Positions 1 through 64,000 of a DNA stretch of 64,000 nucleotides are shown piece by piece. Each line of letters starts with the position of its first letter. Positions within the stretch are counted from its first letter, which is position 1. The position numbers and the translations under genes are program-made. The notes beneath the pieces were generated by a model. That model had not been told where the DNA came from. It made no database searches and saw nothing but the letters and a program-made list of their open reading frames with translations. Source of the stretch: Escherichia phage vB_EcoM_REC; sequence record OM386667.1; one strand, written 5' to 3'.

Positions 1-255
1 TATATTGTTGAAGATTCTTTCCCTAATGTGGAAACTCTAACCCACTTTTATAAAGAATTGGAATCTTTCAATGGTGAAAGATCTACAGCCACTATTAAAG
101 ATGACATTCCCGATGCTGCTGCTTCTTGTTTCAATACTCTGTCAAAAGAGAATACTTTTAAGGCAGTAGCTATCCCTACAACAACAAATGCTCCTACAGG
201 ATACAGTAGAATGAACAGCGGATTTCACCAACCGTATAGTGTCCGTAAAAGATAA
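1..255 (+). CDS. 3' end of an upstream gene (partial, product unknown; position fits a terminase or other head gene)
   Basis: Reading frame 1 is open from the window edge to TAA at 253-255; no motif recognised. Confidence 0.3.
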   Translation, partial: YIVEDSFPNVETLTHFYKELESFNGERSTATIKDDIPDAAASCFNTLSKENTFKAVAIPTTTNAPTGYSRMNSGFHQPYSVRKR

Positions 256-258
256 TTG

Positions 259-287
259 TTGACAAAAGTCACTTTAAAGTGTATTAT
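259..287 (+). promoter_or_regulatory. sigma70-like promoter candidate (TTGACA, 17 nt spacer, TATTAT)
   Basis: -35 TTGACA at 259-264 and -10 TATTAT at 282-287, upstream of portal-like gene. Confidence 0.4.
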
Positions 288-356
288 AACTAGATAGGTG
301 AGGTTGTATATAATACAGCCTTGCCTTAACGATTTTATACCTGACTGGAGGAACAA

Positions 357-1922
357 GTGTCAACAGGAAAAAGAACGTACACTAAAAAGTCAGAATACTG
401 GGACAAAGGTGCTGCAAATAAAGCTGCTCTCTCTCCAACAAAAGAAGCAGAGAAAGAGAAAACGTTACTCCTGTCACCTGAAATAGGAACGATCGGATTA
501 AACTCAATCAAAGCATTTACGAATTTCATGCAGCCTTATGAGACTCGTTTCCCAGAATGTATTCGAACTTTTAAAGAGATGGGTGAAGACCCTGATGTAG
601 CTACTGCTCTTGATGCTACGTATATCTTTGTAGATAGAGCATTCTTTGATTTTAAGATAAAATACAATGTAAGCTCGGCAAAGTCAAGAAAAGCTGCTAA
701 GTTTATCGATTATATGTTACGTAATATGCAAGCCCCTCTACGTCAATATGTTAGATCACTTTTGACATATAAGCAATACGGGTTTGCATTCGCAGAAAAA
801 GTTTATGAGTTGGATGAAGATCCTAAGAGTCCTTACTTTGGGTATTGGCGATTAACTAAGCTGGCTTTTAGACCACAAGATACTCTTCACATGGCTCAAC
901 CTTTTACATATTCGGCAGACGGACGTTCTATCTTGTCTGTTAACCAGAATATCACCAATACAATGTTAGCCCCAGGTAATACAACTTTAGAAACTGGTAT
1001 TAAAGAAATTCCTTTCAGTAAAGTTTTATTTGTTGGTAGCAACATTACAGAGAATAACCCACTAGGAGTTAGTCCGCTTTTAGCTGTATATCGTAGCTGG
1101 CGTGAAAAATCTCTTATTCAGGAATTTGAGGTTATTGGGGTATCTAAAGATTTAGGCGGTATGCCAGTTCTTAAGGTTCCAAGTGACATTCTAAACAGGG
1201 CATCTTTAGATCCTGCTGGGGATGAAGCACAATCTCTTCGAGTTCTCCAAGCCAACATCGCTAACCTGCACTCTGGTGAGCAAGCCTACATGGTATTGCC
1301 TTCAGACGTTTATGAAGGTACAGTGATGCGTCAATACGATCTTGTATTCCAAGGTGTTGATGGCACGGGTAAACAGTTTGACACTCAAGCACTAATCAAA
1401 CAACGCAAACTAGATATTTATAACCGCTTTGGTGCGGGTGTGTTGATTATGGGTGATGGTGATGCAGGAAGTTTTGCGCTTTCTGACAACAAACAAACAC
1501 TATTGTCTCATTTTATTGAGCGAGATGTAGATATTGTTGTAGAAGCTATAAACTCTCAACTAATCCCTCAAACACTACGACTAAACAATATCTTCCTTTC
1601 TGATGAAGATATGCCTAAGTTTGTCAGTGGTGAAATGGGTGATCCTGATATTGAAGTAAATGCTAAAGCTATTCAACAGTTGGTAGCCTCTGGTGCAATA
1701 CCTTTAACCCCAGAAGTTATTAACGAGTTCCTTGAAAAAATTGGTTTTGAATATCGCATCCCTGACGATATTGTTGCCAATAAAGAGAAATTCTTTGAAT
1801 TCATGGATAACTATATGCCTGACAAAACTTCACGATCAGGAGATGGTTTAGCTACAGCAGGGACTGGAACATCTGATACTGTTTCTGCTTTAGATCCTTC
1901 AGCACAAAACCTGTCGAATTAA
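357..1922 (+). CDS. putative portal protein
   Basis: 521 aa ORF with GTG start after GGAGG RBS; first gene of the head module upstream of scaffold, decoration and capsid genes; size typical of portals; no direct motif match. Confidence 0.5.
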   Translation: MSTGKRTYTKKSEYWDKGAANKAALSPTKEAEKEKTLLLSPEIGTIGLNSIKAFTNFMQPYETRFPECIRTFKEMGEDPDVATALDATYIFVDRAFFDFKIKYNVSSAKSRKAAKFIDYMLRNMQAPLRQYVRSLLTYKQYGFAFAEKVYELDEDPKSPYFGYWRLTKLAFRPQDTLHMAQPFTYSADGRSILSVNQNITNTMLAPGNTTLETGIKEIPFSKVLFVGSNITENNPLGVSPLLAVYRSWREKSLIQEFEVIGVSKDLGGMPVLKVPSDILNRASLDPAGDEAQSLRVLQANIANLHSGEQAYMVLPSDVYEGTVMRQYDLVFQGVDGTGKQFDTQALIKQRKLDIYNRFGAGVLIMGDGDAGSFALSDNKQTLLSHFIERDVDIVVEAINSQLIPQTLRLNNIFLSDEDMPKFVSGEMGDPDIEVNAKAIQQLVASGAIPLTPEVINEFLEKIGFEYRIPDDIVANKEKFFEFMDNYMPDKTSRSGDGLATAGTGTSDTVSALDPSAQNLSN

Positions 1923-1950
1923 AAATATTTAATATTTTTTAATTTTTCTA

Positions 1951-1979
1951 TTGACAAAACAACAAATATCCTGTAGACT
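1951..1979 (+). promoter_or_regulatory. sigma70-like promoter candidate (TTGACA, 17 nt spacer, TAGACT) with A/T-rich upstream tract
   Basis: -35 TTGACA 1951-1956, -10 TAGACT 1974-1979, A/T-rich UP-like stretch 1921-1950. Confidence 0.4.
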
Positions 1980-2015
1980 AAGATTTATGGGATATCTGTT
2001 TTTAAGAGGTTTCAA

Positions 2016-2495
2016 ATGGAACTCAATAAAGATACACTGTGGGAACTCTTCAAAACCTTCGCTGGTTTTAAAGAGAATTCTGAATCCCAACAAGATTCTA
2101 TACCATCTCAAAAACCTGAAACTTTAGTCAAACAAAATAAATTTGATGAAGAAAAGATGCAGGTTATTGAGGTCTTGTATTGTCCACCTGAAGAAGACGA
2201 TCTCCACGGAGAGCGCATGTCTGATTTGGAAATCAGGAAGATGGTTGACAACTTCAATGAGAATATTACCAACATTAGTGGTAATCTTGGTCACATGAAG
2301 AACACCGATAAGTTTTCTCCAATTAAAGCTTGGGTAAATGAAGTTGATTGTTACATTGGTGACGAACTCGTTGTGGAAGGAACTCCCCTCGTTAAAATCC
2401 AATTCAACGACCCTGAATTATATCAAGCTCGTAAAGACGGCGTTCTTAAAGGTTTGAGTATAGGCGCAATGGGCGTTAAAGTCAAGAAGGACTAA
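2016..2495 (+). CDS. head morphogenesis protein, possibly prohead protease-like
   Basis: 159 aa ORF between portal-like and scaffold-like genes; C-terminal GLSIG motif weakly resembles the Ser motif of HK97-type prohead proteases. Confidence 0.3.
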   Translation: MELNKDTLWELFKTFAGFKENSESQQDSIPSQKPETLVKQNKFDEEKMQVIEVLYCPPEEDDLHGERMSDLEIRKMVDNFNENITNISGNLGHMKNTDKFSPIKAWVNEVDCYIGDELVVEGTPLVKIQFNDPELYQARKDGVLKGLSIGAMGVKVKKD

Positions 2496-2497
2496 TC

Positions 2498-3613
2498 GTG
2501 GCAAATACATATTTAACTAACGTAGACTTTTCAGGAAAAGCTACGGAAGAGTCACTAGGTGCTCATATTGCTTACACTTTTGATTTTCAAGGTGGAGCGG
2601 CATCTGGTTATAATACCCCCCTTTTATTTAAGTCAGACGGATCTCCAGACATAACTTTTGAAAAGTTAGAAGCTCTCACTAAAATGGGAGAAGATGTTAC
2701 AGAGTTACGTAAAAGCTATATTCAACAAGTGATGGATCGCATTTCTGAAAAAGTGCGTGAAAAATTTGAAGCTGGTTGGGATTGGGTTTACGTTATTGAT
2801 GCTGACTTCGATGCGAACGTTGCAATTTTCTGTTCAGATAACGGTATGTTCTCTGTTGGCTTTAAAGTTGACGGACTGAATGTTGAAGTTGAAGAGGTTG
2901 CTAAACCTGTTGTTCGTGTTACTGATTATCAAGTTGTTGATGGTGATGTAATGATCTCCATTGATTTCTTTGAGGACGTTTTAGACGATGCTTTGAGTAA
3001 TCTCGTTAAGAGTTCCTTGAAACAAAGTCAAGTTAAAGATTATTTAGTGAAAGCTCACGCTAAAGCTAATACAAACTCTGTGGATGCAGAGGCTAACCCC
3101 GCAGGTGATAAATCTGCAAACACAACTGGAATCAATAAAGGAGAAACCCCTTTGGAAAATATCAACAAAGAAGAATTCCTGAAATCTGCTGAATTCCAAG
3201 AACTGATGAAAGCACAGATCGCTGAAGCTGTAGAAAAAGCAGCCGCAGATGCACGTGCAGCCGCAGAACTTGAAGCACAGGAAAAAATCGCTAAGGCAGA
3301 ACAGGAAGCAGAAGAACTTCGTAAAGCTGAACAAGCTCGTATCGAAGAAGAATATACAACTGTTGTTAAATCCTATTCTTTCGTAGAAGAAGACAAAGTT
3401 GAAGCTCTCGTTAAATATCTGGTAGATAATAAAGATATCGCTGAAACTATCGTCAAAGCATTCGAAAAAGCACGTGCAGAAGTGGACGCAGTTAAGAAAG
3501 AATTTGGAGCAGAACGTGGTGTTGATGTGATCAATACTCAACCTGTAGCTAAATCTTCTTCTGAACTGATTAGTCAGAAAGCTGCTGAACTTAAAAAAGC
3601 CCAGAAACAATAA
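2498..3613 (+). CDS. putative capsid scaffolding protein
   Basis: 371 aa; C-terminal half is an Ala/Glu/Lys-rich predicted coiled coil (AEAVEKAAADARAAAELEAQEKIAKAEQEAEELRKAEQ); sits directly upstream of decoration and capsid genes. Confidence 0.55.
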   Translation: MANTYLTNVDFSGKATEESLGAHIAYTFDFQGGAASGYNTPLLFKSDGSPDITFEKLEALTKMGEDVTELRKSYIQQVMDRISEKVREKFEAGWDWVYVIDADFDANVAIFCSDNGMFSVGFKVDGLNVEVEEVAKPVVRVTDYQVVDGDVMISIDFFEDVLDDALSNLVKSSLKQSQVKDYLVKAHAKANTNSVDAEANPAGDKSANTTGINKGETPLENINKEEFLKSAEFQELMKAQIAEAVEKAAADARAAAELEAQEKIAKAEQEAEELRKAEQARIEEEYTTVVKSYSFVEEDKVEALVKYLVDNKDIAETIVKAFEKARAEVDAVKKEFGAERGVDVINTQPVAKSSSELISQKAAELKKAQKQ

Positions 3614-3632
3614 TCTTAGGAGATTAAATTAA

Positions 3633-4031
3633 ATGGCTAAAGGAATTACTTTATCTAACTCTCGCCAGGAATTCGGACACCTGGTTCTGGGTGGAGTGTT
3701 TAGCTCTGACCTTGGACACTGTGTACGTGAAGTTAACCTGGTTAAAACAGCAACCATGAAAATTGGTTCTATCCTGAAAGCTGACAACACTGAAGCTGCT
3801 AAAGCTGAAGCTGCCGATGCTGCTAAAGTTCTGATTTGGACTGATGCTCTGTTCGGTATTGATGATGTAGCAGTAGGTGACACTTTCACCGCAGTTGTTG
3901 GCGTACGTGATCTTACTCTGAACCGCTTTGCAGTATACTACAAAGATGGCTCCCTGGTAGATGACGCTGGCGTAGCAGCACTGGAAACACATGATCTGAA
4001 ACTGACCGAAAAAGTCGTTTTCACTTCTTAA
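3633..4031 (+). CDS. head decoration protein (lambda gpD-like)
   Basis: 132 aa immediately upstream of the major capsid gene, as in lambda D-E; Gly/Ala/Val-rich C-terminal half resembles gpD family. Confidence 0.5.
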   Translation: MAKGITLSNSRQEFGHLVLGGVFSSDLGHCVREVNLVKTATMKIGSILKADNTEAAKAEAADAAKVLIWTDALFGIDDVAVGDTFTAVVGVRDLTLNRFAVYYKDGSLVDDAGVAALETHDLKLTEKVVFTS

Positions 4032-4052
4032 TTTTAATAGGAGATTAATATA

Positions 4053-5054
4053 ATGCCAGCAGTAATTTTAGATCAGGTTGTAGATTTCAGCCCTATGATC
4101 GAACTTCAGGATTCCCCTGATACACTGATTGCCAGCCTGAATCTGTTCAGCGTTGACTATCATTCAACTACCGCTATTGAAATCGGTAAAGAAAAAGCTG
4201 AAGATGCGCTGATCTCCGCTCGTGAGCGTGGTGGTGAGCGTAACTTCCTGACCATGAAAAATCCAGAACTGAAAGCGTTCCGTATTCCGTTCTTCCCTCT
4301 GGATAAAAACATCAAAGCTCAAGATATTCAATCTTTCCGTAGCTTTGCGATGGCAGGAATCAATGACTCTCTGCGCACAGACGCTGAAGTTGTTAACCGC
4401 TATATGTCCCAGATTCTGCGTGACGTAGCAAAAACCAAAGAGAAAATCTTTGCAGAAGCAGTTATGGGTCGTGCCTATAACGGCGTAGGTGGTGCAGCTA
4501 ACTCTGCATACAACTGGTATACCGAGTGGAATGCTACCCAGAAATCTGTTGCTGTAGACTTTGCTTCTACCACTGTTTCTCCAGCAGCCACTATCGAGCA
4601 AGAAGCTCGTGCTTACATCATCGATACTAAACAAGATGGCTCTACCGCTACTCGTATCGTAGCTCTGTGTTCTCGTGAATTTTTCGCATCTCTGGTTAAC
4701 TCTCCATTTGTTCGCCAGGCATATCAGTATTTCCAAGGAACTCCTAACCTTCTGCGTGACCGCCTTAGCGGTAACATGGATGTTCAGGTGTTCGAATGGA
4801 ACGGTGTAACTTACATTGAAGATATCCACGGTAACATCCCTGCTGGTGAAGCATATGTTCTGCCTATGGGTATCGAAGGTATGTTCCAGGCGCACTACGC
4901 TCCTGCGGATACTCCAGAACTGGCTAACACCCAGGCTCGTGAACTGTATACCTTCATGATCAGCCAGCACCGCACCATTCAGCTTCAGTCTGAATTCTCG
5001 CTGCTCGCAGTTAACACCCGTCCAGAACTGGTAGTTAAACTGACTACGGCTTAA
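4053..5054 (+). CDS. major capsid protein (lambda gpE-like)
   Basis: 333 aa; C-terminal region LANTQARELYTF is close to the lambda gpE motif LGNTQARGLRTYG; strong RBS GGAGA; followed by a terminator. Confidence 0.8.
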   Translation: MPAVILDQVVDFSPMIELQDSPDTLIASLNLFSVDYHSTTAIEIGKEKAEDALISARERGGERNFLTMKNPELKAFRIPFFPLDKNIKAQDIQSFRSFAMAGINDSLRTDAEVVNRYMSQILRDVAKTKEKIFAEAVMGRAYNGVGGAANSAYNWYTEWNATQKSVAVDFASTTVSPAATIEQEARAYIIDTKQDGSTATRIVALCSREFFASLVNSPFVRQAYQYFQGTPNLLRDRLSGNMDVQVFEWNGVTYIEDIHGNIPAGEAYVLPMGIEGMFQAHYAPADTPELANTQARELYTFMISQHRTIQLQSEFSLLAVNTRPELVVKLTTA

Positions 5055-5074
5055 CAGAACTCTGTTAATATTAG

Positions 5075-5108
5075 AGGCTCGTCCGTGATGGGCGAGCCTT
5101 TTCTGTTT
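5075..5108 (+). terminator. rho-independent terminator after capsid gene
   Basis: Stem AGGCTCG/CGAGCCT followed by TTTTCTGTTT; a second perfect 8-bp palindrome TTAACAGA-ac-TCTGTTAA at 5051-5068 overlaps the stop codon. Confidence 0.6.
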
Positions 5109-5138
5109 ACAACAAGAGTTTACAATGAGGAGATTGAT

Positions 5139-5483
5139 ATGTCAAACCCAGAATTGAAACGTTACTTTAGTTATCACGAAATGATTCGTGATTTCGAATC
5201 GCTTTCACCACTGATTGATGCTGATAAAACATTAGTATCTGCGCCACCAATGTCTTTCTATCTGAAAGATGGTCGTATTGCATTAGGTGGAAACTTCATT
5301 CACTTCCTCACACGTTTGAGAGAAGAAACAGGTATTCTTGTGCATCCTTTTGCAAGTGAAGAACACATGGGTTACTATCTTGTAAGTTACGAAGATTATG
5401 CACCTGTAAAAATCAAAGAAGAAGTTTTAAAAGTAGAAGCGGTAGACACTCCAGCTAAAAAACGTTCCCTTCGTAAAAAATAA
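5139..5483 (+). CDS. hypothetical head/neck protein
   Basis: ORF 5085-5483 trimmed to the ATG at 5139, which has a GAGGAG RBS and avoids the upstream terminator. Confidence 0.4.
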   Translation: MSNPELKRYFSYHEMIRDFESLSPLIDADKTLVSAPPMSFYLKDGRIALGGNFIHFLTRLREETGILVHPFASEEHMGYYLVSYEDYAPVKIKEEVLKVEAVDTPAKKRSLRKK

Positions 5484-5492
5484 GGTGGGCTT

Positions 5493-6041
5493 ATGCTGAA
5501 TGCGGTAGAGTTGGCACCACTGATCCGAATTCTTGTTTATAACCCTTCTCAAGAAGTATTGCCAGATGCAATGCTGATTCAGATCATCCAGACTTGGATT
5601 GATATTATAGGGAATGAAGATAAGGATAAGTGTGCAGTATTGTGGAACAGCTTGATTTCTGTTTTAGAGTATTTATGGAACAACGATGTTCTTAATAACA
5701 ATACTCAAACAGGAGGGGCTATGTCTCGCAGAGAAAAGATGGGTGAAGTCGAAGTTGAAGTTAAATTTAACAACGGTCAAGTAACTTATAAGTCTCCGTG
5801 GGAAGATATTTATCATAACTATTTAAATGGTCTTATGGTTATTCCTGGGTGCACGGCAGGACGAGGAGCAACCAGTAAAGTTCTTATTGGTGGTGTTGAT
5901 GCTCGTGAGATTGATCGAGTAAACAGCGATCCTAACTCTGTAAATGGTCTTGGTAATGTTGCAAGTGTTGATCGTAATACACGCAACGTTAATTATTTGC
6001 GAAATTATGGACCTGTTTCTTTTTATCGTAGGGACAAATAA
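5493..6041 (+). CDS. hypothetical head-tail joining protein
   Basis: 182 aa ORF in a tightly packed structural operon between capsid and sheath genes. Confidence 0.4.
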   Translation: MLNAVELAPLIRILVYNPSQEVLPDAMLIQIIQTWIDIIGNEDKDKCAVLWNSLISVLEYLWNNDVLNNNTQTGGAMSRREKMGEVEVEVKFNNGQVTYKSPWEDIYHNYLNGLMVIPGCTAGRGATSKVLIGGVDAREIDRVNSDPNSVNGLGNVASVDRNTRNVNYLRNYGPVSFYRRDK

Positions 6042-6529
6042 TGGAAAGTGAGATCTTACCAGGTGATGATACGGATTGGGAAACCATTATCAAAAAGATG
6101 ATGGACCTTGAACAAGTTCAAATCGAAGCTGGTTTTTTAACAAACAAAAGGCATCCTGAATCAGATCTCACTATTCCTGCAATAGCAGCTATTCAACAAT
6201 ATGGTAATGAAACAAATAACATACCTGCTCGCCCTTTTATAACAGATGGCGCTGTTATCTCACAGAACAATATCGCTAAAAAGATGAAGCAGGTGTTTGC
6301 AAATTACTTAATGAATAATGTCGGGTTAGCTGTTTTTGAGCCTATAGCGAGAGCCTCTAGAGAAGGAATAGCTCAAGCGATTGCAATGCAACGTTATCGT
6401 CCTTTATCTCCTGTGACAATTAAGATACGACAAGATAAAGGCAACTATTCTAATCATATCTTAATAGATACGGCACACATGATAAATGCAATCGAAACAA
6501 AAATCACAAAAAGCAAGTCTAAAAAATAA
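6041..6529 (+). CDS. hypothetical head-tail connector/neck protein
   Basis: 162 aa ORF, start overlaps the preceding stop (translational coupling). Confidence 0.4.
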   Translation: MESEILPGDDTDWETIIKKMMDLEQVQIEAGFLTNKRHPESDLTIPAIAAIQQYGNETNNIPARPFITDGAVISQNNIAKKMKQVFANYLMNNVGLAVFEPIARASREGIAQAIAMQRYRPLSPVTIKIRQDKGNYSNHILIDTAHMINAIETKITKSKSKK

Positions 6530-6574
6530 CTTGCATAAACTTTGTTTTTGATGTATACTAAAAAGGAGATACAA

Positions 6575-6991
6575 GTGTTACTAGATCAATTTACTCTCCT
6601 TGATCTAACTGAATACCAAGGTCGTAGACGAGTCTACAAAGAGGCGGTTGGTTCAGTTATTGCTAACTTAGAAAGTAGTGTAGAATATGAACCATTTACT
6701 ATTGAAGCGGCAAGCTTACAACCGATATCTGGTAAAACACTGAATGCACTACCTGAAGGTTACAGATCTAAGGCTCAATATAGTTTCTGGACTAAAACAG
6801 AAATGAAGGGGTTACAACAAGGAACAGAACAGTTATCAGATCAGATATTGATAGATGGTAAATGGTATTCTGTTTATTCCCTTAAAAATTGGACCAGAAC
6901 ATCTTTCTTAGTCCATCATCACTGTGTTGCAATATTAGACGATCAAAACAACTCCTGGTCTTATGGAACAGAAGGAGGAAACTTTGGCTAA
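6575..6991 (+). CDS. hypothetical neck/tail completion protein
   Basis: ORF 6542-6991; the GTG at 6575 is preferred because of the AAGGAG RBS at 6563-6568. Confidence 0.35.
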   Translation: MLLDQFTLLDLTEYQGRRRVYKEAVGSVIANLESSVEYEPFTIEAASLQPISGKTLNALPEGYRSKAQYSFWTKTEMKGLQQGTEQLSDQILIDGKWYSVYSLKNWTRTSFLVHHHCVAILDDQNNSWSYGTEGGNFG

Positions 6992-7622
6992 TATTTACCA
7001 ACAAATAGAAGCATACGAAAATGCCATCTACTTAAATATAGGTGGCTTCCTTCAAGAATTAGTGGGGTTGCCAGTCTATGTTATGGATAAGCCATTCATT
7101 AAACCGGATACTCCTTACCTAGCACTACGTATTATCACTTCCAGCGATTCTGGAGGTTGGTCTTACCGAAGCTCTATTCAAAATGATATGTATTCCTACG
7201 AGATGGATAATACCTACGAGATTGAACTTGTAGCCTATCGTGGAAGACCTACCACTTTGATGAGCTATGTTCTGGCTGCTCTCCGTGGTGCAGAGGAATT
7301 AAAATACAAACATCTCTATTCTAAAGGTCTTGGTTTTTTAGGAGCCTCTAATATAGCTCAAGCCAATACGATTGTAGACGGAGATAAGACTGAATTAAGA
7401 GCGCGTATGGTTATGACGTTCAACACTCGTATGAGTATTGAAGATATTGCTACTACACCAATAGAAGCAATCAACATGCACATCCGTTCATTCAGAGATA
7501 GTTACAATGATCCTATCCCTTTAGATTTAATTCTAAACAGGGTTTATGCAATTACTTTGGTTCCAGGCGAATACTCGTCAGTTAATCAAAATGGATCATT
7601 ATTTAACAACCCTACCGAATAA
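6963..7622 (+). CDS. hypothetical tail terminator/completion protein
   Basis: 219 aa ORF immediately upstream of the sheath gene. Confidence 0.4.
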   Translation: MEQKEETLANIYQQIEAYENAIYLNIGGFLQELVGLPVYVMDKPFIKPDTPYLALRIITSSDSGGWSYRSSIQNDMYSYEMDNTYEIELVAYRGRPTTLMSYVLAALRGAEELKYKHLYSKGLGFLGASNIAQANTIVDGDKTELRARMVMTFNTRMSIEDIATTPIEAINMHIRSFRDSYNDPIPLDLILNRVYAITLVPGEYSSVNQNGSLFNNPTE

Positions 7623-7656
7623 ACTCATTGGAATTAAGTTTCTAACAGGAGCATAA

Positions 7657-9030
7657 ATGGCAACTTTTCGTGAAAAGGTAGCAACCGTAACTTTACTGTA
7701 TGGTGCTACATCAATTCGTGAAACCCAGTTCGATATTCCTCTGATCCTTACAGGTCAGAACGTAACTGGCGAAGCGATTCAATATTACTCTTCTTCCGAT
7801 GCACTTTTGGAAGCAGGTTATGGATTAAATGATCCAGCGTATATTATGGCAGTCAAACTGTTTAACGGTTTGTTCCCACCAGATCAAGTCATGGTTGGTA
7901 AGCGTGAAGTTACAAACTTTACTCTAACTCCAATCGTAGAAGATAGTGCAACTTACACAATTACCATCAAAAATGGTACCAAGAAAAAAGAATTTAAATT
8001 CATTGCTGATGACACTGCAACTGCACAAGAGATTGTAGTTGGTCTGACTGAAATGATCAATGCAGATCTTGTTTATGGCCCACTGTTTACAGTAGCTAAC
8101 AACGGCGCTGCAATGACTTTCACTCCAGTAGAAGGTAAGTTTGGTTCTATTGACAGCACAGGTTTCACTCAAGAAACTGTCTATGCTAATGCTATTACGG
8201 AAGATATTGCTGCTCTGCATGATATTGATAGTAGCTGGTTCTGGACCCTTTCAGATTCCCATGAAACAGAAGATATTCTAGCTTTGGCTGCATGGGTAGA
8301 AGAGAATGATAAAGTTTACTTCTTCTCTAGTTCTGAACCTGGAATTAAAACGAAAGCAGAAGATAACGTTCTGGAACGACTGAATGACCTCGGTTATAAT
8401 AACACTTGCTTTGCATTGTGGATGACCGATGCAGATTCTGTATTCCCAGAAGCAGCAGTTGTTGGTGCTATCTGTTCTCGTCAACCTGGTTTAACTACCC
8501 TTCACGGTAAAACACTGGTAGGCGTAGAGATCGAGAAACTGGATCAGACTTCGGAAAACAATATTGTTCAACAGAACGGTAACATCTATCGTAAAGAGCA
8601 TGGAACTCTGTTCTATCGTGATGGATTGATGGTTAGCGGTTTCTTTGTTGACTATGTTGTTCATGCTTTGTGGTTTAAAGCTCGCACAGAAGAATCACTG
8701 TTTACACTGTTTAAACAACAGTCTATGCTGGGTGGTGGTGTTCGTGCTACTTCAAACGGTCTGGCTTTGATTCGACAAGCTGTTCTGGCTAACCCGATCC
8801 AAGTAGGTATCCTCAACGGTTCCATCGCTAATGAAGTTGTTACTTCTGAAGAGACTGGTTTGCGTGTCGATCTGAAACCTATTGTTTATATTCCTTCTCG
8901 TGCCGATATGACCGATGCGCAAATCAATGCTCGTCTGGTTGATGGGATGAAGATTGAATATGTTTACGCTGGCTTCTTCCATTACGTTAAAGTTCAGGTC
9001 AACGTCCTGACTAACCGTACTGCAAACTAA
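7657..9030 (+). CDS. tail sheath protein
   Basis: 457 aa; position directly upstream of tube, chaperone and tape-measure genes; strong RBS; followed by a terminator. Confidence 0.65.
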   Translation: MATFREKVATVTLLYGATSIRETQFDIPLILTGQNVTGEAIQYYSSSDALLEAGYGLNDPAYIMAVKLFNGLFPPDQVMVGKREVTNFTLTPIVEDSATYTITIKNGTKKKEFKFIADDTATAQEIVVGLTEMINADLVYGPLFTVANNGAAMTFTPVEGKFGSIDSTGFTQETVYANAITEDIAALHDIDSSWFWTLSDSHETEDILALAAWVEENDKVYFFSSSEPGIKTKAEDNVLERLNDLGYNNTCFALWMTDADSVFPEAAVVGAICSRQPGLTTLHGKTLVGVEIEKLDQTSENNIVQQNGNIYRKEHGTLFYRDGLMVSGFFVDYVVHALWFKARTEESLFTLFKQQSMLGGGVRATSNGLALIRQAVLANPIQVGILNGSIANEVVTSEETGLRVDLKPIVYIPSRADMTDAQINARLVDGMKIEYVYAGFFHYVKVQVNVLTNRTAN

Positions 9031-9035
9031 TACGG

Positions 9036-9056
9036 CGGGGGTTAAGCCCCCGTTAT
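9036..9056 (+). terminator. rho-independent terminator after sheath gene
   Basis: Stem CGGGGG/CCCCCG with loop TTAAG, then T-rich tract. Confidence 0.5.
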
Positions 9057-9076
9057 CAAAATAAAGAGGATCTATA

Positions 9077-9556
9077 ATGGATAAAATGCTTACTGGCGTA
9101 ATGGCCTACGACCCATCTCAAGTTATCCTTTCATTAGGTGGTTGGGAACCGTGGGGTTTTGCGGCTGATACTAAAATCGTTATTGCTAAATCTAACGATA
9201 TTATCAACCCTTATTCAGGGACTGATGGGGACGTTTCATTAGCTTTGAGTCGTAACCGTTTGGGAACACTCACAATGTCTTTGCAACGCACATCTCCAGC
9301 TAACGAAGTACTTGCAACATATGCACAAACAATGTATTCTACTCGTCAAGTAGCATTCAGTGTTTACTTGGAAGACCCACGTGGCTATTACATTAGCACG
9401 ATTGGATGGATTCAAAGTCAGCCTGAAGATACTATTGGCGAAATGATTACAGAGAACCAATGGGTTATTGGTCTTAAAGATGCAAGCCTTCTGCGTAATG
9501 AAGTTGGTGTAGGTTTGAGCACCCTTAACTCAATCTCTGCTCTGACAATTCAATAA
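9077..9556 (+). CDS. tail tube protein
   Basis: 159 aa ORF between sheath and chaperone genes; AAGAGGA RBS. Confidence 0.6.
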   Translation: MDKMLTGVMAYDPSQVILSLGGWEPWGFAADTKIVIAKSNDIINPYSGTDGDVSLALSRNRLGTLTMSLQRTSPANEVLATYAQTMYSTRQVAFSVYLEDPRGYYISTIGWIQSQPEDTIGEMITENQWVIGLKDASLLRNEVGVGLSTLNSISALTIQ

Positions 9557-9562
9557 TAAATA

Positions 9563-9583
9563 AAGGGCAGAAATGCCCTTTTT
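9563..9583 (+). terminator. rho-independent terminator after tube gene
   Basis: Stem AAGGGCA/TGCCCTT, loop GAAA, then TTTTT. Confidence 0.7.
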
Positions 9584-9601
9584 ATCATTAGAGAGGAAAA
9601 T

Positions 9602-10084
9602 ATGTCACAAGAACAAGATAACACAATTCAAAAATATGCTCGACCAGAAGAAGTAGTTGAGATTCCGTTAGATGGAAACAGATCTGTTACTTTCCGTATT
9701 ATGAAGTGGAGTCCATCTAAAGTGTTTGACAGGATTCCAGAATTGGGTAGTGTTCTGGTTGTTCCTATGACTATGTATAGCACAGCAACAATGTCCGCAG
9801 ACGAAGACCTTGAGTCACGTATTGCTATGGCACTGATCCAACTTTTTGCAGGTTTGGAAGAAAAGAATTTAACTGTCTTTTTGCGTAAAATTTTAGATGA
9901 GGTTTATACTCAAGACGGTTATAACGTTGCAGAAAATTTTGATGAATTATTTATGGCTCACCCAGAACTAGTGTTAGATCTTACTGCTAAAGTTCTGGAG
10001 GTAAACTACGGCCCTTTTTTCAAACGAGGTTTCGGAAAACTGTTCACACAGCTTCAGGCGATGACGAGTTTAGCAGCAAATTAA
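9602..10084 (+). CDS. tail assembly chaperone (gpG-like, unshifted product)
   Basis: 160 aa ORF between tube and tape measure; contains slippery heptamer T_TTT_TTC near its 3' end. Confidence 0.6.
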   Translation: MSQEQDNTIQKYARPEEVVEIPLDGNRSVTFRIMKWSPSKVFDRIPELGSVLVVPMTMYSTATMSADEDLESRIAMALIQLFAGLEEKNLTVFLRKILDEVYTQDGYNVAENFDELFMAHPELVLDLTAKVLEVNYGPFFKRGFGKLFTQLQAMTSLAAN

Positions 10085-10350
10085 CACCTGCGATTGAACA
10101 TGCTATCGACACAGCAACGAAAACCCTTACTTTGAAGTGGTATGAGGTTATTCTTTGCAAAGTCGTTAAAGATACCTCGGAAACACTGAAAACATTGGAT
10201 AACTACGGTGTAGATTATCTTTTAAAACTATATGAGTATTTAACATACGAAGAGTATGTTGAAGCCATGTATGTTAAAGACACTTCAATAAAGAGAAAAC
10301 ATCAAAACCAGACAAATAAAATGTCAGATTTGTTTAAGAAACTTGTTTAA
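9602..10350 (+). CDS. tail assembly chaperone, frameshift-extended form (gpGT-like)
   Basis: Joins frame of 9602-10020 to the -1 frame 10021-10350; conserved arrangement upstream of tape-measure genes. Confidence 0.5.
10015..10021 (+). other. programmed -1 ribosomal frameshift slippery site (U UUU UUC)
   Basis: Zero-frame codons CCT TTT TTC; the -1 frame is open from 9991 to 10350. Confidence 0.6.
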
Positions 10351-10370
10351 TCCAACACGAGGAACATACT

Positions 10371-12359
10371 TTGTTAGAAATTAACGCCTCCAAAATTAGT
10401 AACGTGGTTACGTTTAAGGTGGACAAGAACAGTCTCAAGGAAGCAAAAGATGCCGTGTTGAGTGTTCAGAAGTTTGCAAATAAAATGCAACCCACTATGA
10501 ACATGACCAAGTTTAGACAACAAATGAAAGAGATTGAGCGTGAACTTAAGAAAGCTCAAACTCAAAGTCAAAAACCTATGCGAGCACCTACTCCCGCTGG
10601 AGCGGGTGCTCCTGTAGGCGGATCTGGCAGACCTAGAACTCCTAAAACCCCGCAAGGAAGAGAAGAAGAAAAAGCTCGTAAAGCTGCTGAACGCGAAGCT
10701 AAAGCAGCAGCACGTAGGGAAGACTTAGGTAATCTTCGTTTGCAGAACTTTAACTATCGAGCAAGAGCATTTAGTAAAGCCAGTCCTGGCGCTATGCAAG
10801 AAGCTAGAGACGTTATGGGTAAAGCTGTAGAGCAATACAAAAAGGGTGAAATAACTCTTCAACGTATGAACCAAGCTCTTGCTCACCAGTTAGATGCTTT
10901 ACGCAGATCGCATCGTGAAAAGAATGCTGAAATAGAAGACGAGGTTCGTGGTCGCCGTCGTATTCGTAGAGAGCTAGAAGCAGAAGCTAAAACCCGTATA
11001 CGTATGCGAAATCGTGAACTTAGAGATATAGAACGCAACCGTAAGCGTGAATTAGCTCAACAAAGACGTGATCGTGATCGTCGATATGGACAATTAAAAG
11101 AAGGTGCGGCAGGTCTTAATCCACGCATGATTGCATCCTCTTTGATCGGTGCTGGGTTATTTGCAGGGGGTTCTGTAGTTGGTAACACTTTGATGAATAC
11201 TAACGAAAGGATTAAACTTGTAAGCCGTGGTGCTGAAAACGTTCAGACAAACGCCAACGCTATTTTGGCAATGACAGCTTGGGGTGAACAGAACGGTGTA
11301 GACTCTGCAAATATTATTAAGTCAATAGATAATATTAAAGACGTTCGTGAACGTCTTGGTAATACAGTTTTAGCCTCAAAATGGAATGAGAAAGAAGGGA
11401 AGTGGAAAGGCGGTGATAATGGCATAAATGACATTATGAACTTGTTTGGATGGAATCCAGAACAGCTTAAACCTTTACAGAACGATCCTTTGGCTTTTAT
11501 TCAGGCTACTGTTAATGAAGGTGAGCGTCGAGGTATGAACTCTGCTCAAATCGGGCGACTTCTTGAAAACCTTGGTGATGACCTTATGCACTACCAACGT
11601 ATGTTTAGTAAAAACGGCGAAGGGTATAATGAAGTATTGAAAATGCTTCAAAGAACAGGTGCAACATTAACTCAAGAACAAATAGATGCTTCTAAAGAGT
11701 TTACTCGTTTTGCTGCAACAGTTCAGCTTGTAGGTCAAGGTATGCAGAACCATTTCTTAGAGGGTTTTGTGAAAGCCTTACCTAAAGATGATTCTTGGTT
11801 GGATAACGTTAAAGTGCTAGATCAGTTTGCCAAAGATTTAGGTGAAGAACTTGGTAAGACAACAGTTCAATTAGGAGGTTTTGCTAAAGAATTGGGAGAT
11901 GGTTTCGGATCTTTTACCAATTGGCTTAAAGAGACATTCCCAGACACCTTCGGAGACAACACAGATCCTAATAAATCTATGGCACAAAAGGCATATGAGG
12001 CAACGCAAAGTGGAGACAGCAATCCTGTAGCAGATTGGTTGTACAATTTAACAGGTATTGATACACAAGATGTTGGTCGTATGTGGAGAGGAGAACAAAC
12101 AAGGACACGTGCTTTTGGATTTGGTAATCCTCTTGAAGATTTACGTGAATCAGCCTATACACCTAACGTAAGTTTGGCTCGTAATCAACCTATTGTTGAG
12201 AATACGGTAGCAATACCAAGTGATCTTATCAAAGTTACGATCAGCCCTTCTTCAGAGTTTGGAAATATTCTTGATGCAAGAATTCAAAATAGCGGAAATA
12301 GCATTTTCCAACGTTTATCTCTTTCAACTCTAAGTGGACAATCTAACACTGGTGGTTAA
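10371..12359 (+). CDS. tail tape measure protein
   Basis: 662 aa, follows the chaperone pair; highly charged N-terminal coiled-coil region (Arg/Glu-rich); TTG start. Confidence 0.65.
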   Translation: MLEINASKISNVVTFKVDKNSLKEAKDAVLSVQKFANKMQPTMNMTKFRQQMKEIERELKKAQTQSQKPMRAPTPAGAGAPVGGSGRPRTPKTPQGREEEKARKAAEREAKAAARREDLGNLRLQNFNYRARAFSKASPGAMQEARDVMGKAVEQYKKGEITLQRMNQALAHQLDALRRSHREKNAEIEDEVRGRRRIRRELEAEAKTRIRMRNRELRDIERNRKRELAQQRRDRDRRYGQLKEGAAGLNPRMIASSLIGAGLFAGGSVVGNTLMNTNERIKLVSRGAENVQTNANAILAMTAWGEQNGVDSANIIKSIDNIKDVRERLGNTVLASKWNEKEGKWKGGDNGINDIMNLFGWNPEQLKPLQNDPLAFIQATVNEGERRGMNSAQIGRLLENLGDDLMHYQRMFSKNGEGYNEVLKMLQRTGATLTQEQIDASKEFTRFAATVQLVGQGMQNHFLEGFVKALPKDDSWLDNVKVLDQFAKDLGEELGKTTVQLGGFAKELGDGFGSFTNWLKETFPDTFGDNTDPNKSMAQKAYEATQSGDSNPVADWLYNLTGIDTQDVGRMWRGEQTRTRAFGFGNPLEDLRESAYTPNVSLARNQPIVENTVAIPSDLIKVTISPSSEFGNILDARIQNSGNSIFQRLSLSTLSGQSNTGG

Positions 12360-12366
12360 TAAAATA

Positions 12367-12388
12367 CCTCGCTTCGGCGGGGTTTTTT
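12367..12388 (+). terminator. rho-independent terminator after tape measure gene
   Basis: Stem CCTCGC/GCGGGG (one G-U pair), loop TTCG, then TTTTTT. Confidence 0.7.
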
Positions 12389-12396
12389 CGTTTCCC

Positions 12397-12426
12397 TTGA
12401 CACAAAGTTTCTATATGTGTTACAAT
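12397..12426 (+). promoter_or_regulatory. sigma70-like promoter candidate (TTGACA, 18 nt spacer, TACAAT)
   Basis: -35 TTGACA 12397-12402, -10 TACAAT 12421-12426, upstream of baseplate operon. Confidence 0.4.
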
Positions 12427-12485
12427 AATCAATATGGGAAGATCTTGCATCTTCCTTTTGGCATTATCATTACTACGAGGTTATC

Positions 12486-13187
12486 ATGGCAGCAATGACT
12501 CCACAACAGTCGGTGAGAGCCGTCTATAAGGCAGAACAGGAAATCAACTCTACCGAGAATAAAAATACCTCGGCATCTACTGTAAAGGGTGATAATGGTT
12601 TCTGCATTTTAGCAAGTGTTTATAATAGTTCAAGTGATCAATACATTCAAAACTTTAAAGCAATTACTTTCGATTCGGTCCCTGAAGTAGGTGTAACTCG
12701 TGAGGCAGATGTTACAAGTTTTCCAGTAGAATCAGGATCGGATGTAAGTGACCACGTTCAAATAAAAAACAACAGATTTAAACTTTCAGGTATAATTACC
12801 GAAACACCAATTCGGCTTATGCGAGATCAATTATACAGTGCAGGTGTAAATGGAGCAAGGATTTCTCAAGCAATAGAATATCTAGATCAAATATTTGAGT
12901 CAAGACAACCAATAGTTCTTTTGACAGAACACAGGACTTTTGAAAATGTTATTCTGAAAGGCTACTCTTATGATTATAAATCTGAATTTGCTATGCAATT
13001 TGATTTAGAGTTCGAACAAATTCGTCTAGTCTCTAAGGCCACTACTAATGCTATTGCTGTAAAAACAGCACCAAATAAGTCAACTGGTGGTGATGTGAAA
13101 GGTCAAGTCGCTTCTAATGGTCCTAAGTCAGATATTACAGTAAGAACTGCTGAAGCTACTAATACCCCAACAAACAACGGAGGTTAA
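12486..13187 (+). CDS. hypothetical tail/baseplate protein
   Basis: 233 aa, first gene after tape measure. Confidence 0.4.
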   Translation: MAAMTPQQSVRAVYKAEQEINSTENKNTSASTVKGDNGFCILASVYNSSSDQYIQNFKAITFDSVPEVGVTREADVTSFPVESGSDVSDHVQIKNNRFKLSGIITETPIRLMRDQLYSAGVNGARISQAIEYLDQIFESRQPIVLLTEHRTFENVILKGYSYDYKSEFAMQFDLEFEQIRLVSKATTNAIAVKTAPNKSTGGDVKGQVASNGPKSDITVRTAEATNTPTNNGG

Positions 13188-13189
13188 TA

Positions 13190-13603
13190 GTGACAACTTA
13201 TTCTAAAACAACAAGGTCTACAAGTAATACTGGCTACAGTGCAGTTTATCTGGAGGACCATTCTACTTATTTTGCATGGTATCTGAAAACTGAAGAGTAC
13301 CCTGATCAAACATATACAGTTACATTGGATGGAGTTGATTATGACATTCGTTTAAGGTGGAACACTAGGGACGAGTCTTGGCAATGTCAGATAGGATTAT
13401 CTGGAGATGATCCAAGTATAAGTTTCAAAGTTACAAATGGTTTAGATCTTCTTAAACCTTATAAATATCTTGAAAGTGTGCCAGATGGTCAATTGTATAT
13501 AGTAGATACAGTTAAGATTAATGGTCGTCCTGGGTATACAACTACAGGTCGAGATAAACGTTTTGTATTGGTTTATATTGATAACAAACCTAATCAGGCG
13601 TAA
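13190..13603 (+). CDS. hypothetical tail/baseplate protein
   Basis: 137 aa, GTG start, compact operon. Confidence 0.4.
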   Translation: MTTYSKTTRSTSNTGYSAVYLEDHSTYFAWYLKTEEYPDQTYTVTLDGVDYDIRLRWNTRDESWQCQIGLSGDDPSISFKVTNGLDLLKPYKYLESVPDGQLYIVDTVKINGRPGYTTTGRDKRFVLVYIDNKPNQA

Positions 13604-13612
13604 GGAGATAAT

Positions 13613-14623
13613 ATGGCAGAAAGAGAGTATACAAAAGCTCCTGCCCCTAATTTAAACAGGGCATACAAATTATTAATTGGTTCTGCCACAAACACAATAC
13701 AGAAGAGAACTAAGAACTCGGCATTTAAATCTACAGTAGATTTGGATACTAAGTTAGGCACAACAGAAAAATCCTCTTCTAATTTGTATTTGTTGCAAGA
13801 CCATCAAATAACCTTCAGCATTAAGAAAGATAATAATAAAGATCCTAACCAAGCAGAGATTGTAGTTTATAATCTATCGGATGATACTGTTAACTATATA
13901 AACCGTGGTATCCGAAATAACTTGGCGGTTGCTCTAGCGGTAGGATACGAAGGTGAAGAGTTGGTTATGATTTTCAAAGGAACTATCCAATGGGTTAGTG
14001 ATACTTTTGACTCGGTAGACAGGAAAACCACTTTACACTGTTTGGATGGCGGTATTAACATTGCAGAAGCAAGAACAAGCCGCAGTTATCCAAAAGGAAC
14101 TAAAATCAAACGTGTTGTGACAGATTTGGTAAAAGATTTAGGAACTACAGAAGGTAATATACACGTAGACAATGATCAAACCTTATCCTCAGCAACAGCT
14201 ATGTGTGGAAACACTTCACATTACCTAGAACATATTTGTAAAAGTATTGATCACAATGTGTCAATACAAGATGGATCTGTTTATGTCACTCCTCGTTCAC
14301 AAATGTCTAGTGCACGTAGCGCCTACATTAGCCCTGAAACTGGTCTGATAGGAAGTCCAGAACCATTCCACAACGATATAAAACCTACTAAAAAAGTTAC
14401 CAAGTCCTCTAAGAAGGCAAAGAAACCTACAGATGGTGTTAAATTCAAATGCCAAATGAATGGTGCAATACTACCAGAAAAAACAATCTGGTTAAAAAGC
14501 CGAGATTATGATGGTCCATTTAAAGTTGTTTCTGTTTCTCACAATGGTGATAAAGAGGGTAAAGAGTGGGTTACTGAAGTGGAGTGTGTATCCGTGTCTG
14601 AAATAATGACTAAGGAGAAATAA
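13613..14623 (+). CDS. putative baseplate hub/tail protein
   Basis: 336 aa, position upstream of gpV-like spike; GGAGA RBS. Confidence 0.4.
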   Translation: MAEREYTKAPAPNLNRAYKLLIGSATNTIQKRTKNSAFKSTVDLDTKLGTTEKSSSNLYLLQDHQITFSIKKDNNKDPNQAEIVVYNLSDDTVNYINRGIRNNLAVALAVGYEGEELVMIFKGTIQWVSDTFDSVDRKTTLHCLDGGINIAEARTSRSYPKGTKIKRVVTDLVKDLGTTEGNIHVDNDQTLSSATAMCGNTSHYLEHICKSIDHNVSIQDGSVYVTPRSQMSSARSAYISPETGLIGSPEPFHNDIKPTKKVTKSSKKAKKPTDGVKFKCQMNGAILPEKTIWLKSRDYDGPFKVVSVSHNGDKEGKEWVTEVECVSVSEIMTKEK

Positions 14624-15357
14624 TGGATGCATTGAATTTTGTCACAGCAATGCGTGGCTTAATGACAGAACAATTAGCAGAAGTCCATACAGCCCTGCCA
14701 GTCCGTGTGACTGGCGTTAATTATGGTGCTAAAACTGTCACTTTAGAATCTATTGTTAAAAACACACGATCTAGTGAAGATGAAATAGATTATCCTACTT
14801 TTGAAGATGTTCCTTTTATGGTTAATGGGGGTGGGACAGGAAGAATCTCATTCCCTATTAAAGCTGGCGATTTAGGAACTGTTATATTTTCTGAAAGAGA
14901 TCCTTCTAATGCACTGCAAACTAGTGGAGAAACCTCTTCATCATCCACTTTTATGCAGCCTTGTGGATTATACCCTATTTGTTTTATTCCCAAAATAGCT
15001 ACAGGAACAGATTCAACAGAAGCCGTAGATTCTGAAAAGGTAGTTATTTCTAATAACAAAAACACGTACGCTTCTTTCGACCCTACAGGTAATATTTCAA
15101 TATGGAATAGTCAAGGGATGAAAATAGATATTACTACCTCCGGTATTACTATTACAGATGGCACAGGGACTTTGGATCTAAAAGGTGGTAATTTAACTTT
15201 CAAAGGCGGCGTGGCAGATATCAATGGTCTTAAAATAGATCAGAACGGTTTGATGACAGATGGTAATGGCATCGGATTCCATACTCACACGCACACGGTT
15301 CGTAACATTCAGAGCGGTAACTCAAGTGCCGAGTCCTTAAAACCAACAGGAGCCTAA
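14623..15357 (+). CDS. baseplate spike/hub protein (gpV-like)
   Basis: 244 aa; N-terminal LPVRVTGVN...FPIKAGDLGTVIFSERDP resembles the OB-fold region of P2 gpV-type proteins. Confidence 0.5.
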   Translation: MDALNFVTAMRGLMTEQLAEVHTALPVRVTGVNYGAKTVTLESIVKNTRSSEDEIDYPTFEDVPFMVNGGGTGRISFPIKAGDLGTVIFSERDPSNALQTSGETSSSSTFMQPCGLYPICFIPKIATGTDSTEAVDSEKVVISNNKNTYASFDPTGNISIWNSQGMKIDITTSGITITDGTGTLDLKGGNLTFKGGVADINGLKIDQNGLMTDGNGIGFHTHTHTVRNIQSGNSSAESLKPTGA

Positions 15358-15358
15358 C

Positions 15359-15985
15359 ATGGGAATCCCTTTTGACTTAAAACTTGGGCCAAACAACGAC
15401 CTCATCATGGATGATGGGGATTTGGTCCTCACTACAACCAGAACAGAAATTGCAGCACAAACTCTTGGGATAACTCTGAACACGTATCGTGGAGAGTGGT
15501 TTTTAAATACTAACTTCGGTGTTCCTTACTTACAAGAGATTATTGGTGTTGCTAGAAAGAAAGATATTGTAGACAGAATATTTTTAGCAGAGATTGCCAA
15601 AAACGTTTACATAGATACAATAAACAGTTATAAATCTGCTTATGACATGGATCAACGTTATTACTCAATGACAGTTATGGTGACAGTTGGAGCAGATACA
15701 GTAACATCCATATTCAATACTCAACCTTCTGAAGAGTTTATTTACCCTGAAGCTGGTGAAGACAATGCAGCGATCATTTGTGAAGCTTACAGTATTGTTG
15801 AGAATTCGAATAGACTTTATCGCTTTATCAACTTTGTTGGTTTGCCACGTGATACCTACTCTACTTGGTGGAATGAATGGTCTACAGAGTCAGCAGGGGA
15901 AAGAATCATGGTTAACGAAAAAGGTGATGCATTAGCTACAAACAATAATTTCGGTATAACAGCTATGACAGGAGTAGAAGAATAA
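15359..15985 (+). CDS. baseplate wedge protein (gpW/gp25-like)
   Basis: N-terminus MGIPFDLKLGPNNDL...DGDL...TL fits the gpW/gp25 family pattern. Confidence 0.55.
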   Translation: MGIPFDLKLGPNNDLIMDDGDLVLTTTRTEIAAQTLGITLNTYRGEWFLNTNFGVPYLQEIIGVARKKDIVDRIFLAEIAKNVYIDTINSYKSAYDMDQRYYSMTVMVTVGADTVTSIFNTQPSEEFIYPEAGEDNAAIICEAYSIVENSNRLYRFINFVGLPRDTYSTWWNEWSTESAGERIMVNEKGDALATNNNFGITAMTGVEE

Positions 15986-16458
15986 TGGCAGATTTAACTA
16001 CGATCAAAGTTTCTGATCTTACACAAACAACCTCTGTGTCTGATACAGATTTCTTTGTAACAGATCAGGCTGGAATAACAAAGAAGACTTCTTTGAAAGT
16101 GCTGTTGAGTGGTGCAGGGGTAACTAGAAACCGTTTAAATGCACGGGGAACAGTAACTAGCACCTTGGCATTAGATATTAGTTCAGCAGAATATTTTTCG
16201 GCAACCTTATCTTCTGCAACGTGCACAATTAGTTTTACTAATATTCCAGTAGCAACGAATGCAGTTTTAAACTTTACTTTAGCTTTGCGTCAAGGAAGTG
16301 GCGCAAATAAAGTCGTATGGCCTTCTTCTGTAAAATGGAGTTTTGGTCGTTCCCCAGTTTTGAGTTATCGTCAAGGTGCAACAGACACTTTTGAGTTTAT
16401 CAGTTATGATAATGGAGCAACTTGGACAGGTAGCTTAGTTTTAGCAGGAGTTATTTAA
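15985..16458 (+). CDS. hypothetical baseplate protein
   Basis: 157 aa, start overlaps upstream stop. Confidence 0.4.
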   Translation: MADLTTIKVSDLTQTTSVSDTDFFVTDQAGITKKTSLKVLLSGAGVTRNRLNARGTVTSTLALDISSAEYFSATLSSATCTISFTNIPVATNAVLNFTLALRQGSGANKVVWPSSVKWSFGRSPVLSYRQGATDTFEFISYDNGATWTGSLVLAGVI

Positions 16459-19334
16459 TGTCAAGAGTTAAGCACAATATTGACAACACGTTTCAGTTGA
16501 TTGAAGGGTTGGTTCAGTTTTTGGAAAGAAATACTGGGCTTACCATAGATCCTACGGTTCAGCATTACATTATCAACCCACAAAACGTATTGGCGAACAA
16601 CAGACACTTTATTAACTGGACAGCGCAGGAAGGGCAACCAAACGGTGACGCTACTACCGAAGGTCAATCTGTGCTTATCACTGGTTTTGCTTATGCATAT
16701 TTGGCTACAGGGGATAAAAAATATCTTGAATCTGCCGAGAAGTATTGGCAAGCCTATATAGATCACTTCTTCGGGGGCCAACCTATTCCTGATCCTCCAG
16801 CTAAATATCGTCCCAACTGGATCATCAATGGTAAAGAACCACGTTTAGCACATTACCCTCTCACAGATGATGGGTATCCTACGCACGGCGGGTTCAAAGG
16901 TAGCATGATGACTTGGATTAACGGAAGGACTGTTATTCCTAAAGGTGCACCGCATTGGGGGGAATACTTAGATAAAGCTTGGTTTGCTTTCAATGGCAAT
17001 CTTGGTTGGAACTCCGTTAACGCAACAGTTTATGCAACTAACCCAGATGGTTCAACTAACTGGAAAGAATATGGAGATCAGTGGGATGTTGAATGGATTA
17101 TAGATCGTCTAGGACGTAAAGTTGATTGGGATGGTAACATCTTATCTACAGGTCACAGCTTTGCAGAATATGGAACAGTGCAACTTAAAAATGCTTCTGT
17201 GAACGGTGACTATAAATTCAACTACGCTACATGCAACCCTGTAGAACACGGTGGATATCTGCTTAAGCGTAATGAGATGTGGCATAACCGTCCTGTAAAC
17301 GTTCCGGTAGAATTAGGTTATCAAGATAATGCTTCCGATGCGGAAACGTGGTGGTGTGATGCAAACTACTTGATGTATCAGATCACAGGAGAGAGAAAAT
17401 ACTGGCTTTGCTGGCAATCTTCTTTATTGCTGTGTCAAGACTACTCAAACATTGATATGTTTGATAAATTCTTCCGTAGATCTACGACAGCAATAATTCC
17501 TTTTACAGATGGTATCTCTTATGATTACTCATACCCATCTACAGCAATACCTAAATACTCTCGTGACGAATTAGGATACACAGTAATTCGACAAGATGTT
17601 GCAGCCCAAACAACTCTAGAACAACAGGCAGTTTGGTTCAGAGTGGATCAGAATTCAAAACTGCGTATTGAGTTTCAAGGTGTAGATGATGCAGGGGAAG
17701 GTATTCTTTTCCGTCCAGAGTTAGAATTAAGCAAGACTAAGAGTGAAACAGACACAGTGACATATCGTTGTGGCTTACCTCTTGGTGCAGCTAATATGAC
17801 TAAGATGGATATACCTTTATCTAGTTTTATGCGCACCGAACCTCCTGGAGGTGGTGTATATATTATTGCTGAACCTAGAATCATTGTTGACTGGGGAAGC
17901 AATACTGTGATACAATATAAATATGCAACTGGTATTGCTGGGACAAATAGTGATCAGATAGTTTCTGCTAATATGGATTCAGATGGTGGTTTTACTGTTG
18001 GGTTTTGGTTAACACCAACTAAAACAGCCAATTTAAAATCTATTACGTATCGTTCATACGCAGATGATTTTAACATCACTATTACGGATTCCGCAGGTTG
18101 GAGATGGTGGGCCATGTTAGAAAAAACAAATTCTACATGGGTTACTAAAGCTTTAAGTCCTGCTGATTTCAAATTAAGTACTTGGCAACCTAATCACGAT
18201 GACACAGAGACAAAACCTTCGTCAATAAACCTGACTGCTATTGATCAGATCAATATTGCATTGGATTCTGAACCTGCAAATGGCTTGACAGGGGCAATCG
18301 ATTTTTATTGCGTTAACGATATCCCATCTTTGTATTCTTCAGCCACTGGTGATGACTACACAATGTATTTCAGGGTTACAGTTTCATCTGAAAATCCTTA
18401 TACAGCAAAACTTGGAGATTGTACAATACTGGACTACAAACTTGACAGTTTGAATTATACTCCAGGAATCATTCCATTTTCTAATATTAGCGATCCTAAC
18501 ACAGCATTATATGACGGTTGGCGCGGTATTCCTTACCCAGGTTATCAATACCCATCCTTATATTGTTTTAAAGGGAGAGATATTGATTGGGTTCGTATGA
18601 ACAACAGTATAGACTTTTTATATGATTCACAAATGTGGTTTTATAATAAGTTTGCCCCTGTGATGCCTGGGCCAATGGCACAAGCTTATGTTTGGGATCG
18701 TTGGGATGCTCATAAATACGGAAACAAGAATGAGTTCACAATGTATCATTGGAACGATAAAGCTTGGGATGGGTATGAAGCACGAGCATTCTTCTGTGCG
18801 TGTCATACAGTATACGAACTTAAACAACGAGGAGCAGAAGTTCCTGAAAAACTTTTAACAGTTTGTAAAAACTGGATCAACTATCTGAAGTGGTTCCAAG
18901 ACAACAACGAAGGAAGAACACCAACAATATTTTATCCCAATGGAGAAGTGGCAGCGCCTGTAGATGACTTTACAAGTCACATGTCTGCGCTCTTTATGGC
19001 AGGATGTGCTATAATGGGGATGGCTGGATATGATTCAGAAATTCCTAACATTAAAATAGTAGCAGACCGCTGTTTTGAACTTATTCAGGAAAATTATATT
19101 GTTCTTGGTCCTAATCATGTTATGAATGGCTGTTGGAGTTCCGCTCCTAGACCAGATAGTGATAACGGAGTCTTCTTTGGCTTCCACGCTGGAGAGTTGT
19201 TACGTGGTTTTGGGTTGTATGCTTTATACAAAAAACTTAATCCCCAAAATGCATTACCTGTTTTGGATTCGAGCAATATTCCTGCACTTACTGTTTTGAC
19301 AATGGCAAACATTAGTGTGGACGTTACCGAGTAA
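16458..19334 (+). CDS. large virion protein with possible alpha/alpha-toroid glycoside hydrolase-like N-terminal domain
   Basis: 958 aa; segment GFAYAYLATGDKKYLESAEKYWQAYIDHF is reminiscent of (alpha/alpha)6 glycosidases; Trp/Tyr-rich. Confidence 0.45.
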   Translation: MSRVKHNIDNTFQLIEGLVQFLERNTGLTIDPTVQHYIINPQNVLANNRHFINWTAQEGQPNGDATTEGQSVLITGFAYAYLATGDKKYLESAEKYWQAYIDHFFGGQPIPDPPAKYRPNWIINGKEPRLAHYPLTDDGYPTHGGFKGSMMTWINGRTVIPKGAPHWGEYLDKAWFAFNGNLGWNSVNATVYATNPDGSTNWKEYGDQWDVEWIIDRLGRKVDWDGNILSTGHSFAEYGTVQLKNASVNGDYKFNYATCNPVEHGGYLLKRNEMWHNRPVNVPVELGYQDNASDAETWWCDANYLMYQITGERKYWLCWQSSLLLCQDYSNIDMFDKFFRRSTTAIIPFTDGISYDYSYPSTAIPKYSRDELGYTVIRQDVAAQTTLEQQAVWFRVDQNSKLRIEFQGVDDAGEGILFRPELELSKTKSETDTVTYRCGLPLGAANMTKMDIPLSSFMRTEPPGGGVYIIAEPRIIVDWGSNTVIQYKYATGIAGTNSDQIVSANMDSDGGFTVGFWLTPTKTANLKSITYRSYADDFNITITDSAGWRWWAMLEKTNSTWVTKALSPADFKLSTWQPNHDDTETKPSSINLTAIDQINIALDSEPANGLTGAIDFYCVNDIPSLYSSATGDDYTMYFRVTVSSENPYTAKLGDCTILDYKLDSLNYTPGIIPFSNISDPNTALYDGWRGIPYPGYQYPSLYCFKGRDIDWVRMNNSIDFLYDSQMWFYNKFAPVMPGPMAQAYVWDRWDAHKYGNKNEFTMYHWNDKAWDGYEARAFFCACHTVYELKQRGAEVPEKLLTVCKNWINYLKWFQDNNEGRTPTIFYPNGEVAAPVDDFTSHMSALFMAGCAIMGMAGYDSEIPNIKIVADRCFELIQENYIVLGPNHVMNGCWSSAPRPDSDNGVFFGFHAGELLRGFGLYALYKKLNPQNALPVLDSSNIPALTVLTMANISVDVTE

Positions 19335-19342
19335 GGGGTAAA

Positions 19343-21496
19343 ATGAAACAAGCTATATTTACTGTCACGCGAGACAAGAGAGTAAATGCGAGTTCATTTA
19401 ACTACACGACTGTTGATGGAACAGCAGTCGCTGGTAGAGATTATATTGCAAAATCGGGAACACTTGTGTTCCCTGATGATGCTGATTCTGCTACCATTGT
19501 GGTTGAAGTATTTGAACGACCAAAGAACTCAATAGATCTTAACTTCTCCCTCCAAGTTTCAGGGATTAGTCAAAATAACATGATGGTTGAAACGACCATC
19601 AACTGTATTATAACTACGATTCAAGAAAATACTACTCCAATAACTTGGACTACAAAAGACGTTAAAATGTTCTCTCCTATGTATTGGACAATAGATTCTC
19701 AAGCAACGGAAAGTTGTTCTATTGTATCTCATGGAGACTCTTTTACTGCAAGATTTGTAAACAGAACAACAGCAGGTTTGGCAGGGGTTATCTGGAGCAC
19801 AGTTGACAAATATGACCATAAAGGTGTTGGGTATTTACCCCACACAGATTTAAGTTCAGAGAAACTTTGGTTTAAAATGGAAGTTAGTCAAAACATGCCA
19901 GGTTTTAAAGAAGAACCTTTGGTGCCAACTTTGACTGTAACTCTCTTGGATAAAAGTGTCCACTATGTTAGTTTAGGATTTTATGCTTCAGATATTTCAG
20001 AAGATGGTAAAACAGCTACAATCAAACTAGATTTTGGTAATATCTTCTCTGGTCCTAATAATGATATTCCTTTGGACATGAGTGCTGTAGATAATATTTT
20101 CTTCTCTTTGATTACAGCAAGGTATGAAGAAATAGAAGAGATTGTACCTATTGATAGTCAAGAGGCTTGGTTTACTTTCACTCTTCTTGAACCTACTTCT
20201 GGTTATAGTATGATGAAAGTCAGTAACCTTGTCCAGCCTGAACATGATATTCGCATGTGCACATCTTATGACGATATGTATAACCTGACTCCAGAGAGAG
20301 TTATTTATAATACATATGCGCTAGGTTATCGTGGAATGATTAACCATTACAACGGAATGTCTCACTATTATGAGTTCTCATGGAACGGAACATCTTGGGC
20401 TTTAAATAGATCTGTCTTCCTGAATCCAGCTACAGAAGCTTGGCTAAATAGTTTCCATTCTATAGCGAACGAGAAGGGTTACACAATAATGAACTCTTTA
20501 AGTTTTGAGTTGATGAGCACAGTTTGTCCTGTAGAATGGGTCCAGCATGATTGGAACGATGCTCTTGCAGCAACAGGGTATGAGCCTCCTAGTTACGTGT
20601 TGTCTCCAACTATTGACGAAGGTATGAAATATTTGCAAAATGTTATTAATAAAATAGCATCTATTTCGCAAGCTAATAATATTCCAGTTGTCATTCAAAT
20701 TGGTGAGCCTTGGTGGTGGTATAATACAGCGAGTAAAATGCCTTGTATATACGATTACACTACTAAACTAGCATTCAACACAGAAACAGGTTTATTTGCA
20801 CAAGATGTAGGAACAATAGATAATTATAAAACAGGAACACCGTTTGACGAATACTATGCATTTTTGTCTCGTAAACTAGGATTAAGAGTTGCAAAGTTTG
20901 CAACAGATACTAGATTAGCCTATCCTGGAGCTAAAGTTACATTATTACCATTTGTGCCATCCATTTTAGGTAACGGTATGATGGAGTTTGTTAACTTCCC
21001 TAAAGATTATTATATCCCAGAAAACTTCGACTTTTATTGTTCAGAGTGTTATGACTGGTTGTTGGAAGGTAAGATGGAAAAATCTTTTGACGCTATCACA
21101 ATACCTAATGAACAATTAGGTTTTAGTTATGATAAGATACATTATCTTGCAGGTTTTGTTCCAGATGCTACTCTTGCACCTTTGTATAGCTTTGATCCTG
21201 AATCAAACTACCGCACGTATCTTTGGAAAATGATTATAGGTAACATAGTGTTGAACGCCAATAAGTTCAATGGACTTACACAATATATATGGGCCTATCC
21301 TCAAATAATGCACGATTCTATCACGGTAGTTAATTCTCAATCCCAAGTTTTCTATATGGGTAACGTGCCTTTGAACGTTTATTTACAGGATATCACTCTT
21401 AAACAGGTAAATGTTGAGATTGCCACCATAAGTGGAATTACATTAGCCACTAAATCTGGAGAAGATTTAGTAACAACACAAAAATTTTATATATAG
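19343..21496 (+). CDS. large virion protein with Calx-beta-like N-terminal domain
   Basis: 717 aa; N-terminus TVDGTAVAGRDYIAKSGTLVF...ATIVVEV resembles a Calx-beta motif. Confidence 0.45.
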   Translation: MKQAIFTVTRDKRVNASSFNYTTVDGTAVAGRDYIAKSGTLVFPDDADSATIVVEVFERPKNSIDLNFSLQVSGISQNNMMVETTINCIITTIQENTTPITWTTKDVKMFSPMYWTIDSQATESCSIVSHGDSFTARFVNRTTAGLAGVIWSTVDKYDHKGVGYLPHTDLSSEKLWFKMEVSQNMPGFKEEPLVPTLTVTLLDKSVHYVSLGFYASDISEDGKTATIKLDFGNIFSGPNNDIPLDMSAVDNIFFSLITARYEEIEEIVPIDSQEAWFTFTLLEPTSGYSMMKVSNLVQPEHDIRMCTSYDDMYNLTPERVIYNTYALGYRGMINHYNGMSHYYEFSWNGTSWALNRSVFLNPATEAWLNSFHSIANEKGYTIMNSLSFELMSTVCPVEWVQHDWNDALAATGYEPPSYVLSPTIDEGMKYLQNVINKIASISQANNIPVVIQIGEPWWWYNTASKMPCIYDYTTKLAFNTETGLFAQDVGTIDNYKTGTPFDEYYAFLSRKLGLRVAKFATDTRLAYPGAKVTLLPFVPSILGNGMMEFVNFPKDYYIPENFDFYCSECYDWLLEGKMEKSFDAITIPNEQLGFSYDKIHYLAGFVPDATLAPLYSFDPESNYRTYLWKMIIGNIVLNANKFNGLTQYIWAYPQIMHDSITVVNSQSQVFYMGNVPLNVYLQDITLKQVNVEIATISGITLATKSGEDLVTTQKFYI

Positions 21497-21504
21497 GAGT
21501 AAAA

Positions 21505-24270
21505 ATGTCAACTACAATTACTAATTTACCCGAAACATCAAAAGTTAATGGTTCTGATTACCTGGTTTTAGACCAACCTGATAAGACTGTTAAAAGCACA
21601 GTTTCCAACTTTCTTACTGACACTGGGGTGGTTTTAGCCACCCAGTTAAAAGATATTTCTGGAGCTACCAAGTACCCAGAACTTCAAATGTCACGCTGGA
21701 GAGATGAAGGTGATCCTAGAGGATGGGGAGCAGTAGGTGACGGAGCAACAGACGATACCAATGCCATAACACAGCTTCTTGCTGCTATGCCTGATGGATG
21801 GATTATTGATGGGCGTAATCTCACTTTCAAGGTTACAACACTACCAGATATAAGCAAGTTTAAAAACGCTGCTTTTGTTTACGAGCGTATTGTTGGACAA
21901 CCCCTTACTTATGTATCTGAAGGTTTCTTCGATGGAAATCTGACAAAGATTACGGATACACCATTTTACAATGCTTGGACGCAAGATAAGACGTTTGTTT
22001 ATGACAATGTTATATATGCACCATTTATGGCTGGCGAACGTCATGGTGTACAAAACCTCCATGTAGCGTGGGTTAAATCAGGAGATGATGGACAAACTTG
22101 GTCTATGCCAGAATGGTTAACTCCAATTCATCCTGATTATAATGCCTCTTCAGCAAACAAAGTTAACTATCATTGTATGAGTATGGGCGTATGTGGTAAT
22201 CGCCTATATGCAGTCATCGAAACCCGTTATTTATCTAACATGCGATTGAAGAAAGCAGAACTTTGGTCACGTCCAATGCCTTATTATAGAAGGCCAACTG
22301 GAGGTATAACAATTAGTTCTGGGTCTACTACGGCGACGATTGTTTTAGAAAAGCATGGTCTTAAAGTTGGAGATGCTGTTAACTTTTCCAATTCAGGTGC
22401 AACTGGTGTATCTGGAAATATGACTGTTGCATCTGTAATTAACAAGGATACATTTACTGTTACATTAGCGAGTGCTGCCACATCTAATATAGATAATACA
22501 GGAACTACTTGGCATTTTGGAACACGTTTCTGGGATAGCCCTTGGGAAATTACAGAATTACCAGATGTTGCCTATTCTACTAATGCAGACTTATGTGTTA
22601 CAGAAACCCATAGTTTTACAGTTATAGATGATGATAATTACACTTTTGCTGTGGGTTATCACAATGGTGATGTTTCCCCAAGAAGATTAGGTATTTTGTA
22701 TTTCAATAATGCTTACTCTGACCCAAGTTCTTTTACTCGTAGAACAATTAGTCAAGAATATGCTGACAATGCAGCAGAACCCTGCATTAAATATTATGAT
22801 GGAATTTTATATTTAACTACTAGGGGTACTTCAACTTCTGCTGCTGGTTCTACATTAGCAATGAGTGCTGACCTTGGAGAAAACTGGAATTACTTAAGAT
22901 TTCCTAACAACGTTCATCATACAAACCTACCATTTGCAAAAGTTGGTAACTACCTTTATATCTTTGGTACAGAACGTTCATTTGGAGAATGGGAAGGAGA
23001 AGAACTAGATAATAGATATAAAGGTACGTATCCTCGAACGTTTATGTGCAAGATTAATGTATCTGCATGGCCTGCATCTTTATCCGATGTTCAATGGTTT
23101 AATATCACCGATCAGATGTATCAAGGGCATATTGTTAATTCTGCATGTGGTGTTGGTTCGGTATGTGTTAAAGATGGTTGGTTATATTATATCTTTGGAG
23201 GCGAAGATTTCTTATCTCCTTGGTCTATTGGGGATAATAGTAAAAAATTATGGTACAAGCACGATGGTCATCCAGCCGATTTATATAGCTATAGACTAAA
23301 GATTACCGAACATGATTTTGTATCACGTGATTTCAAATATGGAGCTACGCCAAACCGTACATTGCCTGTATCTATGGGTACAGATGGGGTAAGGCATGTC
23401 TCAGCCCCTGTAACTTTTGATAATGATGTGCAAGTACACTCTTTAACAGTTACTGGTCTTGAGCATGATGGGACACAACAATCTGCCGTTAGAATAAAAT
23501 TAGATGGTGATTATGGGGTTGTTGCAAAAAATGTCCCAATAAAAAATCCTTCTGAACAGCGACTAATCTTATGTGGAGGAGAAACTCCTTACGTTACTGA
23601 TGGATCGCTATTACAACTATATGGTTCAAACCATACGTATCCAAACAGAGCAGTTTTATATGCCCCAGGAGGAGCATATACCCAAAATAATTTCATGCCA
23701 TATTTAGATGGACAAGTTGCATTAGGTGGTGCATCTAACAGATGGTCAGAAGTGTACGCATCTACAGGAACCATTAATACTTCAGATGGAACATTAAAAA
23801 CTAAACCTACAGAGATTGAAGATATTTTACTGAAAGCGTGGGAAGATATTCATGTAATCTCTTATCAATGGCTGAGTGCTATCGCGGAGAAAGGAGATTC
23901 TGCGCGTATTCATTTTGGTGTTATAGCTCAAGATGTAAGAGATATTCTGATTAATTATGGTTTAATGGATGAAAATAGCACTGATTGTAAGTATGCTTTT
24001 CTGTGTTATGATGAATACCCTGCTATGTACGATAGTGTTGTTACGGGACAAAAAGAAATCCCTTTATTTGATGATGAAGGGAATGTTGTAATTGATGAAG
24101 AAGGTAATCCAGTAACAATCGTAGAAGATGTTGTAGAAACTATCGAAATAATTCCAGCAGGATCGCGATGGGGTATCCGCGCTGACCAAATGTTTTTTAT
24201 TGAGATGGCTTATCAACGTAAAAAGTTAAAAGCTCTTGAAGAAAGACTTGCAACCCTGGAAAGTAAATAA
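21505..24270 (+). CDS. tailspike, sialidase-like, with C-terminal intramolecular chaperone (endosialidase-type)
   Basis: 921 aa; Asp-box motifs SGDDGQTW and SADLGENW; GWGAVGDGATDDTNAI; C-terminal SDGTLKTK...GVIAQDV matches the self-cleaving chaperone domain of endosialidase-type spikes. Confidence 0.7.
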   Translation: MSTTITNLPETSKVNGSDYLVLDQPDKTVKSTVSNFLTDTGVVLATQLKDISGATKYPELQMSRWRDEGDPRGWGAVGDGATDDTNAITQLLAAMPDGWIIDGRNLTFKVTTLPDISKFKNAAFVYERIVGQPLTYVSEGFFDGNLTKITDTPFYNAWTQDKTFVYDNVIYAPFMAGERHGVQNLHVAWVKSGDDGQTWSMPEWLTPIHPDYNASSANKVNYHCMSMGVCGNRLYAVIETRYLSNMRLKKAELWSRPMPYYRRPTGGITISSGSTTATIVLEKHGLKVGDAVNFSNSGATGVSGNMTVASVINKDTFTVTLASAATSNIDNTGTTWHFGTRFWDSPWEITELPDVAYSTNADLCVTETHSFTVIDDDNYTFAVGYHNGDVSPRRLGILYFNNAYSDPSSFTRRTISQEYADNAAEPCIKYYDGILYLTTRGTSTSAAGSTLAMSADLGENWNYLRFPNNVHHTNLPFAKVGNYLYIFGTERSFGEWEGEELDNRYKGTYPRTFMCKINVSAWPASLSDVQWFNITDQMYQGHIVNSACGVGSVCVKDGWLYYIFGGEDFLSPWSIGDNSKKLWYKHDGHPADLYSYRLKITEHDFVSRDFKYGATPNRTLPVSMGTDGVRHVSAPVTFDNDVQVHSLTVTGLEHDGTQQSAVRIKLDGDYGVVAKNVPIKNPSEQRLILCGGETPYVTDGSLLQLYGSNHTYPNRAVLYAPGGAYTQNNFMPYLDGQVALGGASNRWSEVYASTGTINTSDGTLKTKPTEIEDILLKAWEDIHVISYQWLSAIAEKGDSARIHFGVIAQDVRDILINYGLMDENSTDCKYAFLCYDEYPAMYDSVVTGQKEIPLFDDEGNVVIDEEGNPVTIVEDVVETIEIIPAGSRWGIRADQMFFIEMAYQRKKLKALEERLATLESK

Positions 24271-24295
24271 TACCGCTTAGGCGGTATTTCAATCT
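24269..24295 (+). terminator. rho-independent terminator after tailspike gene
   Basis: Stem TACCGC/GCGGTA, loop TTAG, then TTT. Confidence 0.6.
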
Positions 24296-24318
24296 TTATA
24301 TCTCACTTAGAGGTACTC

Positions 24319-24582
24319 ATGGTTAAAGAGAAAAACGGTTTTAAAAAATTTATTCGCGGAATGTTCTGCACTTACCCCGGCAACGGGGTAAGCTCTACGA
24401 AAGTCTGGAACGCTGTAGGCATGTCGGTTATGACAGGCATGTTTATCTTTTTAGGAATAGAAAAAGAAATTCCTGAATGGATGGGTTGGGCTTTTGTTTT
24501 CATGATAACCCCTTCTCGCCTCATGAAAAATCTTATTGATTTACGTTGGGGCAGATCACAATCTACCAAAGAGGATGACTAA
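24319..24582 (+). CDS. small hydrophobic protein
   Basis: 87 aa with two hydrophobic stretches. Confidence 0.4.
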   Translation: MVKEKNGFKKFIRGMFCTYPGNGVSSTKVWNAVGMSVMTGMFIFLGIEKEIPEWMGWAFVFMITPSRLMKNLIDLRWGRSQSTKEDD

Positions 24583-26069
24583 TGGACGAATATGGTTTGA
24601 CAGATGCGGGATTTGTAATCCCGACTTTTGACGATGTTTTAAACAACTACATGACAGCAGTAAAAAACACATTTGGTGCAGATGCAGCCACTTCGGAAGA
24701 TACTGTGATCGGACAACTGTTTAGAATAATTGCATACACAGATTACACATTGTGGGAAGGTATGCAAGGGGTTTATAATACTCAAACACTGGATGGTGCA
24801 GAAGGTATTTATCTTGACGAAATCTTTTCTAAACGTGGTTTCTATCGAGCAGGGGCAGCAGCAAGTACAGGTTATGCATATGTTAAAAGTAATAACAAAG
24901 CAGCTTGGACTTACGAGTTAGGCACAGATATTTACTTCAACTCTGATAGCGATATGAACTACTATGTTAGCACACCAACTATGTTGAATGCTAAGATTGC
25001 AGCTTATCAAATTTCTCGTGCTAATGCCACTGCTACAGGTGTTCCAAATATTACTTTTTATGCACAAAGTGCGATAGATGGAGGACTAAACAGTAAAACA
25101 CTTGCACCTGGTTCTTCTACATTTATAGCCGATCTTGAAACTTTTATCAAGGCAAACTTAACAGAGGCTGATCGTAGTCTTGTATTTTCTGATTCTGGTA
25201 ACTTGTCAATTGGTTTTACTTCTTTAACCAGTGATACTCCAGTGGGACTAGTAACTCCTATCAAATTTTATGCTAGTGTTCCAGTTGGAACCAAATGGAG
25301 TGAAATTCCGGTAGTTGCAGCAGAGAAAGGATACAATCCGGTGGGTGTGGAGTCTATTACAGGGATATCTTCTACCTTTACAGGTTATCTTGATAGTGGT
25401 AACTTCTATTCGTTTTCTCCTGGTCGAGATGTTGAGACAGATGCAGAATTCCGCTCTCGTTTCAATGACAACGTTGACGAAGCTAACGCAGGGACACGAG
25501 CAGCTATTGTGAAAGCTCTGTTACTTACAGATGGTGTTACTAAGGTGAAGATTTATGATAACCCTACGTTACATGATCAAGAACATGCTCCAGCTATGAC
25601 TTTCCAGACTATAGTCTATGGAGGGAGTGCTGAAGAAGTTGCTGAAGTTATTTACAAAACTAAACCAATCAACAGTTTGACACATGGAACAACTAACATA
25701 ACTGTTACAACGGAAGACGGAGGACAAGAAATTATTCGTTTTTCTCCTGGTGCTTCTGCTACGTATTCCGTAAAACTTGTTTATCAAACTGTCAACGGAA
25801 CAACTTTAAGTGGAACAGAAAAACAAAACATTGTAGAAGCTTTACAAAACCTGCAAGCTTACTTTGAATTAGGTTCTTCAGTAACGAACGATCAAATCAA
25901 AGGTGTTATTTATGCAGCACTTGCTTTTGGACGCTTGACTTCTCTTCGTGTTTATGTTAAACTTAATACTGAGGATGACAGTAAATATACAGAGAATAAT
26001 ATAGTTCCTGCTTATAATGTTGTCCCTTCTTTTGACCTTGATAACATTTCTTACGAGTATGGAGTGTAA
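24582..26069 (+). CDS. baseplate protein (gpJ/gp6-like)
   Basis: 495 aa; N-terminus GLTDAGFVIPTFDDV and size fit baseplate J-like proteins. Confidence 0.5.
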   Translation: MDEYGLTDAGFVIPTFDDVLNNYMTAVKNTFGADAATSEDTVIGQLFRIIAYTDYTLWEGMQGVYNTQTLDGAEGIYLDEIFSKRGFYRAGAAASTGYAYVKSNNKAAWTYELGTDIYFNSDSDMNYYVSTPTMLNAKIAAYQISRANATATGVPNITFYAQSAIDGGLNSKTLAPGSSTFIADLETFIKANLTEADRSLVFSDSGNLSIGFTSLTSDTPVGLVTPIKFYASVPVGTKWSEIPVVAAEKGYNPVGVESITGISSTFTGYLDSGNFYSFSPGRDVETDAEFRSRFNDNVDEANAGTRAAIVKALLLTDGVTKVKIYDNPTLHDQEHAPAMTFQTIVYGGSAEEVAEVIYKTKPINSLTHGTTNITVTTEDGGQEIIRFSPGASATYSVKLVYQTVNGTTLSGTEKQNIVEALQNLQAYFELGSSVTNDQIKGVIYAALAFGRLTSLRVYVKLNTEDDSKYTENNIVPAYNVVPSFDLDNISYEYGV

Positions 26070-26071
26070 AA

Positions 26072-26701
26072 ATGGCAGTGAGTGTTGACCATGTAACAAC
26101 TTGGGCCAGTATCAATGAAGATGTTAAAAACCTTCTGATTGAAGATTTTAAATCTTCTCCTAACATTGTCAAGCTCCTCTACATCGTATCCAGTGAAAAG
26201 CAAAAGATAGATCAGGCAATGATCTATCTTGCTAAACACCGCTTGATCTCCACAGCCACAGGCAAATACCTAGATATCTTAGGAGAAGAAATGGGGATCG
26301 AACGTAATGGCTCTGATGATGAAGAGTATAGAACAATATTAAAAATCAGGGCTTACCGCGTAGCCTCATCGGGGACTCGTGGTGACATAATTGATATCTT
26401 CGCCCGTTTCACAGGAACAGAGCGTGAAACGCTTAATACTTACGTAGGTTTGAATAAAACCTTTGATGTGTTTTTCTACAACCTGTGTCTTCAATCTGAT
26501 CAAGCTTTAGAGCAGTTGCTAAGTGTTTTCCCTATTATTAGTAGCTACCGTCTTGGAGCAAAAGCAGGATCAGCTTTTGGTTTTAGTTCTTATTATGCTG
26601 CCAAACCGCCTCATGGTATTGGTGGTTTAGGTTCCCTGTACATGGAATCTACTGGGGATGAAACAGGACGCATGTGTACGCTTCTCAAGCAAATAGATTA
26701 A
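26072..26701 (+). CDS. baseplate/tail protein (gpI-like)
   Basis: 209 aa immediately after J-like gene. Confidence 0.4.
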   Translation: MAVSVDHVTTWASINEDVKNLLIEDFKSSPNIVKLLYIVSSEKQKIDQAMIYLAKHRLISTATGKYLDILGEEMGIERNGSDDEEYRTILKIRAYRVASSGTRGDIIDIFARFTGTERETLNTYVGLNKTFDVFFYNLCLQSDQALEQLLSVFPIISSYRLGAKAGSAFGFSSYYAAKPPHGIGGLGSLYMESTGDETGRMCTLLKQID

Positions 26702-26710
26702 GGAGTTTAA

Positions 26711-27772
26711 ATGGCGAAGCCAATATATTATCCTGACTGGGCTACACAAACTGTAACGCTCCCAGGAACTTTAAACACAAACAAAATTAGACCTAAAGAA
26801 ACCATCCGCACAATTGGTATGGATTATGGTCAAATCATGACTTGCGAAGAAATGAACTGGATTCTTAATAATATCGGTTTATGGATTCGCTATTTGGTGG
26901 ATGACTTTCTTCCAACTTTACCTGATACTTACTTGCCTTTAATTGGAACTAAGATTACAATGGCAGGTGATGCTACTGGTGAGGCTACTTGGAATGGTAA
27001 TAAAGAAGTTACTTTATCTATCCAAGTTCAAGATAATAGTCATAATCACTTGTCGGCAAACATTACAGATGCCACTAGTTCAACAGTAACACCAAACGTG
27101 TTGGTAAAACGTGATGCAGGTGGTGCTATTTACGGTGGTGATATTTATGTTAATGGCACTTCCACAACAGATCCTGCAACACTGTTCTTCAAAAACTTTG
27201 CAGGACAAACGAATGGTGAGATTTCTGCCGAGTATCAAAGCGGAGGTCAGCTTTACATCTATCGTAGAAATCCTAGCACAGGTAGTGTATCGGCAGGTGT
27301 TCGTTTATATGATGCAGGTTATGTTCTAATAGATAATCCAAGATCAAACAGTGGACAAGACACTTCTAACGGAAATGCTTTAGTTCGTTTAGATTATCTG
27401 AACTCTCGTTTGACTTCCCTTCAGAATACATTGCAGACGAATATTAACACTGTTCAAAACAACTTGAATAATGTTAACAACAACCTCTCTTCTCGTATAA
27501 ACAATGTAGAAAGTAATCATCAAAGTCAGATTACAAATAACTACAACTATGCTAACGGAACCTTTGTAAGAGATATTCGTTATACTAGCCAAGGTGTGTA
27601 TTATCCACCAGGGAACGAGGTTTCTTGGACTTATATCTGTTCTTCTGGTTATGTTCTTTCTGGTATTATCGTACAGGAAACAGGACGTAGCTCTGCGGAT
27701 AACATCGGTGGGGTTTACTTCAAACGCCTCCAGCGCAACGTTAACGGAAACTGGTACGATATTGGAGGCTAA
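26711..27772 (+). CDS. tail fiber protein
   Basis: 353 aa; Asn/Gln-rich heptad-like stretch; followed by fiber assembly gene. Confidence 0.5.
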   Translation: MAKPIYYPDWATQTVTLPGTLNTNKIRPKETIRTIGMDYGQIMTCEEMNWILNNIGLWIRYLVDDFLPTLPDTYLPLIGTKITMAGDATGEATWNGNKEVTLSIQVQDNSHNHLSANITDATSSTVTPNVLVKRDAGGAIYGGDIYVNGTSTTDPATLFFKNFAGQTNGEISAEYQSGGQLYIYRRNPSTGSVSAGVRLYDAGYVLIDNPRSNSGQDTSNGNALVRLDYLNSRLTSLQNTLQTNINTVQNNLNNVNNNLSSRINNVESNHQSQITNNYNYANGTFVRDIRYTSQGVYYPPGNEVSWTYICSSGYVLSGIIVQETGRSSADNIGGVYFKRLQRNVNGNWYDIGG

Positions 27773-28318
27773 ATGATATTTACAAACTTTAAAAAATATA
27801 TTCCTGAAGACCCTGAACTAAAAGAATTGGTAGAAGCAGAGAACATTCTTTTTCTTCGTTGCGATCAAGGTTACGATTGGTATGATTTACGTAGCACAGA
27901 ATTCAATAACGATAAAATGAAAGTCGTTTTTGATGATCAAAATCGTATTGTGTTTTGGAATACTGATCCTACACTACTTTGCCCTGAAGATCTTTCTATA
28001 GCACAAGTAGACTTTAACATAGATACTTTTGAGGATATTAGGAACAAGGTTCTGGATTTAGAAACCTTAACTCTTAAGAATAAAGAGTATTCCCGTGAAG
28101 AGTTGATGACACAAGCTAGTGCAAAAATTCGCTCTTTACAAGAAACAGCGGTAGCACTTATAACACCTTTACAGTATGCTAAAGATTTAGAAATGGCTAC
28201 TGAAGACGAATTAGCTTATCTTAAAAATCTTCAAGTTTATGTAGTTAAACTAAATCGTGTTCCGCTTCAAAAAGACTATCCTTACGCTATAGATTGGCCT
28301 ACATTACCGACAGAATAA
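27773..28318 (+). CDS. tail fiber assembly protein (Tfa-like chaperone)
   Basis: 181 aa; C-terminal ...LAYLKNLQVYVVKLNRVPLQKDYPYAIDWPTLP resembles tail-fiber-assembly family endings. Confidence 0.55.
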   Translation: MIFTNFKKYIPEDPELKELVEAENILFLRCDQGYDWYDLRSTEFNNDKMKVVFDDQNRIVFWNTDPTLLCPEDLSIAQVDFNIDTFEDIRNKVLDLETLTLKNKEYSREELMTQASAKIRSLQETAVALITPLQYAKDLEMATEDELAYLKNLQVYVVKLNRVPLQKDYPYAIDWPTLPTE

Positions 28319-28327
28319 GGGATCACT

Positions 28328-28663
28328 ATGGAATTTCAAGAAGCATGGGGACTTGCAAAGGATGCAATAATCCCTTTAATCGGAGTCATCTGGTTCTTTT
28401 TCAAACAAAAAATGGATAAATTCGGCTCTGATCTTGAGGAAATGGAGGAGAAAAGTCGAGAGCTAGAGAAGAAGTTGGTCTTTGTTGAATCAACTTATGC
28501 AACTAAAGCCGAACTTACCCAGATGCTAAATCAAATTAACTCTACATTAATGGCAAATAATAACACTCTTGAGCAAAAAATTGAAAAGATTATGGACCTC
28601 AAGAATGCGACTATCCAAATGATGCTAGATGACATAGTTAAACGTACACAGAATAAGGGGTAA
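28328..28663 (+). CDS. membrane-anchored coiled-coil protein
   Basis: 111 aa; N-terminal hydrophobic helix (IIPLIGVIWFFF) then predicted coiled coil. Confidence 0.4.
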   Translation: MEFQEAWGLAKDAIIPLIGVIWFFFKQKMDKFGSDLEEMEEKSRELEKKLVFVESTYATKAELTQMLNQINSTLMANNNTLEQKIEKIMDLKNATIQMMLDDIVKRTQNKG

Positions 28664-28666
28664 TTA

Positions 28667-31600
28667 ATGGCAACATTCCCAACATATCCAGCAACGTCTC
28701 TCGAACAGGGCGTAGACCTGGTTATTTTCTCATCTAACCAACTCCATGATGTTATTAATGGAAGTGCTACAGAGAGTATTGAAACAGAATCAGGGTTGAT
28801 ACCAACCCTGAGAAAATCCCTTGTTGACAACTTTTTCTTTAAAAGCCCATTGGATTGGGCGCAAGGCACAAACGAAACAGTTTTTAACCAACTACGTTAT
28901 TTTCAGAATGGGGTATTGAGCGGTTATTATTATGCTCCTAATGCTACATTGGTAAACCCAATTCCTATGCAAGGGACTCCAGTAGGAGATAACAACTGGG
29001 TATTGTGGGGACTGAAGACAGAACAACTAGCAACAGAAGTCACCCCTTGGGTATATTCTGGTGCAACTGGTTATGAAACAGTAATCAGTCCTCCCTACAT
29101 CTTTGATAGTGCTATTGTTACAATCAATGGTGTTATTCAGGTTCTGGGAGAAGCTTTCCGCATAGAAGATAGTAAAATCATTTTATCTGAACCTTTGGGA
29201 CATGATCCTGCAACAGGACTGCCAAACAAGCTTTTTGCCTATATTGGTAAAATCGTAGCTTCCGCAGATACAGATCCTAACTTAGAAAACCGTCTTGTCA
29301 GTTTAGAAACAAAAACTGAAGAACTGACAGAAAACATGGATAAAGTACCTTTACAAACTATTGCTCGTAAATACGGTTTGTTGGATGACGAAGTAGCTTA
29401 CGCAACAGCGGGTCAATCATTAACAGGGATTAAAGCTCTGTATGATCCGGTAGCACAATCTTCCTACACATTGCCTCCTAACATCACAGGGACTTTAACA
29501 TCTTTGTCTGTTTCTGGAGTAATGACTTATTCTGGCGGATCTGTAGATCTTTCTGCATTAGCTGTTGAACGTGGACAGTTTGTTCATTTGCCTACAAGCT
29601 TTGGTAATAATGTAACTCTGACAGCTAAAAATCAGACGATTGGGCGTGGCGCTGGTCGCTATCGTTGGGCGGGAAGTTTACCAAAAAGTATTTTAGCTTC
29701 TGATACATTGGAAACAAGTGGTGGATTAGGTCCAAATGCATGGGTTCTAACTAATACAGAAGGACTGTTAACCCCTCGTGGTGGAACATACAACGATTTA
29801 TTCGATGTTGTCCGCTTATCAGAATTTGCTAACAATACAACTACCTATACCACACCAGAAGCAGCTTTCCAGGCGGCACTGTTAGCAGCAAAAGCTTCGA
29901 AAAGTAAGATTCTCGACGCTTACGGTTGTGATATGACTTTCACGACAAGCTCTTTTGATATTCAAGATATCACTTTGCGTGGGGGTGTGTTCCGTGGTCA
30001 ACGCGATTATCGTGTGCAAAATGCTACAGTAGAAGGCACAACTTTCCGTAACTCTCGTGTTATGTATTGGGGTGGTGCTGTGCGCATGTTCGATTGTTTG
30101 TGGGACGGTGCTCCTCGCGCAGGTCAAGTTGGTAGCTTGGTATTCCAAGGAAACCCAATATCAGGTACTTTTGAAATTGATAATTGTACTTTTAAAAACG
30201 GGTTATATGGCATCCTTCAACAAGGAACAGGGGAACCAGTAACACGCGGTGTCTTCCGTAACCTTACCTTCATGGACATGCAAGGTGATGCAATAGAACT
30301 GAACGTCATCAATAAACATTATGATGATGGTTGTGTGATTGAGAATATTTACCTGTCTAATATTGATGGGACTAACGCTCCTATTCCTCTGTCCAACTGG
30401 GGTATCGGTATTGGTGTGGCTGGTAAAGGACCATATGGTTACGGAATTCCTGATGATCAATATTGCAAGAATATTACAATTCGTAACGTTTTTGCAAAAC
30501 GTTGTCGTCAGATTGTCCACGTAGAAGTTGGTCGTAATATTTCTATCGAAAACATTCATGGCGATCCAGATCAAACTGTATCTGTTGGGACAGGTTTGGC
30601 AACTGGCGCAGTTGTAATGTATGGAAGTAAAGATTTTACGATTGATGGTGTTTACGGAGAGCCTAAAACAGACGGTAGCACACTTGCAAGTAATATCCGT
30701 ATGATTTATTTGGAGTGGGGAACTAACGCAGTTCTGGATGAAGAGGGCAATCCGGTAGTTCCGGCACAGGGCAGACCTTCAAACCCATGCTTTAACTATT
30801 CTGTTCGTAACATTCACACCAAAACTGGGCGTGTTTTTGCAGGAGTTTCCGCTGGGCCAGGTTATGAAAACAGAGTCAGCTTTGAGAATATCCATTGTGC
30901 TGCGTTGCAGTTGTTCGGTGTAGCTTCTTGGCTTTCAATGTCTAACATCACCTGTAATATCTTTGATTGTGTTGGTCAACCTGAATCTGGTCCAGGGACA
31001 TTTTATGATGGATTCTTCCGTAGAGAAAAATCTGTTCTTGAGATGGTTAACGTAAACTGTTACCCAGATGGCAAGACTATGGTTACTGGTCGCCCACAGT
31101 GGAGCCGTTGCCGTTACTCTGATATTCATCGTGTCAACTGTAATGTTGAAGCTAATATGTATACCAATATCGCAGGTGGTATTGGAGCTATTGTAGGGAC
31201 AACTGGCAAAGTTTATTACTTAGAGCCTAACCCTAGCCGAAACATTGATGGGATGCATTTCCCAACAGGGAAGGAGTTTGACAAAGGGGATATGATAGTC
31301 AAAGCGGATAATACGTTCTTCCTTGTAACAACAAGTGGGGCATACATTCCAGATATCCCAGCTTTCGGTATTCGAGCTACACAAGCAGGAGATACCTTCC
31401 TGACACAGAACTTGACTCCTAATGGGACAGCAACAAACGCTTCTTGGTTGTATCACTATCCTCTGTCAGCAGGAACACGTATCCGTATTCCTGGTGCTGG
31501 TGTAGGTGGAGCAGATTTGGACACAGTTATTACTCGTGCACCTTATCAAGATAATGATACGTGGACTAACCCAGTTAAAATAGACATTGCAGATCCAATT

Positions 31601-31720
31601 GTAACGCCTACGAGTGCTGGAGTTAGAATCAAAACCATACCTAACGATTCTAGTAATGTTTCTGTAGGTAATACTGCGGTTATTCGCCCAACACCAGTGG
31701 TAGATGTGCCAACAACCTAA
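28667..31720 (+). CDS. tailspike with right-handed beta-helix, putative polysaccharide depolymerase
   Basis: 1017 aa; repeating motifs NxTxxN, NITIRNV, ISIENIHGD typical of pectate-lyase-fold beta-helices. Confidence 0.6.
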   Translation: MATFPTYPATSLEQGVDLVIFSSNQLHDVINGSATESIETESGLIPTLRKSLVDNFFFKSPLDWAQGTNETVFNQLRYFQNGVLSGYYYAPNATLVNPIPMQGTPVGDNNWVLWGLKTEQLATEVTPWVYSGATGYETVISPPYIFDSAIVTINGVIQVLGEAFRIEDSKIILSEPLGHDPATGLPNKLFAYIGKIVASADTDPNLENRLVSLETKTEELTENMDKVPLQTIARKYGLLDDEVAYATAGQSLTGIKALYDPVAQSSYTLPPNITGTLTSLSVSGVMTYSGGSVDLSALAVERGQFVHLPTSFGNNVTLTAKNQTIGRGAGRYRWAGSLPKSILASDTLETSGGLGPNAWVLTNTEGLLTPRGGTYNDLFDVVRLSEFANNTTTYTTPEAAFQAALLAAKASKSKILDAYGCDMTFTTSSFDIQDITLRGGVFRGQRDYRVQNATVEGTTFRNSRVMYWGGAVRMFDCLWDGAPRAGQVGSLVFQGNPISGTFEIDNCTFKNGLYGILQQGTGEPVTRGVFRNLTFMDMQGDAIELNVINKHYDDGCVIENIYLSNIDGTNAPIPLSNWGIGIGVAGKGPYGYGIPDDQYCKNITIRNVFAKRCRQIVHVEVGRNISIENIHGDPDQTVSVGTGLATGAVVMYGSKDFTIDGVYGEPKTDGSTLASNIRMIYLEWGTNAVLDEEGNPVVPAQGRPSNPCFNYSVRNIHTKTGRVFAGVSAGPGYENRVSFENIHCAALQLFGVASWLSMSNITCNIFDCVGQPESGPGTFYDGFFRREKSVLEMVNVNCYPDGKTMVTGRPQWSRCRYSDIHRVNCNVEANMYTNIAGGIGAIVGTTGKVYYLEPNPSRNIDGMHFPTGKEFDKGDMIVKADNTFFLVTTSGAYIPDIPAFGIRATQAGDTFLTQNLTPNGTATNASWLYHYPLSAGTRIRIPGAGVGGADLDTVITRAPYQDNDTWTNPVKIDIADPIVTPTSAGVRIKTIPNDSSNVSVGNTAVIRPTPVVDVPTT

Positions 31721-31728
31721 TGGAAATA

Positions 31729-31754
31729 GAGAGGGGGATTCCCCCTCTTCTTCC
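31729..31754 (+). terminator. rho-independent terminator after depolymerase-like spike gene
   Basis: Stem GAGAGGGGG/CCCCCTCTT, 3-nt loop. Confidence 0.5.
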
Positions 31755-31784
31755 AATAGAATGGTCTAATAATAGGAGAGATAA

Positions 31785-33809
31785 ATGAATTTAACAAGAC
31801 CTAATAGTGCGATAGCCGATCTAGTAGAAGCTACTTATCGAAAACGTCGCAGTTTTGAGGCAGGTTTTACATTACGTAATTCCCGTGAAGTTTTGCTGTT
31901 AGCGGCAGAAGGGAATTATTACCAATGGAAAGGAACTTTTCCTAAAGTAGTTCCAGCAAACTCTACGCCAGCCACCACAGGTGGTATTTCTTCCCTTGCA
32001 TGGCAAAGTGTTGGGACCGCTGATGATATAGCAATTATCAATGCCAAGTTTACGGCAATGCAGCAACAGATTGATGATCTGTCGGAAACAATACCTGAAG
32101 CTGGTAAATCGGCTTATCAGATCGCACTTGATAATGGTTTTGTTGGAACAGAAGCACAATGGCTTGCTTCTTTGAAAGGGGATACTGGTGCTCAACTTAA
32201 TATTAAAGGATCATTAGCAAGCACTAGTGAACTACCATCTACAGGTAACGTAGCAGGTGATGGTTATATTGTAGGAGATGTAATCTACGCTTGGGATGGG
32301 GCTGTTTGGAAACTTATCTCTTCTCTTGGGCCAGAAGGGAAATCAGCTTACGAGGTATGGTTAGCAGATGGTAATACAGGATCTGTTTATGACTTTCTTG
32401 CCTCTATAAAAGGTGATAAAGGAGACGTTGGTCCTACAGGTCCACAGGGTGCACCTGGTGTCAACGCTAATGGTTTTGATTACCGTGGAGATTTGCCTTC
32501 TACAAGTAACTTACCACAACCTAACTCTGAAAACGTAAGCCAAGCTTATTCTATTAATGGTAATCTTTATGTCTCTAATGGGACAGCTTGGGTCAACATG
32601 GGTAATATTGTTGGTCCTCAAGGTCCACAAGGTGAGGCAGGTAAAGACGGTCTAGATGGAACAGATGGAGACGAAGGGAAATCTGCATATCAAAGTTGGC
32701 TGGATGCTGGTAATGAAGGGACAGAAGTAGATTTTATTGCCTCACTTAAAGGTCCAAAAGGAGACAAGGGTGATCAAGGAGAGCGAGGTCCACAAGGTGA
32801 ACTAGGTCCACAAGGATCAGTGGGTGCAACAGGATCAGGTTTAGAGATTATCGGGGTTCTGAACAGCGAAGCTGAACTTCCTCCTACTGGAGAAGTAGGT
32901 GATGCATATAAAATTAATAATGATTTGTATGTTTGGGTTCAAGATGCTACAGAATGGATGAATGTAGGCAGTCTTGGAGGAACATCAATTACAGCTAAAG
33001 GTCATGTTCCGAACAGTGAAGCTCTCCCTGTTTATAATAACTACGGTGATGCCTATTTAACTGAAGACACTAGTAATCTTTACATCTATACCTACGATCA
33101 AGACACCAATTCCGCATCTTTTGTTGACATGGGAAGTATTAAAGGCGACAAAGGTGAAAAAGGGGATAAAGGAGATAAGGGTGATCCTGGAACAAACGGA
33201 ACCAACGGTACTGATGGGACCAACGGTAAGGACGGCGCACAGTGGTTTGTAGCAACAACTAATCCAGTCACAGGAGACGGTGTTATCAATGATTACGCCT
33301 TCAATACTACCACTGGAGCAGTATTTAAGAAAACAGATTCTTCTACGTGGACACTTATAGGAACTCTTCCTAGTATACCAGAAGCCCCTCAAGACGGCTT
33401 GACGTATGGTCGTTCTGATGGAAACTGGATCGAAATATCAGGATCAGATCCTACGGAAGCTATAACACCAACTAGAGTTACAGCAGGTTTCATGGAACTT
33501 GAAACAACTACTGCCAACTCTGGAGCATCTTGGACTCCTTCTGGAACTTCCAATATGTATGTTGTTACAGTAACTGACGCTCTGACAGTTGGAGCATGGC
33601 CTGGTGTCACTGGCTCTACAAAACCTAAAGCGTTTTCAGCAATGATTTATTTGATTCAAGATACAACGGGACACACGGTTACACTAGATGCGTCTTATGG
33701 AGCACTAAATGATACAGAAATAGCAACTACTGCTAACGCAGTAACAATTTTGCAATTAACGTATCCTGGTGTGGGTGATATCGTGGACATGGTTGTTGTA
33801 ACACGATAA
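31785..33809 (+). CDS. tail fiber with collagen-like Gly-X-Y repeats
   Basis: 674 aa; GPTGPQGAPG, GPQGPQGEAGKDGLDGTDGDEG, KGDKGEKGDKGDKGDPGTNGTNGTDGTNGKDG; three copies of GKSAYxxWLxxG...FxASLKG module. Confidence 0.65.
   Translation: MNLTRPNSAIADLVEATYRKRRSFEAGFTLRNSREVLLLAAEGNYYQWKGTFPKVVPANSTPATTGGISSLAWQSVGTADDIAIINAKFTAMQQQIDDLSETIPEAGKSAYQIALDNGFVGTEAQWLASLKGDTGAQLNIKGSLASTSELPSTGNVAGDGYIVGDVIYAWDGAVWKLISSLGPEGKSAYEVWLADGNTGSVYDFLASIKGDKGDVGPTGPQGAPGVNANGFDYRGDLPSTSNLPQPNSENVSQAYSINGNLYVSNGTAWVNMGNIVGPQGPQGEAGKDGLDGTDGDEGKSAYQSWLDAGNEGTEVDFIASLKGPKGDKGDQGERGPQGELGPQGSVGATGSGLEIIGVLNSEAELPPTGEVGDAYKINNDLYVWVQDATEWMNVGSLGGTSITAKGHVPNSEALPVYNNYGDAYLTEDTSNLYIYTYDQDTNSASFVDMGSIKGDKGEKGDKGDKGDPGTNGTNGTDGTNGKDGAQWFVATTNPVTGDGVINDYAFNTTTGAVFKKTDSSTWTLIGTLPSIPEAPQDGLTYGRSDGNWIEISGSDPTEAITPTRVTAGFMELETTTANSGASWTPSGTSNMYVVTVTDALTVGAWPGVTGSTKPKAFSAMIYLIQDTTGHTVTLDASYGALNDTEIATTANAVTILQLTYPGVGDIVDMVVVTR
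32100..33240 (+). repeat. collagen-like triplet repeats interleaved with three KSAY...ASLKG modules (approximate bounds)
   Basis: Read directly from translation of 31785-33809. Confidence 0.6.
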
Positions 33810-33812
33810 CAG

Positions 33813-33837
33813 AAGCCCCGAAAGGGGCTTTCTTTTT
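33813..33837 (+). terminator. rho-independent terminator after collagen-like fiber gene
   Basis: Stem AAGCCCC/GGGGCTT, loop GAAA, then TTCTTTTT. Confidence 0.8.
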
Positions 33838-33850
33838 ATGGAGGGTTTAA

Positions 33851-36523
33851 ATGTTTCCAATTCCAATATTTACTATTATGACCAGCACTGGTGTCGTTCC
33901 TCTGCCAGCAGGTATTGTTAAAAAAGTAATCACTCTAGATTACCCAGATAATGCTGGCAATTCTAATAGCAGTTTAGCAATTTTGCTTAATGATGGTAGA
34001 TTGTTTACTCAAGGCGCAAACCTTTTTGGTGAGATTGCAGATGGAACTCGTAGTGCACGATTCAATAATTTCCACTTAGCTTCTACTGTAGTAGCGGATG
34101 TGTTTACCGCAGATCGTTGTTTTGTTATTAAAACTAACAGTGGGGGATGGCAATATTCAGGATTGACAGCAGGGTTGGTAGGATCTATAGCAGCAGGTGG
34201 TACGGATGCATGTGTAACTACTTGGACCAGCTTTCCATCTGTAATAACAGGGACTATCTCTTTAGCCAATCTTAAAGAGGTTAAGGGAGGATATAACAAC
34301 ACTCTCTGGTTGATGAATAGTGGTGTTCTTTATGGATCAGGTCAAAACACAGTAGGCAGTTTAGGTGCAAGTACTACTAACGAAGTTTCTACTCCTCGTC
34401 AGATAACAAGTGCAGCAGTTGCTTTTGATGCAGGTTACAACCAATGCTCTTATGTCAACAATGTGGGAACCTTGCGTGTTTGTGGGGCTAGTAAAGGTTT
34501 AGCAGGTAATAATAACACAACAACAGCTTTTGTCAATGCCAAGATATCCGCTACTGAAACAGTGTATGTCAAAGATTACATCAATACAGTTTCCCAGACA
34601 ATAGTTGTAGGAGATACCTCCGGTGGCACGGGTACAGTAAACTACTTATATGTTAGATCTAATACAGAAACAACCTACACTAAACTGGACACCTTTGCAG
34701 CAGGTTTCTCAACATGGAAATTTCCACCAAGCCGCCACTCTTTTTTCGTTGGGATCAATAATTCCTTGTGGGCTATTGGTAAGAACTACACTGCAAACTT
34801 AGGTTTGGGGTATGATTCTGCGAGCGGAGATCCACTCCAAGTGGGAAAACCAGTTAAACCTGAAGGAGTGGGTTCCTGGGATATAAACAAGCTCACAAGC
34901 GTTCATACACTGAATATGGATGTTACTAACCAATTAGGTTATCAAGGAACCTTTTTCGTTTATAATGGAGATATGTATTATTCAGGTATTTGGAAAGATG
35001 GGAAAGCCTCGTATCTGTTCAATAGTGGTCTAAACTATAATAAATTCACACCAATAGCAAGCTCCGTGATTACAGGGGATGTTCTGGCAACTGGCTTAAC
35101 TACAGATTCTTTAGGAATTTGTATTGTAGGTGGAACTAAACAGTTGACACATTCTGTTAGCCCAGAAGGAGGTAAACTTTTCAATATTAAATACACTTCT
35201 TCTGCCCCTGCAAACATGACAATATCATCTACTGGTTTAATGACTTTCCATGCAGAAGGTGGTTTTGATGCAGGTATGACAGCCTTAAACGCTGAAGGAA
35301 CAATTTTATCAGATACCTCTGGAGGATATGCTTCAACATTGAGTGTTTACACCCCTAGCTTATCTGCGATGGATGTAGGAACAACACAAACAATGGTAGC
35401 AGAAATAACACCAACAGGAGCAGCAAGCTTACCTGATATGGTTGTTGAGTATACAACTACAGATCCTAATGTTGCTACAGTAGATCCTACAACTGGTGTA
35501 ATAACTGGTGTTGGTGATGGTGGTTGTAGGATTGGTTGCACAGCTACGTATCAAGGTGTTGTTACCGCTTCTGATAGTTCTTATTTAACGGTGAATGCTG
35601 TTGCGGGAAAGGAGTTAGCTCCATCTCCGAGTAGTAGTTTAACGGTTCTAAACGGATATTTCAACCACTCGGCAGATGGGGCAATTACGTTCCCAACTTT
35701 ATCGGGTACTGTTACACCAGCTAACTTTGTAGTTAAGGTGGATGACGTTGTAGTTCCTTCAAGTAAAGTAATATTTAGAAACAAAGCTTTCTCTACAGTG
35801 GATAGTTATCCAGCAGGAGAATATAGACTGGCTATTGAATTTGCAAGTGCTTCAGTAGTTAATAGTGTGGAAGTGTCTATGGAAGCAAACCCAAGTCTTT
35901 TAGAACTTTGGGGCGGTAATAGAATCAGTTATTCTACAAGCCCAGCCTCACAATTCTTAAAAGGTTGTGCTAACTTAAGACGAATAACTTCTGATTGTTT
36001 TAGTAACACATCTTACACCGGAACATCTATAAGCGGTATCTTCTCTGGCTGCACAAGTTTGACAGCTATCCCTGAAGGATTATTCAGTGATGCTTTATTT
36101 CCTTCAATGACAACAATGTCAAGCACGTTTGAAGGTTGTACATCTTTAACATCTATTCCTTCAGATTTATTTAAGAATCTGTCAAAAGTTACAAGATATT
36201 CTTACACCTTTAAAGATTGCACCTCTCTTGCAGAAGTTCCAGCAGGAATGTTTGATAATATTCCAACGAAAGTGACCTCTTTAACAGCTACATTCCAAGG
36301 TTGTTTAGGACTTACAGATTTTAATAAGATCTTTAATGACAACCCAGGGTTAACTGTTTGTGGTAAACGTGGAGCATTATCTTCTTTCTTTAGTGGATGC
36401 ACAAATCTTACAGGAACAGGAACAACATTAACAAATACATTAGGCGGAGTAGCTAATAGTTACCTATTCAGGTATTGCACAAAACTTTCTGATTATAACA
36501 ACATTCCTTCCGGTTATAAATAA
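33851..36523 (+). CDS. tail fiber/adhesin with Ig-like (Big_2-type) domain and C-terminal Cys-containing leucine-rich-like repeats
   Basis: 890 aa; Ig-like segment TPTGAASLPDMVVEYTTTDPNVATVDPTTGVITGVGDGG; repeats F.GCTSLT.IP..LF recur four to five times near the C-terminus. Confidence 0.55.
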   Translation: MFPIPIFTIMTSTGVVPLPAGIVKKVITLDYPDNAGNSNSSLAILLNDGRLFTQGANLFGEIADGTRSARFNNFHLASTVVADVFTADRCFVIKTNSGGWQYSGLTAGLVGSIAAGGTDACVTTWTSFPSVITGTISLANLKEVKGGYNNTLWLMNSGVLYGSGQNTVGSLGASTTNEVSTPRQITSAAVAFDAGYNQCSYVNNVGTLRVCGASKGLAGNNNTTTAFVNAKISATETVYVKDYINTVSQTIVVGDTSGGTGTVNYLYVRSNTETTYTKLDTFAAGFSTWKFPPSRHSFFVGINNSLWAIGKNYTANLGLGYDSASGDPLQVGKPVKPEGVGSWDINKLTSVHTLNMDVTNQLGYQGTFFVYNGDMYYSGIWKDGKASYLFNSGLNYNKFTPIASSVITGDVLATGLTTDSLGICIVGGTKQLTHSVSPEGGKLFNIKYTSSAPANMTISSTGLMTFHAEGGFDAGMTALNAEGTILSDTSGGYASTLSVYTPSLSAMDVGTTQTMVAEITPTGAASLPDMVVEYTTTDPNVATVDPTTGVITGVGDGGCRIGCTATYQGVVTASDSSYLTVNAVAGKELAPSPSSSLTVLNGYFNHSADGAITFPTLSGTVTPANFVVKVDDVVVPSSKVIFRNKAFSTVDSYPAGEYRLAIEFASASVVNSVEVSMEANPSLLELWGGNRISYSTSPASQFLKGCANLRRITSDCFSNTSYTGTSISGIFSGCTSLTAIPEGLFSDALFPSMTTMSSTFEGCTSLTSIPSDLFKNLSKVTRYSYTFKDCTSLAEVPAGMFDNIPTKVTSLTATFQGCLGLTDFNKIFNDNPGLTVCGKRGALSSFFSGCTNLTGTGTTLTNTLGGVANSYLFRYCTKLSDYNNIPSGYK

Positions 36524-36525
36524 GA

Positions 36526-36553
36526 AAAGGAGCCATTTGGCTCCTTTCTTTTA
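36526..36553. terminator. bidirectional rho-independent terminator between convergent late and early modules
   Basis: 9-bp stem AAAGGAGCC/GGCTCCTTT, loop ATTT, flanked by A-run and T-run. Confidence 0.8.
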
Positions 36554-36579
36554 TAAAAACTCTTTATAAATCAATAAGA

Positions 36580-37467
36580 TCAGAACGGAATATCATCATC
36601 GAAGTCCATCGGAGGTTCTTCTTGATTACTTGGAGTTGGTTCTGGTTGTGGTTCAGGCTTTTTAACTTCTTTCTTCTCTTCTTTCTTAGGTTGTTCTGCG
36701 GAACCACGAATGGCAGCAGCAACTTTATCAGACAGAGCCAGAACTTTACGAGCAGAATCAATCAGATCTTCTACAGATACAGTCTTAATGGTATGGTCTT
36801 TACAAGCATTAAGGATAGCGTGACCAACAGATGCCCCAAGATCATAATCATTAATATCAACGCCACGAGATTCAGCAATTTCAGATTTCAGCGTGACAGT
36901 TGCAGATTGAACAACCCCAGCGATATCGAAAGCATCGCCTTTAACACCATTACGAATCAGTTCCAGTGCACCATTTACTGCGTGACCAGTTTCCAGACCT
37001 ACAGTATCACGTTTTTTATAGGACTGTTTAGGAGCAGCATCGTTGGAACCTTTATTGCCAGAAGATTTGTTAGACTTCTGAACACCATCGGTAGACAATA
37101 CTGTAATACGAGATTTTTTAGTATTGTAGTAAGTTTTACCGCCTTTATTATCAACGCGATCAATATCAATACTTACTTCTACACCTTTTTCAATAGTGAT
37201 CCAGTTATCACCTTCTTTGACTTGCAGGTTTTCATAACCTTCTTTCAGTTCAATGTCACCAAGAGAAATCCAAACACCTTTCTCCTCTGGTTTAGCACCT
37301 TTCTCTTTCAGAACAAGAGAAGCTCGGTGAGTTGAAACAATCGTTTTTCCTTCCCAATGAAAAGTTTTAGGTTCAGCGAATTTATCCAGTTTAACGTAGT
37401 CTACGATACCAGTTGCATAAGTTACGGTTTTGCCTTTACGATCAGTTTCAGTATTAATTACGGACAT
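36580..37467 (-). CDS. ssb: single-stranded DNA-binding protein
   Basis: 295 aa; Gly/Ser/Pro-rich linker; C-terminal acidic tail ...PPMDFDDDIPF, identical in its last residues to the canonical bacterial SSB tip. Confidence 0.8.
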   Translation of the reverse strand: MSVINTETDRKGKTVTYATGIVDYVKLDKFAEPKTFHWEGKTIVSTHRASLVLKEKGAKPEEKGVWISLGDIELKEGYENLQVKEGDNWITIEKGVEVSIDIDRVDNKGGKTYYNTKKSRITVLSTDGVQKSNKSSGNKGSNDAAPKQSYKKRDTVGLETGHAVNGALELIRNGVKGDAFDIAGVVQSATVTLKSEIAESRGVDINDYDLGASVGHAILNACKDHTIKTVSVEDLIDSARKVLALSDKVAAAIRGSAEQPKKEEKKEVKKPEPQPEPTPSNQEEPPMDFDDDIPF

Positions 37468-37483
37468 TATTATCTCCTCTATA

Positions 37484-37876
37484 TTACATTAATTTTGCAC
37501 AGAAAGAGCGGAGTCTTTCCATATCATCTTGCTCTAACAGGTATTTACCTTTACCTATTCCAACTCCAATTTCACCGTTAGGGAAATGAACTATTTGCAC
37601 TGGAAAACCTCCGAGTTTAATTGTGGCAGCTTTGCCTTCTTCGTCTATAACGTTTCGGATTGTATCTTGCAGTGAAATGAATTCTTTGTTTGTAACAGTG
37701 GCTTCAATTATTTCAGAGGTTTCAACACGAGCCGTTAGCTTCTTGTCTCCACCTTGAATAATCAAAATTTGAAAATAAAAAGAGTTGTCAAGACCTACAA
37801 CATTTTTCTCAACTAGTGTCAAACTGGTATAATTTCCATAAACAGTTTCAACAGCTATTTTAGAACGTTCAGTCAT
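37484..37876 (-). CDS. hypothetical protein
   Basis: 130 aa, RBS present, replication module. Confidence 0.45.
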   Translation of the reverse strand: MTERSKIAVETVYGNYTSLTLVEKNVVGLDNSFYFQILIIQGGDKKLTARVETSEIIEATVTNKEFISLQDTIRNVIDEEGKAATIKLGGFPVQIVHFPNGEIGVGIGKGKYLLEQDDMERLRSFCAKLM

Positions 37877-37921
37877 TGAATGCTATCCTATCATAAAATG
37901 TTTAATATTGTCAAGCTTTAA

Positions 37922-38515
37922 TTACCAAGGAATATCTTCTTCTTCCAATTTGGTATCTACTTGAGGTGGACGTGGAACCTTAACCTCTTTAACAAAACGA
38001 AGATATGGAAAACGTGTAGCGATTTTAATAACATGTTTGGCATCTTCTCTAACATCTTTGTGCAAGAAGCAGATCCCTGTTTCCAAAGTTGTTTCAAAAT
38101 CTTTAGAGTAATAACAATCCTTTCCATCAAATGCAGCCTGGCAGATGGACAGATCAAACTCATTCAGAAAGGTTGTCATTACATTTGGGTCCATAATCAT
38201 AAGGTTGCAAAGCTGACCGTCACGTTCAAATTCAAAAACGTGTTTAAGACCAGTAACACCCTCGTAGTTATCAGAAGCCTCTTTGTTTCCTAGCTTACGA
38301 ACATTAGTTCCCATTAAAGCAGATGCAATTAGTTCTTGTATTTGCTCTTCTGATCGATGTGCAGGAAGTGACGTATAGAAATCCAGATCACGTCCAGCAA
38401 TATCAAGAATACGCCAATCACGAACAGCACCGCCAGCCAAGACAGAATTAGGATCAGCGATCTTTAAGACAGTAAGAATTTCTTTGGCAATGTTGATTTG
38501 TTTTGATTTAGTCAT
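37922..38515 (-). CDS. nucleotidyltransferase-fold protein (GGAVRD motif) with SSB-like acidic C-terminus
   Basis: 197 aa; LAGGAVRDW...DLD resembles the Pol-beta/CCA-adding nucleotidyltransferase head motif; ends ...LEEEDIPW. Confidence 0.4.
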   Translation of the reverse strand: MTKSKQINIAKEILTVLKIADPNSVLAGGAVRDWRILDIAGRDLDFYTSLPAHRSEEQIQELIASALMGTNVRKLGNKEASDNYEGVTGLKHVFEFERDGQLCNLMIMDPNVMTTFLNEFDLSICQAAFDGKDCYYSKDFETTLETGICFLHKDVREDAKHVIKIATRFPYLRFVKEVKVPRPPQVDTKLEEEDIPW

Positions 38516-38726
38516 TGATACGCTCCACAGTTACTTTAACAATATCGTCCATATTAATCTCATCTCCCAAGACTTCAATAACACCTTCCTCATAAAGTCG
38601 AGCACATTCTTCCCATACTTCTGCTTCCGTCATTCCACCTTCAATCTTATTTGCAAGACCTTTAATAACATCTTCATTTTGTTCATCAATAAGAATTGAA
38701 ACATTAAAGCTCACTAGTTTACGCAT
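38508..38726 (-). CDS. hypothetical protein
   Basis: 72 aa acidic protein with AAGGAG RBS. Confidence 0.4.
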   Translation of the reverse strand: MRKLVSFNVSILIDEQNEDVIKGLANKIEGGMTEAEVWEECARLYEEGVIEVLGDEINMDDIVKVTVERIND

Positions 38727-38736
38727 TGTTTTCTCC

Positions 38737-38904
38737 TTATACCTCTAAACGGAAAGTTTCTTTAGATACAAAATCGTATCCACCTTTTTCAAGCCAGTCA
38801 TTGTAAACCTCATCAGCTTGAGACTCTATCATAAAATACCGAGTGGTAATTTCGTCTCCGACAATACGCACAATTTTATAGCAAATCATGATACCATTTC
38901 CCAT
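38737..38904 (-). CDS. small hypothetical protein (about 55 aa, below ORF-track cutoff)
   Basis: ATG at 38904 preceded by GGAGGAAG RBS; TAA at 38737-38739; translation MGNGIMICYKIVRIVGDEITTRYF... Confidence 0.3.
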   Translation of the reverse strand: MGNGIMICYKIVRIVGDEITTRYFMIESQADEVYNDWLEKGGYDFVSKETFRLEV

Positions 38905-39095
38905 TAATCTTCCTCCAGATCAATTTCATTATAGCAATGTATGCAGTAGCCATCGTTGTGCATATGTTGTTCATAAGACATATCTTTACCACAAGACCAA
39001 CAACGAATATCGCCATCGTCCCATTCACGTTCTTCTTCGCCTTCAAATGCATCTGGTAGGTAAGGCATACCAAGACAATCTAAATCGTAATGCAT
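38904..39095 (-). CDS. small Cys-rich (zinc-ribbon-like) protein
   Basis: ORF 38904-39179 trimmed to the ATG at 39095, which has an AGGAGG RBS; motifs CWSCG...CIHC. Confidence 0.35.
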   Translation of the reverse strand: MHYDLDCLGMPYLPDAFEGEEEREWDDGDIRCWSCGKDMSYEQHMHNDGYCIHCYNEIDLEED

Positions 39096-39108
39096 ATCTC
39101 CTCCTATA

Positions 39109-39126
39109 AAGGGGCAGAAGCCCCTT
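39109..39126 (-). terminator. stem-loop downstream of DNA polymerase gene
   Basis: Stem AAGGGGC/GCCCCTT with 4-nt loop; weak U-tract. Confidence 0.35.
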
Positions 39127-39144
39127 ATAAAACAATATGTTAGA

Positions 39145-42100
39145 TCAATGACAGGATGCCCAGGAATTACCCACGTCATATCCGGCAGTAAGCTGAACGT
39201 TAAGATTGTAAAATTCTCCAGCCTTAGTAACAGCTAAAGCAGCAAGTTCACCTGCCCGACTATAAGCTGTAAACCATCCACCTTTGGGAGATTCATGAAT
39301 GTTAGCCCAAATTTGCCCTGTCTCTTTTTCCTTATTATGCTTCCATTCTTCAACTTTAGCAAGGCATTCTTTATCAATTTTCTTTTGTTCTTCAGGATCG
39401 TCTACTTTCTTCCAACCTAATGATTCAGGTGAAAACCATTTGAATTCTACAAGGTTACGAGAAACTTCAAGCTGGGCTTCATCGTGGTATGCAATCATTT
39501 GTTGCACGAAGTCTTTATTCTTCCAGTCATCTTTAAAGAAGTCAACACTTAGTCCTTCTTCTTCGATCATATCGTCATAAATAACCATTGCACGTTTAGC
39601 ACAGATAACCCCACCACTTTGGAACAGAGAGTTAAGAATCGCGTGAGCAGAACGAGTAGGAACCTTACGACCGTCAATACCCAAAACATACTGTTTACCA
39701 GTCTTAACCCAGAAATCGTTTAAACGTTCTTTAAGACGCGCCAGTGGGAATGCAGCTTCCCAGAAAGCATCGAACACCAGTTGCCCTGTAAACTTATCGC
39801 TACCAATTGTTTTAGCAACCTTGTCGGCTTGTGCACCATAGGTAATACCATACTTAACAGATTTAGCAGGACTACGTTCAAATTTACGTCCAATAGTTTC
39901 AGTGATACGTTTTGCCATCATGGTATGAACATCGTTAGGCTTCTCTAACAAGAGAGCGTTACAGTATTCATGAGGCTCCGGTTCGTAGCGCCAACAGTTT
40001 CCTGTGATGGTAATGCAGTCTTTCTGACGCATGACCCACGTACCAAGTTCTGTTTGTGGACACCAAACATCCTCTACACCCCACTCTTCAATAGTCAAAC
40101 TTTGAACAGGAATGTGAGAGCGGTTAGCCAATGTTACCACTTTTACTTTCTGCTCTTTTGTATTGAAAGCTACAGAGATATTGCCTCCATGCACCAGGTA
40201 CGAGGCAGTTAAAGCTGCTTCAAAAAGTTCACCTGGGTTCTGCGCCCAACGCCAAACAGGTTTTTGTTTATGTTCATGCCAGTAACCATCTGCAATCAAG
40301 AAACCTTCCAAGAAAGCTACACGCTCGGCATGAGACATATTAACTACACGCTCTACCCACGGAACATCCCATTTACCTTGTTGAACAGAAGTTAAACTAT
40401 TTACCTGATCTTGTTCCATGTTAAATGGAGCATTACAAATAATATTATCTCCTGTGCAAAGCTCGGCAGTTGTTCTGACTTTAGGCACATAAGTATTCCC
40501 TTTACTACGGGTATTAACATACCAACGGTGATCTGCTGTTGCACGGTAAGTGTGTGATTTCCCTTTAATCTCAAACGTCTTACTATTTTTATAGAAGACC
40601 TTACCTTTTACTTTAGTCCATTCTTTCAGACCTGTTTCAGCATTGTACCCTAAAATCTCATCCCCTTCCTTCAGGTCGTGATATCCTACCCAACCTTTAC
40701 GAGTCAAAGCTTGAGCATCCATCGGCACACAGTAATGTGATTCAATTTTTGCTTCCAAAGAGTCGAAGTCGTAGCCGATCTGGAAGTATTTAGGAACCTC
40801 TACACCAAACAAGTTACGCATCTCCCATCCAAACAAAGATGTGACACGAGGAATATTAGCTACAGATCTATGTTTCATACGAGAGGTTGCAGCATCACAT
40901 GTAGCGGCTGGTGTAGGAATACGCCCATCCGCCCTTACTGCGGCTAAGAAACCTTTATCGTATTCTTGATCTTCTTCATCTTCTTCCCAATCAGCACCGC
41001 CACCTAAAATAGAGTTCCTACGATGCTTATACGTTAAGTATTCTACAATCTGTGTAGCATAAGGAAATTTCTCACCCAAAGCTTGCAGGTTAGGACAAAT
41101 TTCTTTTTCCTGACCTTTGGTAAAACATGGGTTAGTCAATACTTTAAGACCGCGACCTTTACCTTTTGCTATACGCTCTTGAATCTTCCTTTCCAAAGTT
41201 TCCGGTGTGCACTCCAGATGATCACAACGATCCTGACAAAAATTAGAAGATAGAGTTTGCTCAACGTAAGCTCTAATACCTTTCTGAAGTTCTTCCTCGC
41301 TCTTTTTAATTTTGGTGCCAGATTTAAGCGTCAAGTCTTTATCTTTATATTCAGACGGTACCCAACCTAATCCTACGAGCCAGTTTTTAATATGGGTTGT
41401 ATCGTTCAATGTTGCAGGGATGTTAGGATCACATAGAGGCTCATCTGCTGCAACTGGCAGTTTCCACTCTTTCCCCCACATAACTAACCACCAATCGCCA
41501 TCCCTCTCTTCCAAATGACCATCATGTTTCTTAGCAAAATTGATCATATGGTTAGTTGGCTCTAAGTTCTTTTTAATTTGCAACTTAGGTGGAATAAAAG
41601 CCTTAAGATAACCTTTTGTTGCTGGTTTAGGTGGCAAAATAGGCTCAACGAGTAAACGAAGACGCTCCATTTCTGCATCCAAAAAAGCAAGGTTCTCTTC
41701 TGCTTGCTTCATGTTAAAAGCAAACCCACGGTGTTCCTGGCGTGTAATAATGTCTGCTACACGTTGTTCAAGTTCAAATGGACCTTCCCATTTATCATAA
41801 TCGCCCCATTCTTCCATAAGGTAATTATATACGCTCGTATTGGCTTTGTTGTCATAGATACAGTAATAAAGCATATCCGCAGCAAAAGTCTTAAATCGAT
41901 CTTCTTCTGGAATCTCTTTACGGAAATCTATTTTTACATCACCACCTGCTTTTCGAGAAAGTGCTGCCAAGCTATGTCCTGATTTGCCCTCAATCTTTCG
42001 ATCTGGGTTTAACACTTTACTCAAAATCAAGGAGTCAATAAGTTTTACCTTATTTTTGCCCCACGTATTATATTTAACACTGTAATCTAATCCATAAAAC

Positions 42101-42477
42101 AGTTTTGTAGCCAACCAGTCGTAGTTGATACCGTTGTGAGCCACAGCCATTTCAACCAGATATTCAGGCTTGTCTTTAAAATAACCTTCATGATTAATAA
42201 AATCTGGGAAATCTTTTAGTTGAAAATGTGTGTAATCTTGCGCCACATACTCTTTAAGAACATATGTGTATTTACCATCTGACTCTTCATAAGGACGCCC
42301 ATCAAAGATGTATTTAGGGCCATCGTGGAAAGCTACTATTTCTCCTGTTTCATGGTTCTCTAAGACAATACAGTGCATTTGAAATGTGTCTTTGAGACGA
42401 TAAGGACTAGCTAAATAATCAATAGTGTCATTATTCAACAATCCGTTTGCTTCAATATCCCATGTAAACTTACTCAC
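39145..42477 (-). CDS. family-A DNA polymerase with 3'-5' exonuclease domain, interrupted by an intein-like element
   Basis: 1110 aa; exonuclease motif DIEANGL; motif A-like YDFDSLEAKIESHY; motif B-like KSVKYGITYGAQ; motif C-like HDEAQLEV; about 245 aa insertion after motif A. Confidence 0.85.
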   Translation of the reverse strand: MSKFTWDIEANGLLNNDTIDYLASPYRLKDTFQMHCIVLENHETGEIVAFHDGPKYIFDGRPYEESDGKYTYVLKEYVAQDYTHFQLKDFPDFINHEGYFKDKPEYLVEMAVAHNGINYDWLATKLFYGLDYSVKYNTWGKNKVKLIDSLILSKVLNPDRKIEGKSGHSLAALSRKAGGDVKIDFRKEIPEEDRFKTFAADMLYYCIYDNKANTSVYNYLMEEWGDYDKWEGPFELEQRVADIITRQEHRGFAFNMKQAEENLAFLDAEMERLRLLVEPILPPKPATKGYLKAFIPPKLQIKKNLEPTNHMINFAKKHDGHLEERDGDWWLVMWGKEWKLPVAADEPLCDPNIPATLNDTTHIKNWLVGLGWVPSEYKDKDLTLKSGTKIKKSEEELQKGIRAYVEQTLSSNFCQDRCDHLECTPETLERKIQERIAKGKGRGLKVLTNPCFTKGQEKEICPNLQALGEKFPYATQIVEYLTYKHRRNSILGGGADWEEDEEDQEYDKGFLAAVRADGRIPTPAATCDAATSRMKHRSVANIPRVTSLFGWEMRNLFGVEVPKYFQIGYDFDSLEAKIESHYCVPMDAQALTRKGWVGYHDLKEGDEILGYNAETGLKEWTKVKGKVFYKNSKTFEIKGKSHTYRATADHRWYVNTRSKGNTYVPKVRTTAELCTGDNIICNAPFNMEQDQVNSLTSVQQGKWDVPWVERVVNMSHAERVAFLEGFLIADGYWHEHKQKPVWRWAQNPGELFEAALTASYLVHGGNISVAFNTKEQKVKVVTLANRSHIPVQSLTIEEWGVEDVWCPQTELGTWVMRQKDCITITGNCWRYEPEPHEYCNALLLEKPNDVHTMMAKRITETIGRKFERSPAKSVKYGITYGAQADKVAKTIGSDKFTGQLVFDAFWEAAFPLARLKERLNDFWVKTGKQYVLGIDGRKVPTRSAHAILNSLFQSGGVICAKRAMVIYDDMIEEEGLSVDFFKDDWKNKDFVQQMIAYHDEAQLEVSRNLVEFKWFSPESLGWKKVDDPEEQKKIDKECLAKVEEWKHNKEKETGQIWANIHESPKGGWFTAYSRAGELAALAVTKAGEFYNLNVQLTAGYDVGNSWASCH
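39997..40731 (-). other. intein-like (Hint domain) insertion within DNA polymerase
   Basis: Starts with Cys after ESHY; TxxDH block (TADHRW); LAGLIDADG-like LEGFLIADGYW; ends ...ITITGN followed by Cys (CWRY). Confidence 0.55.
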
Positions 42478-43271
42478 TATTCCTCCTTTCTAATGTTCTC
42501 CAGAACCCACTGAAGTTCTTTTAAACTTAAACTTCTTACTCCCGCAGTTTTACTAGCTTCAGCTTTAAGTAACGGGTAAGCCTCAATGATACGCGTTTTA
42601 AGATCAGAAGTCAAGGCTTTTAAAAAATAGGTAGATGCTTCAGATAAAGAATCTTCTTCTGATAACACTCTACCTGCACTTGCTCCCGCTCTCCTAACAG
42701 CTATATCGTAGTCTTTACTGTTACCTAATACGAATAGTCGATTCTCTCCTAAAACAACGGGAGAACGCTTCTCGTTGCGTTTAATCCATACCTGGAATAC
42801 ACAAGGAACATCCCAAGGTTCTCCATGAAGAATAAAAGATCCTTTTGGACATTCTTCTTCGTAAAGAAGATGCATATGGGGATTTAGTTTGTGTGCAAAA
42901 AAGATTTTTTGAAATGTGCGAGGCAAGATAAAACAAATACCACCTTCGTTATCCAGCATTTCAGCACAATGGTTAAAGAATTTAATGGCAAGACTAGCAT
43001 TTTTTCCAAATGGAGGATTACCGACAAAAGCAGTTACACTACCAACAGACTCAACAGATTGAGCTAAAAAATCTGCCTCAATACAATCTTCAAACTTAGG
43101 GTCAATATCAAAAGAAGTTATGTTTTTAAAACAAGAAGAGAAAGCTCCTTCTCCCGCAGATGGTTCTACGTAGTTAGCTTCCTCTCCAAAAATTTCTTTG
43201 ATCTTATCACATAAGAACCCCGCATAAGCGGGGTTAGTGTAATATTGATCAAGTGTGTTCAACTTGCTCAA
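42477..43271 (-). CDS. putative N6-adenine DNA methyltransferase
   Basis: 264 aa; motifs DQYYTNP, EPSAGEGAF (AdoMet-binding) and GNPPFG (catalytic NPPF). Confidence 0.55.
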   Translation of the reverse strand: MSKLNTLDQYYTNPAYAGFLCDKIKEIFGEEANYVEPSAGEGAFSSCFKNITSFDIDPKFEDCIEADFLAQSVESVGSVTAFVGNPPFGKNASLAIKFFNHCAEMLDNEGGICFILPRTFQKIFFAHKLNPHMHLLYEEECPKGSFILHGEPWDVPCVFQVWIKRNEKRSPVVLGENRLFVLGNSKDYDIAVRRAGASAGRVLSEEDSLSEASTYFLKALTSDLKTRIIEAYPLLKAEASKTAGVRSLSLKELQWVLENIRKEE

Positions 43272-43280
43272 TAGTCCTCC

Positions 43281-43712
43281 TTAGTTGTTAGCGAACTCAA
43301 TAGTGAGGTCAACTTTACCATCATCAGAAATAACCATGTTTTTAGTATTTTTAAAGATGATATCTACTTTACCTTCACTTACACGACAGAATGCAACACC
43401 ATCTGCAACTTTATCGATATAATATTTGTAAGAAAGAATACCCACTTTACTACGACCAGCACCTTTTGTGAAAGAAGGGCTTACATCGAAACGGAAACCT
43501 TTAGAAGAAACAACACGGTAAGAACGTCCAGTTGGGATATGTTCAATAACAGAAACATTGTTCTCAACAACTTTTACAGCAAACTCTTCAGGATGATCCT
43601 CAACAATCATATGTGGGATGGCAAATGCCAACGCTTGTTTGTGTTTAATAACACCAGCACCCAGAGCACCAGCAGCTTTAACTTTTGCATTCAGATCGAT
43701 TGTCATACGCAT
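43281..43712 (-). CDS. hypothetical protein
   Basis: 143 aa, RBS GAGGAG, own promoter candidate upstream. Confidence 0.45.
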   Translation of the reverse strand: MRMTIDLNAKVKAAGALGAGVIKHKQALAFAIPHMIVEDHPEEFAVKVVENNVSVIEHIPTGRSYRVVSSKGFRFDVSPSFTKGAGRSKVGILSYKYYIDKVADGVAFCRVSEGKVDIIFKNTKNMVISDDGKVDLTIEFANN

Positions 43713-43746
43713 TTTTTACTTCTCCTCTTGTTTGGTTGATGAGACA

Positions 43747-43775
43747 AGTATAAGCCTCTGCCGTAAAGTTGTCAA
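43747..43775 (-). promoter_or_regulatory. sigma70-like promoter candidate on minus strand (TTGACA, 17 nt spacer, TATACT)
   Basis: Reverse complement of 43747-43775 reads TTGACA...TATACT. Confidence 0.45.
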
Positions 43776-43791
43776 CAGGTATTTTTAATAA

Positions 43792-43807
43792 AAGGGCCGA
43801 AGCCCTT
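43792..43807 (-). terminator. rho-independent terminator after primase-helicase gene
   Basis: Stem AAGGGC/GCCCTT with loop; minus-strand reading followed by TTATTAAAAA. Confidence 0.5.
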
Positions 43808-45584
43808 AATAGTTGCTATCCGTAGGCAAATTAGCAGGATTGTTGAAATACTGCTCTTTGTCATGCAGAGTTGCAGTTCTAATGTCATAGTAAAACTGCC
43901 CTGCCGGACCAGTTTCCGAGAACTCACGGTTTTTTAGGATAAAGCAATGAGTCGTATTGCGTTCTACAGGGTCTTCAGCGGCTTTATCTCGTTCCAAAGC
44001 CAAGGTAATACCAGCACCTTTAGCCAAGAAACTACTACCCATTGCATCGTCCTCTGTTAAGTGTTCATTGCCACCATTAGCCGATTTCTTAACGTGTGAG
44101 ATGACGATAATAGTTATAGCATACTCTTTCATAATGCGCTTCAACCATGTTGCTAACTCTTCTTGGGCTTGAACATCCATACCAGAAAGCAAATCAGAAT
44201 AAGGGTCGATAACAAGAATTGTTACTCCAAAATAGATGATCATCTCCAAAACTTTTTCTTTGATAGACTCCACATCTGCTCCACGATCATCACATACATA
44301 AAAACGTGGTGATCCATCTTCTCTTTCGTAAAAATCTAGGATTTTTTCTTTATTCTCTTCCAAGATTTGAAATTTCTCTTCCGGTGTTTTCCTGTGTAGA
44401 GGAATATGCAGGAACGAGGACAACAGGTTACGAGAATATTTCTTATAAGTTGCTTCCAAGGACAGGATACCTAGGGTATGTTCTGGGTGCGCAACAATAA
44501 TATGTTTGGTGATCTCGTTCACCATCAAAGTTTTACCGATACTGGTCTTTGCCAGGATGACTGTAATCTCTTCCTCTACTAAACCACCACCCAGCATGTT
44601 TGCAGCTACACGCATAAAAGGAGGCAAGGTAATCATCTTGGATTCCAAGCATTCTAATGCAGCTTCATACAAGACATTAGAAGCATAAACACCTGCTGGG
44701 GTGTATAGACGAGCACTCCAAAAAGCTTTTACGAAATCTTTTGCACGACCTTCTTCCAGATACTGATTGGCATCCTTAAGATCCATCTGCATACGGTAGA
44801 CTTTGTTACGAGGCAGCACCTTAACAATATTTTCAAATGCCTCATTACCTGCTTTATCATTATCCATGCAAACAATAATCTTCTTAAATTTTTCAAAGAA
44901 AGGATATTGTGCCTGAACTTGTTTATACATACTGGTTTCACCAGTTGTGCCACTAACTACTGCTGGAAGTTCATACTTGTTGTCCAAGTTTTCAGATAGC
45001 ATTTGATAAGCTGCCAGAGCATCGTGTTCACCACCTGTAATTACCACAGTATGAGAACGGTCTGCAAAACGAATTTGTCCAAAAAGATCTACATCTTTAC
45101 CTACTTGACCAATAGGTTTACTGAAATCTTTAGGATGAATACGACGCTTAAAACCAACCAATTCTTTACCGATAGTAGTCGGATATAAACAACTTTCTAC
45201 TACCATCTGATCCCCTTCCTGACGGTATTCATAACGAACACCATAGAAAGATGAAACTTTTTCTTTAATGCCTCGATAACCACGTGGGTTGGTTGATGTT
45301 TCTTGAACAATTTTACGATGAATCTGTTTATTAAATTCCGAACCCACAATCTCCTCCTCTTCTTCTAAAACTTCACCATTTTCTCGTAACCATTCTACGC
45401 TAGGAATAGTGTATTCACACGCAAAGCACTTAGCACCTTTATGCTCTCCATTAGAATCTAATCCATAAACCATCAGGTTATTACGAGAGCGATCCTTGCC
45501 ATTTTTCATGCAGCGCGGACAACCTGTATGCCCTTCCTTGCTAAGATCAACATCAAATCCATATTTAGTTATAATGTGCGACAC
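43806..45584 (-). CDS. DNA primase-helicase (T7 gp4-like bifunctional)
   Basis: 592 aa; N-terminal zinc ribbon CPRC...CFAC; TOPRIM-like VVITGGEHDALAAY; helicase Walker A AKTSIGKT and Walker B VIDPYSDLL. Confidence 0.8.
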   Translation of the reverse strand: MSHIITKYGFDVDLSKEGHTGCPRCMKNGKDRSRNNLMVYGLDSNGEHKGAKCFACEYTIPSVEWLRENGEVLEEEEEIVGSEFNKQIHRKIVQETSTNPRGYRGIKEKVSSFYGVRYEYRQEGDQMVVESCLYPTTIGKELVGFKRRIHPKDFSKPIGQVGKDVDLFGQIRFADRSHTVVITGGEHDALAAYQMLSENLDNKYELPAVVSGTTGETSMYKQVQAQYPFFEKFKKIIVCMDNDKAGNEAFENIVKVLPRNKVYRMQMDLKDANQYLEEGRAKDFVKAFWSARLYTPAGVYASNVLYEAALECLESKMITLPPFMRVAANMLGGGLVEEEITVILAKTSIGKTLMVNEITKHIIVAHPEHTLGILSLEATYKKYSRNLLSSFLHIPLHRKTPEEKFQILEENKEKILDFYEREDGSPRFYVCDDRGADVESIKEKVLEMIIYFGVTILVIDPYSDLLSGMDVQAQEELATWLKRIMKEYAITIIVISHVKKSANGGNEHLTEDDAMGSSFLAKGAGITLALERDKAAEDPVERNTTHCFILKNREFSETGPAGQFYYDIRTATLHDKEQYFNNPANLPTDSNY

Positions 45585-45596
45585 TTTGTTCTCCTG

Positions 45597-45875
45597 TTAA
45601 AATGGTTCGTTAGTCTCCATCATATATTCTGCTTCTAGTTCTTCCATATGCTTTCTAAATTGGAAAGCAATTTCTGCTACAGTTACATTTAAATCTTTTT
45701 CAAAAACTTCTGTAGAGCCTTCATAAAAACGAATACCGTCAATTAAAAGCCCTCCGTGGTAATCCCAATCACTTTCACGAGAAAGCGGGTTAGGCTCTTC
45801 ATAATAGTAATCCACCTCCACAACTAAGGCTTTCCCGTTACGAGTGATGTATTCAAAATCAAAAGTGTTAATCAT
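45597..45875 (-). CDS. hypothetical protein
   Basis: 92 aa, start overlaps upstream stop. Confidence 0.4.
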   Translation of the reverse strand: MINTFDFEYITRNGKALVVEVDYYYEEPNPLSRESDWDYHGGLLIDGIRFYEGSTEVFEKDLNVTVAEIAFQFRKHMEELEAEYMMETNEPF

Positions 45876-46819
45876 TATAGCTCCTCAAATAAAAGTCTAC
45901 GACGCTCATTCAACACATCAATGTGATAATGAGTCCTGACATACTTAGCTAATGCTAATCCTTTCTCCATGCAAACATCGGGAGCACTTAATAAGTATTC
46001 CGTAATATCTTTCCACTCGGAAGGTGTTTCAGCAAAGAATAACAAATCTTTAAACTCTTGTGTATGATAATTCTCACGAGGAGAACAGATCAAAGGTAAA
46101 CCCTTAGCACCTGCCTCAAGAATTTTAAGATTGCTTTTTGCATTATTAAACACGTTATCAATCAATGGCGCAAGACTGATTTGATGACCATCGTAAGATT
46201 CCATGTAGTTGGCATATGGTCTTACACCTTCATAAACACAAGTTGGTGCTACATTTTCTCTGATTACAGACCATTCACGACTACTTAAAACTTCAGAATC
46301 CCTACGAAAACCACATATTGTAAGATCTTTACCAAAATCGGGCAAGATAGCCAAATCTTGTTTATGTGTTTCACTTCCAGCCCAGACTAATGGAGTTTTG
46401 GAGTAGCGATCACGGGTCAACACAAATTGACCTTCATCATAAGGAAGTCCATTAGGGATTATGTGCACATTATCATTGTATTGTGAAAGTTCAACTTGCA
46501 AGGCAGGTGTCGTAGTTGTAACAAGATCACTGTGCTCTAAAAACCATTTTAAATGTTCACGAATACCTGATTCAAAAATACCTTCTAACATGTGTCCTTT
46601 TGGAATAACTAAAGAGTCATCCAAATCCATAACCATTTTAAAGCCTAGGTTTTTAAGGGCTAAAAAGCCCTCTTTACCTTTTGTTGGCACTCCGTTAAAA
46701 ACGAAAACGTTGTATTTAGGTTGTGAAGAGAACTGCCTTGAGTAAGGCAGCACTACCCTATGGAAATCGCAGACACTATAATTGATTCCGTTACGATTGT
46801 CAAGAATTATTTGTCCCAT
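45875..46819 (-). CDS. putative glycosyltransferase (GT-B-like), paralog 1
   Basis: 314 aa; C-terminal KILEAGAKGLPLICS motif; clear paralog of the adjacent gene. Confidence 0.4.
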   Translation of the reverse strand: MGQIILDNRNGINYSVCDFHRVVLPYSRQFSSQPKYNVFVFNGVPTKGKEGFLALKNLGFKMVMDLDDSLVIPKGHMLEGIFESGIREHLKWFLEHSDLVTTTTPALQVELSQYNDNVHIIPNGLPYDEGQFVLTRDRYSKTPLVWAGSETHKQDLAILPDFGKDLTICGFRRDSEVLSSREWSVIRENVAPTCVYEGVRPYANYMESYDGHQISLAPLIDNVFNNAKSNLKILEAGAKGLPLICSPRENYHTQEFKDLLFFAETPSEWKDITEYLLSAPDVCMEKGLALAKYVRTHYHIDVLNERRRLLFEEL

Positions 46820-46826
46820 ACTTCAC

Positions 46827-47813
46827 CTACAAACTTTCAATAACCTGGCGTCGCAACTCGTTTGCATCTGCCAGATTATAATGTGTTCGAACATGTTCAG
46901 CCAAGAACAAGCCACGATCTTCCCGATAGTTTGGATTGCGAAGAAGCTTAACAATTTCGTAATGCCATTCTGCTTTATTCTCTGCGTAAGCAACAGCGCG
47001 AGCATCTACAGGGTTAAAATAAGGTAATACCTTAGAACAAACAATCGGAATACCTTTTGCTCCAGCTTCCAGGATTTTGAGATTACTTTTACAATTATTA
47101 AAATCATTGTCTACCAAAGGAGCTATAGCAATAGCATGACTTTCGTAAACACTCATGTAATTATCTAAATCTTTTACAGCAGCTTTATATTTGGCATTTG
47201 GTAAATTTCTGCGAATCTTAATCCACTCTTGTCCCGTGATGCTTTGTGATGCTTCATATCCCGCAATAGTAAGAAGTTCATCATCGAAAGTATTAGAGAC
47301 TAGTCGTAAATCTGGTTCGTGACTAGCACCGCCAGCCCATACAACAGGGGTACCGGATGAACGATCATTTGACAAAGTGAATTGTCCGCTATCAAAAGGA
47401 AGTGCATTTCGGATCACAACGACATTTCTATTTAAGTGACGGATCTTATATGCCAAATATTCTGTAGTCACAATAACCACATCAGCAAGCTTAACCATAG
47501 CTACAATAGCATGAGTGTTTGACTCGTATAGACTTGCTAAATAATGCTCTGGATTAAGTTGGTAAAAATCATCTAAATCTACAACAACCTTAACACCTTG
47601 ACGTTTCAAAGATAAAACGTATTCTGCACCTTTAGAGTGGATACGGTTAAACACAACAATATCTTTCTTAGGTTGAAAATTATTGTTGTTAAATGGCATA
47701 ACAATACGATGATAGTCACAACCGCTATGAGGTTTTGCATCAATTTTTAGTTTAGACCATTTTTTATTTGACATGTGCCAGTGCCTCCTCATAGGAAATT
47801 CGGATTTTCCCAT
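46827..47813 (-). CDS. putative glycosyltransferase (GT-B-like), paralog 2
   Basis: 328 aa; KILEAGAKGIPIVCS; VVWAGGASHEPDL; aligns along its length with 45875-46819. Confidence 0.4.
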   Translation of the reverse strand: MGKSEFPMRRHWHMSNKKWSKLKIDAKPHSGCDYHRIVMPFNNNNFQPKKDIVVFNRIHSKGAEYVLSLKRQGVKVVVDLDDFYQLNPEHYLASLYESNTHAIVAMVKLADVVIVTTEYLAYKIRHLNRNVVVIRNALPFDSGQFTLSNDRSSGTPVVWAGGASHEPDLRLVSNTFDDELLTIAGYEASQSITGQEWIKIRRNLPNAKYKAAVKDLDNYMSVYESHAIAIAPLVDNDFNNCKSNLKILEAGAKGIPIVCSKVLPYFNPVDARAVAYAENKAEWHYEIVKLLRNPNYREDRGLFLAEHVRTHYNLADANELRRQVIESL

Positions 47814-48447
47814 TTTTAATATCCTCTAAAGATGCTTTATATTCTTCCCAGTTAATCCCGATAGCAGCTTCTTTCTCTTCTTTTGTCAGATTAGCAAAAG
47901 GCATAGGGTTGTTTCCAAAAACATCGTCTGGGTGGATATAAGCCATGATACGAAGTGGACAAGGTGTTGCCTGAATACCATGATTCAAACCAGCAGCTTG
48001 CAAACGGTGTCCCCATTCAGCATCTTCAAAACCATAGCCGTGAGTGTAAGGACGGAAATAACCCATCTTCTCAACAACGGCACGAGAATACATTGCAAAT
48101 TGACACATTGCAAGTTCCCAGAGAATAACTTCTCCTTTGCTTCCAACAACTTTATCTTTGAAATACTCCGGCATACCAAAGAAATCCCATCCTCCAGAGA
48201 CAGCTTGATCTACAAAGTATGTTTCCCATCCCTCCATGACTGGGTAGCAATCGTCGTCAAAAATAAACCAATAATCATAACCTTCTTCATAAAACTGGTG
48301 CATAAGTTCATTCCTGGCATAAGCTACACCTTTACGATCTGGATCGTTGAATACTCGAAAATCTGCACGTGGATCTGTTACAAGGTAGTCTTTAAGTGGA
48401 CGGACACCTACAGTGATAACACCCACTCCAATTTTAATATTTTCCAT
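47764..48447 (-). CDS. putative glycosyltransferase (GT-A-like, DxD motif)
   Basis: 227 aa; YWFIFDDDCYP (DxD) and FGMPEYF; Rossmann-like N-terminus. Confidence 0.45.
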   Translation of the reverse strand: MENIKIGVGVITVGVRPLKDYLVTDPRADFRVFNDPDRKGVAYARNELMHQFYEEGYDYWFIFDDDCYPVMEGWETYFVDQAVSGGWDFFGMPEYFKDKVVGSKGEVILWELAMCQFAMYSRAVVEKMGYFRPYTHGYGFEDAEWGHRLQAAGLNHGIQATPCPLRIMAYIHPDDVFGNNPMPFANLTKEEKEAAIGINWEEYKASLEDIKNGKIRISYEEALAHVK

Positions 48448-48455
48448 TTTCTCTC

Positions 48456-49019
48456 CTAAATAGTTTTACTGTGATCATGACAGTGTAATAAATGATGTAT
48501 AGACCGTTGAGGATTTGTTTGACCTAATCTGTAAATGTGAAACAGATACATTCCCCGCATCAATCCTAACCTCTTTCCTTTTTCATGTAAAGTGCGAGAG
48601 AAAATTAAGTCGAATTGGATAGATTTTTCTTCGAAAGGAATTTCATTCCACAATGATTTTCTAAAAAGCAAGAAGAAACCTGCCAGAGGTGTTCCGAAAG
48701 GAACTTCTTCAACACTCACTTTATGATATTCTCTTGCAATCTTAGCATATTCTATATGGTTTAGAATATCTGGATCATCGTTAATTTGGTTAGAGAAAAG
48801 CTGATAACCACTGCCTAACCTGTTACAAGTTGCACCTATTACATCAAAAGGCGGGTTTGACATAACAAGCTCTTCAAGCATAGATGGTTGATCAGGTAGG
48901 AGGAACATTGTATCGGTATCTCTTAAACACACCCAACTATCATCTGGAAGAACGGCAATGGCTTTATTGATAGCCTTGCCGATATTTCCTGTCAGATAGG
49001 GAGTAATATAATAAATCAT
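48456..49019 (-). CDS. putative glycosyltransferase-like protein (GT-A-like)
   Basis: 187 aa; WVCLRDTDTMFL (DxD-like). Confidence 0.35.
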   Translation of the reverse strand: MIYYITPYLTGNIGKAINKAIAVLPDDSWVCLRDTDTMFLLPDQPSMLEELVMSNPPFDVIGATCNRLGSGYQLFSNQINDDPDILNHIEYAKIAREYHKVSVEEVPFGTPLAGFFLLFRKSLWNEIPFEEKSIQFDLIFSRTLHEKGKRLGLMRGMYLFHIYRLGQTNPQRSIHHLLHCHDHSKTI

Positions 49020-49035
49020 TCTCCCCTCCGTTATA

Positions 49036-49227
49036 TTAACTGTCAGCTACAATCCCACGTTTAATCATTTCTTGTTGAATCTGGATCACACGATCTCGTG
49101 CTTCCATATATTCTTTAAAAGATTCTTGGAGATGGTCACGAGCTACATCCCGTAGTTTAATCAGCTTGTCGTTTGTCACTTCTTGAAGAGAGATTTCGCC
49201 AGTTTCATTGGTCCCAAGCGTTTTCAT
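49036..49227 (-). CDS. hypothetical small protein
   Basis: 63 aa ORF. Confidence 0.3.
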   Translation of the reverse strand: MKTLGTNETGEISLQEVTNDKLIKLRDVARDHLQESFKEYMEARDRVIQIQQEMIKRGIVADS

Positions 49228-49483
49228 TTACAACCTCCTTAATAGCTACTGCACAGTTCTTACAAATACATTGACCTTTGTTCTTAGAAATTTCAATGTA
49301 AGGTTCATTTTCGTTTTCTCCGCGTCGTGAGTCGTATATTACTGTATTGAAGCAGACAACGCAAATGTTTTTAATAACGACATATTTTTGCACTTTCTGT
49401 TTAGTGCGAAAATTGACTTCAATGACTTCTCCCATCAATGAATCTCCCCTAAAATGTTGTTTTGAGACATTACTGCGGAGCAT
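49205..49483 (-). CDS. hypothetical Cys-rich small protein
   Basis: CVVCF...CICKNC zinc-ribbon-like; true start may be internal. Confidence 0.3.
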   Translation of the reverse strand: MLRSNVSKQHFRGDSLMGEVIEVNFRTKQKVQKYVVIKNICVVCFNTVIYDSRRGENENEPYIEISKNKGQCICKNCAVAIKEVVNENAWDQ

Positions 49484-49719
49484 TCTACAGCATCATGAGT
49501 CCTTGCAAAACGCTCCCACAACACAGCATCTACTTTAAGAACCATACAAGGATAAATACTGTCGTTGATCATATCAATGCTATATTTATCTACATCCTTT
49601 TCATCTTCCATAAACAAAGTAGCGTATGCTTCCAAATGCTTACGGGTGTAGTATACGTCCTCTTCGGTAAGACCGACAACCAGGTAACTTGCTACAACAA
49701 CAGTATTATCTTCTTGCAT
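49435..49719 (-). CDS. hypothetical protein
   Basis: ORF 49435-49782 trimmed to the ATG at 49719 (RBS AAAGGGGAG), which abuts the upstream stop. Confidence 0.3.
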   Translation of the reverse strand: MQEDNTVVVASYLVVGLTEEDVYYTRKHLEAYATLFMEDEKDVDKYSIDMINDSIYPCMVLKVDAVLWERFARTHDAVECSAVMSQNNILGEIH

Positions 49720-49720
49720 T

Positions 49721-50242
49721 TTAACTCCCCTTTGGTAGATAGAAACCATGCACTTTATCTCGATAAACAAGACGCATATCACGTTCCCAGTGTGTCCTTA
49801 TATTCCGTTTCTTGAAGTATAGAGCACCTTTAGTAACATCTAAAACAGACCGCAATTCAGGAAAATGTTTCTCTAAATAAAGTAAACGCTCCGCTATTGC
49901 TTTTGCTTCCTGCCACTTATCTTTCTCTGTTACGTTAAAAGTTTTCGCATATGAGAATTGTCCTTTCTGGAACAAGACTCCTCTGACTGTGTTAGGGAAG
50001 TAGGTATCATTTCTTCTGTTGATTACCACATTCCCAACGGCATTCATTCCTTTTTTACCCAGACCGCGACCTTCTGCGTAAATTGCACAAGCTAATAGAA
50101 TTTTATCATTATATTGCTTTGTACATTTGTGAACTACTTTAGCGGTTTTTACGTTTGCAGCTTCGGCTTTCGCCACAACAGGTGTAAATGTAAAAGCAGT
50201 TAAGGATAGTAACGCAACTGTTACAAAGTTTTTTATCAGCAA
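49721..50242 (-). CDS. secreted cell-wall hydrolase (SleB-like domain)
   Basis: 173 aa; N-terminal signal peptide (VALLSLTAFTFTPVVAKA); CAIYAEGRG...GMNAVGNVVINRR resembles the SleB-type hydrolase domain; TTG start with AAGGAGG RBS. Confidence 0.6.
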   Translation of the reverse strand: MLIKNFVTVALLSLTAFTFTPVVAKAEAANVKTAKVVHKCTKQYNDKILLACAIYAEGRGLGKKGMNAVGNVVINRRNDTYFPNTVRGVLFQKGQFSYAKTFNVTEKDKWQEAKAIAERLLYLEKHFPELRSVLDVTKGALYFKKRNIRTHWERDMRLVYRDKVHGFYLPKGS

Positions 50243-50274
50243 ATTTTGCCTCCTTTTTAAGTTAACGAATTTCT

Positions 50275-50303
50275 AGTATAACACGATAGAGGCTTTATTG
50301 CAA
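50275..50303 (-). promoter_or_regulatory. sigma70-like promoter candidate on minus strand (TTGCAA, 17 nt spacer, TATACT)
   Basis: Reverse complement reads TTGCAA...TATACT upstream of the hydrolase gene; overlaps a GC hairpin (50304-50323) downstream of TerD. Confidence 0.4.
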
Positions 50304-50341
50304 GAGGGGGATTTCTCCCCCTCAAAATCATTTGTTAATTA

Positions 50342-50944
50342 TTATGGACATTCATACCATTCTTTTTTACCACCGAAGGCCATCACCACATCACAAATAT
50401 CCAGACCAGCTTTACCTACACCATATGCTTTCAGCTTCCATTCCCCATCTTCACGAACCAAGGAAGCCACGTGGCAGATTGTGTTGCCAGCTACTTCAGG
50501 AGCCAGGAAGTCAAAATCCAGAATTTCCACATTGCGCTCGGAGTCGAAGATTTTAAGCATACCTTCAGAAGCATGACCAAAACGTTTCAGACCTGTATCA
50601 TCATCAATGGTCAGAACAAAGGCAATCTCTTGTGCATCAGGAGAGATTTTAGCCAAAGTAATATCAATCTGCTCCATGCTGCCAGTTCCATCACGAACAT
50701 CGTCACCAGCGAAGGTAGAACGTTCAGGATCAAACTTGTTAGCATAGCAAACCAGATGACGTGCAGACAGCATTTCAGGATTACCAGCGGCATTGTGACG
50801 ACAAACCAGTGCACTTACATCCAGATCCAGTTTAGAATCAGATTTCCAAGAGAATTCCAGGCGCAGTTCTTTCAGAGCCGGAGCAACTTTCTTCAGGGAA
50901 ATTTTTTCGCTAGAGCCTTTTTTCAGGGAAATTTTATCAGTCAT
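50342..50944 (-). CDS. terD: TerD-family stress protein
   Basis: 200 aa; N-terminal ISLKKG...ISLKK; DLDVSALV; calcium-binding-like GDDVRDGTGSMEQ; C-terminal EWKLKAYG; overall pattern matches TerD domain. Confidence 0.8.
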   Translation of the reverse strand: MTDKISLKKGSSEKISLKKVAPALKELRLEFSWKSDSKLDLDVSALVCRHNAAGNPEMLSARHLVCYANKFDPERSTFAGDDVRDGTGSMEQIDITLAKISPDAQEIAFVLTIDDDTGLKRFGHASEGMLKIFDSERNVEILDFDFLAPEVAGNTICHVASLVREDGEWKLKAYGVGKAGLDICDVVMAFGGKKEWYECP

Positions 50945-50959
50945 CTTTTGTCTCCTCTA

Positions 50960-51229
50960 TTATTTAAGTGTAATACCAGTTACAGTCAATTCTACTTCCA
51001 AAAGCTTAGATGTGTTTTGGATTGATACTAATTGTGCATGATGGTTTAGTTCTACAGCAGAATAATCATTTTCCCCATCATCTACTTTTAAATAAACAAT
51101 GATTTCACTAAGGTCTAAACCATTTTCGTCAAATGCATTTTCATAGACGAAAGTATCTCCTACATCCAAATCTTTAATGGTAAGGCATCGTTTATTTACT
51201 TTTTGCTCATCAATTTCGAAGTTTAACAC
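50960..51229 (-). CDS. small hypothetical protein, paralog A (DLDVGxTF...ITLK family)
   Basis: GTG start with AGGAGGAAG RBS; paralogous to 52251-52529. Confidence 0.45.
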   Translation of the reverse strand: MLNFEIDEQKVNKRCLTIKDLDVGDTFVYENAFDENGLDLSEIIVYLKVDDGENDYSAVELNHHAQLVSIQNTSKLLEVELTVTGITLK

Positions 51230-51458
51230 TTCTTCCTCCTAATGTTATCTCCGGTTTGTATATACGAAGAATTATAGCATTTTCATTTTCTTTGTCAACC
51301 CATTCTTCATAATCGGGCCATACATGAATCTCCACTCTACTTACAATATCTTCCATTCGCACAGTCCCAATGAAATACTCTTTGAGACTGCGCATAATGA
51401 AAGCTTCTCTCTCGCGCCAATAATTTTCTATGACTTGAGAGGCAAGCTCGTCGATCAT
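51210..51458 (-). CDS. hypothetical protein
   Basis: 82 aa ORF. Confidence 0.35.
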   Translation of the reverse strand: MIDELASQVIENYWREREAFIMRSLKEYFIGTVRMEDIVSRVEIHVWPDYEEWVDKENENAIILRIYKPEITLGGRSVKLRN

Positions 51459-52249
51459 TTTTTAGCACCTACTTTAACAACCCACTCTCCGAACTCTTCA
51501 GATAAGAGTTTGTCATAAAGCTCTGAATCTGTCAAGTCTAAATCTTTAATGCCAATAAAACCAACATTATCATAAGCATTTGCCAGTTCTTTCAGGAACC
51601 CAAACTTCTCATTACCAACGCCAACCATGAACCAATAAATAGGTTTATTCTTATTCTCTTCAATAAGACGACGAACAGCACTAGGATCACCATTCTCACC
51701 ATCCGTCTGGAAGAATACAACACCAGGGGTAACGTCAGCACCTGGTTCAGATACAGCTACAACTTTTTCACGCTCTACAGACACTGTTTCAGTTTTACCA
51801 AGCAGACGATTAAAGAAGCCTTTCTTTGGAGCCTCCTCTTGTACCACTTGTTTAGTGGTAATATATTTGGTAACAGTGCCAAAATACTCACCGTAGATAT
51901 CTGCCATTACAGGGGCGTAATTTGTTCCACCTCCGATACGAACATTACGCATACATTTACCAACATAGTCATCGTAAACGTCTGCTGTTGCTGGAGTAAG
52001 CTCTTGGGAACTCGTATTGAAGGCCCACATATCAATTTGTTGATTATCGTCGAACAGCATACCAAAAGGAAGCAGTTTACCTACAAAATCACTCACTACC
52101 CCACTAGAATATAGACCATGCATACTACCAGAAATATCTAGAGCACATGCTACACGAAGAACAATCTTACCTTCATTCAGGTTCTTATTCTTTTTCAGAG
52201 AGAAAGCAAGGTTTTCTTGACGTTTTTTCAGGCTGATTTTCTCGGACAT
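51455..52249 (-). CDS. vWA-domain protein (TerF/TerY-like) with TerD-like N-terminal ISLKK motif
   Basis: 264 aa; MIDAS-like motif ALDISGSM; N-terminus MSEKISLKK mirrors TerD N-terminus MTDKISLKK. Confidence 0.65.
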   Translation of the reverse strand: MSEKISLKKRQENLAFSLKKNKNLNEGKIVLRVACALDISGSMHGLYSSGVVSDFVGKLLPFGMLFDDNQQIDMWAFNTSSQELTPATADVYDDYVGKCMRNVRIGGGTNYAPVMADIYGEYFGTVTKYITTKQVVQEEAPKKGFFNRLLGKTETVSVEREKVVAVSEPGADVTPGVVFFQTDGENGDPSAVRRLIEENKNKPIYWFMVGVGNEKFGFLKELANAYDNVGFIGIKDLDLTDSELYDKLLSEEFGEWVVKVGAKK

Positions 52250-52250
52250 A

Positions 52251-52529
52251 TTATTTCTCCTTCTTAAGTGTAATATTGGTAACTTCTAAATCTACTTCCA
52301 CCATATTTGTATCTGGTGGGATGCAATGAGTATAGCCTCGTTGTGCTAGTGATCCATTAATACAAATCGCACTGTTTGTGGAATTTTTAATGAACACCAA
52401 GTTACGGTAGGTATCCAACCCTGCGTCTTCATAGGCATCATAATACATGAATGTTGCCCCTACGTCAAGATCTTCGAAAGCAATAGGTAAATCTTGACTT
52501 TTTTCTTCTTGAATATTGAATCTAAACAC
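52251..52529 (-). CDS. small hypothetical protein, paralog B (DLDVGxTF...ITLK family)
   Basis: ORF 52251-52595 trimmed to the GTG at 52529 (GAGGAGG RBS); from there it aligns with paralog A. Confidence 0.45.
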   Translation of the reverse strand: MFRFNIQEEKSQDLPIAFEDLDVGATFMYYDAYEDAGLDTYRNLVFIKNSTNSAICINGSLAQRGYTHCIPPDTNMVEVDLEVTNITLKKEK

Positions 52530-53085
52530 GCATACCTCCTCTACCAATTTTGAAGCCCAAATCGTAAGCTTCCTTAGTGATCTTTTGTAACTCACTTATA
52601 GGAAGTGTTACAAGAGGATCATCTTCTTCAATTTCCATCTTGTCATCTTCTGTTTCAATGAGAGTATTATGCACTTTGTGATAAGGGTTGTCAACACGTT
52701 TAAACTTATTCTTTTCTGTGCTGAAAAAACAATCTGGATCTTCTTCACCATCACCCCAACCTTGGTTAGGATCTCCGTCAGATTGTTCTGTAGGGATTTC
52801 ACCTGTAAAGTACTCTTCCAGCACCATAGCGATACCGTCCCTTGGATTTGAGGAATGCATCAAATCACAAACCTTACTCCAATCCATAGCCCATTCAAAT
52901 CGTTCACGAACACCATTTTCATCCTCCTTTCCAGAGAAAACACAACCATAACTATCATAGTTCCCATACATCTCTTCAATAACAACACCGTCCTTCAAAA
53001 GAAAGAGGTAGCAAGGTGATCCGTCGAAAGAAGTAGAAAGGGCAGCTTTGCCCGATTCTTTGCACAAAAAGCTAAAACAACCCAT
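52522..53085 (-). CDS. hypothetical acidic protein
   Basis: 187 aa ORF. Confidence 0.4.
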   Translation of the reverse strand: MGCFSFLCKESGKAALSTSFDGSPCYLFLLKDGVVIEEMYGNYDSYGCVFSGKEDENGVRERFEWAMDWSKVCDLMHSSNPRDGIAMVLEEYFTGEIPTEQSDGDPNQGWGDGEEDPDCFFSTEKNKFKRVDNPYHKVHNTLIETEDDKMEIEEDDPLVTLPISELQKITKEAYDLGFKIGRGGMRV

Positions 53086-53483
53086 TACAAACCCTCCTTC
53101 AGATTATCAAGAGCTACAGTGGTTTCACAAAATTCTCCATAAGCTTTATGATGTTCCAGAAAAGCTTCGGGTCCACCCCAGTCATTATCTTGTGTATTCC
53201 AGCCATCAATAAAAGCATCTTCAATGATTGTGATCAGTTCCTGTCGAGTCAGCGTAATGGTATCAGGTTTCTGCGTAGTTTCCACACGGAACCCTGGTTC
53301 TTCATAAAAACCTTTAGTTACAATGGACTCTAACTCTTCTGCATCACAGAGGAAGTAGCCACAAAGATAACACCAACCGTCACCATCTTTCATTACTTCA
53401 TAAACTTCACCACTTGCTAACTTAGTGAAAAGAGTAGGGTCTGTTACTGTAAGTTTTAAAAGAATACCTGTTGGATTATACAT
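53085..53483 (-). CDS. hypothetical protein
   Basis: 132 aa ORF, GAGGAGGAAG RBS. Confidence 0.4.
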   Translation of the reverse strand: MYNPTGILLKLTVTDPTLFTKLASGEVYEVMKDGDGWCYLCGYFLCDAEELESIVTKGFYEEPGFRVETTQKPDTITLTRQELITIIEDAFIDGWNTQDNDWGGPEAFLEHHKAYGEFCETTVALDNLKEGL

Positions 53484-53649
53484 CTTCTTCCTCCTCTAAA
53501 ATATGGAACCCGTAATTACAATAATCCTGAAAGGTTTCGTGTGCAAGATCTTCTATATCCTCTTGAGACATATCATCTTCAATTTCGATATCCACAACCT
53601 CATTGCATCCACACCAAGCAGTTTCAATATTCACTCGTAATATTTTCAT
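53476..53649 (-). CDS. small acidic hypothetical protein (57 aa, below ORF-track cutoff)
   Basis: ATG at 53649 overlaps the upstream TAA (TAATG coupling); translation MKILRVNIETAWCGCNEVVDIEIEDD...LEEEEDV. Confidence 0.3.
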   Translation of the reverse strand: MKILRVNIETAWCGCNEVVDIEIEDDMSQEDIEDLAHETFQDYCNYGFHILEEEEDV

Positions 53650-53849
53650 TACTCCTCCTCCTCCTCATTGAAGTCAATATCTGCAAGGAGTTCGAATTTA
53701 CGGAAGTTACGACAACCTTCATAAATATAACAATCACGACAAACTGCTAGAACACTTGGGGGATATATGCCTCCCATCGGTGCGAATCGTTTTTCGTCAT
53801 CATAACGGACACCAATGTCTTCATCAATTATATAGATACGGATTCTCAT
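53649..53849 (-). CDS. small hypothetical protein
   Basis: 66 aa; CRDC...C; ends NEEEEE. Confidence 0.3.
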   Translation of the reverse strand: MRIRIYIIDEDIGVRYDDEKRFAPMGGIYPPSVLAVCRDCYIYEGCRNFRKFELLADIDFNEEEEE

Positions 53850-54958
53850 TTACCAAGCCCTCGTTTCACAGCAGCTACCATCCCGTCTTCCAGAGATTGA
53901 ACTTCATTAATATAATCAACACGAGCAGCACGGGCTTCCGTATTGATGCGGTTAGTTTCTTCCAACATCTTAACCAAGTTTTCCTGATCGTGACGCAGAG
54001 TTTCAATATCCAACACTTGACGGTTAGCCAGTGCTGCTGCTTCGATCTGATTCTGTGTGGCAAGATCGCTACCCAGTTTAATTGCCAGGTTAAATTCATC
54101 AAGAACGTTATTCTGCGTCTCTGCTGCTTTCATTTGACGTAAGCTCTCGATATACATTGAGAAGTTAGCAGAGTAAGCAGGAATAACATTATTTACTATG
54201 TTACGCGCAGATCGCATTAAGCTTGCAGAAACTTTTTGCATACCTTGTACACGCGGTCCCATTTGGACACACAGTAGGCGCAATGCTTTTAAATCTGCAA
54301 TACGAATCTCCAGAAGATCCAAAGTATCTCGGATCACTTGTCGCTGTTCTACTGCATCTTCTGGAAGAGCAGCCAAAGCTTGTTCTTCTTTTTCATAGGT
54401 TGCTGTTAGAAGCTGCATATCTCGGTTCAAACTTGCAGCATATTGTCCAATAGCTTGATGTAGCTTTTCAAGATATACCAAGGAATCTTCTTCTTTGCGA
54501 ATATCCATTTGAAGGTTCTTTACCAACTCTTCAATACGGTTATTAACATTATCAAACTCCCCGAACAGGTCTTCTTTCATACCCATAACTTTTTTAATGA
54601 GTTTAGTAATACCCTTACTTTGTTTAATAGAGTTTGGATCAAGTTGTTTTGCCTGTTTAATCAAAGCTGTGAGTCGTTCACTCATCTGATCGCCTTGATT
54701 ACTACGTTGATGTTTTAACACCTCGGCATTCAAGGAACGCAAGGTTGTTCCTGCCTCTGCCCCAATCTCTTCAATCTCTTGTCGGGTCATAGAAGGCAAA
54801 ACTGGAACTTCTTGCGGTGCCGCTGGTGCATAAACAGGACTGGCATCTAACACGCTTGGAGCGAATACAGATTTACTTGCATCTGTTGTTGCAGCAAATA
54901 CGCTCATTTCAGGCTTCTTCTGACCACCAGTAGCTGCTTTTAAAAATGGACTTGTCAT
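53846..54958 (-). CDS. telA: TelA-like toxic-anion-resistance family protein
   Basis: 370 aa, largely helical; length and composition fit the TelA/KlaA family; sits in a TerD/TerC neighbourhood. Confidence 0.6.
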   Translation of the reverse strand: MTSPFLKAATGGQKKPEMSVFAATTDASKSVFAPSVLDASPVYAPAAPQEVPVLPSMTRQEIEEIGAEAGTTLRSLNAEVLKHQRSNQGDQMSERLTALIKQAKQLDPNSIKQSKGITKLIKKVMGMKEDLFGEFDNVNNRIEELVKNLQMDIRKEEDSLVYLEKLHQAIGQYAASLNRDMQLLTATYEKEEQALAALPEDAVEQRQVIRDTLDLLEIRIADLKALRLLCVQMGPRVQGMQKVSASLMRSARNIVNNVIPAYSANFSMYIESLRQMKAAETQNNVLDEFNLAIKLGSDLATQNQIEAAALANRQVLDIETLRHDQENLVKMLEETNRINTEARAARVDYINEVQSLEDGMVAAVKRGLGK

Positions 54959-55545
54959 TCTTCATTCTCCTCTTCTGCATCTCTTATATATGGTGAAACA
55001 CCGTACTCTTTAGCTACTTTAACCCAATCGTCCCATTTATACAACCATAATTTTCCTTCGGTCCCTTCTTTATCTGATTTCAACCACATATTAGGTTGCT
55101 TACCTGGGTACATGCGATTAGGTTTACGATTATAACCTCTAACACATCTTGTCGCAAACCTATCTACCAGAACAAGAACATATTTATATTCGTGGTTCAA
55201 CGGCTCTTTGGAAGTGGCTTTAGGATTAGCCCCTAATTCTGCTGCCAGTTTTTGCCAATGAGCACCGTGCCTACTAAACTTACCCATACAACCATCAATA
55301 GCATGAGCAATTTCGTGCTTCATTGTATCCACGATCATATCTCTTGTGGAGTTCTTATGCAAGTGCCAATTTACAACAACAATTTTATCTCGGTAGTTGC
55401 ACCAACCGAAAGAGTTATTCACTTTGTTTCTAACACAAGCTTTATATCCTGCTTCACGTAACATGTTGTAGTAAACAGGAAAATCTTCTTTTATTTCCTG
55501 CATCACTTCCCACCACAAGAGTTGCAAGTCTCTCTCGGTATGCAT
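54955..55545 (-). CDS. SprT-like zinc metalloprotease domain protein
   Basis: 196 aa; HEIAHAIDG (HExxH) then SRHGAHWQKLAAELG, typical of SprT-like domain. Confidence 0.6.
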   Translation of the reverse strand: MHTERDLQLLWWEVMQEIKEDFPVYYNMLREAGYKACVRNKVNNSFGWCNYRDKIVVVNWHLHKNSTRDMIVDTMKHEIAHAIDGCMGKFSRHGAHWQKLAAELGANPKATSKEPLNHEYKYVLVLVDRFATRCVRGYNRKPNRMYPGKQPNMWLKSDKEGTEGKLWLYKWDDWVKVAKEYGVSPYIRDAEEENEE

Positions 55546-55548
55546 AAC

Positions 55549-56142
55549 TTACACCTTAAAAGCGAAATGCGTGGTCGTGGCTTCAAAATCAGGGCCAGAT
55601 AAACTTGCACTGAAATCTGAAATATTTGTAATTAAAAAGCTTTTATGCATACCTAACACAGCCACGCTTTCAATATCTTCTACTAACATTTCAATCATGT
55701 TAGAAACATGGCTGAACGTATAGTTTTGTTTTTTGATGGTGTAGAAAGAAAGACTCCCACCTGCTGTATAAGATACCTCTTCAAAATCTTTAATCGTATA
55801 TTGTGTGCCATCAGTAAAGAAAATGGTAGCTTTATTAGTAGCACGTTTCTTGTTTTTTGGTCCTTTTTTACGTTTACTGCGAGTAGGCAAACCGTTTGGG
55901 AACACCATAGCTACAAATTCTTCAGGAGAAACCTCCTTACCGAAATCATAACCGTAAGAAACAGCGTCTATAAACTCGTCGTCTTCATTTTTAAAATAAT
56001 GAAAATAGGGCCAATTTGAGAGATTATCGAGCATCTTATGCTCATCCACAGCAGAGAACGTATCCCTCAAAGCACGTGTGATTTGCAAAGCATTAGGCAA
56101 ACTTTTAACACCTGTAATGGAAGTACGAATAGAAATTGTCAT
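55549..56142 (-). CDS. hypothetical protein
   Basis: 197 aa ORF. Confidence 0.4.
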   Translation of the reverse strand: MTISIRTSITGVKSLPNALQITRALRDTFSAVDEHKMLDNLSNWPYFHYFKNEDDEFIDAVSYGYDFGKEVSPEEFVAMVFPNGLPTRSKRKKGPKNKKRATNKATIFFTDGTQYTIKDFEEVSYTAGGSLSFYTIKKQNYTFSHVSNMIEMLVEDIESVAVLGMHKSFLITNISDFSASLSGPDFEATTTHFAFKV

Positions 56143-56156
56143 TGTTTTTCTCCTTA

Positions 56157-56594
56157 TTAACGTCGCTTGCTACGAGATGAACTCTTTTTACTTAAAGGGC
56201 TATTGTAAGATTTACGAGTTGTATAGCTACTATTTGTTTTAAAAGTTTGTCTCGGCTTTTCATAAGTTTTTATCTCTTGTTTAGGCTTACCATAAAAATT
56301 AGTTTTCGGTTTAGGTGTATTATAATGCTTATTAATAATCGTTCTGTTATCGTTATAATCCCCACTGCTACGATTACTACCGCCACTCATCATATGCCCT
56401 AACAACATACCTGTAGCAAACTCACCAACACCGCTACTACTAGAACCGCCACCATTGTTGATAATAGTTGTATCTCCGTCAGATCCTTGTTGAGCGTATT
56501 GTTGAGGAGGTTGTTGGTATTGTGCAGGATTTGTTTCATCCTCGCAAGCTGTTAAAAAGATACAACCAATTAAAATCAGGGCTAGTTTTTTCAT
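56157..56594 (-). CDS. putative lipoprotein
   Basis: ORF 56157-56669 trimmed to the ATG at 56594 (RBS GAGGAAA); MKKLALILIGCIFLTAC with lipobox LTAC; Gln/Pro/Gly/Ser-rich. Confidence 0.55.
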   Translation of the reverse strand: MKKLALILIGCIFLTACEDETNPAQYQQPPQQYAQQGSDGDTTIINNGGGSSSSGVGEFATGMLLGHMMSGGSNRSSGDYNDNRTIINKHYNTPKPKTNFYGKPKQEIKTYEKPRQTFKTNSSYTTRKSYNSPLSKKSSSRSKRR

Positions 56595-56777
56595 ATTTGC
56601 TTTCCTCGTTTTGGCTATTAATACATCTGTGTTTGAAATCTCCAGAGAAGCAATAAAGTTGCTCTCCATCTCGGTATAAACTCACTTTACTGCCGTTGAT
56701 TACGCTTGTCAATACAAAAATTACAACAAACAACCCTATTGCAAAACAGATATTTTCAAACACAACCAACAAGTATT

Positions 56778-57128
56778 TCATTTTAAAAACACCTCATCAT
56801 CAGTCTCATTATCCCAGAAGAACAAATCCCAACCATTTGGATCATTCCATTTGGCTGCTGGAGAAGTCCATATTTGCTCAATATCAATATTCAAAACTTC
56901 ACCGTTTCGTTTTGAAACAGCTTTAGTTAATTCCCAACGAGATACAGGCTCTACTTCTCCTGAACCACTTCCACAACAAGCTACAACATTAGGAGGCAAA
57001 TTAATTGGATCTTTGGTCACAATCATAACGCTTACCCCAGGGTAAACTTTTGAAAGATAATCTGAAATGTAATCCACATCACCAGATAAATCCCAAACAA
57101 GTTCTTGAATTTCATCAAAATTACTCAT
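56778..57128 (-). CDS. hypothetical protein
   Basis: 116 aa ORF with Trp-rich C-terminus. Confidence 0.4.
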   Translation of the reverse strand: MSNFDEIQELVWDLSGDVDYISDYLSKVYPGVSVMIVTKDPINLPPNVVACCGSGSGEVEPVSRWELTKAVSKRNGEVLNIDIEQIWTSPAAKWNDPNGWDLFFWDNETDDEVFLK

Positions 57129-57146
57129 AAGTCTCTCCTATAAAAT

Positions 57147-57164
57147 AGCCTCCCGAAGGAGGCT
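57147..57164 (-). terminator. stem-loop/terminator downstream of TerC gene
   Basis: Stem AGCCTCC/GGAGGCT, loop CGAA. Confidence 0.45.
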
Positions 57165-57170
57165 CATTTA

Positions 57171-58145
57171 TTAAACAGTAGCTTCTTCTTTTTCAGGGAA
57201 GATAAAGCTTGCAATAACACCAAGAGCTAATGTGCCCAGGACAATATACATACTAATAGTTGGATCAATGTGCGCTGGCAGGAAGCTCATTTTTTCATGT
57301 AACGTTTCTGCAAACGGGTGATACATTAGTTTAACACCTACAAACACCAGAACCACAATAACTGCTTTCTCCAAGTGAACCAGATACTTCAGTGCAACAC
57401 TAAGAACAAAGAACAGAGCACGTAGACCTAAGATTGCACATAACATCGAAGAGAATACAAGCAGAGGTTCTTGTGTTACTGCGATCACTGCCGGAACAGA
57501 ATCTACTGCAAAGATTACATCAACCATTTCCATCACGAATACGCAAACCAAAGCTGGAGTTGCTACACGAACACCATTTTCGATTGTGAAGAACTTCTCC
57601 CCATCCATTTTATTAGATACAGGGAACAGTTTACGAACAATACGGGTAGCCCAGTGTTTAGAGTAATCAACTTCTGCGTCATTATTTCCAGCAAATACCA
57701 TTTTAGCTGCACAGAAAAGGATGACCGCACCGAAGAAGATATTAACATACCAGCCCAAACTTAACAAGTAAGTGCCTACTGCTACAAACACACCTCGGAA
57801 GACAATCGCACCTGCAATACCCCAAAGTAGAATCTTGTGCTGCAAGTGTGTGCTTTTAATACCAAAACTTGCGAATACTGCTACAAATACTACCAAGTTA
57901 TCTACCGACAAAGATTTTTCCAACACATATCCACTTAAAAACAAGTTAGCAAAATCGGCACCATGTTGGAAGTATACAAAACCATAATAAGCTAATGATA
58001 CACCAATCCAAAAGATCGACCAACCAACTGCGGATTTGAATGAAATTTCTTTATTTTCTTTGTGACCAAAGAAATCAATACCAATAGACAATGCTAAAAT
58101 ACCAACTAAAACAACTACATCAATAATTGGGAAACCAAGTTGCAT
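57171..58145 (-). CDS. terC: TerC-family integral membrane protein
   Basis: 324 aa, multiple hydrophobic helices; LEKSLSVDNLVVFVAVF matches the TerC signature. Confidence 0.8.
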   Translation of the reverse strand: MQLGFPIIDVVVLVGILALSIGIDFFGHKENKEISFKSAVGWSIFWIGVSLAYYGFVYFQHGADFANLFLSGYVLEKSLSVDNLVVFVAVFASFGIKSTHLQHKILLWGIAGAIVFRGVFVAVGTYLLSLGWYVNIFFGAVILFCAAKMVFAGNNDAEVDYSKHWATRIVRKLFPVSNKMDGEKFFTIENGVRVATPALVCVFVMEMVDVIFAVDSVPAVIAVTQEPLLVFSSMLCAILGLRALFFVLSVALKYLVHLEKAVIVVLVFVGVKLMYHPFAETLHEKMSFLPAHIDPTISMYIVLGTLALGVIASFIFPEKEEATV

Positions 58146-58224
58146 TCTTTTCTCCTCTCTTTGCGGGGAACTATTCCCCGCTTCATGTGATATATCTTAC
58201 TCTTTTTAAGAACTATGTCAACAC

Positions 58225-58446
58225 TTATTTTGTTGAATGAGAGGAAAAGATTCCTCGTAATACAGCCAGAATAAACGAAACACAAACCACGGTCCAGAAG
58301 GTTACTGGGACAGTGATATCTGCATGACCCATAACTTCAGCAACATAGTTGTAAGCCAGCAACAGTAACCAAGCTGGAATCAAACTAAGCATAAAAGCAA
58401 TAACAAAAAAGCTTACCACTGCAACAATACCTGCAAAAACACCCAT
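58225..58446 (-). CDS. small membrane protein
   Basis: 73 aa, two hydrophobic helices. Confidence 0.4.
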   Translation of the reverse strand: MGVFAGIVAVVSFFVIAFMLSLIPAWLLLLAYNYVAEVMGHADITVPVTFWTVVCVSFILAVLRGIFSSHSTK

Positions 58447-58458
58447 ACTAATCTCCTC

Positions 58459-58932
58459 TTAAAGTTTATAAATAGTCACATCGTGACCTGTTTTTACTAA
58501 AGTTTCTTCAATCATCACTTGGATGATAGCCCAATTACCTCCAGCATATCCAGCGCCAATCATAGGTAAGCCGATCTTACATTTTTGGTCACGGAGAAGC
58601 AAATCGTTAGCCATAGCTATTAGTGCATCGTAAAGTGCATCATAGTCCAACTGACGACCTTTAGCATTGTATCCGTAACGGTATTGCCCGTATAGATTAT
58701 ATACCAAAGGGTCTGATTGTTCGTCTGGCACCCCTAAACTAAAACAACCTAGTTTACTTTGATCACCAGCCGTTGTGTCTAAGTCTGCTGCATATGCGTA
58801 AGGAAATGCTTGTTTGATTTGTGGGGCAATACCTGCCCCCATATTACACATACAGTTGCAACAATGAGCAATAACAGTTACTTCACCTGCTTTAGCGGCA
58901 TCAATAAGATTACCTGTTTTCATTTTAAGCAT
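58459..58932 (-). CDS. macro-domain protein (ADP-ribose binding/processing)
   Basis: ORF 58459-59037 trimmed to the ATG at 58932 (GGAG RBS after PRTase stop); VTVIAHCCNCMCNMGAGIA and GLPMIGAGYAGGNW fit macro-domain motifs. Confidence 0.6.
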   Translation of the reverse strand: MLKMKTGNLIDAAKAGEVTVIAHCCNCMCNMGAGIAPQIKQAFPYAYAADLDTTAGDQSKLGCFSLGVPDEQSDPLVYNLYGQYRYGYNAKGRQLDYDALYDALIAMANDLLLRDQKCKIGLPMIGAGYAGGNWAIIQVMIEETLVKTGHDVTIYKL

Positions 58933-58945
58933 TTTTAGCTCCTTA

Positions 58946-59773
58946 TTACAGAATGTGTTGTTTTGTGTAACGATCCAAGAATTCAAAGTTTTCAGCATAC
59001 TTTGAAATTCGGTTGTAACCTTCTCCCAAGCATCCAAAGAAAAGTTGCTCTACATAGTAATGTGGCAATTGGCTAAGAATGATTTTGAAGTCTTCATGAT
59101 TTTGGCCCATAAGATACTTAATAGGACGAACAAGACACTGTGCATCACGTTCTTCACTAATCATTTTAACAAACGCTTCTGGTGTATTAATGTAGTTAAA
59201 ATTCAGTTTAGCTTCGGTATCTGCTTGATTACCTTCGTATTTTGCAAAATACAAGAAGTAAACATCATTTTTAACTTGATTTTCATCAAGGATCTCAATC
59301 AGTTTGTCTTCATGCGTTCCAGTGATATTTACATCATCAATGAATACAAGCTTCTTATCACCCCAGAATTCTTTGTTGCAGTAGAATGTATCACCATCAA
59401 TAAGTTTCTTACGACTAGCTTTATCCAAGAAACCATAATCGTTGATATAGCTAACTTTACGATGAATAATGTCCAGTTCTGCTGAACGACCTTGATCATA
59501 TTGTGATTGCAACATATTAAAATAATTAATAAAATGATCTGTCATCATTGTTGCAGCATTATGCACATGGTTATAAGGAGAAGGAATGATAACAAATTGT
59601 TCCCCAATATGTTTCATTGCCACTTGAGCAAAAAACTGAAGTGCCAATTCTTTACCCATACGACGCGCAGCTTGGTTACTACCAAATTTCAATTTTGAAT
59701 AATCTTGGATATCAAAAGTAGCAGTTTCCAGGTCATCAAATTTATTTGCAAAAATTTGAGTTTGATTACGCAT
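58946..59773 (-). CDS. phosphoribosyltransferase-like protein
   Basis: 275 aa; KKLVFIDDVNITGTHEDK resembles the PRPP-binding motif of type I PRTases. Confidence 0.6.
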   Translation of the reverse strand: MRNQTQIFANKFDDLETATFDIQDYSKLKFGSNQAARRMGKELALQFFAQVAMKHIGEQFVIIPSPYNHVHNAATMMTDHFINYFNMLQSQYDQGRSAELDIIHRKVSYINDYGFLDKASRKKLIDGDTFYCNKEFWGDKKLVFIDDVNITGTHEDKLIEILDENQVKNDVYFLYFAKYEGNQADTEAKLNFNYINTPEAFVKMISEERDAQCLVRPIKYLMGQNHEDFKIILSQLPHYYVEQLFFGCLGEGYNRISKYAENFEFLDRYTKQHIL

Positions 59774-60422
59774 TTACAATTTCTCCTCTTTTAAGTTTCT
59801 CTAGTAAGTCGTTAGGGTTCTTAATATGACAGAAGTTAAATCCTAAGTCAACACATTTTCCATCATATTCTTCACTATCGCCTACGTGCAACACTTCGTG
59901 CCCTAACAGAGGGATCGGAGAATACGTGAGCGTGCGAGCAAAGAATCGCGGATCTGGTTTACAAAGTAAAGCTTCATCCGAGAAATGGGTGAACTCAAAA
60001 CAATTCCAACTATCAAACTTACAAGCACGACGCAGGATATCCCCTGATATGAAGTTGGTATTGCTCTTAATACTCAAATCATAACGCCCCGAAAGATACA
60101 GCAAGTACATCGGCAGATCCACGGCTACGTGTGGTGGAAACTTAAGGAACCACTGTTCACACTCGAAACGAAGCTTTGCAGACTTCCAAGGCGTTATCCC
60201 AAGTTCAGAACCAAGTCTTTCCCAGGCGTATGCTGCACACTCGGCTTTGCCTTGAAGTGCTGCATTATCCAGTTCCTTTTTGATCTTCTTATAAGCTGCT
60301 CTTGCTTCCACTTCCGTAATATCTCCATATTTTGCGATAGTCCAGGCTCGCATGTCTGCGTAATTGGAGTTTGCTGTGATCAGTGTGTTCCATACATCAA
60401 AAGAGATATGTTTAATAGTCAT
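59766..60422 (-). CDS. HAD-superfamily hydrolase/phosphatase
   Basis: 218 aa; motif I FDVWNTL, KPDP, and LHVGDSEEYD (motif III-like). Confidence 0.6.
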   Translation of the reverse strand: MTIKHISFDVWNTLITANSNYADMRAWTIAKYGDITEVEARAAYKKIKKELDNAALQGKAECAAYAWERLGSELGITPWKSAKLRFECEQWFLKFPPHVAVDLPMYLLYLSGRYDLSIKSNTNFISGDILRRACKFDSWNCFEFTHFSDEALLCKPDPRFFARTLTYSPIPLLGHEVLHVGDSEEYDGKCVDLGFNFCHIKNPNDLLEKLKRGEIVNA

Positions 60423-60423
60423 A

Positions 60424-61029
60424 TTAAGCCCACCATGCGTCTAAGTTAAGATTACTGTCTACCACAACTTGTTCTATGTGGTAGCCTTTTATCTGTATCC
60501 CACTGTTCAAGAGCATATCATACGCTTCATTGAAACGCAACTTATCTTCTGCGGAATATAAGCGAGCATTATAAAATCGGTAATCAATTTCTTCAGCATT
60601 AGAAGAAATACGGAAGAAGTTTGTTTCTACTTCGGGATCACTTGCTGAAGTCTTAATGTGAACTTCTCCATAATTTTCTTTACTTAGATCCATGAAAAGA
60701 ACACAGGCAACATGTTTAAACATTCGTTCCAGTTTGTAACGAACAACATTGAAACCTGCATTCTCAAGTTTTTCTACACACTGCAACATTAAAGTAGTGT
60801 CGAGATCGCTTTGATACTTTGTTAACATACGATCACGTTGAGACTTTGTATCCCGATGTAAATCAATTGTTGTGCATTTGGCACCAATAATCTTAGCTGC
60901 TTTCATCAACTCTTCAGAACTAACGTTAGATAAAGTAAGATGAAAATGGGCTTTCCACACTTTTTTAGCAGGGACACCAAAAGATTTATCCCCACTATTC
61001 GGCATGTTGACTACTACACTATGTTGCAT
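60424..61029 (-). CDS. hypothetical protein (possible enzyme of the same module)
   Basis: 201 aa; HFHLTLS, no confident family assignment. Confidence 0.4.
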   Translation of the reverse strand: MQHSVVVNMPNSGDKSFGVPAKKVWKAHFHLTLSNVSSEELMKAAKIIGAKCTTIDLHRDTKSQRDRMLTKYQSDLDTTLMLQCVEKLENAGFNVVRYKLERMFKHVACVLFMDLSKENYGEVHIKTSASDPEVETNFFRISSNAEEIDYRFYNARLYSAEDKLRFNEAYDMLLNSGIQIKGYHIEQVVVDSNLNLDAWWA

Positions 61030-61044
61030 TACTTATCTCCTCAC

Positions 61045-61236
61045 TTAAAATGGAAGTCTTTGAAGTTCATCTCCTCCGATATCAAGTAATTTAGCAACAT
61101 CTCGATCAGAAAGCAACTCTTTTCTTTGTAAAATATCCACAAGGGTTGCAAGAATGTCCTTAACGTCCCGATCACTGTTCTTCAAAAGTTCTCCTGCCGT
61201 CCCTACTCTATCTCCTACAGCAAAATATGTAACCAT
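61045..61236 (-). CDS. small hypothetical protein
   Basis: ORF 61045-61269 trimmed to the ATG at 61236 (AGGAGG RBS). Confidence 0.3.
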   Translation of the reverse strand: MVTYFAVGDRVGTAGELLKNSDRDVKDILATLVDILQRKELLSDRDVAKLLDIGGDELQRLPF

Positions 61237-61249
61237 GAAACCTCCTAAG

Positions 61250-61720
61250 TTAATCTGATTGCCAACCACTTGCCGTTTTGGTCCATAATCTTTGATTATC
61301 TGACCCTCTGAAAGGTTTTGTAGTTGGATTGTTTATTTCATACTTTCCGTCTACAATAATGTCAACAAGATTTTTAATATACAAAGGCACTTCCTCAAAA
61401 GTATATCCTGTATACACCATTATATCTTTGCTTGACCCATAAACGTCTCTAACCTTTTCTATAAGGTTTTTAACATTGTAAATATTCTGCGGATCTAATG
61501 GCTCTCCTCCTAAAATTGTTAAACCTTTTACAAACGGTCTTGACAAATCTTTTAAAACTTGCTCTACATTTTCGTGAGTAAACGGTTTCCCATAAGAATA
61601 AGACCAGGCTTTTTGGTTAAAACAGCCACGACAACCGTGGCTACAACCACTAACCCAGAGGGAGCACCTAACTCCCTCACCATTAATAAGATCTACAGGT
61701 TCATATCCTGCAAAATTCAA
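61250..61720 (-). CDS. nrdG: anaerobic ribonucleotide reductase activating protein (radical SAM)
   Basis: 156 aa; cluster CSHGCRGC; immediately downstream of nrdD with overlapping stop/start. Confidence 0.8.
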   Translation of the reverse strand: MNFAGYEPVDLINGEGVRCSLWVSGCSHGCRGCFNQKAWSYSYGKPFTHENVEQVLKDLSRPFVKGLTILGGEPLDPQNIYNVKNLIEKVRDVYGSSKDIMVYTGYTFEEVPLYIKNLVDIIVDGKYEINNPTTKPFRGSDNQRLWTKTASGWQSD

Positions 61721-63582
61721 AGATGTTTCTCCCTTTGCAAAACTTCCTGCATTTTACCTTTGTTGTAAGGCCGTGAATTAGGGGCAGAAAGATACCCTGA
61801 TACACGTCTAACTACAGAAATAGTTTCTTCTTCATGGTTGCCACAATCAGGACACTCAAACCCTTTAGCCGTTGCCTTAAATTCTCCATGAAAACCACAC
61901 TTAAAGCATTGATCCACGGGCTGATTAATACCAAAATAGTGAATATGTTCATAAGCGTAGTCTACTAAAGTCTCCAAAGCTTCTAAGTTATTCTTTAAGT
62001 TTGGTGTTTCGACATAACTTATGTTACCACCATTACTAATCTGTGCAAAACCTGCTTCATAATCCCATTTTTCAAAAGGATTTGTTACCAACCATACAGG
62101 TTGATGAAAAGAGTTAGTAAGATAGTCTCTTTCTACCAAACTTGGGTATTTTTCATTTAAAGCTGTTGCAAACTTATAGCACAAAGATTCTGCTGGAGTT
62201 CCATAGAGACTAAACGCCAGCTTAGATCGTTCTTTAAACACAGCACACACATCTTTCATATGTTGCAGAATGCTTTTACCAAGTTCCTTTTTATCTTTTT
62301 CTTCTGGATAAAGGATTTCCAAAGCTTCGGCAAGACCTACATAACCAATACTAATAGAAGCATAACCACCTTCAAACAAAACACCAATTTCATCATTGGC
62401 ATTTAAACGCGCTAAAGCCCCTTCCATGAAAAGAATAGGGTTTTCAGATGCTTTGGTATGTCTGATACGGTTTACACGTAGCATGTGAGCATCGTAGGCT
62501 ATCTCCATATGTTTATTAAGAAGATCGGTGAAAGATTCTCCTTTACTTCTCGCTTCCGCAGCGATCAGAGGTAAGTTGATAGAAACTACTCCAAGGTTGA
62601 ATCGTCCATCGTATTTTTCTCCTTGTTCGGTGGCATAGTACGACAAAAAGGAACGACAACCCATACTCGTAACAGTACCATCTGCTGATCCCGTAACTTC
62701 TTTGTTCAAAGGAACAGAAATAAAATCTGGATAAATACGATCAGCACAACATGCCAAAGCTTGTTGCTTAAGGTCATAGTTAGGATCACTAGGTTTCATG
62801 TTAACACCTTCTTGTAAAAAGAAAATAACTTTAGGGAATACAGGCGTTACATGATCTTTGCCTAGACCGTTACTATGCACTTTAAGATAGTTAGCTGTAA
62901 TCATTCTGCCAAAAACAGAGGTATCCAGACCCATACTGATTGTAATAAAAGGAGATTGTCCATTAACACTCATTAAAGTATTAACCTGATACAAGAGAGT
63001 TTGCATAGCATCGTATACATCTTGTTCGGTCATTTCTAGGGCTTCTTTCCTTGCATAACAACCGTAGCGACGTTTGGTTATCTCCATGTTTTTAAGGAAA
63101 CTAGCTTCAACATAAGGACTAAGACCTTTATCAATGTGCGCACACGTGAAACTAGCTTCAACATAAGGACTAAGACCTTTATCAATGTGCGCACACGTCT
63201 GACCTCCATACTGACTGGAGGCAACAGCTTGGATAATTTGAGTTAGCACTGTGGTAGCTACCCCAATAGATTTTGGTTTTTCTATCTGTGCGGCTCCGAT
63301 CTTAAAACCATTCTCTAACATATCTTGATAATTAACAAGACAACAGTTTGTAAGAGGAGAGAGTAGATAATCCAAGTCGTGAATATGTCCAAAACCTTCT
63401 GTATGCCACTCTGACAAGTTTTTTGGCAGTATCTGTGTCATTGCCATATGTTTGCTTAAAATCCCCGCCAAGAGATCCCTATGCGTGTTAACGAGGTGGG
63501 AAGGTTTGTTTGCATTCTCTCTAGTGTATGTTTCTGAAGTGCGATCTAAAAAAGAAAAAACATCTTGGTACAAATCTTTCAT
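61717..63582 (-). CDS. nrdD: anaerobic ribonucleoside-triphosphate reductase (class III)
   Basis: 621 aa; C-terminal zinc ribbon CFKCGFHGEF...CPDCGNHEE and glycyl-radical-like RVSGYL; contains an in-frame 17-aa tandem duplication. Confidence 0.85.
   Translation of the reverse strand: MKDLYQDVFSFLDRTSETYTRENANKPSHLVNTHRDLLAGILSKHMAMTQILPKNLSEWHTEGFGHIHDLDYLLSPLTNCCLVNYQDMLENGFKIGAAQIEKPKSIGVATTVLTQIIQAVASSQYGGQTCAHIDKGLSPYVEASFTCAHIDKGLSPYVEASFLKNMEITKRRYGCYARKEALEMTEQDVYDAMQTLLYQVNTLMSVNGQSPFITISMGLDTSVFGRMITANYLKVHSNGLGKDHVTPVFPKVIFFLQEGVNMKPSDPNYDLKQQALACCADRIYPDFISVPLNKEVTGSADGTVTSMGCRSFLSYYATEQGEKYDGRFNLGVVSINLPLIAAEARSKGESFTDLLNKHMEIAYDAHMLRVNRIRHTKASENPILFMEGALARLNANDEIGVLFEGGYASISIGYVGLAEALEILYPEEKDKKELGKSILQHMKDVCAVFKERSKLAFSLYGTPAESLCYKFATALNEKYPSLVERDYLTNSFHQPVWLVTNPFEKWDYEAGFAQISNGGNISYVETPNLKNNLEALETLVDYAYEHIHYFGINQPVDQCFKCGFHGEFKATAKGFECPDCGNHEEETISVVRRVSGYLSAPNSRPYNKGKMQEVLQREKHL
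63097..63198. repeat. perfect 51-bp direct tandem duplication inside nrdD
   Basis: 63097-63147 and 63148-63198 are identical; encodes the duplicated peptide HIDKGLSPYVEASF. Confidence 0.9.
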
Positions 63583-63653
63583 TATTAATCCTTATTTTGT
63601 GAGTAGAACTATTATTCTACCTCTTCCAACCGAAAAAAGCTTTGAGGAAAATC

Positions 63654-63680
63654 AAAAAAAGGCGCAAAGTGCGCCTTTAA
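63654..63680 (-). terminator. rho-independent terminator
   Basis: Stem GGCGCA/TGCGCC flanked by A7 and T3; minus-strand reading gives hairpin then TTTTTTTGATTTT. Confidence 0.7.
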
Positions 63681-63683
63681 GTT

Positions 63684-63956
63684 TTATCGTTTGGAGAGGA
63701 ATTGTCTTCCCATGATCTTACCGTTCTTTACAGCGGTCCCATCGTGTCCATTATAATCCCAAGTTCCATCAATATTACGCAAGAAGCTATCACGAACAGT
63801 GTAGGCTTTACCGTTCTCTACTTTACTTTCTTCCACAATGATTGCCATAACAAGCTTATTTTCAATTTCGGTAGTAACCGATTCTTTGATACCCTCTGTA
63901 ACTTCACGGTCATATTGGATATAAACTCGCTCCTCGGTTACTTGCACGTCTACCAC
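63684..63956 (-). CDS. hypothetical protein
   Basis: 90 aa ORF near the window edge. Confidence 0.35.
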   Translation of the reverse strand: MVDVQVTEERVYIQYDREVTEGIKESVTTEIENKLVMAIIVEESKVENGKAYTVRDSFLRNIDGTWDYNGHDGTAVKNGKIMGRQFLSKR

Positions 63957-64000
63957 ATTTTTAAATGTGTAGGTCTGTTGTGTAGTGTAGAGGACACGAA

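Follow-up and report, generated by a model that had tools for sequence, protein, structure and literature searches.

The polymerase gene and its insert

The window analysed here, a stretch of 64,000 nucleotides from the Phapecoctavirus Escherichia phage vB_EcoM_REC (OM386667.1), carries on its minus strand the gene of a family-A (T7-like) DNA polymerase precursor (39145..42477) that starts with a GTG codon and encodes 1110 aa (~127.7 kDa). The Pfam profile DNA_pol_A matches the encoded protein above the Pfam cut-off (E = 2e-11). In an alignment with T7 DNA polymerase (gp5) the polymerase motifs A, B and C appear in order, where motif A (GYDFDSLEAK) pairs with GIDASGLELR of T7 and motifs B and C are likewise confirmed, placing the enzyme in family A. 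As the sequence-only reading had described, 245 residues are inserted between motifs A and B (residues 583-827, 40731..39997). The part upstream of the insert, the N-extein (aa 1-582; 40732..42477, minus strand, 1746 nt), takes in the exonuclease domain as well as the beginning of the polymerase domain, and ends with motif A, YDFDSLEAKIESHY (40732-40773, minus strand). The C-extein (aa 828-1110; 39148..39996, minus strand) starts with CWRYEPEPHEY, continues through NDVHT to KSVKYGITYGAQ, and includes motif B, RSPAKSVKYGITYGAQ (39829-39876, minus strand), and motif C, AYHDEAQ (39472-39492, minus strand). The spliced polymerase is predicted to have 865 aa (~99.7 kDa), and its alignment with T7 gp5 (E = 7e-19) is gap-free across the splice junction.

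The insert (CVPMD...ITITGN; 39997..40731, minus strand, ~27.9 kDa) has the make-up of an intein, that is, a Hint domain split by one LAGLIDADG half-domain. Exactly these 735 nt are missing from the polymerase genes of phAPEC8, ESCO37, Ro121lw, ABPW7, ECO340P1 and Mt1B1_P17, which are otherwise ~98-99% identical and read ...ESHY|CWRY... across the junction, the sequence of the empty site being ...GAATCACATTAC|TGTTGGCGGTACGAG... Chance is no plausible explanation for so exact an absence. The DNA boundary may slide by 3 nt because a TGT codon stands at both ends, and this one codon is the sole ambiguity in the position of the insert. The comparison with intein-free polymerases that the sequence-only reading had proposed thus supports its boundaries, both with phAPEC8 and ESCO37, which lack the same 735 nt, and with T7. 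That reading had also considered that close homologs might carry the segment as a subdomain of the polymerase; instead, genes that are 98-99% identical do without it.

The AlphaFold model of the intein has a pLDDT of 85-90 in the Hint parts, and when this model was compared with the PDB by Foldseek, each of the best 45 matches was an intein or a HINT domain, with E-values as low as 1e-6. A profile of the intein family matched solved inteins in the PDB, among them the AceL NrdHF intein with E = 5e-6; a phmmer search of the PDB with the single sequence gave weak intein matches alone (E of at least 0.07). The standard domain libraries come close without reaching their thresholds. Pfam Intein_splicing scored 16.3 bits on the insert against a cut-off of 35.8 bits (E = 0.009) and LAGLIDADG_3 gave E = 0.14, the NCBIfam models, including those for inteins, had no match on the insert, and among seven members of the clade Pfam yielded sub-threshold intein and LAGLIDADG matches and none above threshold. 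This near-miss probably explains why the gene is plainly named "DNA polymerase I" in most Phapecoctavirus records, the nearest relatives included.

A word-indexed protein search returned nine relatives of the intein only, and an exhaustive HMM search was then used, which retrieved 7200 cluster representatives at E <= 1e-3. All residue counts given below were taken over 148 full-length relatives. The inteins of this clade also occupy several other sites in polymerases as well as unrelated proteins; a second member was not found in the six frames of the window. The original intein call is upheld by the exact absence of the segment from near-identical genes, by the HINT fold, by the profile matches and by the conservation of the splicing residues.

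We consider it very probable that the insert is a functional, mobile intein. Protein splicing is inferred from conservation and purifying selection, from the viability of the carrier phages and from a relative that splices. Between the inteins of this phage and phi92 there are 55 synonymous and 6 non-synonymous differences (dN/dS ~0.02). The carriers, among them phi92, ESCO5 and PaulScherrer, are lytic phages that have been isolated and cultured, so that their polymerase, interrupted as it is between motif A and motif B, has to be restored. The relative in question is the intein in the RDF (phosphoesterase) of mycobacteriophage Bethlehem, which matches the clade profile from end to end (37.6 bits) and shares Cys1, the block-B T..H and the block-F Cys (F:4), from which the terminal Asn is 21 residues away, and ends in T-G-N|S. 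It is a distant relation that differs in its length (317 aa, with ~70 more in the middle), in a Val at B:12 and in its host protein. It splices completely in E. coli, and the mutation G316H slows splicing down (Kelley et al. 2016, PMC5050341).

The half-domain and the mobility of the intein

The LAGLIDADG half-domain (intein residues ~120-205; 40117..40374, minus strand) was delimited on the basis of AlphaFold, Foldseek and profile matches. It contains the motif AFLEGFLIADGYW (40279-40317, minus strand), with the codon of Asp148 at 40288-40290, and a conserved Gln164 (40240-40242, minus strand) that aligns with Q42 of I-DmoI. Modelled alone, the half-domain has a pLDDT of 90 and the alpha-beta-beta-alpha-beta-beta topology of the LAGLIDADG fold. 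Its Foldseek matches were mostly proteins with this fold (I-CeuI, PI-SceI, I-DmoI, WhiA; probability 0.97-1.0, TM 0.51-0.63) and its profile matches were nearly all LAGLIDADG enzymes, where the E-values of the sequence and fold matches are marginal (0.015-0.1).

The endonuclease part had been taken for a degenerate remnant in the sequence-only reading, a description that does not agree with one complete and confidently modelled half-domain. In the comparison with phi92 this half-domain has accumulated 17 synonymous and 3 non-synonymous changes (dN/dS 0.04), indicative of purifying selection, and the size class of ~245 aa to which the intein belongs is the commonest of the clade (96/148). The arrangement is nevertheless not that of the pseudo-dimeric LAGLIDADG endonucleases of inteins, which have two motifs; here there is one, in a domain of ~90-100 aa. 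To our knowledge, the characterised LAGLIDADG enzymes of inteins all have two motifs, and two are also present in the related intein that nepoznato carries at site b. A second half-domain was not found in the six frames of the window. Some actinophage inteins carry an out-of-frame or antisense endonuclease; inside the present intein the search for such a gene gave just one antisense ORF of 80 aa, with no Pfam match. If the half-domain is an active nuclease, an intein-intein dimer is needed to cut the empty allele, and we know of no characterised intein endonuclease that cuts in this manner. A homodimer would favour a palindromic or pseudo-palindromic target of ~22 bp. The best symmetry near the empty site was 6/11, which is not beyond chance for this gene; the natural site of I-CreI is ~7/11 symmetric by our own count.

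The relation between the intein and its surroundings provides the evidence for movement. Compared with phi92, the intein is 91.7% identical at the nucleotide level and the exteins 74.5%, with dS values of 0.48 and 2.8, respectively. In an extein tree, computed with an excluded zone, the intein-bearing and intein-free alleles are interleaved, and a peak of divergence at the insertion site is found among the intein-bearing alleles only. The distribution of the intein is patchy and includes transfer between genera. Moreover, the gene of this phage is an exact chimera, in which the 1746 nt of the N-extein are 100% identical to the intein-free allele of ESCO37, and the intein and the C-extein are 100% identical to those of ESCO5 (the C-extein has 26 differences from ESCO37). 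The breakpoint lies at most 7 nt from the 5' junction of the intein, which leaves homology too short for an ordinary crossover. The chimeric structure suggests recent homing-type events and, as far as can be judged from these comparisons, a recent move of the intein. A candidate peak of co-conversion between genera was not taken as evidence: near the site the exteins of phi92 and Phapecoctavirus are 82-86% identical, for which conservation of the amino acids suffices.

The chief alternative holds that the intein splices and that the half-domain is a structural or DNA-binding relic and not a nuclease, the intein having spread through general recombination of co-infecting phages and through vertical descent. 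We regard this as a real possibility, though short of an even chance. It agrees with the single motif and the absence of a second half-domain elsewhere in the window, with a target that shows no palindromic symmetry beyond chance, with the example of WhiA, one of the fold matches, which illustrates that a LAGLIDADG fold may be non-catalytic, and with the mini-inteins of the same clade that do without the domain (P0005, P0008, P0009 and P0024). In addition, intein-bearing alleles with recipient-like flanks exist: ECO340P2 carries the intein and already shows ESCO37-like proximal flanks, and the mosaic flanks could be the product of ordinary recombination between phages, with several donors that carried the intein. 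A relic is, however, difficult to reconcile with the strong purifying selection on the half-domain and with the conservation of Asp148-Gly149 and of Gln164, which is at least 90% among 101 aligned relatives of ~245-aa size. The commonest size of a clade is no rare decay product, and general recombination accounts poorly for an intein dS far below that of the exteins between genera or for a breakpoint this close to the junction. In the reading we favour, recombination that begins at the empty site passes the intein between co-infecting Stephanstirmvirinae phages, and the single half-domain, acting as a dimer, would introduce a double-strand break at this site. For such a cut of the intein-less allele the evidence is indirect and consists of the patchy distribution, the transfer between genera and the breakpoint at the junction.

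Splicing residues and proposed splicing route

The residues expected of an active site for splicing are present, at block positions as defined in PMC2807308 (all on the minus strand). Block A, CVPMDAQALTRKGW (40690..40731), opens with Cys1, which is Cys583 of the polymerase (codon 40729-40731) and is found in 148/148 relatives. Block B, TYRATADHRWYV (40516..40551), holds Thr65 (B:7), His68 (B:10) and Trp70 (B:12), which are conserved in 148, 148 and 144 of the 148 relatives, respectively. In block F, EDVWCPQTELGTWVMRQ (40024..40074), the Cys at F:4 is Cys224 (Cys806 of the polymerase, codon 40060-40062), again without exception in the relatives (148/148). Block G, CITITGN, together with residue +1 (39994..40017), contains Thr243 (G:5), Gly244 (G:6) and Asn245 (G:7; Asn827 of the polymerase), with Thr in 145 and Gly and Asn each in all 148 relatives. 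The +1 nucleophile is Cys828 (codon 39994-39996); among the relatives this position is Ser in 77, Thr in 48 and Cys in 23.

The motifs quoted in the sequence-only reading, RATADHRWY (the TxxH of block B), LEGFLIADGYW and a Gly-Asn followed by Cys, are all found, and its choice of Cys583, Asn827 and Cys828 as catalytic residues is in line with a Cys1 and an Asn that never vary and with a Ser, Thr or Cys at +1 throughout. Its doubt about splicing, for which the penultimate Gly was the ground, did not hold. The His that typically, though not obligatorily, precedes the terminal Asn is absent from the entire clade, where Gly stands at this position in 148/148, and the T-G-N intein of Bethlehem splices to completion. 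Splicing inteins without the usual penultimate residue have been documented (PMC5050341; PMC4031507).

Trp70, Cys224 and Thr243 together constitute the Trp-Cys-Thr (WCT) triplet of class 3 inteins, at the positions B:12, F:4 and G:5. The 21 residues from Cys224 to the terminal Asn are the same in MP-Be DnaB (C320/N341), Msm DnaB-1 (C118/N139) and Mle DnaB. The triplet is a feature that the sequence-only reading had not mentioned, nor had it mentioned the existing intein annotation in GenBank. The class 3 inteins MP-Be DnaB, Msm and Mch DnaB-1 and AceL NrdHF thus share the triplet, its spacing and an association with phages. They differ in that they have no N-terminal nucleophile, usually a penultimate His, and Ser or Thr at +1, as opposed to Cys1, Gly and Cys+1 here. 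In the original definition of class 3 the N-terminal nucleophile is absent, and Hoffmann et al. 2020 also demand that there is no N-terminal Cys; the present clade, with its invariant Cys1, departs from the rule that position 1 is not Cys, Ser or Thr. On the residues alone, the predicted active site is a hybrid, in which Cys1 and the block-B Thr and His are class 1-like, the triplet is that of class 3, and the penultimate Gly never varies. This combination, together with a half-size endonuclease domain, is unusual and apparently undescribed.

In the proposed route the 127.7-kDa precursor would be translated with the 245-residue intein between motif A and motif B. The Hint domain would then bring about an N-terminal acyl shift or attack, with either Cys1 or Cys224 making the first attack, followed by transfer to Cys828. 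Cyclisation of Asn827 and an S-to-N shift would join ...ESHY to CWRY..., yielding the 865-aa T7-like polymerase and a free intein of 27.9 kDa.

Which of the two cysteines would act first is a question of class. In a class 3 route Cys806 (F:4) would attack the N-terminal junction and Cys583 would be dispensable, as opposed to a class 1 route that starts from Cys583. The complete triplet at its defining positions and with the class 3 spacing speaks for the former, as do AceL NrdHF, MchDnaB1 and MsmDnaB1 among the top fold and profile matches. The inteins listed in Tori et al. 2010 include three that have the WCT triplet and begin with Ser or Cys, and according to later work an N-terminal nucleophile is not required in class 3. 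We nevertheless judge the class 3 route rather unlikely. The invariance of Cys1 (148/148) argues that this residue is used, the block-B Thr (B:7) is invariant here though it is dispensable in MP-Be DnaB, and the Cys found at +1 is rare in class 3. Furthermore, the intein of Bethlehem was handled as class 1 by Kelley et al. (PMC5050341), and grafting the WCT triplet on a class 1 intein gave no class 3 splicing (PMC7664689).

A more far-reaching proposal is that the clade as a whole, mostly phage-borne and apparently undescribed, has as its standard form a Hint domain with one active LAGLIDADG half-domain and the hybrid of Cys1, WCT and Gly-Asn. We put this forward as speculative, and unlikely to hold in all its parts. 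Under that proposal the chemistry of the hybrid site would stand between those of class 1 and class 3, or be a relay via two cysteines. Another notion takes the 1110-aa protein as the active form, and the segment in it as a structural subdomain peculiar to this lineage or as a dead intein that was retained. It finds some support in the sub-threshold Pfam scores and is hardly credible, since genes that are 98-99% identical lack the segment exactly, T7 polymerase aligns gap-free at this place between motif A and motif B, and the HINT fold is full, with every splicing residue present. Members of the clade also occupy several further sites in polymerases as well as unrelated proteins, and a dN/dS of 0.02, at catalytic positions and at the others, is not expected of a dead element. 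Classification as a bacterial intein-like domain was rejected, given the +1 nucleophile and the conserved site of an essential gene.

Relation to known systems and previous annotation

Near-identical copies of the intein have already been labelled as such in GenBank, so its existence is not new. In the polymerase of PaulScherrer (Bas60; MZ501100, bas60_0044) an intein of 245 aa is annotated at the same site, with 97.6% aa and 91.7% nt identity. That polymerase comes from a phage of a different genus, Justusliebigvirus, and its exteins are 74.5% identical at the nucleotide level; the mat_peptide boundaries given in that record (VPM...GNC) are one codon off. The gene of phage SD2 (PQ821640) is labelled 'intein-containing DNA polymerase precursor'. 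Neither entry gives a splicing class, an analysis of the endonuclease or an experiment, and the paper on the BASEL collection mentions just that inteins were annotated (PMC8594841). As late as 2024, a paper stated that no report of an intein existed for E. coli or for coliphages (PMC11162368).

The half-domain shares with I-CreI and I-CeuI, which are homodimeric single-motif endonucleases, and with I-DmoI the alpha-beta-beta-alpha-beta-beta core and the Asp of the motif, and I-CeuI is its top fold match. These enzymes differ in that they are free-standing proteins encoded in introns, ~160-200 aa long, which have additional helices at the C-terminus and act on pseudo-palindromic sites, whereas the domain described here has ~90-100 aa, resides inside a Hint domain and faces a target with no symmetry beyond chance. 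If the single half-domain is active, it represents a new arrangement among the endonucleases of inteins. The inteins of family-B polymerases (archaeal PolB and Mimivirus PolB; PMC549080) likewise interrupt the catalytic motifs of a replicative polymerase; they differ in the polymerase family, in their class 1 residues with a His-Asn end and in having two-motif endonucleases.

The co-occurrence of an invariant Cys1 and penultimate Gly with the class 3 triplet bears on the question how class 3 inteins arose, for which an origin in phages has been proposed. The carriers are cultivable phages of E. coli with natural intein-free partners, and homing, dimerisation and the splicing route are thereby directly testable. 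Natural intein-bearing and intein-free phages whose polymerases are ~99% identical, and which grow on laboratory E. coli, form an unusually tractable system for the study of homing and co-conversion. For phylogenies that are based on the polymerase, and for phage taxonomy, the 735 nt should be dropped first.

An intein in the catalytic core of the polymerase

The polymerase gene (39145..42477, minus strand, from the ORF list) encodes 1110 aa, of which residues 583-827, corresponding exactly to 40731..39997 on the minus strand, form an insert that reads CVPMD...ITITGN. The insert is flanked by ...YDFDSLEAKIESHY on its N-terminal side and by CWRYEPEPHEY...NDVHT...KSVKYGITYGAQ on its C-terminal side, and all motifs quoted in the sequence-only reading were recovered from the translated ORF. 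The core interpretation of that reading, that the insert is an intein, was right considering its exact absence in the intein-free phage phAPEC8, the matches of its fold to HINT domains and its conserved splicing residues. The alignment with intein-free family-A polymerases, proposed earlier as a check, gave a clear answer. The phAPEC8 polymerase counts 865 aa, i.e. the window protein less exactly 245 residues, with the junction ...ESHY↓CWRY... (arrows mark junctions). The junction-spanning sequence aligned to T7 DNA polymerase (E = 7e-19) without a gap at the junction, with motif A (GYDFDSLEAKIESHYCWRY) opposite GIDASGLELRCLAHFMARF, motif B (RSPAKSVKYGITYGA) opposite RDNAKTFIYGFLYGA, and HDE as motif C. 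Thus, the insert falls within the catalytic core and separates motif A from motif B. Since TGT is found at each insert end, the DNA boundary is uncertain by one codon; the Cys start and Asn end required of an intein decide for the boundaries proposed earlier.

The AlphaFold model of the insert had a pLDDT of 74 overall and of 85-90 across the Hint parts. All 45 Foldseek matches in the PDB at E <= 0.001 were inteins or HINT domains, among which VMA inteins with an endonuclease, the Ssp DnaB mini-intein and three class 3 inteins (AceL NrdHF, MchDnaB-1 and MsmDnaB-1) ranked highest. A profile of seven members of the clade (the insert and its intein relatives) retrieved the AceL NrdHF intein (E = 5e-6), NrdJ-1 (3e-5) and Spl DnaX (8e-4).

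Routine annotation would miss the insert, as Pfam matches to the insert alone were sub-threshold (Intein_splicing, E = 0.009 and 16.3 bits against a cut-off of 35.8 bits; LAGLIDADG_3, E = 0.14), NCBIfam gave no match to it and a phmmer search of the PDB gave only weak intein matches. Pfam DNA_pol_A was found in the C-terminal part of the polymerase. The novelty of the element is low, because it is already annotated in GenBank. The gene of PaulScherrer (BASEL collection, MZ501100), whose intein shares 97.6% amino-acid identity with that of the window, is named "intein-containing DNA polymerase precursor" and has mat_peptide features for polymerase and intein; the product name in the SD2 phage (PQ821640) is identical. 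The PaulScherrer intein feature (2504-3238 of the locus) reads VPM...GNC, one codon off the canonical Cys1...Asn, because TGT flanks the insertion on both sides. The BASEL paper merely states that comparative annotation identified inteins (PMC8594841), and our literature search found no published description of this one.

A hybrid active site and the case for splicing

An exhaustive HMM search of 1.84 billion cluster representatives with a Hint profile of 170 positions returned 7200 proteins at E <= 1e-3, of which 2805 reached E <= 1e-10 and 257 reached E <= 1e-30. Residue frequencies were determined for the 148 full-length domains among the best 150 of these 7200 matches, with block positions as in Tori et al. 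2010 (PMC2807308). Cys1 (position 1), Thr65 (B:7), His68 (B:10), Cys224 (F:4), Gly244 (G:6) and Asn245 (G:7) were present in 148/148, Trp70 (B:12) in 144/148 and Thr243 (G:5) in 145/148. The +1 residue is Cys here, and Ser (77), Thr (48) or Cys (23) in the relatives. The clade thus has the defining triplet of class 3, Trp-Cys-Thr, alongside a Cys1 and a Gly ahead of the last Asn that do not vary. The 21 residues from Cys224 to Asn245 equal the spacing in the class 3 inteins MP-Be DnaB (C320/N341), Msm DnaB-1 (C118/N139) and Mle DnaB (C124/N145). Inteins described as "WCT with Ser1/Cys1" made up 3 of 37 in Tori et al. 2010 (PMC2807308); Hoffmann et al. 2020 defined class 3 by the missing N-terminal Cys, so that the clade falls outside class 3 under their definition.

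The Gly before the terminal Asn had earlier been put forward as a reason to doubt splicing. That doubt is lifted by the invariance of this Gly throughout the clade, by purifying selection and by a precedent. The window intein differs from that of phage phi92 by 55 synonymous and 6 non-synonymous changes (dN/dS 0.02, strong purifying selection), and relative to KP13-16 90.6% of the residues are retained, with synonymous sites saturated. The precedent is the RDF intein of mycobacteriophage Bethlehem, which splices to completion and in which the change G316H makes precursor build up (Kelley et al. 2016, PMC5050341). According to its gene, which we retrieved, this intein has 317 aa with a Cys start, TANH in block B, Gly316 and the end LTGN↓S; it has VWC in block F, with the Cys, as in the window intein, 21 residues ahead of the Asn, and its match to the clade profile spans the full length (37.6 bits). 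Moreover, the carriers phi92, ESCO5, PaulScherrer and others are cultured lytic phages, whose T7-like polymerase would be interrupted between motifs A and B if the intein were not removed. From these sequence data and the analogy with Bethlehem, we strongly infer that the window intein splices; either Cys583 or Cys806 may make the first attack.

A conserved LAGLIDADG half-domain

The middle region, described earlier as a degenerate endonuclease remnant, is rather a complete half-domain, as indicated by conserved residues, selection and fold. The 240-259-aa size class is the commonest (96/148 domains), next to some 30 domains of 300-379 aa and 8 mini-inteins. Among 101 clade members of the same size as the window intein, which share 23-51% identity with it, K120, Asp148-Gly149 (the end of the LAGLIDADG motif) and Gln164 are kept in at least 90% and W125, M132, F140 and E171 in at least 70%; Y178-L are the majority residues. 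Relative to phi92 the domain has 17 synonymous and 3 non-synonymous differences (dN/dS 0.04). Modelled alone with 35 homologues it reached a pLDDT of 90 with an alpha-beta-beta-alpha-beta-beta topology. Foldseek returned mostly LAGLIDADG-fold proteins (I-CeuI, PI-SceI, I-DmoI, WhiA, bI3 maturase) at probability 0.97-1.0, TM-score 0.51-0.63 and rmsd 2-4 Å, with E only 0.03-0.1, the domain being short. Nearly all matches of the domain's sequence profile were LAGLIDADG enzymes at marginal E (PI-PfuI 0.015, I-DmoI 0.07), and Gln164 aligned to Q42 of I-DmoI.

An active dimeric nuclease gains no support from the half-domain count, the symmetry of the empty site or the antisense strand. There is no second half-domain anywhere within the window, and palindromic symmetry at the empty site does not rise above chance. 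We looked at the antisense strand because some actinophage inteins harbour endonuclease genes there; the sole antisense ORF inside the intein (80 aa, 39970-40212, plus strand, opposite its 3' part) had no Pfam family match and, judged by sequence, is probably a chance ORF. What interest is left lies in the hybrid Cys1, Trp-Cys-Thr and Gly-Asn active site and in the conserved single half-domain, both directly open to study in cultivable coliphages with natural intein-free partners.

Mobility, relatives and gene surroundings

As far as its sequence tells, the element is an intein that looks functional and has been mobile recently. In the tree of the exteins (the polymerase parts outside the intein) intein-bearing and intein-free alleles are intermixed, and the extein closest to that of the window is the intein-free one of ESCO37 (0.50% difference). 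The intein has moved between genera: in the comparison with phi92 (Justusliebigvirus), nucleotide identity is 91.7% for the intein and 74.5% for the exteins (dS 0.48 versus 2.8). Intein-bearing alleles show a divergence peak at the insertion site (0.064-0.071 per site), which the intein-free alleles lack (0.009-0.012), and the flanking tracts vary in length. The window gene itself is an exact two-parent chimera: its N-extein (1746 nt) equals that of ESCO37, with 45 differences from the carrier ESCO5, and its intein and C-extein (735 + 852 nt) equal those of ESCO5, with 26 C-extein differences from ESCO37. As the nearest ESCO5 difference is at -7, the exchange point lies at most 7 nt from the 5' junction of the intein. 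With 7 nt of homology, such a chimera would be hard to reach by an ordinary crossover. If a break at the homing site were repaired, a breakpoint at the 5' junction is what one would expect to see; this falls short of proof, because donors whose flanks resemble those of the recipient, as in ECO340P2, may have escaped sampling.

By megablast the gene belongs to Phapecoctavirus (Stephanstirmvirinae), E. coli myoviruses of the phAPEC8 type with about 150 kb, with vB_EcoM-Ro121c4YLVW as the top match (98.9%). The whole gene is present in 33 of the 126 matching records, and in many others, phAPEC8 included, the match falls into two segments that together span 78% of the query. The intein at the window's site (site a) occurs in 34 phage records, an intein in motif B (site b) takes its place in about 12, and most of the 126 have neither. 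Carriers of the motif-B intein, all without that at site a, include nepoznato, nieznany, ukendt, phiWec187 and AV126. The nepoznato intein (MN850571; 324 aa, polymerase residues 633-956, window equivalent ~39850 between KYG and ITYG) belongs to the same clade, is 33% identical to the window intein, lies 50 residues farther downstream (KSVKYG↓...↓C-TYGAQ) and ends TGN↓C. It has two LAGLIDADG motifs, of which the window intein aligns with the second only, and its spliced motif B is predicted to read KYGCTYG, not KYGITYG. The empty site a of nepoznato (window equivalent 39960-40760) has Thr (ACG) at +1, not Cys (TGT), and its substitutions are unusually densely clustered within ~30 nt downstream; this variant could be a target resistant to the putative nuclease of the site-a intein. 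Four 'Campylobacter phage' records of ~146 kb (A150, MG065639; A145, MG065645; C3, MG065656; A110a, MG065689) also match the polymerase of Phapecoctavirus, and the site-b intein they contain scores the same as in E. coli phages; by sequence they look like coliphage genomes under a Campylobacter host label.

Within the window the clade is represented by this one intein, with no second member elsewhere. Its nearest relatives reside in other family-A polymerases (40-48% identity over all 245 aa), at site a (...LE.R...HY↓T(W/Y)(R/K)YDNG... in the proteins P0031, P0039 and P0051), at two motif-B sites (...AKTFIYA↓TLYGAG... and ...RQxAKAH↓TFAPLYGG...) and at a further site in the motif ...TGR..HA↓SPN.... 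About 50 of the 148 domains have an unrelated protein family as host (...FDVYP↓SAYANGW...), and terminase, portal and tape-measure protein inteins of Gordonia phages gave weaker N-terminal matches. The two best clade matches, the metagenomic proteins P0010 and P0011, are metallophosphoesterase-like, the host type of the Bethlehem RDF intein, and contain two clade inteins each at tandem sites (...QKLAE↓C...TGN↓SFQGGEKP... and ...HYHKFD(Y/H)↓C...TGN↓CYPR...).

The genes next to the polymerase make up a T7-like replication module, which includes a Toprim and DnaB_C primase-helicase at 43806-45584. The ORF upstream of the polymerase (42477-43271, minus strand), without a Pfam match here, is annotated in relatives as an N6-adenine methyltransferase; its last base is the first base of the polymerase GTG start (42477), and this 1-nt overlap suggests translational coupling. 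In some relatives a shorter polymerase start is annotated (3234-nt CDS in Ro121c4YLVW). A Cys/His-rich ORF of 91 aa (CWSCG...CIHC; 38904-39179, minus strand), also without a Pfam match, shares 35 nt with the 3' end of the polymerase gene and may encode a small zinc-ribbon protein, or may truly start at a later ATG.

Follow-up and report, generated by a model that had tools for sequence, protein, structure and literature searches.

Escherichia phage vB_EcoM_REC, a member of the genus Phapecoctavirus, carries four adjacent genes for putative glycosyltransferases (GTs) on the strand that also encodes its DNA polymerase. The question raised by this arrangement is which molecule accepts the sugars that the encoded enzymes would transfer. 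A first-pass annotation of a 64,000-nucleotide stretch of this genome (OM386667.1; hereafter the window) had proposed as its leading idea that the enzymes glycosylate modified DNA bases to evade restriction, and had named host surface polysaccharides and virion proteins as alternatives.

Architecture and enzyme families of the gene cluster

The gene map of the window (Table 1) reproduces the cluster exactly as it had been annotated, with four ORFs spanning 45875-49019 on the minus strand. It likewise bears out the reported position between the primase-helicase gene and the Ter module, with the polymerase and NrdDG genes on the same strand. Gaps or overlaps among the four genes do not exceed 11 nucleotides. 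The cluster is kept in ~130 sequenced phages, which is far beyond chance, and its genes are already annotated as 'glycosyltransferase (x4)' in RefSeq records.

Table 1. Coordinates of the GT genes and their neighbors in the window
Feature	Coordinates	Strand	Description
GT1	45875-46819	-	314 aa; GT-B-like glycosyltransferase, the more diverged member of a duplicated pair
GT2	46827-47774	-	315 aa (RefSeq-type start); GT-B-like glycosyltransferase
GT3	47764-48447	-	227 aa; predicted GT-A (GT2-like) glycosyltransferase; invariant DDD and YGxED motif
GT4	48456-49019	-	187 aa; predicted minimal GT-A glycosyltransferase; invariant D-x-D (RDTDT); first gene of the cassette
Small conserved ORF	45597-45875	-	92 aa; phrog_4240, E 2e-32
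Primase-helicase	43806-45584	-	Flanks the cassette
DNA polymerase	39145-42477	-	Context gene
Ter module (TerD, vWA-TerF, TelA, TerC)	50342-58145	-	Other flank of the cassette
NrdG, NrdD	downstream	-	Context genes

The reading frame of GT2 is open upstream of the start at 47774 as far as 47813, such that its longest ORF (46827-47813) encodes 328 amino acids. At the other end of the cluster, base 45875 is common to the end of GT1 and the start of a small conserved ORF, suggesting translational coupling. This small ORF yields no Pfam match. In phage JohannJBalmer (63% identity) and in two contigs (L009 and L016), a homolog occupies the syntenic position after the GT-B gene, and none is detectable after the related cassette of a Serratia prophage. 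Whether the small ORF belongs to the cassette is uncertain.

Upstream of the cassette and on the same strand, a 12/12 match to the sigma-70 consensus with an extended -10 element is located at 51298-51271, and no terminator-like site lies between this match and the cassette. As judged from these signals, the genes are probably expressed early or in the middle of infection.

Profile searches against PHROG and Pfam support the assignment of the proteins as GTs. All PHROG matches are annotated 'glycosyltransferase', and include phrog_7162 (GT1, E 5e-145; GT2, E 6.5e-149, aligned from residue 19), phrog_2456 (E-78) and phrog_14179 (E-112). The claim that two paralogous GT-B-like proteins accompany two GT-A proteins with DxD motifs also holds, as evident by the 41% identity between GT1 and GT2 (E 7e-77), by the profiles and by the invariant acidic motifs. 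The GT-B-like class of GT1 and GT2 is assigned by profile. GT1 barely passes the cut-off for PF13524 (Glyco_trans_1_2; 25.2 bits against 25) and gives a weak match to the Glyco_transf_4 N-terminal domain, and GT2 scores under the cut-offs for Glyco_trans_1_4 and Glyco_trans_1_2 (22.6 and 20.7 bits). Members of the GT1/GT2 family carry PF00534, PF13692 and PF13524, the first two of which are found in homologs P0031 and L006. A search of the PDB with the GT-B profile returns a weak match to TreT only (E 0.08). Invariant motifs of GT2 include CDYHR and KSNLKILEAGA.

For GT3 and GT4, structural modeling predicts a single Rossmann-like GT-A fold with a DxD motif, and sequence similarity between the two proteins is undetectable. 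Residues D34-x-D36 of GT4 are invariant among 23 homologs, as are D64-D65-D66 of GT3 among 17 homologs; E141-D142 of GT3 is a further invariant acidic motif.

Genomic placement of the cassette and DNA as a candidate acceptor

The phi92-like BASEL phages Bas60-62 carry an orthologous cluster that is syntenic with that of our phage. Between the two genera, the GTs share 66-76% amino acid identity and are thus conserved like the primase-helicase (70%) and the polymerase (74%), which suggests that they are under selection during lytic growth. Other phages carry a single GT-B gene, whose product is 36-40% identical to GT1 and 46-51% identical to GT2. Individual values for GT2 are 51% with a Serratia prophage, 47% with KP13-16 and 44% with Pseudomonas prophages. 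From these comparisons, GT2 appears to be the copy nearest to the single GT-B of an ancestral three-gene cassette, and GT1 its diverged duplicate.

The positions of related cassettes vary. The Serratia prophage keeps the order GT4, GT3 and GT-B for its homologs, which are flanked by lysis genes on one side and by HNH/terminase/HK97 capsid genes on the other. Four Pseudomonas prophages carry GT3 and GT-B homologs 1.2-1.7 kb upstream of TerL. In lambdoid contigs, the cassette is flanked by the Q antiterminator and lysis genes, and a P22-like contig as well as Chitinophaga prophages have it between TerL and portal genes; in Bacteroidota, the GT-B gene is the only part of the cassette present. These prophage cassettes are co-directional and tightly packed inside late operons. 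Judging from these gene orders, the cassette moves as a unit independently of replication genes, and adjacency to such genes is not one of its conserved properties. A 41% identical GT-B homolog also resides in a non-phage three-GT operon on a Ralstonia megaplasmid, indicating that the family can serve ordinary cellular glycan synthesis.

Against this background, we considered the proposal that one GT places a sugar on a hydroxylated base of phage DNA and that the others extend it, thereby protecting the genome from nucleases. Several observations are consistent with this arrangement. The cluster shares its orientation with the primase-helicase and polymerase genes and is closely packed with them, and phage DNA GTs include GT-A and GT-B enzymes that act in series (T-even alpha/beta-GT; the T2/T6 TAGT family) to generate mono- to trisaccharides, so that DNA modification with several sugars by several GTs has precedents. 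Clusters that depend on TET/5mYOX or ThyS likewise have replication or packaging genes in their vicinity (Pyle et al., preprint 10.1101/2023.12.21.572611; Lee et al., NAR 2026, PMC13326640). Moreover, the R...DDD...ED pattern of GT3 resembles that of phage DNA GT-A enzymes, and GT3 weakly matches TAGT (E 1e-3) and phrog_842 (beta-glucosyl-HMC alpha-glucosyltransferase; E 8e-6). However, its score of 19.5 bits for TAGT (PF20691) is below the Pfam cut-off of 27.5, and TAGT ranks only 45th among its BFVD viral structural neighbors. The T4 alpha- and beta-GT families yield no Pfam match at E <= 1 and no PDB sequence match. In four IMG/VR contigs (L076, L080, L089 and L095), a remote GT-B homolog (~33% identical) neighbors a TET/JBP oxygenase and a GT-A gene, but other contigs with nearly the same sequence around the GT-B gene have no TET.

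Glycosylation of DNA by such known routes involves an enzyme that hydroxylates the base, and here the phage differs. The first-pass annotation had recognized no base-modifying enzyme in the window, and indeed none is visible. A search of the remainder of the genome, conducted with a 98-99% identical whole genome by use of its annotation and, for 40 additional proteins of 114-462 aa that had no annotation, of Pfam scans, reveals no ThyA-type hydroxymethylase, TET/JBP or other 2OG oxygenase, C5-methyltransferase or dNMP kinase, and tblastn with two TET sequences finds no homolog. With regard to a T-even type of pathway for a hydroxymethylated base (dCMP hydroxymethylase, dCTPase, dNMP kinase), the same searches find no ThyA homolog and only a divergent ThyX-like protein (31 bits, where the equivalog cut-off is 87.9) together with NT5C-like and MazG-like enzymes of putative specificity. 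The lambdoid, P22-like and HK97-like prophages that carry the cassette likewise lack such an enzyme in their sequenced replication/nin regions.

The restriction phenotype of carriers of the orthologous cluster is also contrary to a protective role. Published BASEL data describe the phi92-like phages as 'exceptionally susceptible' to restriction-modification systems and without effective protection, and the plating of Bas61 and Bas62 falls under detection with EcoRI, EcoRV and EcoP1. Given the sensitivity of these phages, a genome in which these searches find no such enzyme and a cassette whose placement is not tied to replication genes, the leading idea of the first-pass annotation is not supported, and DNA is an unlikely acceptor.

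Sugar supply and the remaining candidate acceptors

A clue to the composition of the glycan comes from two genes outside the window. The 98-99% identical phage iGC_PHA_EC001 encodes RmlC (TIGR01221, 225.3 bits against a cut-off of 155.75) and RmlD (TIGR01214, 238.1 bits against 224.05), both of which pass the NCBIfam equivalog cut-offs. Together, RmlC and RmlD make dTDP-L-rhamnose. They occur in 131 Stephanstirmvirinae records, compared with ~127 that have the cassette, and these are essentially the same records. Because the phage supplies both enzymes, the sugar chain probably contains L-rhamnose, and we infer that the GTs use dTDP-rhamnose as a donor. Giant viruses similarly combine viral GT-A enzymes (PBCV-1 A64R, Mimivirus R655/R699, L230-type collagen GT) with viral nucleotide-sugar enzymes, including those for rhamnose steps. 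This likeness is at the level of the fold only, the hosts are eukaryotic and no lysyl hydroxylase is found here.

In other phages, sugar-tailoring genes are found alongside homologs of GT3 and GT4. In one island (L008), located between portal and capsid genes, such homologs of both occur together with a GT resembling mycobacteriophage Che8 gp108 (36% identity, E 3e-27) and an FkbM methyltransferase. Cellulophaga phage phi17:1 encodes a protein with a GT4-like domain between its portal and protease/capsid genes. Additional neighbors include a rhamnosyl-O-methyltransferase-like PF04989 protein, hexapeptide acyltransferases and DegT, which indicate a decorated, surface-type glycan.

One possible place for a glycan of this type is the host envelope, where the GTs might act at the cytoplasmic face on undecaprenyl- or other lipid-linked precursors of LPS, O-antigen or enterobacterial common antigen (ECA). 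Receptor glycans would thereby be altered, reducing superinfection or the loss of progeny on debris, or precursors would be diverted at takeover. Most structural neighbors of GT3 and GT4 are GTs for polysaccharides, teichoic acids and lipid-linked oligosaccharides (GlfT2, K4CP, TarP, WrtF, a PglI-like enzyme and SpsA), and the Ralstonia operon noted above fits the same scheme. Both ECA and the LPS core serve Stephanstirmvirinae as receptors. RmlC and RmlD could turn dTDP-4-keto-6-deoxyglucose, which is an ECA precursor, towards rhamnose. The prophage enzyme TarP of S. aureus serves as a precedent, and Gtr-type seroconversion is comparable in that phage-borne GT-A enzymes change surface glycans. 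In contrast to Gtr systems, however, there are no GtrA/GtrB/GtrV membrane proteins here (none of these Pfam families is matched), nor a flippase, polymerase or other membrane component. The GTs themselves have no clear transmembrane segments (maximum 19-residue hydropathy of 0.76-1.65). Temperate phages carry the cassette inside late or packaging operons, not at sites of lysogenic conversion, and in strictly virulent phages the genes form a core-like conserved block. The hosts involved have very different envelopes (Enterobacterales, Pseudomonas and, for GT-B only, Bacteroidota), and envelope turnover is presumably slow relative to the lytic cycle. We therefore regard envelope remodeling as rather improbable, even with the points in its favor.

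Less probable still is a soluble target in the cytoplasm, which could be a host protein modified for takeover or anti-defense, as by bacterial glycosylating toxins or EarP, or else a small molecule or a metabolite resembling a nucleoside, perhaps in connection with the adjoining module. The Ter module next to the cluster also encodes a ComF-like PRTase, a HAD enzyme and a Macro domain, the enzymes of the cluster are soluble and the promoter match is compatible with early or middle expression. However, the Serratia, Pseudomonas and lambdoid cassettes travel without Ter genes, no candidate target has emerged, and three or four GTs in series are better suited to building an oligosaccharide than to attaching a single regulatory sugar.

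Among the alternatives named in the first-pass annotation, we infer that glycosylation of virion proteins is now the best supported. The four GTs would constitute a soluble, cytoplasmic glycan-assembly cassette, in which GT4 and GT3 serve as metal-dependent DxD GT-A enzymes, GT2 as a GT-B enzyme and GT1 as its diverged duplicate. Acting in sequence during lytic growth, they may assemble a short oligosaccharide of 3-4 sugars on one or more structural proteins such as the capsid, a decoration protein, the tail or the tail fibers. Precedents are the virion glycosylation loci of mycobacteriophages Che8 (gp108-110) and Corndog (gp34-38), as described by Freeman et al. (2023) and cited in PMC12363180 and PMC11256854. 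These loci also comprise several clustered, soluble phage GTs. According to PMC12363180, Corndog gp34-38 lie just upstream of the capsid protease, and the cassettes homologous to that of our phage are likewise in or beside head genes elsewhere. Island L008 provides a further, indirect link by joining GT3/GT4 homologs with a gp108-like GT and a methyltransferase.

Other features temper this comparison. The host is Gram-negative, the virion glycan is predicted from genes, and the cassette is in the replication-strand block, outside the structural module, which counts against virion proteins as acceptors. Similarity to the mycobacteriophage enzymes is marginal or absent: GT3 matches the N-terminal domain of Che8 gp108 weakly and generically (E 4e-4, 23% identity), and the GTs of the cluster show no match to Che8 gp109 or gp110 or to Corndog gp34-38. 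A position beside terminase or head genes does not single out virion glycosylation, since DNA-glycosylation clusters dependent on TET or ThyS have been reported next to terminase and structural genes as well. In one study, glycoprotein staining was negative in ten phages, three of which are E. coli myoviruses of unstated genus. On balance, it is quite plausible, if short of probable, that the cassette builds a glycan that decorates virion proteins as in mycobacteriophages. Somewhat more tentatively, we propose that virion proteins of Phapecoctavirus and phi92-like coliphages, which are frequent components of therapeutic cocktails, carry a phage-made, rhamnose-containing oligosaccharide, and that the GT4-GT3-GT-B cassette is a mobile element present also in Serratia, Pseudomonas and lambdoid temperate phages.

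Implications for coliphage biology

Published restriction phenotypes contradict the DNA-modification reading in this clade, and even if the acceptor is the envelope or DNA, the locus warns against interpreting GTs near replication genes as DNA-modifying enzymes by default. If virion proteins are indeed glycosylated, phages of Gram-negative bacteria would gain their first example of a virion glycosylation system encoded by the phage itself. The 'glycan shield' of mycobacteriophages would then extend to large virulent coliphages, a common component of phage-therapy collections, with a bearing on antibody neutralization, clearance, stability and possibly interactions with mucus or host surfaces. 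The same system would also offer a portable three-enzyme module for glyco-engineering in E. coli, and would account for the presence of RmlC and RmlD in these phages.

A four-gene cluster and its neighbourhood

Four minus-strand open reading frames (ORFs), GT1 to GT4, fill positions 45875-49019 exactly, which bears out the first-pass annotation's description of a cluster of four glycosyltransferase genes. The spacing between these genes is -11 to +8 nt, and a conserved 92-amino-acid ORF adjoins the end of GT1, with the primase-helicase gene 12 nt beyond it. The flanking genes are likewise those first described, namely primase-helicase, TerD, vWA-TerF, TelA, TerC, a ComF-like PRTase, HAD, Macro and NrdG. 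A scan for promoters and terminators revealed no clear operon boundaries within the cluster. Over region 45500-49300, the window matches Escherichia phage vB_EcoM_ESCO37 (OM386659) at 100% identity and about 64 other Phapecoctavirus genomes (phAPEC8-like, Stephanstirmvirinae) at 98-99.9%. Because RefSeq records of Phapecoctavirus already name all four genes 'glycosyltransferase', the finding is not new as gene naming.

Features of the cluster, its surroundings and related loci
Feature	Coordinates	Strand	Remarks
GT1	45875-46819	-	ORF
GT2	46827-47774	-	ORF; frame open upstream to 47813
GT3	47764-48447	-	ORF
GT4	48456-49019	-	ORF
Conserved 92-aa ORF	45597-45875		one base shared with GT1 end
Tail-spike/fibre protein	31785-33809	+	TSP1/Gp66 N-terminal domain; Pfam Collagen, E 4e-12
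DNA polymerase I	39145-42477	-	1110 aa
264-aa protein	42477-43271	-	phrog_5172
SleB-type cell-wall hydrolase	49721-50242	-	PF07486
Complete Ter module	50342-60422	-	TerD, vWA-TerF-like, TelA, SprT-like, TerC, Macro, ComF-like PRTase (PF15610), HAD
Consensus promoter	51298-51271	-	upstream of TerD-to-GT-to-primase run
RmlD, RmlC, ThyX-like and NT5C-like, MazG-like, NADAR, Sir2-like	L004 (iGC_PHA_EC001) 13084-14486, 20138-21754, 26546-27271; L007 19735-20277
TET/JBP oxygenase, sigma-like 170-aa protein, GT-B homolog	L076 4545-7969; likewise L080, L089, L095		upstream of TerL
Ralstonia three-gene operon	CP023017 (L110) 6807-9951

GT1 and GT2 are paralogs with 41% identity, and no sequence relatedness was found between GT3 and GT4. 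PHROG profiles cover all four proteins end to end (E-78 to E-149). The Pfam results are weaker: GT1 barely attains the threshold for Glyco_trans_1_2 and GT2 misses it, GT3 has exclusively sub-threshold matches (TAGT, Glyco_transf_7C and GT2) and GT4 has no match. A search of NCBIfam matched none of the four, and PDB sequence and profile searches with GT1, GT3, GT4 and their alignments yielded nothing meaningful (ankyrin designs, a kinase and conglutin); TreT appeared as a weak match in such searches (E 0.08). The predicted assignment of GT1 and GT2 to the GT-B fold rests on profiles and on homologs carrying PF00534, PF13692 and PF13524. Homolog alignments were built, and structures were predicted for GT4 (pLDDT 93.4) and GT3 (pLDDT 88.2). 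Invariant acidic motifs are evident in the alignments at D34-x-D36 of GT4 and at D64-D65-D66 and E141-D142 of GT3. Membership of GT3 in the TET-associated glycosyltransferase (TAGT) family was rejected both on score, which falls short of the threshold, and on structural rank, a TAGT protein coming 45th in BFVD. A clear transmembrane segment is absent from all four proteins.

Several observations concern the surrounding genes. The DNA polymerase I ORF is longer than that of the near-identical phage Mt1B1_P17 (865 aa) by an insert of ~245 aa, which begins CVPMD..., carries the LAGLIDADG-like motif FLEGFLIADG and ends ...ITGN followed by C; these features suggest an intein that carries a homing endonuclease. 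The polymerase of Klebsiella phage KP13-16 matches all 1107 aa at 83%, and therefore also has the insert. Directly downstream of the polymerase gene lies that of a 264-aa protein with a GNPPFG motif, mostly annotated hypothetical, whose weak matches to Eco57I methylase and to the DNA methyltransferases of phrog_799 suggest that it is probably an N6-adenine DNA methyltransferase. The gene set of the Ter module is the 'nucleoside-like metabolite' set predicted for bacterial ter operons. The SleB-type hydrolase gene sits in the replication-strand block three small ORFs upstream of GT4, and its product has an N-terminus resembling a signal peptide (MLIKNFVTVALLSLTAFTFTPVVAKA); another gene of the genome also carries the annotation 'endolysin'. 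A promoter with a full 12/12 match to the sigma-70 consensus (TTGACA, 16-nt spacer, TATAAT, extended -10 TG) precedes the run from TerD through the GT genes to primase, with no same-strand terminator-like site before the GT genes.

Some public records of these sequences carry unexpected names. 'Campylobacter phage' A110a, B15, A150 and A145, 'Acinetobacter phage vB_AbaM_ABPW7' and 'Pseudomonas phage' records share 98-99% identity with E. coli Phapecoctavirus or Justusliebigvirus, and this phage's DNA also makes up two contigs labelled as bacterial 'MAG' sequence, Proteobacteria JAEZZU010000159 and one of 501 bp from Lysobacteraceae. Host mislabelling or contamination is the probable cause.

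DNA as a candidate acceptor

The leading suggestion had been that the enzymes glycosylate modified DNA bases to evade restriction, and published restriction phenotypes of cluster carriers contradict it. Phi92-like phages (Justusliebigvirus) have orthologs of all four genes with synteny preserved, at 66-76% amino-acid identity; among them are phi92 itself (gp163-166) and JohannJBalmer (Bas62) of the BASEL collection. The phi92-like BASEL phages have been described as 'exceptionally susceptible' to restriction-modification. A bulky modification of any base genome-wide would block EcoRI, EcoRV and EcoP1, and DNA O-glycosylation requires a hydroxylated base. In the raw data of Maffei et al., Bas61 and Bas62, which carry the orthologous cluster, plate at ~2.5e7 on the vector control and are below detection on EcoRI, EcoRV and EcoP1 hosts.

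The first-pass annotation had recognized no base-modifying enzyme in the window. Beyond it, the annotation of a 98-99% identical genome, together with Pfam scans of genes for nucleotide metabolism and of another 40 unannotated proteins (114-462 aa), revealed neither a ThyA-type hydroxymethylase or hydroxylase, nor TET/JBP or any other 2OG oxygenase, nor a dNMP kinase. The annotated 'thymidylate synthase' was rejected as a hydroxymethylase because it is a divergent ThyX-type rather than ThyA-type protein. This 332-aa protein scores far under the equivalog cut-off and adjoins an NT5C-like nucleotidase; a MazG-like pyrophosphohydrolase, a NADAR-domain protein and a Sir2-like protein are also encoded outside the window.

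The restriction phenotype and the missing hydroxylase are together decisive against DNA glycosylation for the ESCO37 clade. Siting beside replication genes is also not a property of the cassette, which elsewhere is not tied to such genes, and the replication and nin regions of lambdoid cassette contigs contain no base-modifying enzyme except an MT-A70 methylase. We consider DNA glycosylation by the four genes improbable. Literature searches found no functional study of the four-gene cluster.

Homologous cassettes in other phages

Homologs are few, and nearly all reside on phage contigs. Among close homologs (35-51% identity), a three-gene cassette in the same order, GT4 homolog, GT3 homolog and GT-B, occurs in Klebsiella phage KP13-16 and related contigs, and in a Serratia sp. 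M24T3 prophage between lysis genes and HNH/terminase/HK97-type head genes. Prophages from four Pseudomonas species have a pair made up of the GT3 homolog and GT-B, 1.2-1.7 kb upstream of TerL, and lambdoid contigs have this pair flanked by the Q antiterminator on one side and the lysis cassette on the other; in a P22-like contig, the cassette lies between TerL and portal. A blastn search of complete E. coli genomes with the lambdoid version found nothing. GT2 is always nearer to the single-copy GT-B (46-51% identity, versus 36-40% for GT1), and thus GT1 is a diverged duplicate.

More distant relatives occupy similar positions. In Chitinophaga prophages, a GT-B homolog is flanked by TerL and an SPP1-type portal and adjoins a methyltransferase with a match to the rhamnosyl O-methyltransferase family. 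On a 54-kb siphophage contig, an island between portal and capsid holds a GT3 homolog, two GT2-family enzymes (one 36% identical to Che8 gp108), an FkbM methyltransferase and a GT4 homolog. In Cellulophaga phage phi17:1, a protein with a GT4-like domain is encoded between portal and protease/capsid; the neighbouring 'DNA methyltransferase' proved to be a generic Methyltransf_24 protein. Matches of GT3 by tblastn in ~360 mycobacteriophage records were set aside as generic GT-A similarity to the N-terminal domain of Che8 gp108. Corndog gp34-38, homologous to Che8 gp108-110, glycosylate virions according to PMC12363180. Their genes immediately precede that for the capsid protease, a position of the same kind as in phi17:1 and the siphophage island.

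When 127 neighbour ORFs from 14 dereplicated loci were examined with Pfam, large terminase was the commonest neighbour (6 loci), followed by hexapeptide acyltransferases (5) and by SPP1 portal, methyltransferases and GT2 enzymes (3 each); TET/JBP oxygenases accounted for two matches. In four IMG/VR contigs (L076, L080, L089 and L095), TET adjoins a remote GT-B homolog (~33% identical to GT2). A full-length GT-A lies upstream of TET in L076 and L080, and L089 has a short partial match to that GT-A only. Contigs near-identical around the GT-B gene keep it and the sigma-like protein and lack TET. This conserved 170-aa partner was rejected as a GT4 relative; its sequence resembles a sigma or HTH-type regulator. 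Contigs of the L076 type likely carry a genuine 5hmC (or 5hmU) glycosylation cluster that uses a remote relative from this GT-B family, and DNA may well be the substrate of some of the family's distant members. The preprint of Pyle et al. describes TET- or ThyS-dependent DNA-glycosylation clusters also near terminase or structural genes, and about 65% of its related GT contigs lack a base-modifying neighbour. Therefore, adjacency to head genes alone cannot separate virion from DNA glycosylation.

Sugar supply and the possible glycan acceptor

RmlC and RmlD, which catalyze the final two steps to dTDP-L-rhamnose, are encoded outside the window, and both exceed NCBIfam equivalog cut-offs. RmlC is present in 131 phage records (at least 60% identity) versus ~127 for the cassette, essentially the same Stephanstirmvirinae set. 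Because enterobacteria produce the substrate, dTDP-4-keto-6-deoxyglucose, for ECA synthesis, the phage can guarantee rhamnose in any host. We infer that one of the four enzymes is a rhamnosyltransferase.

A glycan built by the cassette might be destined for the host envelope. The structural neighbours of GT3 and GT4 include polysaccharide glycosyltransferases, these phages use ECA and LPS as receptors, and a non-phage operon of three glycosyltransferase genes on a Ralstonia megaplasmid contains a homolog with 41% identity. Even so, we regard envelope remodelling as unlikely, and action on another cytoplasmic target as less likely still. The operon, from Ralstonia solanacearum, encodes a classic GT4-type GT-B, a GT2 enzyme and the homolog of the window's GT2; genes for invasin-like proteins and type III effectors lie next to it, and 14 Ralstonia megaplasmids share it.

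Our tentative preference is that the cassette assembles a glycan for which virion proteins would serve as the acceptor. This reading draws on the late and packaging-operon contexts of the cassette in temperate phages, the sugar-tailoring enzymes and Che8 gp108-like glycosyltransferase that accompany its homologs, the rhamnose genes of the phage, conservation like that of core genes in virulent phages, and the case against DNA as acceptor. One study reported E. coli phages without glycoprotein staining, but it was given no weight because it leaves the genera of those phages unstated. Within the window, the tail fibre is a speculative candidate acceptor: it has four stretches of collagen-like G-X-Y repeats in which GDK and GTN/GTD triplets abound, and the collagen-like BclA of Bacillus anthracis reportedly bears rhamnose-containing O-glycans.

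The cassette is a widely conserved, mobile glycosyltransferase unit, and its genes are already known and named. If virions are glycosylated, this would be a new case of virion glycosylation, in therapeutically used phages of Gram-negative bacteria.

Follow-up and report, generated by a model that had tools for sequence, protein, structure and literature searches.

A conserved block of Ter-type genes linked to a HAD–PRTase pair in a coliphage of the phAPEC8/phi92 group

The minus strand of Escherichia phage vB_EcoM_REC carries, near the end of the 64-kb window (the whole stretch of 64,000 nucleotides that was analysed), a real and conserved gene block that encodes the four proteins that in bacteria make up the membrane-linked Ter core, an Alx-type TerC, TelA, TerD and a TerF-type vWA/MIDAS protein, together with a HAD-fold enzyme and a PRTase_3 phosphoribosyltransferase (Table 1); these six are the core genes. 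Profile searches with the exact ORFs recognised all of them and also a SprT-like protein and a macrodomain, in agreement with the families named in an initial annotation (TerD, vWA, TelA, TerC, SprT-like, macro, PRTase and HAD). That annotation had also linked the Ter-type set to the PRTase/HAD pair, a connection that both the conserved neighbourhood and the literature (Iyer et al. 2021) bear out. Our best explanation, held tentatively and as one joint proposal whose probability falls a little short of even, is that the block is an abbreviated copy of a Ter system long resident in phage, which together with a HAD–PRTase ligand cassette would protect the infected cell.

Table 1. Genes and putative regulatory sites of the block (window positions; empty cells, nothing assigned)
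Position	Strand	Feature	Status	Basis
50304..50323	-	G+C-rich hairpin GAGGGGGAgaaaTCCCCCTC, just past TerD stop; 3' boundary of block		Sequence read
50342..50944	-	TerD-domain protein, 200 aa	Core	PF02342 3e-28
50960..51229	-	89-aa protein (paralogue A), directly upstream of TerD		phrog_11278, PHROG 7e-45
51210..51458	-	82-aa ORF without assigned function		phrog_22387 only; not found in phi92
51271..51298	-	Sigma-70 consensus promoter TTGACA-16-(TG)TATAAT, before 89-aa gene and TerD		12/12 match
51455..52249	-	TerF-type vWA protein, 264 aa	Core	PF10138 4e-37
52251..52529	-	92-aa protein (paralogue B), directly upstream of vWA gene		phrog_11278, PHROG 5e-50
52522..53085	-	187-aa protein, widespread phage family		Neighbour, not Ter-specific
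52666..52694	-	Promoter-like site TTGACA-17-CATAAT, upstream of paralogue B and vWA		11/12, consensus match only
53085..53849	-	Three small ORFs without assigned function (132, 57, 66 aa)		PHROG match or none
53846..54958	-	TelA-like protein, 370 aa	Core	PF05816 3e-33
54955..55545	-	SprT-like zinc metallopeptidase-fold protein	Accessory	PF10263 4e-9
55549..56142	-	197-aa ORF without assigned function	Accessory	phrog_27550; not found in phi92
56157..56594	-	Predicted lipoprotein, 146 aa from MKKLALILIGCIFLTAC	Accessory	Lipobox LTAC
56536..57128	-	81-aa single-pass membrane protein and 116-aa ORF without assigned function		Hydropathy
57147..57164	-	Intrinsic terminator AGCCTCCttcgGGAGGCT + ATTTTAT, after TerC		Also annotated in ASO2A
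57171..58145	-	TerC/Alx-family membrane protein, 324 aa	Core	PF03741 1e-38
58194..58221	-	Promoter-like site TTGACA-16-TAAGAT before TerC, then 5'-UTR hairpin		Consensus match
58225..58446	-	73-aa protein, two hydrophobic segments		Hydropathy; conserved in phi92
58459..58932	-	Macrodomain protein, 157 aa, ALC1-like SCO6735/BT1257/DarG/TARG1 class		PDB 5E3B 5e-12
58946..59773	-	PRTase_3, ComF-like type I phosphoribosyltransferase, 275 aa	Core	PF15610 1e-41
59766..60422	-	HAD-fold family-IA enzyme, 218 aa, invariant partner of PRTase_3	Core	NCBIfam DREG-2 2e-8
60424..61029	-	201-aa protein, tandem ferredoxin-like fold, nucleotide-associated domain family	Accessory	AF2 pLDDT 82

Over positions 50342-61029 the sequence matches Escherichia phage vB_EcoM_ESCO37 (Phapecoctavirus) at 100% identity. 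The phage studied here is a 149-kb coliphage of the phAPEC8/phi92 group, which has been described as virulent, with no lysogeny reported. The order of the core genes is kept in phi92-type phages and thereby across two phage genera, with amino-acid identities to phi92 of 95% for TerC, 81% for TerD, 79% for TelA, 66% for the vWA protein, 65% for PRTase and 49% for HAD, and the same order is found in 64 phage records in which at least 80% of the block is covered. Since, in addition, Ter genes are found at most 10 kb from HAD–PRTase in 7 of 15 loci of other phage lineages, the clustering of Ter, HAD and PRTase genes is not due to chance. Three of these seven loci show the compact order TerC-X-TerD-Y-vWA-HAD-PRTase and two others have TerD directly after PRTase; TerD genes also adjoin the pair in two Bacteroidota genomes, in one of them with TerC. 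The remaining 8 of the 15 phage loci, and 12 rhizobial loci, have HAD–PRTase without nearby Ter genes, so the link is frequent, not obligatory; in Rhizobium, Caulobacter and Brevundimonas phages both gene sets are present but unlinked. The block is adjoined by the anaerobic ribonucleotide reductase genes nrdD and nrdG, and because it thus lies amid nucleotide-metabolism genes, as it does in L007, co-location may partly reflect a shared early region.

The initial annotation had treated the whole set as one system, a view that the comparison narrows. The SprT-like protein, the lipoprotein and the 197-, 116-, 82- and 201-aa ORFs were not found in phi92-type phages, the 187-aa family occurs in phages without Ter genes, and the macrodomain adjoins PRTase in this subfamily only; SprT, the lipoprotein and several ORFs without assigned function are lineage-specific. 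The SprT-like protein exceeds the PF10263 gathering score (36.7 bits vs 25.6), has the motif HEIAH and occurs in L011 and L012. For the lipoprotein, the ESCO37 annotation places the real start at 56594, and phi92 has a different signal-peptide protein at that position. The 81-aa membrane protein (49% identity) and, in part, the 132-aa ORF are conserved in phi92. No solved relative was found for the fold of the 187-aa protein or for the structure of TelA, of which divergent forms occur in jumbo phages and PhiPsa374-like phages.

Klebsiella TerD (PDB 2KXT), the solved structure nearest to phage TerD (1.5e-15), binds Ca2+. The phage protein retains DLDxSA but has GTGSMEQ in place of the acidic GDGDDE stretch, a partial replacement that may affect its metal binding. 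Phage TerD shares no more than 36% identity with any homologue from a plasmid and only 31% with the enterobacterial ter-operon TerD family, TerC reaches about 50% at most with plasmid-borne homologues, and no DNA similarity was found between TerC and E. coli alx. This divergence shows that the phage did not acquire the genes recently as host cargo, the reading that the initial annotation had set against its own. The TerF-type protein, for which relatives were found in Caulobacter, Brevundimonas, Rhizobium, Pseudomonas and Bacillus phages, has an intact MIDAS motif (DISGS) as read from the sequence. The TerD-like N-terminus earlier ascribed to it was rejected, since the shared part amounts to one short motif, (D/E)KISLKK, with neither a Pfam TerD match nor significant BLASTP similarity.

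TerD and the vWA gene are each preceded by one member of a small paralogous family, the 89- and 92-aa proteins (33% identity, E=3e-13), which start with GTG behind the ribosome-binding sites AGGAGG and GAGGAGG, respectively; the real start of the latter, 62% identical in phi92, is at 52529. The TerD promoter is the sole 12/12 sigma-70 match in the window, where 0.10 would be expected, and L012 (~76% DNA identity) has it at the same place with both hexamers kept and a diverged spacer. The annotation of phage ASO2A lists the hairpin past TerD as a terminator; a clear T-run is absent. The host-type promoters of the block would fit early expression. TerC, with about nine hydrophobic segments, scores 319 bits with the model of the Alx subfamily (NCBIfam TIGR03718), whose cutoff is 246. 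It is 95% identical to phi92 TerC and only ~73% to that of phAPEC8, and the DNA mosaic around it is confined to about 57200-58400; a host-type promoter before TerC is annotated in phAPEC8 and ASO2A. TerC, with its own predicted promoter and terminator, is an exchangeable, self-contained cassette that has moved between genera.

In 35 of 35 loci (21 phage and 14 bacterial) the gene immediately upstream of PRTase_3 is HAD. PRTase_3, carried by 156 phage records, has a PRPP loop (VFIDDVNITGTHE) that is invariant across its family. The initial annotation called its partner a HAD phosphatase. The fold holds: the Pfam score is under the gathering cutoff, but family-IA models match and motifs I, III and IV are conserved. 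The activity does not follow, because motif I (FDVWNTL) is atypical, keeping the nucleophile Asp but having Trp/Tyr at Asp+2 in all 20 aligned homologues; lacking this general acid/base, phosphatase activity is not assured and a step from nucleotide to nucleoside is uncertain. The macrodomain scores just under Pfam gathering (20.6 vs 22) and matches SCO6735, BT1257, TARG1 and DarG, as well as the PADLOC DarG model (5e-10); a Gln is kept where SCO6735 has its catalytic Gln85. A 192-aa TTG ORF was rejected as its gene in favour of the 157-aa CDS. The macrodomain is probably a separate anti-DarT counter-defence gene. The 201-aa protein, which was rejected as a 2H enzyme on testing, is encoded ahead of HAD in L010-L012 and L026, and some of its 253 relatives are fused to NUDIX, HD_4 or HTH_3.

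In the mechanism that we propose, host RNA polymerase would transcribe the block early in infection, as the promoter consensus suggests, and TerC, TelA, TerD and the vWA protein would form an assembly at the inner membrane, changing the divalent-cation handling and membrane state of the infected cell. The cell might then become refractory to DNA injection by superinfecting phages, to pore-forming colicins and to membrane-depolarising abortive-infection effectors, in line with the phage inhibition and colicin resistance that are classical phenotypes of ter operons on plasmids. PRTase could couple a base to PRPP, the atypical HAD enzyme could then process the product, and the resulting nucleoside-like ligand might act on the Ter complex as a regulator or be one of its bound ligands. 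For the macrodomain, 201-aa protein, SprT, lipoprotein and other small ORFs, we propose that they are neighbours whose roles are accessory or separate; that of the macrodomain would most likely be to strip DarT-type ADP-ribose from DNA.

Among other explanations, a small-molecule counter-defence is unlikely, yet it deserves the most weight. Here the 201-aa protein, HAD, PRTase_3 and macrodomain would destroy or rebuild nucleotide, ADP-ribose or NAD-derived immune signals, or repair ADP-ribosylated DNA, separately from Ter. The resemblance of the macrodomain to SCO6735, DarG and TARG1, catalytic Gln included, fits this idea, as do the fusions of the 201-aa domain family to NUDIX and RelA/SpoT-type HD domains, the NMN-transporter, NadR-like or NMN adenylyltransferase/Nudix genes near HAD–PRTase in L007 and a Rhizobium phage, and the many pairs without nearby Ter genes. 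PRTase_3, however, is type I and ComF-like, not Nampt-type; phi92-type phages do without the 201-aa gene, and the adjacency of macrodomain and PRTase is restricted to this subfamily. TerD or vWA genes, moreover, stand directly beside HAD–PRTase in several unrelated lineages, which argues for a functional tie to Ter and also speaks against ordinary nucleotide salvage. In that improbable case PRTase and HAD would belong with the adjacent ribonucleotide reductase, their proximity to Ter being an accident of early-region layout, as nrdD and nrdG, the reductase genes upstream of the Ter/HAD/PRTase genes in L007 and the GenBank label 'orotate phosphoribosyltransferase' might suggest. Yet no orotate or purine PRTase profile matched (only the PRPP loop matches HPRT, E=0.18), an invariantly paired HAD hydrolase would undo salvage, and the pair travels alone on rhizobial plasmids.

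An auxiliary metabolic role in metal homeostasis, a little less probable than counter-defence, would have TerC/Alx export or redistribute Mn2+ and TerD and the vWA MIDAS bind divalent cations, tuning ions for phage enzymes or lysis timing with no role in conflict. TerC beats the curated cutoff of a subfamily labelled 'metal homeostasis', TerD is homologous to its Klebsiella namesake, the MIDAS motif is intact, the TerC cassette is self-contained, and TerC occurs by itself in many further phages, among them phages of Cronobacter, Vibrio, Proteus and Pectobacterium. This leaves TelA and the recurrent HAD–PRTase link unexplained; no riboswitch (neither a Mn riboswitch nor a pH element) was found upstream of TerC, and plasmid ter operons confer phage and colicin resistance. 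That the block gives the infected host resistance to tellurite or xenobiotics, as plasmid ter operons do, is very improbable: the gene names, the GenBank 'tellurite resistance' labels and a mention of possible xenobiotic resistance in pseudolysogeny (Iyer et al. 2021) are countered by the virulent habit of the phage group and the missing TerB, TerA, TerZ and TerE, and the authors of PhiPsa374 took the same view of their own incomplete ter set.

The abbreviated Ter system that we favour can be set beside several known systems. SCO6735 takes DarT-made ADP-ribose off thymidine in DNA, and the phage macrodomain aligns with it over the full length (5e-12), keeping the Gln85 equivalent; unlike DarG it has neither a DarT partner nor the DarG C-terminal domain, and its versions in the two phage genera share only 49% identity. 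The ter operons of bacterial plasmids and chromosomes (terZABCDEF of IncHI2 R478, of Klebsiella and of E. coli O157), which give phage inhibition as well as colicin and tellurite resistance, and RK2 kilA/telAB share the TerD, TerC, TelA and TerF-vWA families with the block. In contrast to ter operons, the block has a single TerD paralogue, a TerC of the Alx subfamily and a gene order broken up by phage-specific small ORFs, and profile searches found in it no TerB, TerA/Z/E, ATP-grasp enzyme or other biosynthetic enzymes of full bacterial systems. Virulent phages reported to carry terC, terD, terF-vWA and telA include PhiPsa374-like Pseudomonas phages and the Klebsiella phages phiKp34 and ZCKP1, of which ZCKP1 belongs to Phapecoctavirus and has the same block. 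The papers on these phages name four 'tellurite' genes and leave the HAD–PRTase link unmentioned, and PhiPsa374-like phages were not among the PRTase_3 matches. Phage Ter modules of this kind have already been described, as has the idea of superinfection exclusion (Iyer et al. 2021, citing Anantharaman et al. 2012 on the Ter-PRTase/HAD link), so that the initial annotation overstated their novelty. The system described there (ME3 locus; likened by description) belongs to a jumbo phage, whereas ours is from a smaller virulent coliphage, and phAPEC8 and phi92 are not named in that work; both combine TerD, TerC, TerF-type vWA and TelA with PRTase/HAD 'signal biosynthesis' enzymes in one phage genome, and the role proposed for the published systems is competition with superinfecting phages.

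The block studied encodes, on its minus strand, a set of Ter-family proteins; its limits had been placed exactly at ORF boundaries, where the TerD gene stops and where the 201-aa ORF starts, and profile searches backed every assignment named in the initial annotation. TerD, the integral membrane protein TerC (scoring higher than the curated cutoff set for TIGR03718, the Alx subfamily), a sub-membrane TelA and a TerF-type vWA protein with the MIDAS motif DISGS place the block in the Ter system. For the vWA protein a TerD-like N-terminus had been proposed; no TerD domain is present there, and the candidate was rejected because the two proteins have just the motif (D/E)KISLKK in common. None of the 22 ORFs lying from 50342 to 61269 matched TerB, and a single TerD-family ORF was found, the TerA, TerZ and TerE paralogues of the classical operon being absent.

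Coordinates and principal matches of the features discussed (positions in the window unless another locus is named)
Feature	Coordinates	Strand	Match
SleB-like hydrolase and glycosyltransferase genes	47764-50242	-	
Block studied	50342-61029	-	
TerD	50342-50944	-	PF02342, 3e-28; Klebsiella TerD (PDB 2KXT), 1.5e-15
89-aa protein	50960-51229	-	phrog_11278
Consensus promoter	51298-51271		TTGACA-16-TGcTATAAT
TerF-type vWA protein	51455-52249	-	PF10138, 4e-37
92-aa protein	52251-52529	-	phrog_11278
TelA	53846-54958	-	PF05816, 3e-33
TerC	57171-58145	-	PF03741, 1e-38
Mosaic segment	~57200-58400		
Macrodomain (actual CDS)	58459-58932	-	SCO6735 (PDB 5E3B), 5e-12
PRTase_3	58946-59773	-	PF15610, 1e-41, 143.6 bits (threshold 28.7)
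HAD-fold enzyme	59766-60422	-	NCBIfam family-IA models
201-aa protein	60424-61029	-	PADLOC 'AbiEi' PDLC02277 and PDLC02279, full length of the models, 5e-13
nrdD	61717-63582	-	
Tandem duplication in nrdD	63097-63198		
L007 (metagenomic phage contig), site of the possible NAD link	13029-14612		
L004 (Rhizobium phage), site of the possible NAD link	6283-6855		
Plasmid pRL10, HAD-PRTase_3 unit	107669-109142		

Several smaller genes accompany this set. The SprT-like protein is a predicted protease (PF10263, 36.7 bits vs a threshold of 25.6) with the HExxH motif in the form HEIAH, and the signal of the lipoprotein, MKKLALILIGCIFLTAC, is evident in the sequence. Directly upstream of TerD and of the vWA gene, respectively, lie the genes of the 89-aa and 92-aa proteins, paralogues with 33% identity, each with a GTG start and a strong RBS; their family is single-copy in phi92 (Justusliebigvirus), and one GenBank record calls it 'RNA ligase' without visible support. 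The 187-aa ORF was considered as a further Ter component and rejected because its family is common among phages that lack Ter genes; no solved fold relative of that family was found.

The block also carries a pair of enzyme genes. PRTase_3, a type I, ComF-like phosphoribosyltransferase for which no solved-structure relative was found, has an intact PRPP-binding loop (DDVxITGTHE) that is invariant in 15 PRTase_3 sequences. Its partner is a HAD-fold enzyme, as both family models and conserved motifs attest: in the 20 of 22 HAD sequences that aligned, and to which the motif statements refer, the motif I nucleophile Asp (FD(V)WNTL), the motif III Lys (KP) and the acidic motif IV (HVGDxxxxD) are conserved. 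The Asp+2 general acid/base needed for phosphoryl transfer is absent from the enzyme and from all 20 aligned homologues, Trp, Tyr or Leu taking its place in a pattern similar to that of haloacid dehalogenase and REG-2-like enzymes, and for this reason the earlier label 'HAD phosphatase' is not established. ATP-grasp and the other biosynthetic enzymes of the full Ter system were not found in the block.

To place the pair in context, we collected PRTase_3 loci comprising 16 from IMG/VR, two metagenomic phage-like contigs, the annotated loci of phi92, Xanthomonas phage XaC1 and Rhizobium phages, and 15 from bacterial assemblies (14 bacterial, and one Phapecoctavirus-like contig binned in a MAG). 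PRTase_3 has a HAD gene directly upstream in all phage loci (21/21) and all bacterial loci (14/14). Ter genes occur within 10 kb of the pair in 7 of 15 phage loci outside this subfamily; the compact order TerC-X-TerD-Y-vWA-HAD-PRTase is found in three of these seven, and TerD follows PRTase immediately in two others. In two Bacteroidota genomes the pair adjoins two or three TerD genes, in one of them together with TerC, whereas the pair stands alone in twelve rhizobial loci, plasmid pRL10 included, and lies far from the Ter genes in Rhizobium, Caulobacter and Brevundimonas phages that possess both. The association of Ter genes with PRTase/HAD enzymes that comparative genomics has linked in bacteria holds here, in phi92, in the seven other phage loci and in the two Bacteroidota genomes; because Ter genes are near the pair in some loci and absent or distant in others, the link of HAD-PRTase_3 to TerD/vWA is recurrent across lineages, not obligatory.

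Proteins X and Y, which lie between the Ter genes in loci L006 and L007, were tried as divergent TelA and gave weak coiled-coil-type matches only (phmmer, Pfam). The rhizobial enzymes, encoded as an isolated gene pair in genomes of Rhizobium, Sinorhizobium and Ensifer (L029-L038, L041) and on the symbiosis-type megaplasmid pRL10, are 38-41% identical to the phage enzyme, and no Ter genes were found within 10 kb of these pairs; the rhizobial context was dropped as a clue to function, the pRL10 pair being a lone unit near repA. In L007 the Ter/HAD/PRTase genes are followed by genes for an NMN transporter (PnuC-type) and an AAA_28 (NadR-like) protein, and in L004 an NMN adenylyltransferase/Nudix gene comes after the pair, neighbours which may hint at a tie to NAD metabolism.

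The block has expression signals of its own. A perfect sigma-70 consensus, the sole one in the 64-kb window (0.10 expected), is followed 42 nt downstream by the GTG start of the 89-aa gene preceding TerD. In L012, a compared locus with ~76% DNA identity, a perfect consensus promoter occupies the same place, with hexamers and spacing kept and the spacer sequence diverged, good comparative evidence for a function as the putative TerD promoter. A further promoter-like site (11/12) precedes the 92-aa gene upstream of the vWA gene, and TerC is flanked by signals of its own: the 79-nt gap upstream of it contains a promoter-like site and a short 5'-UTR hairpin and nothing further, and a clean terminator follows the gene. 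A Mn (yybP-ykoY) or pH-responsive riboswitch ahead of this Alx-type TerC was rejected for want of an Rfam match, of which the entire window has none. The signals fit transcription by host RNA polymerase and, since the promoters suit that enzyme, would point to early expression; no transcriptome for this phage subfamily was found in the literature. GC skew indicates minus-strand reading throughout ~36 kb to 64 kb.

The block is 100% identical to that of Escherichia phage vB_EcoM_ESCO37 (OM386659.1; Phapecoctavirus, Stephanstirmvirinae), and 64 phage records match it with a coverage of at least 80%. Its upstream neighbours are nrdD, nrdG and a UvrD-type helicase gene, its downstream neighbours a SleB-like hydrolase, glycosyltransferases and a primase/helicase. 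Phi92 keeps the order nrdD-nrdG-...-HAD-PRTase-macro-...-TerC-...-TelA-...-vWA-TerD, with amino-acid identities of 95% (TerC), 81% (TerD), 79% (TelA), 76% (187-aa ORF), 66% (vWA), 65% (PRTase) and 49% (HAD and macro); no phi92 counterparts of SprT, the lipoprotein or the 197-, 116-, 82-, 57-, 66- and 201-aa ORFs were found. Five records labelled 'Campylobacter phage' (MG065639, MG065645, MG065650, MG065656 and MG065689; 146-151 kb) also contain the block at 96-100% protein identity and are probably mislabelled or contaminant genomes.

Directly downstream, the SleB-like cell-wall hydrolase has a TTG start and an N-terminus resembling a signal, and the annotation of related phages indicates at least three glycosyltransferase genes; these products may modify the host surface. 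On the other side, nrdD has a perfect in-frame 51-bp tandem duplication, repeating 17 aa (CAHIDKGLSPYVEASF plus one residue), which is the sole difference from ESCO37 in the compared stretch 44342-64000 and is lacking in phAPEC8 (Phapecoctavirus) too; natural variation, an error of assembly and a change that was introduced are its possible origins.

Recent capture of the Ter genes from a host was rejected: no similarity at the DNA level links TerC to E. coli alx. In tblastn searches TerC reaches ~50% identity at most to plasmid-borne homologues; no plasmid-borne TerD exceeds 36% identity to the phage TerD, for which the value against the enterobacterial ter-operon TerD family is 31%. These values likewise speak against the ordinary host-derived cargo for which the initial annotation had allowed. 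Within the phages, a mosaic segment takes in TerC together with its promoter and the 3' end of a 73-aa gene: across 50000-64000 phAPEC8 is 97-100% identical outside it (bar the nrdD duplication) vs 60-85% inside, and phi92 is 88% identical in the segment vs 69-80% in the flanks. The cassette, made up of TerC and a promoter and terminator that belong to it, has been exchanged between Phapecoctavirus and Justusliebigvirus, and Phapecoctavirus therefore has two TerC alleles, 95% and 73% identical to the TerC of the window.

The 201-aa protein is predicted to form two ferredoxin-like repeats (pLDDT 82). A profile search yielded 253 relatives, with an N-terminal NUDIX domain in three tested (~340 aa), a RelA/SpoT-type HD_4 domain in one and an HTH (HTH_3) in one, fusions which mark it as a nucleotide-associated domain; its gene lies upstream of HAD-PRTase in several lineages, a position that suits such a role. 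The family has invariant HxHxT and ExHxK motifs. A 2H phosphoesterase was considered and rejected, as the combination of a bilobed 2H fold with two HxT/S motifs was not found.

The best supported reading, held with moderate confidence, is that the phage carries an early-expressed, abbreviated Ter module which would act at the inner membrane and be coupled to the HAD-PRTase_3 cassette, its purpose being likely rival exclusion or membrane protection. More specifically, the pair might make a nucleoside-like small molecule, for which an atypical chemistry of the HAD enzyme is proposed because Asp+2 is missing; this molecule would switch on, or be bound by, a phage-built TerC-TelA-TerD-vWA membrane complex, and the complex would close the infected cell to rival phages, colicins or membrane-targeting abortive infection. 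We regard this full sequence of steps as rather unlikely to be right in all its parts; the complex, its ligand and the phenotype are what we infer.

The rival readings divide the block differently. Tellurite resistance as such, or metal homeostasis, would concern the Ter proteins, and plain nucleotide salvage the enzyme pair; the Ter identity of the genes and their linkage to HAD-PRTase are direct observations. A nucleotide/ADP-ribose counter-defence pathway separate from Ter would involve the macrodomain, whose Pfam score is slightly under threshold and which further matches BT1257, TARG1, DarG and the PADLOC DarG model (5e-10). Full-length similarity and a catalytic Gln replacing the Lys of TARG1/DarG assign it to the SCO6735 subclass, with predicted hydrolase activity. 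It adjoins HAD-PRTase in this subfamily only and is 7-8 kb off in two other loci, and an independent anti-DarT role would be the most economical reading. SCO6735, the closest solved relative, removes DarT-made ADP-ribose from thymidine in DNA in a Gln85-dependent manner; the phage residue aligned with this catalytic Gln85 is likewise Gln, the Gln of 'LYGQYRY' aligning with 5E3B chain residue 105, which is Gln85 by residue count if a tag of ~20 residues is assumed. This protein makes a concrete anti-DarT candidate among phage enzymes.

Returning to the abbreviated Ter module, the Ter system occurs widely and was recognised decades ago; it confers tellurite, phage and colicin resistance, still without a mechanism. 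In Iyer et al. 2021, after Anantharaman et al. 2012, signal synthesis is assigned to PRTase and HAD enzymes, ligand binding to TerB and TerD, a membrane location to TerC and a position under the membrane to TelA and TerF-vWA. Shorter sets are described there in Caulobacter jumbo phages as well as some further, smaller tailed phages that are related, with competition against superinfecting phages proposed; phAPEC8 and phi92 are not named in that text. Ter genes were also noted before in phiKp34, PhiPsa374-like phages and ZCKP1, itself a Phapecoctavirus, and GenBank entries of the subfamily already bear the labels TelA-like, TerC, TerD family, phosphoribosyltransferase and HAD hydrolase. In the papers on ESCO37, BME3 and the O177 phages the block is not discussed. 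Phage Ter modules as such are not new, and the value of this one therefore lies in testability, not in discovery. Compared with the full system, this lineage has a minimal version (TerC, TelA, TerD, vWA protein, HAD and PRTase_3) in virulent E. coli phages that are easy to handle and have numerous sequenced relatives, and offers natural variation in two TerC alleles and in accessory genes present or absent, so that deletion, expression and metabolite work should be straightforward. It could reveal the predicted nucleoside-like product and allow superinfection exclusion to be tested; if the proposal is true, a genetically tractable coliphage would provide the first defined ligand and mechanism for a Ter system.
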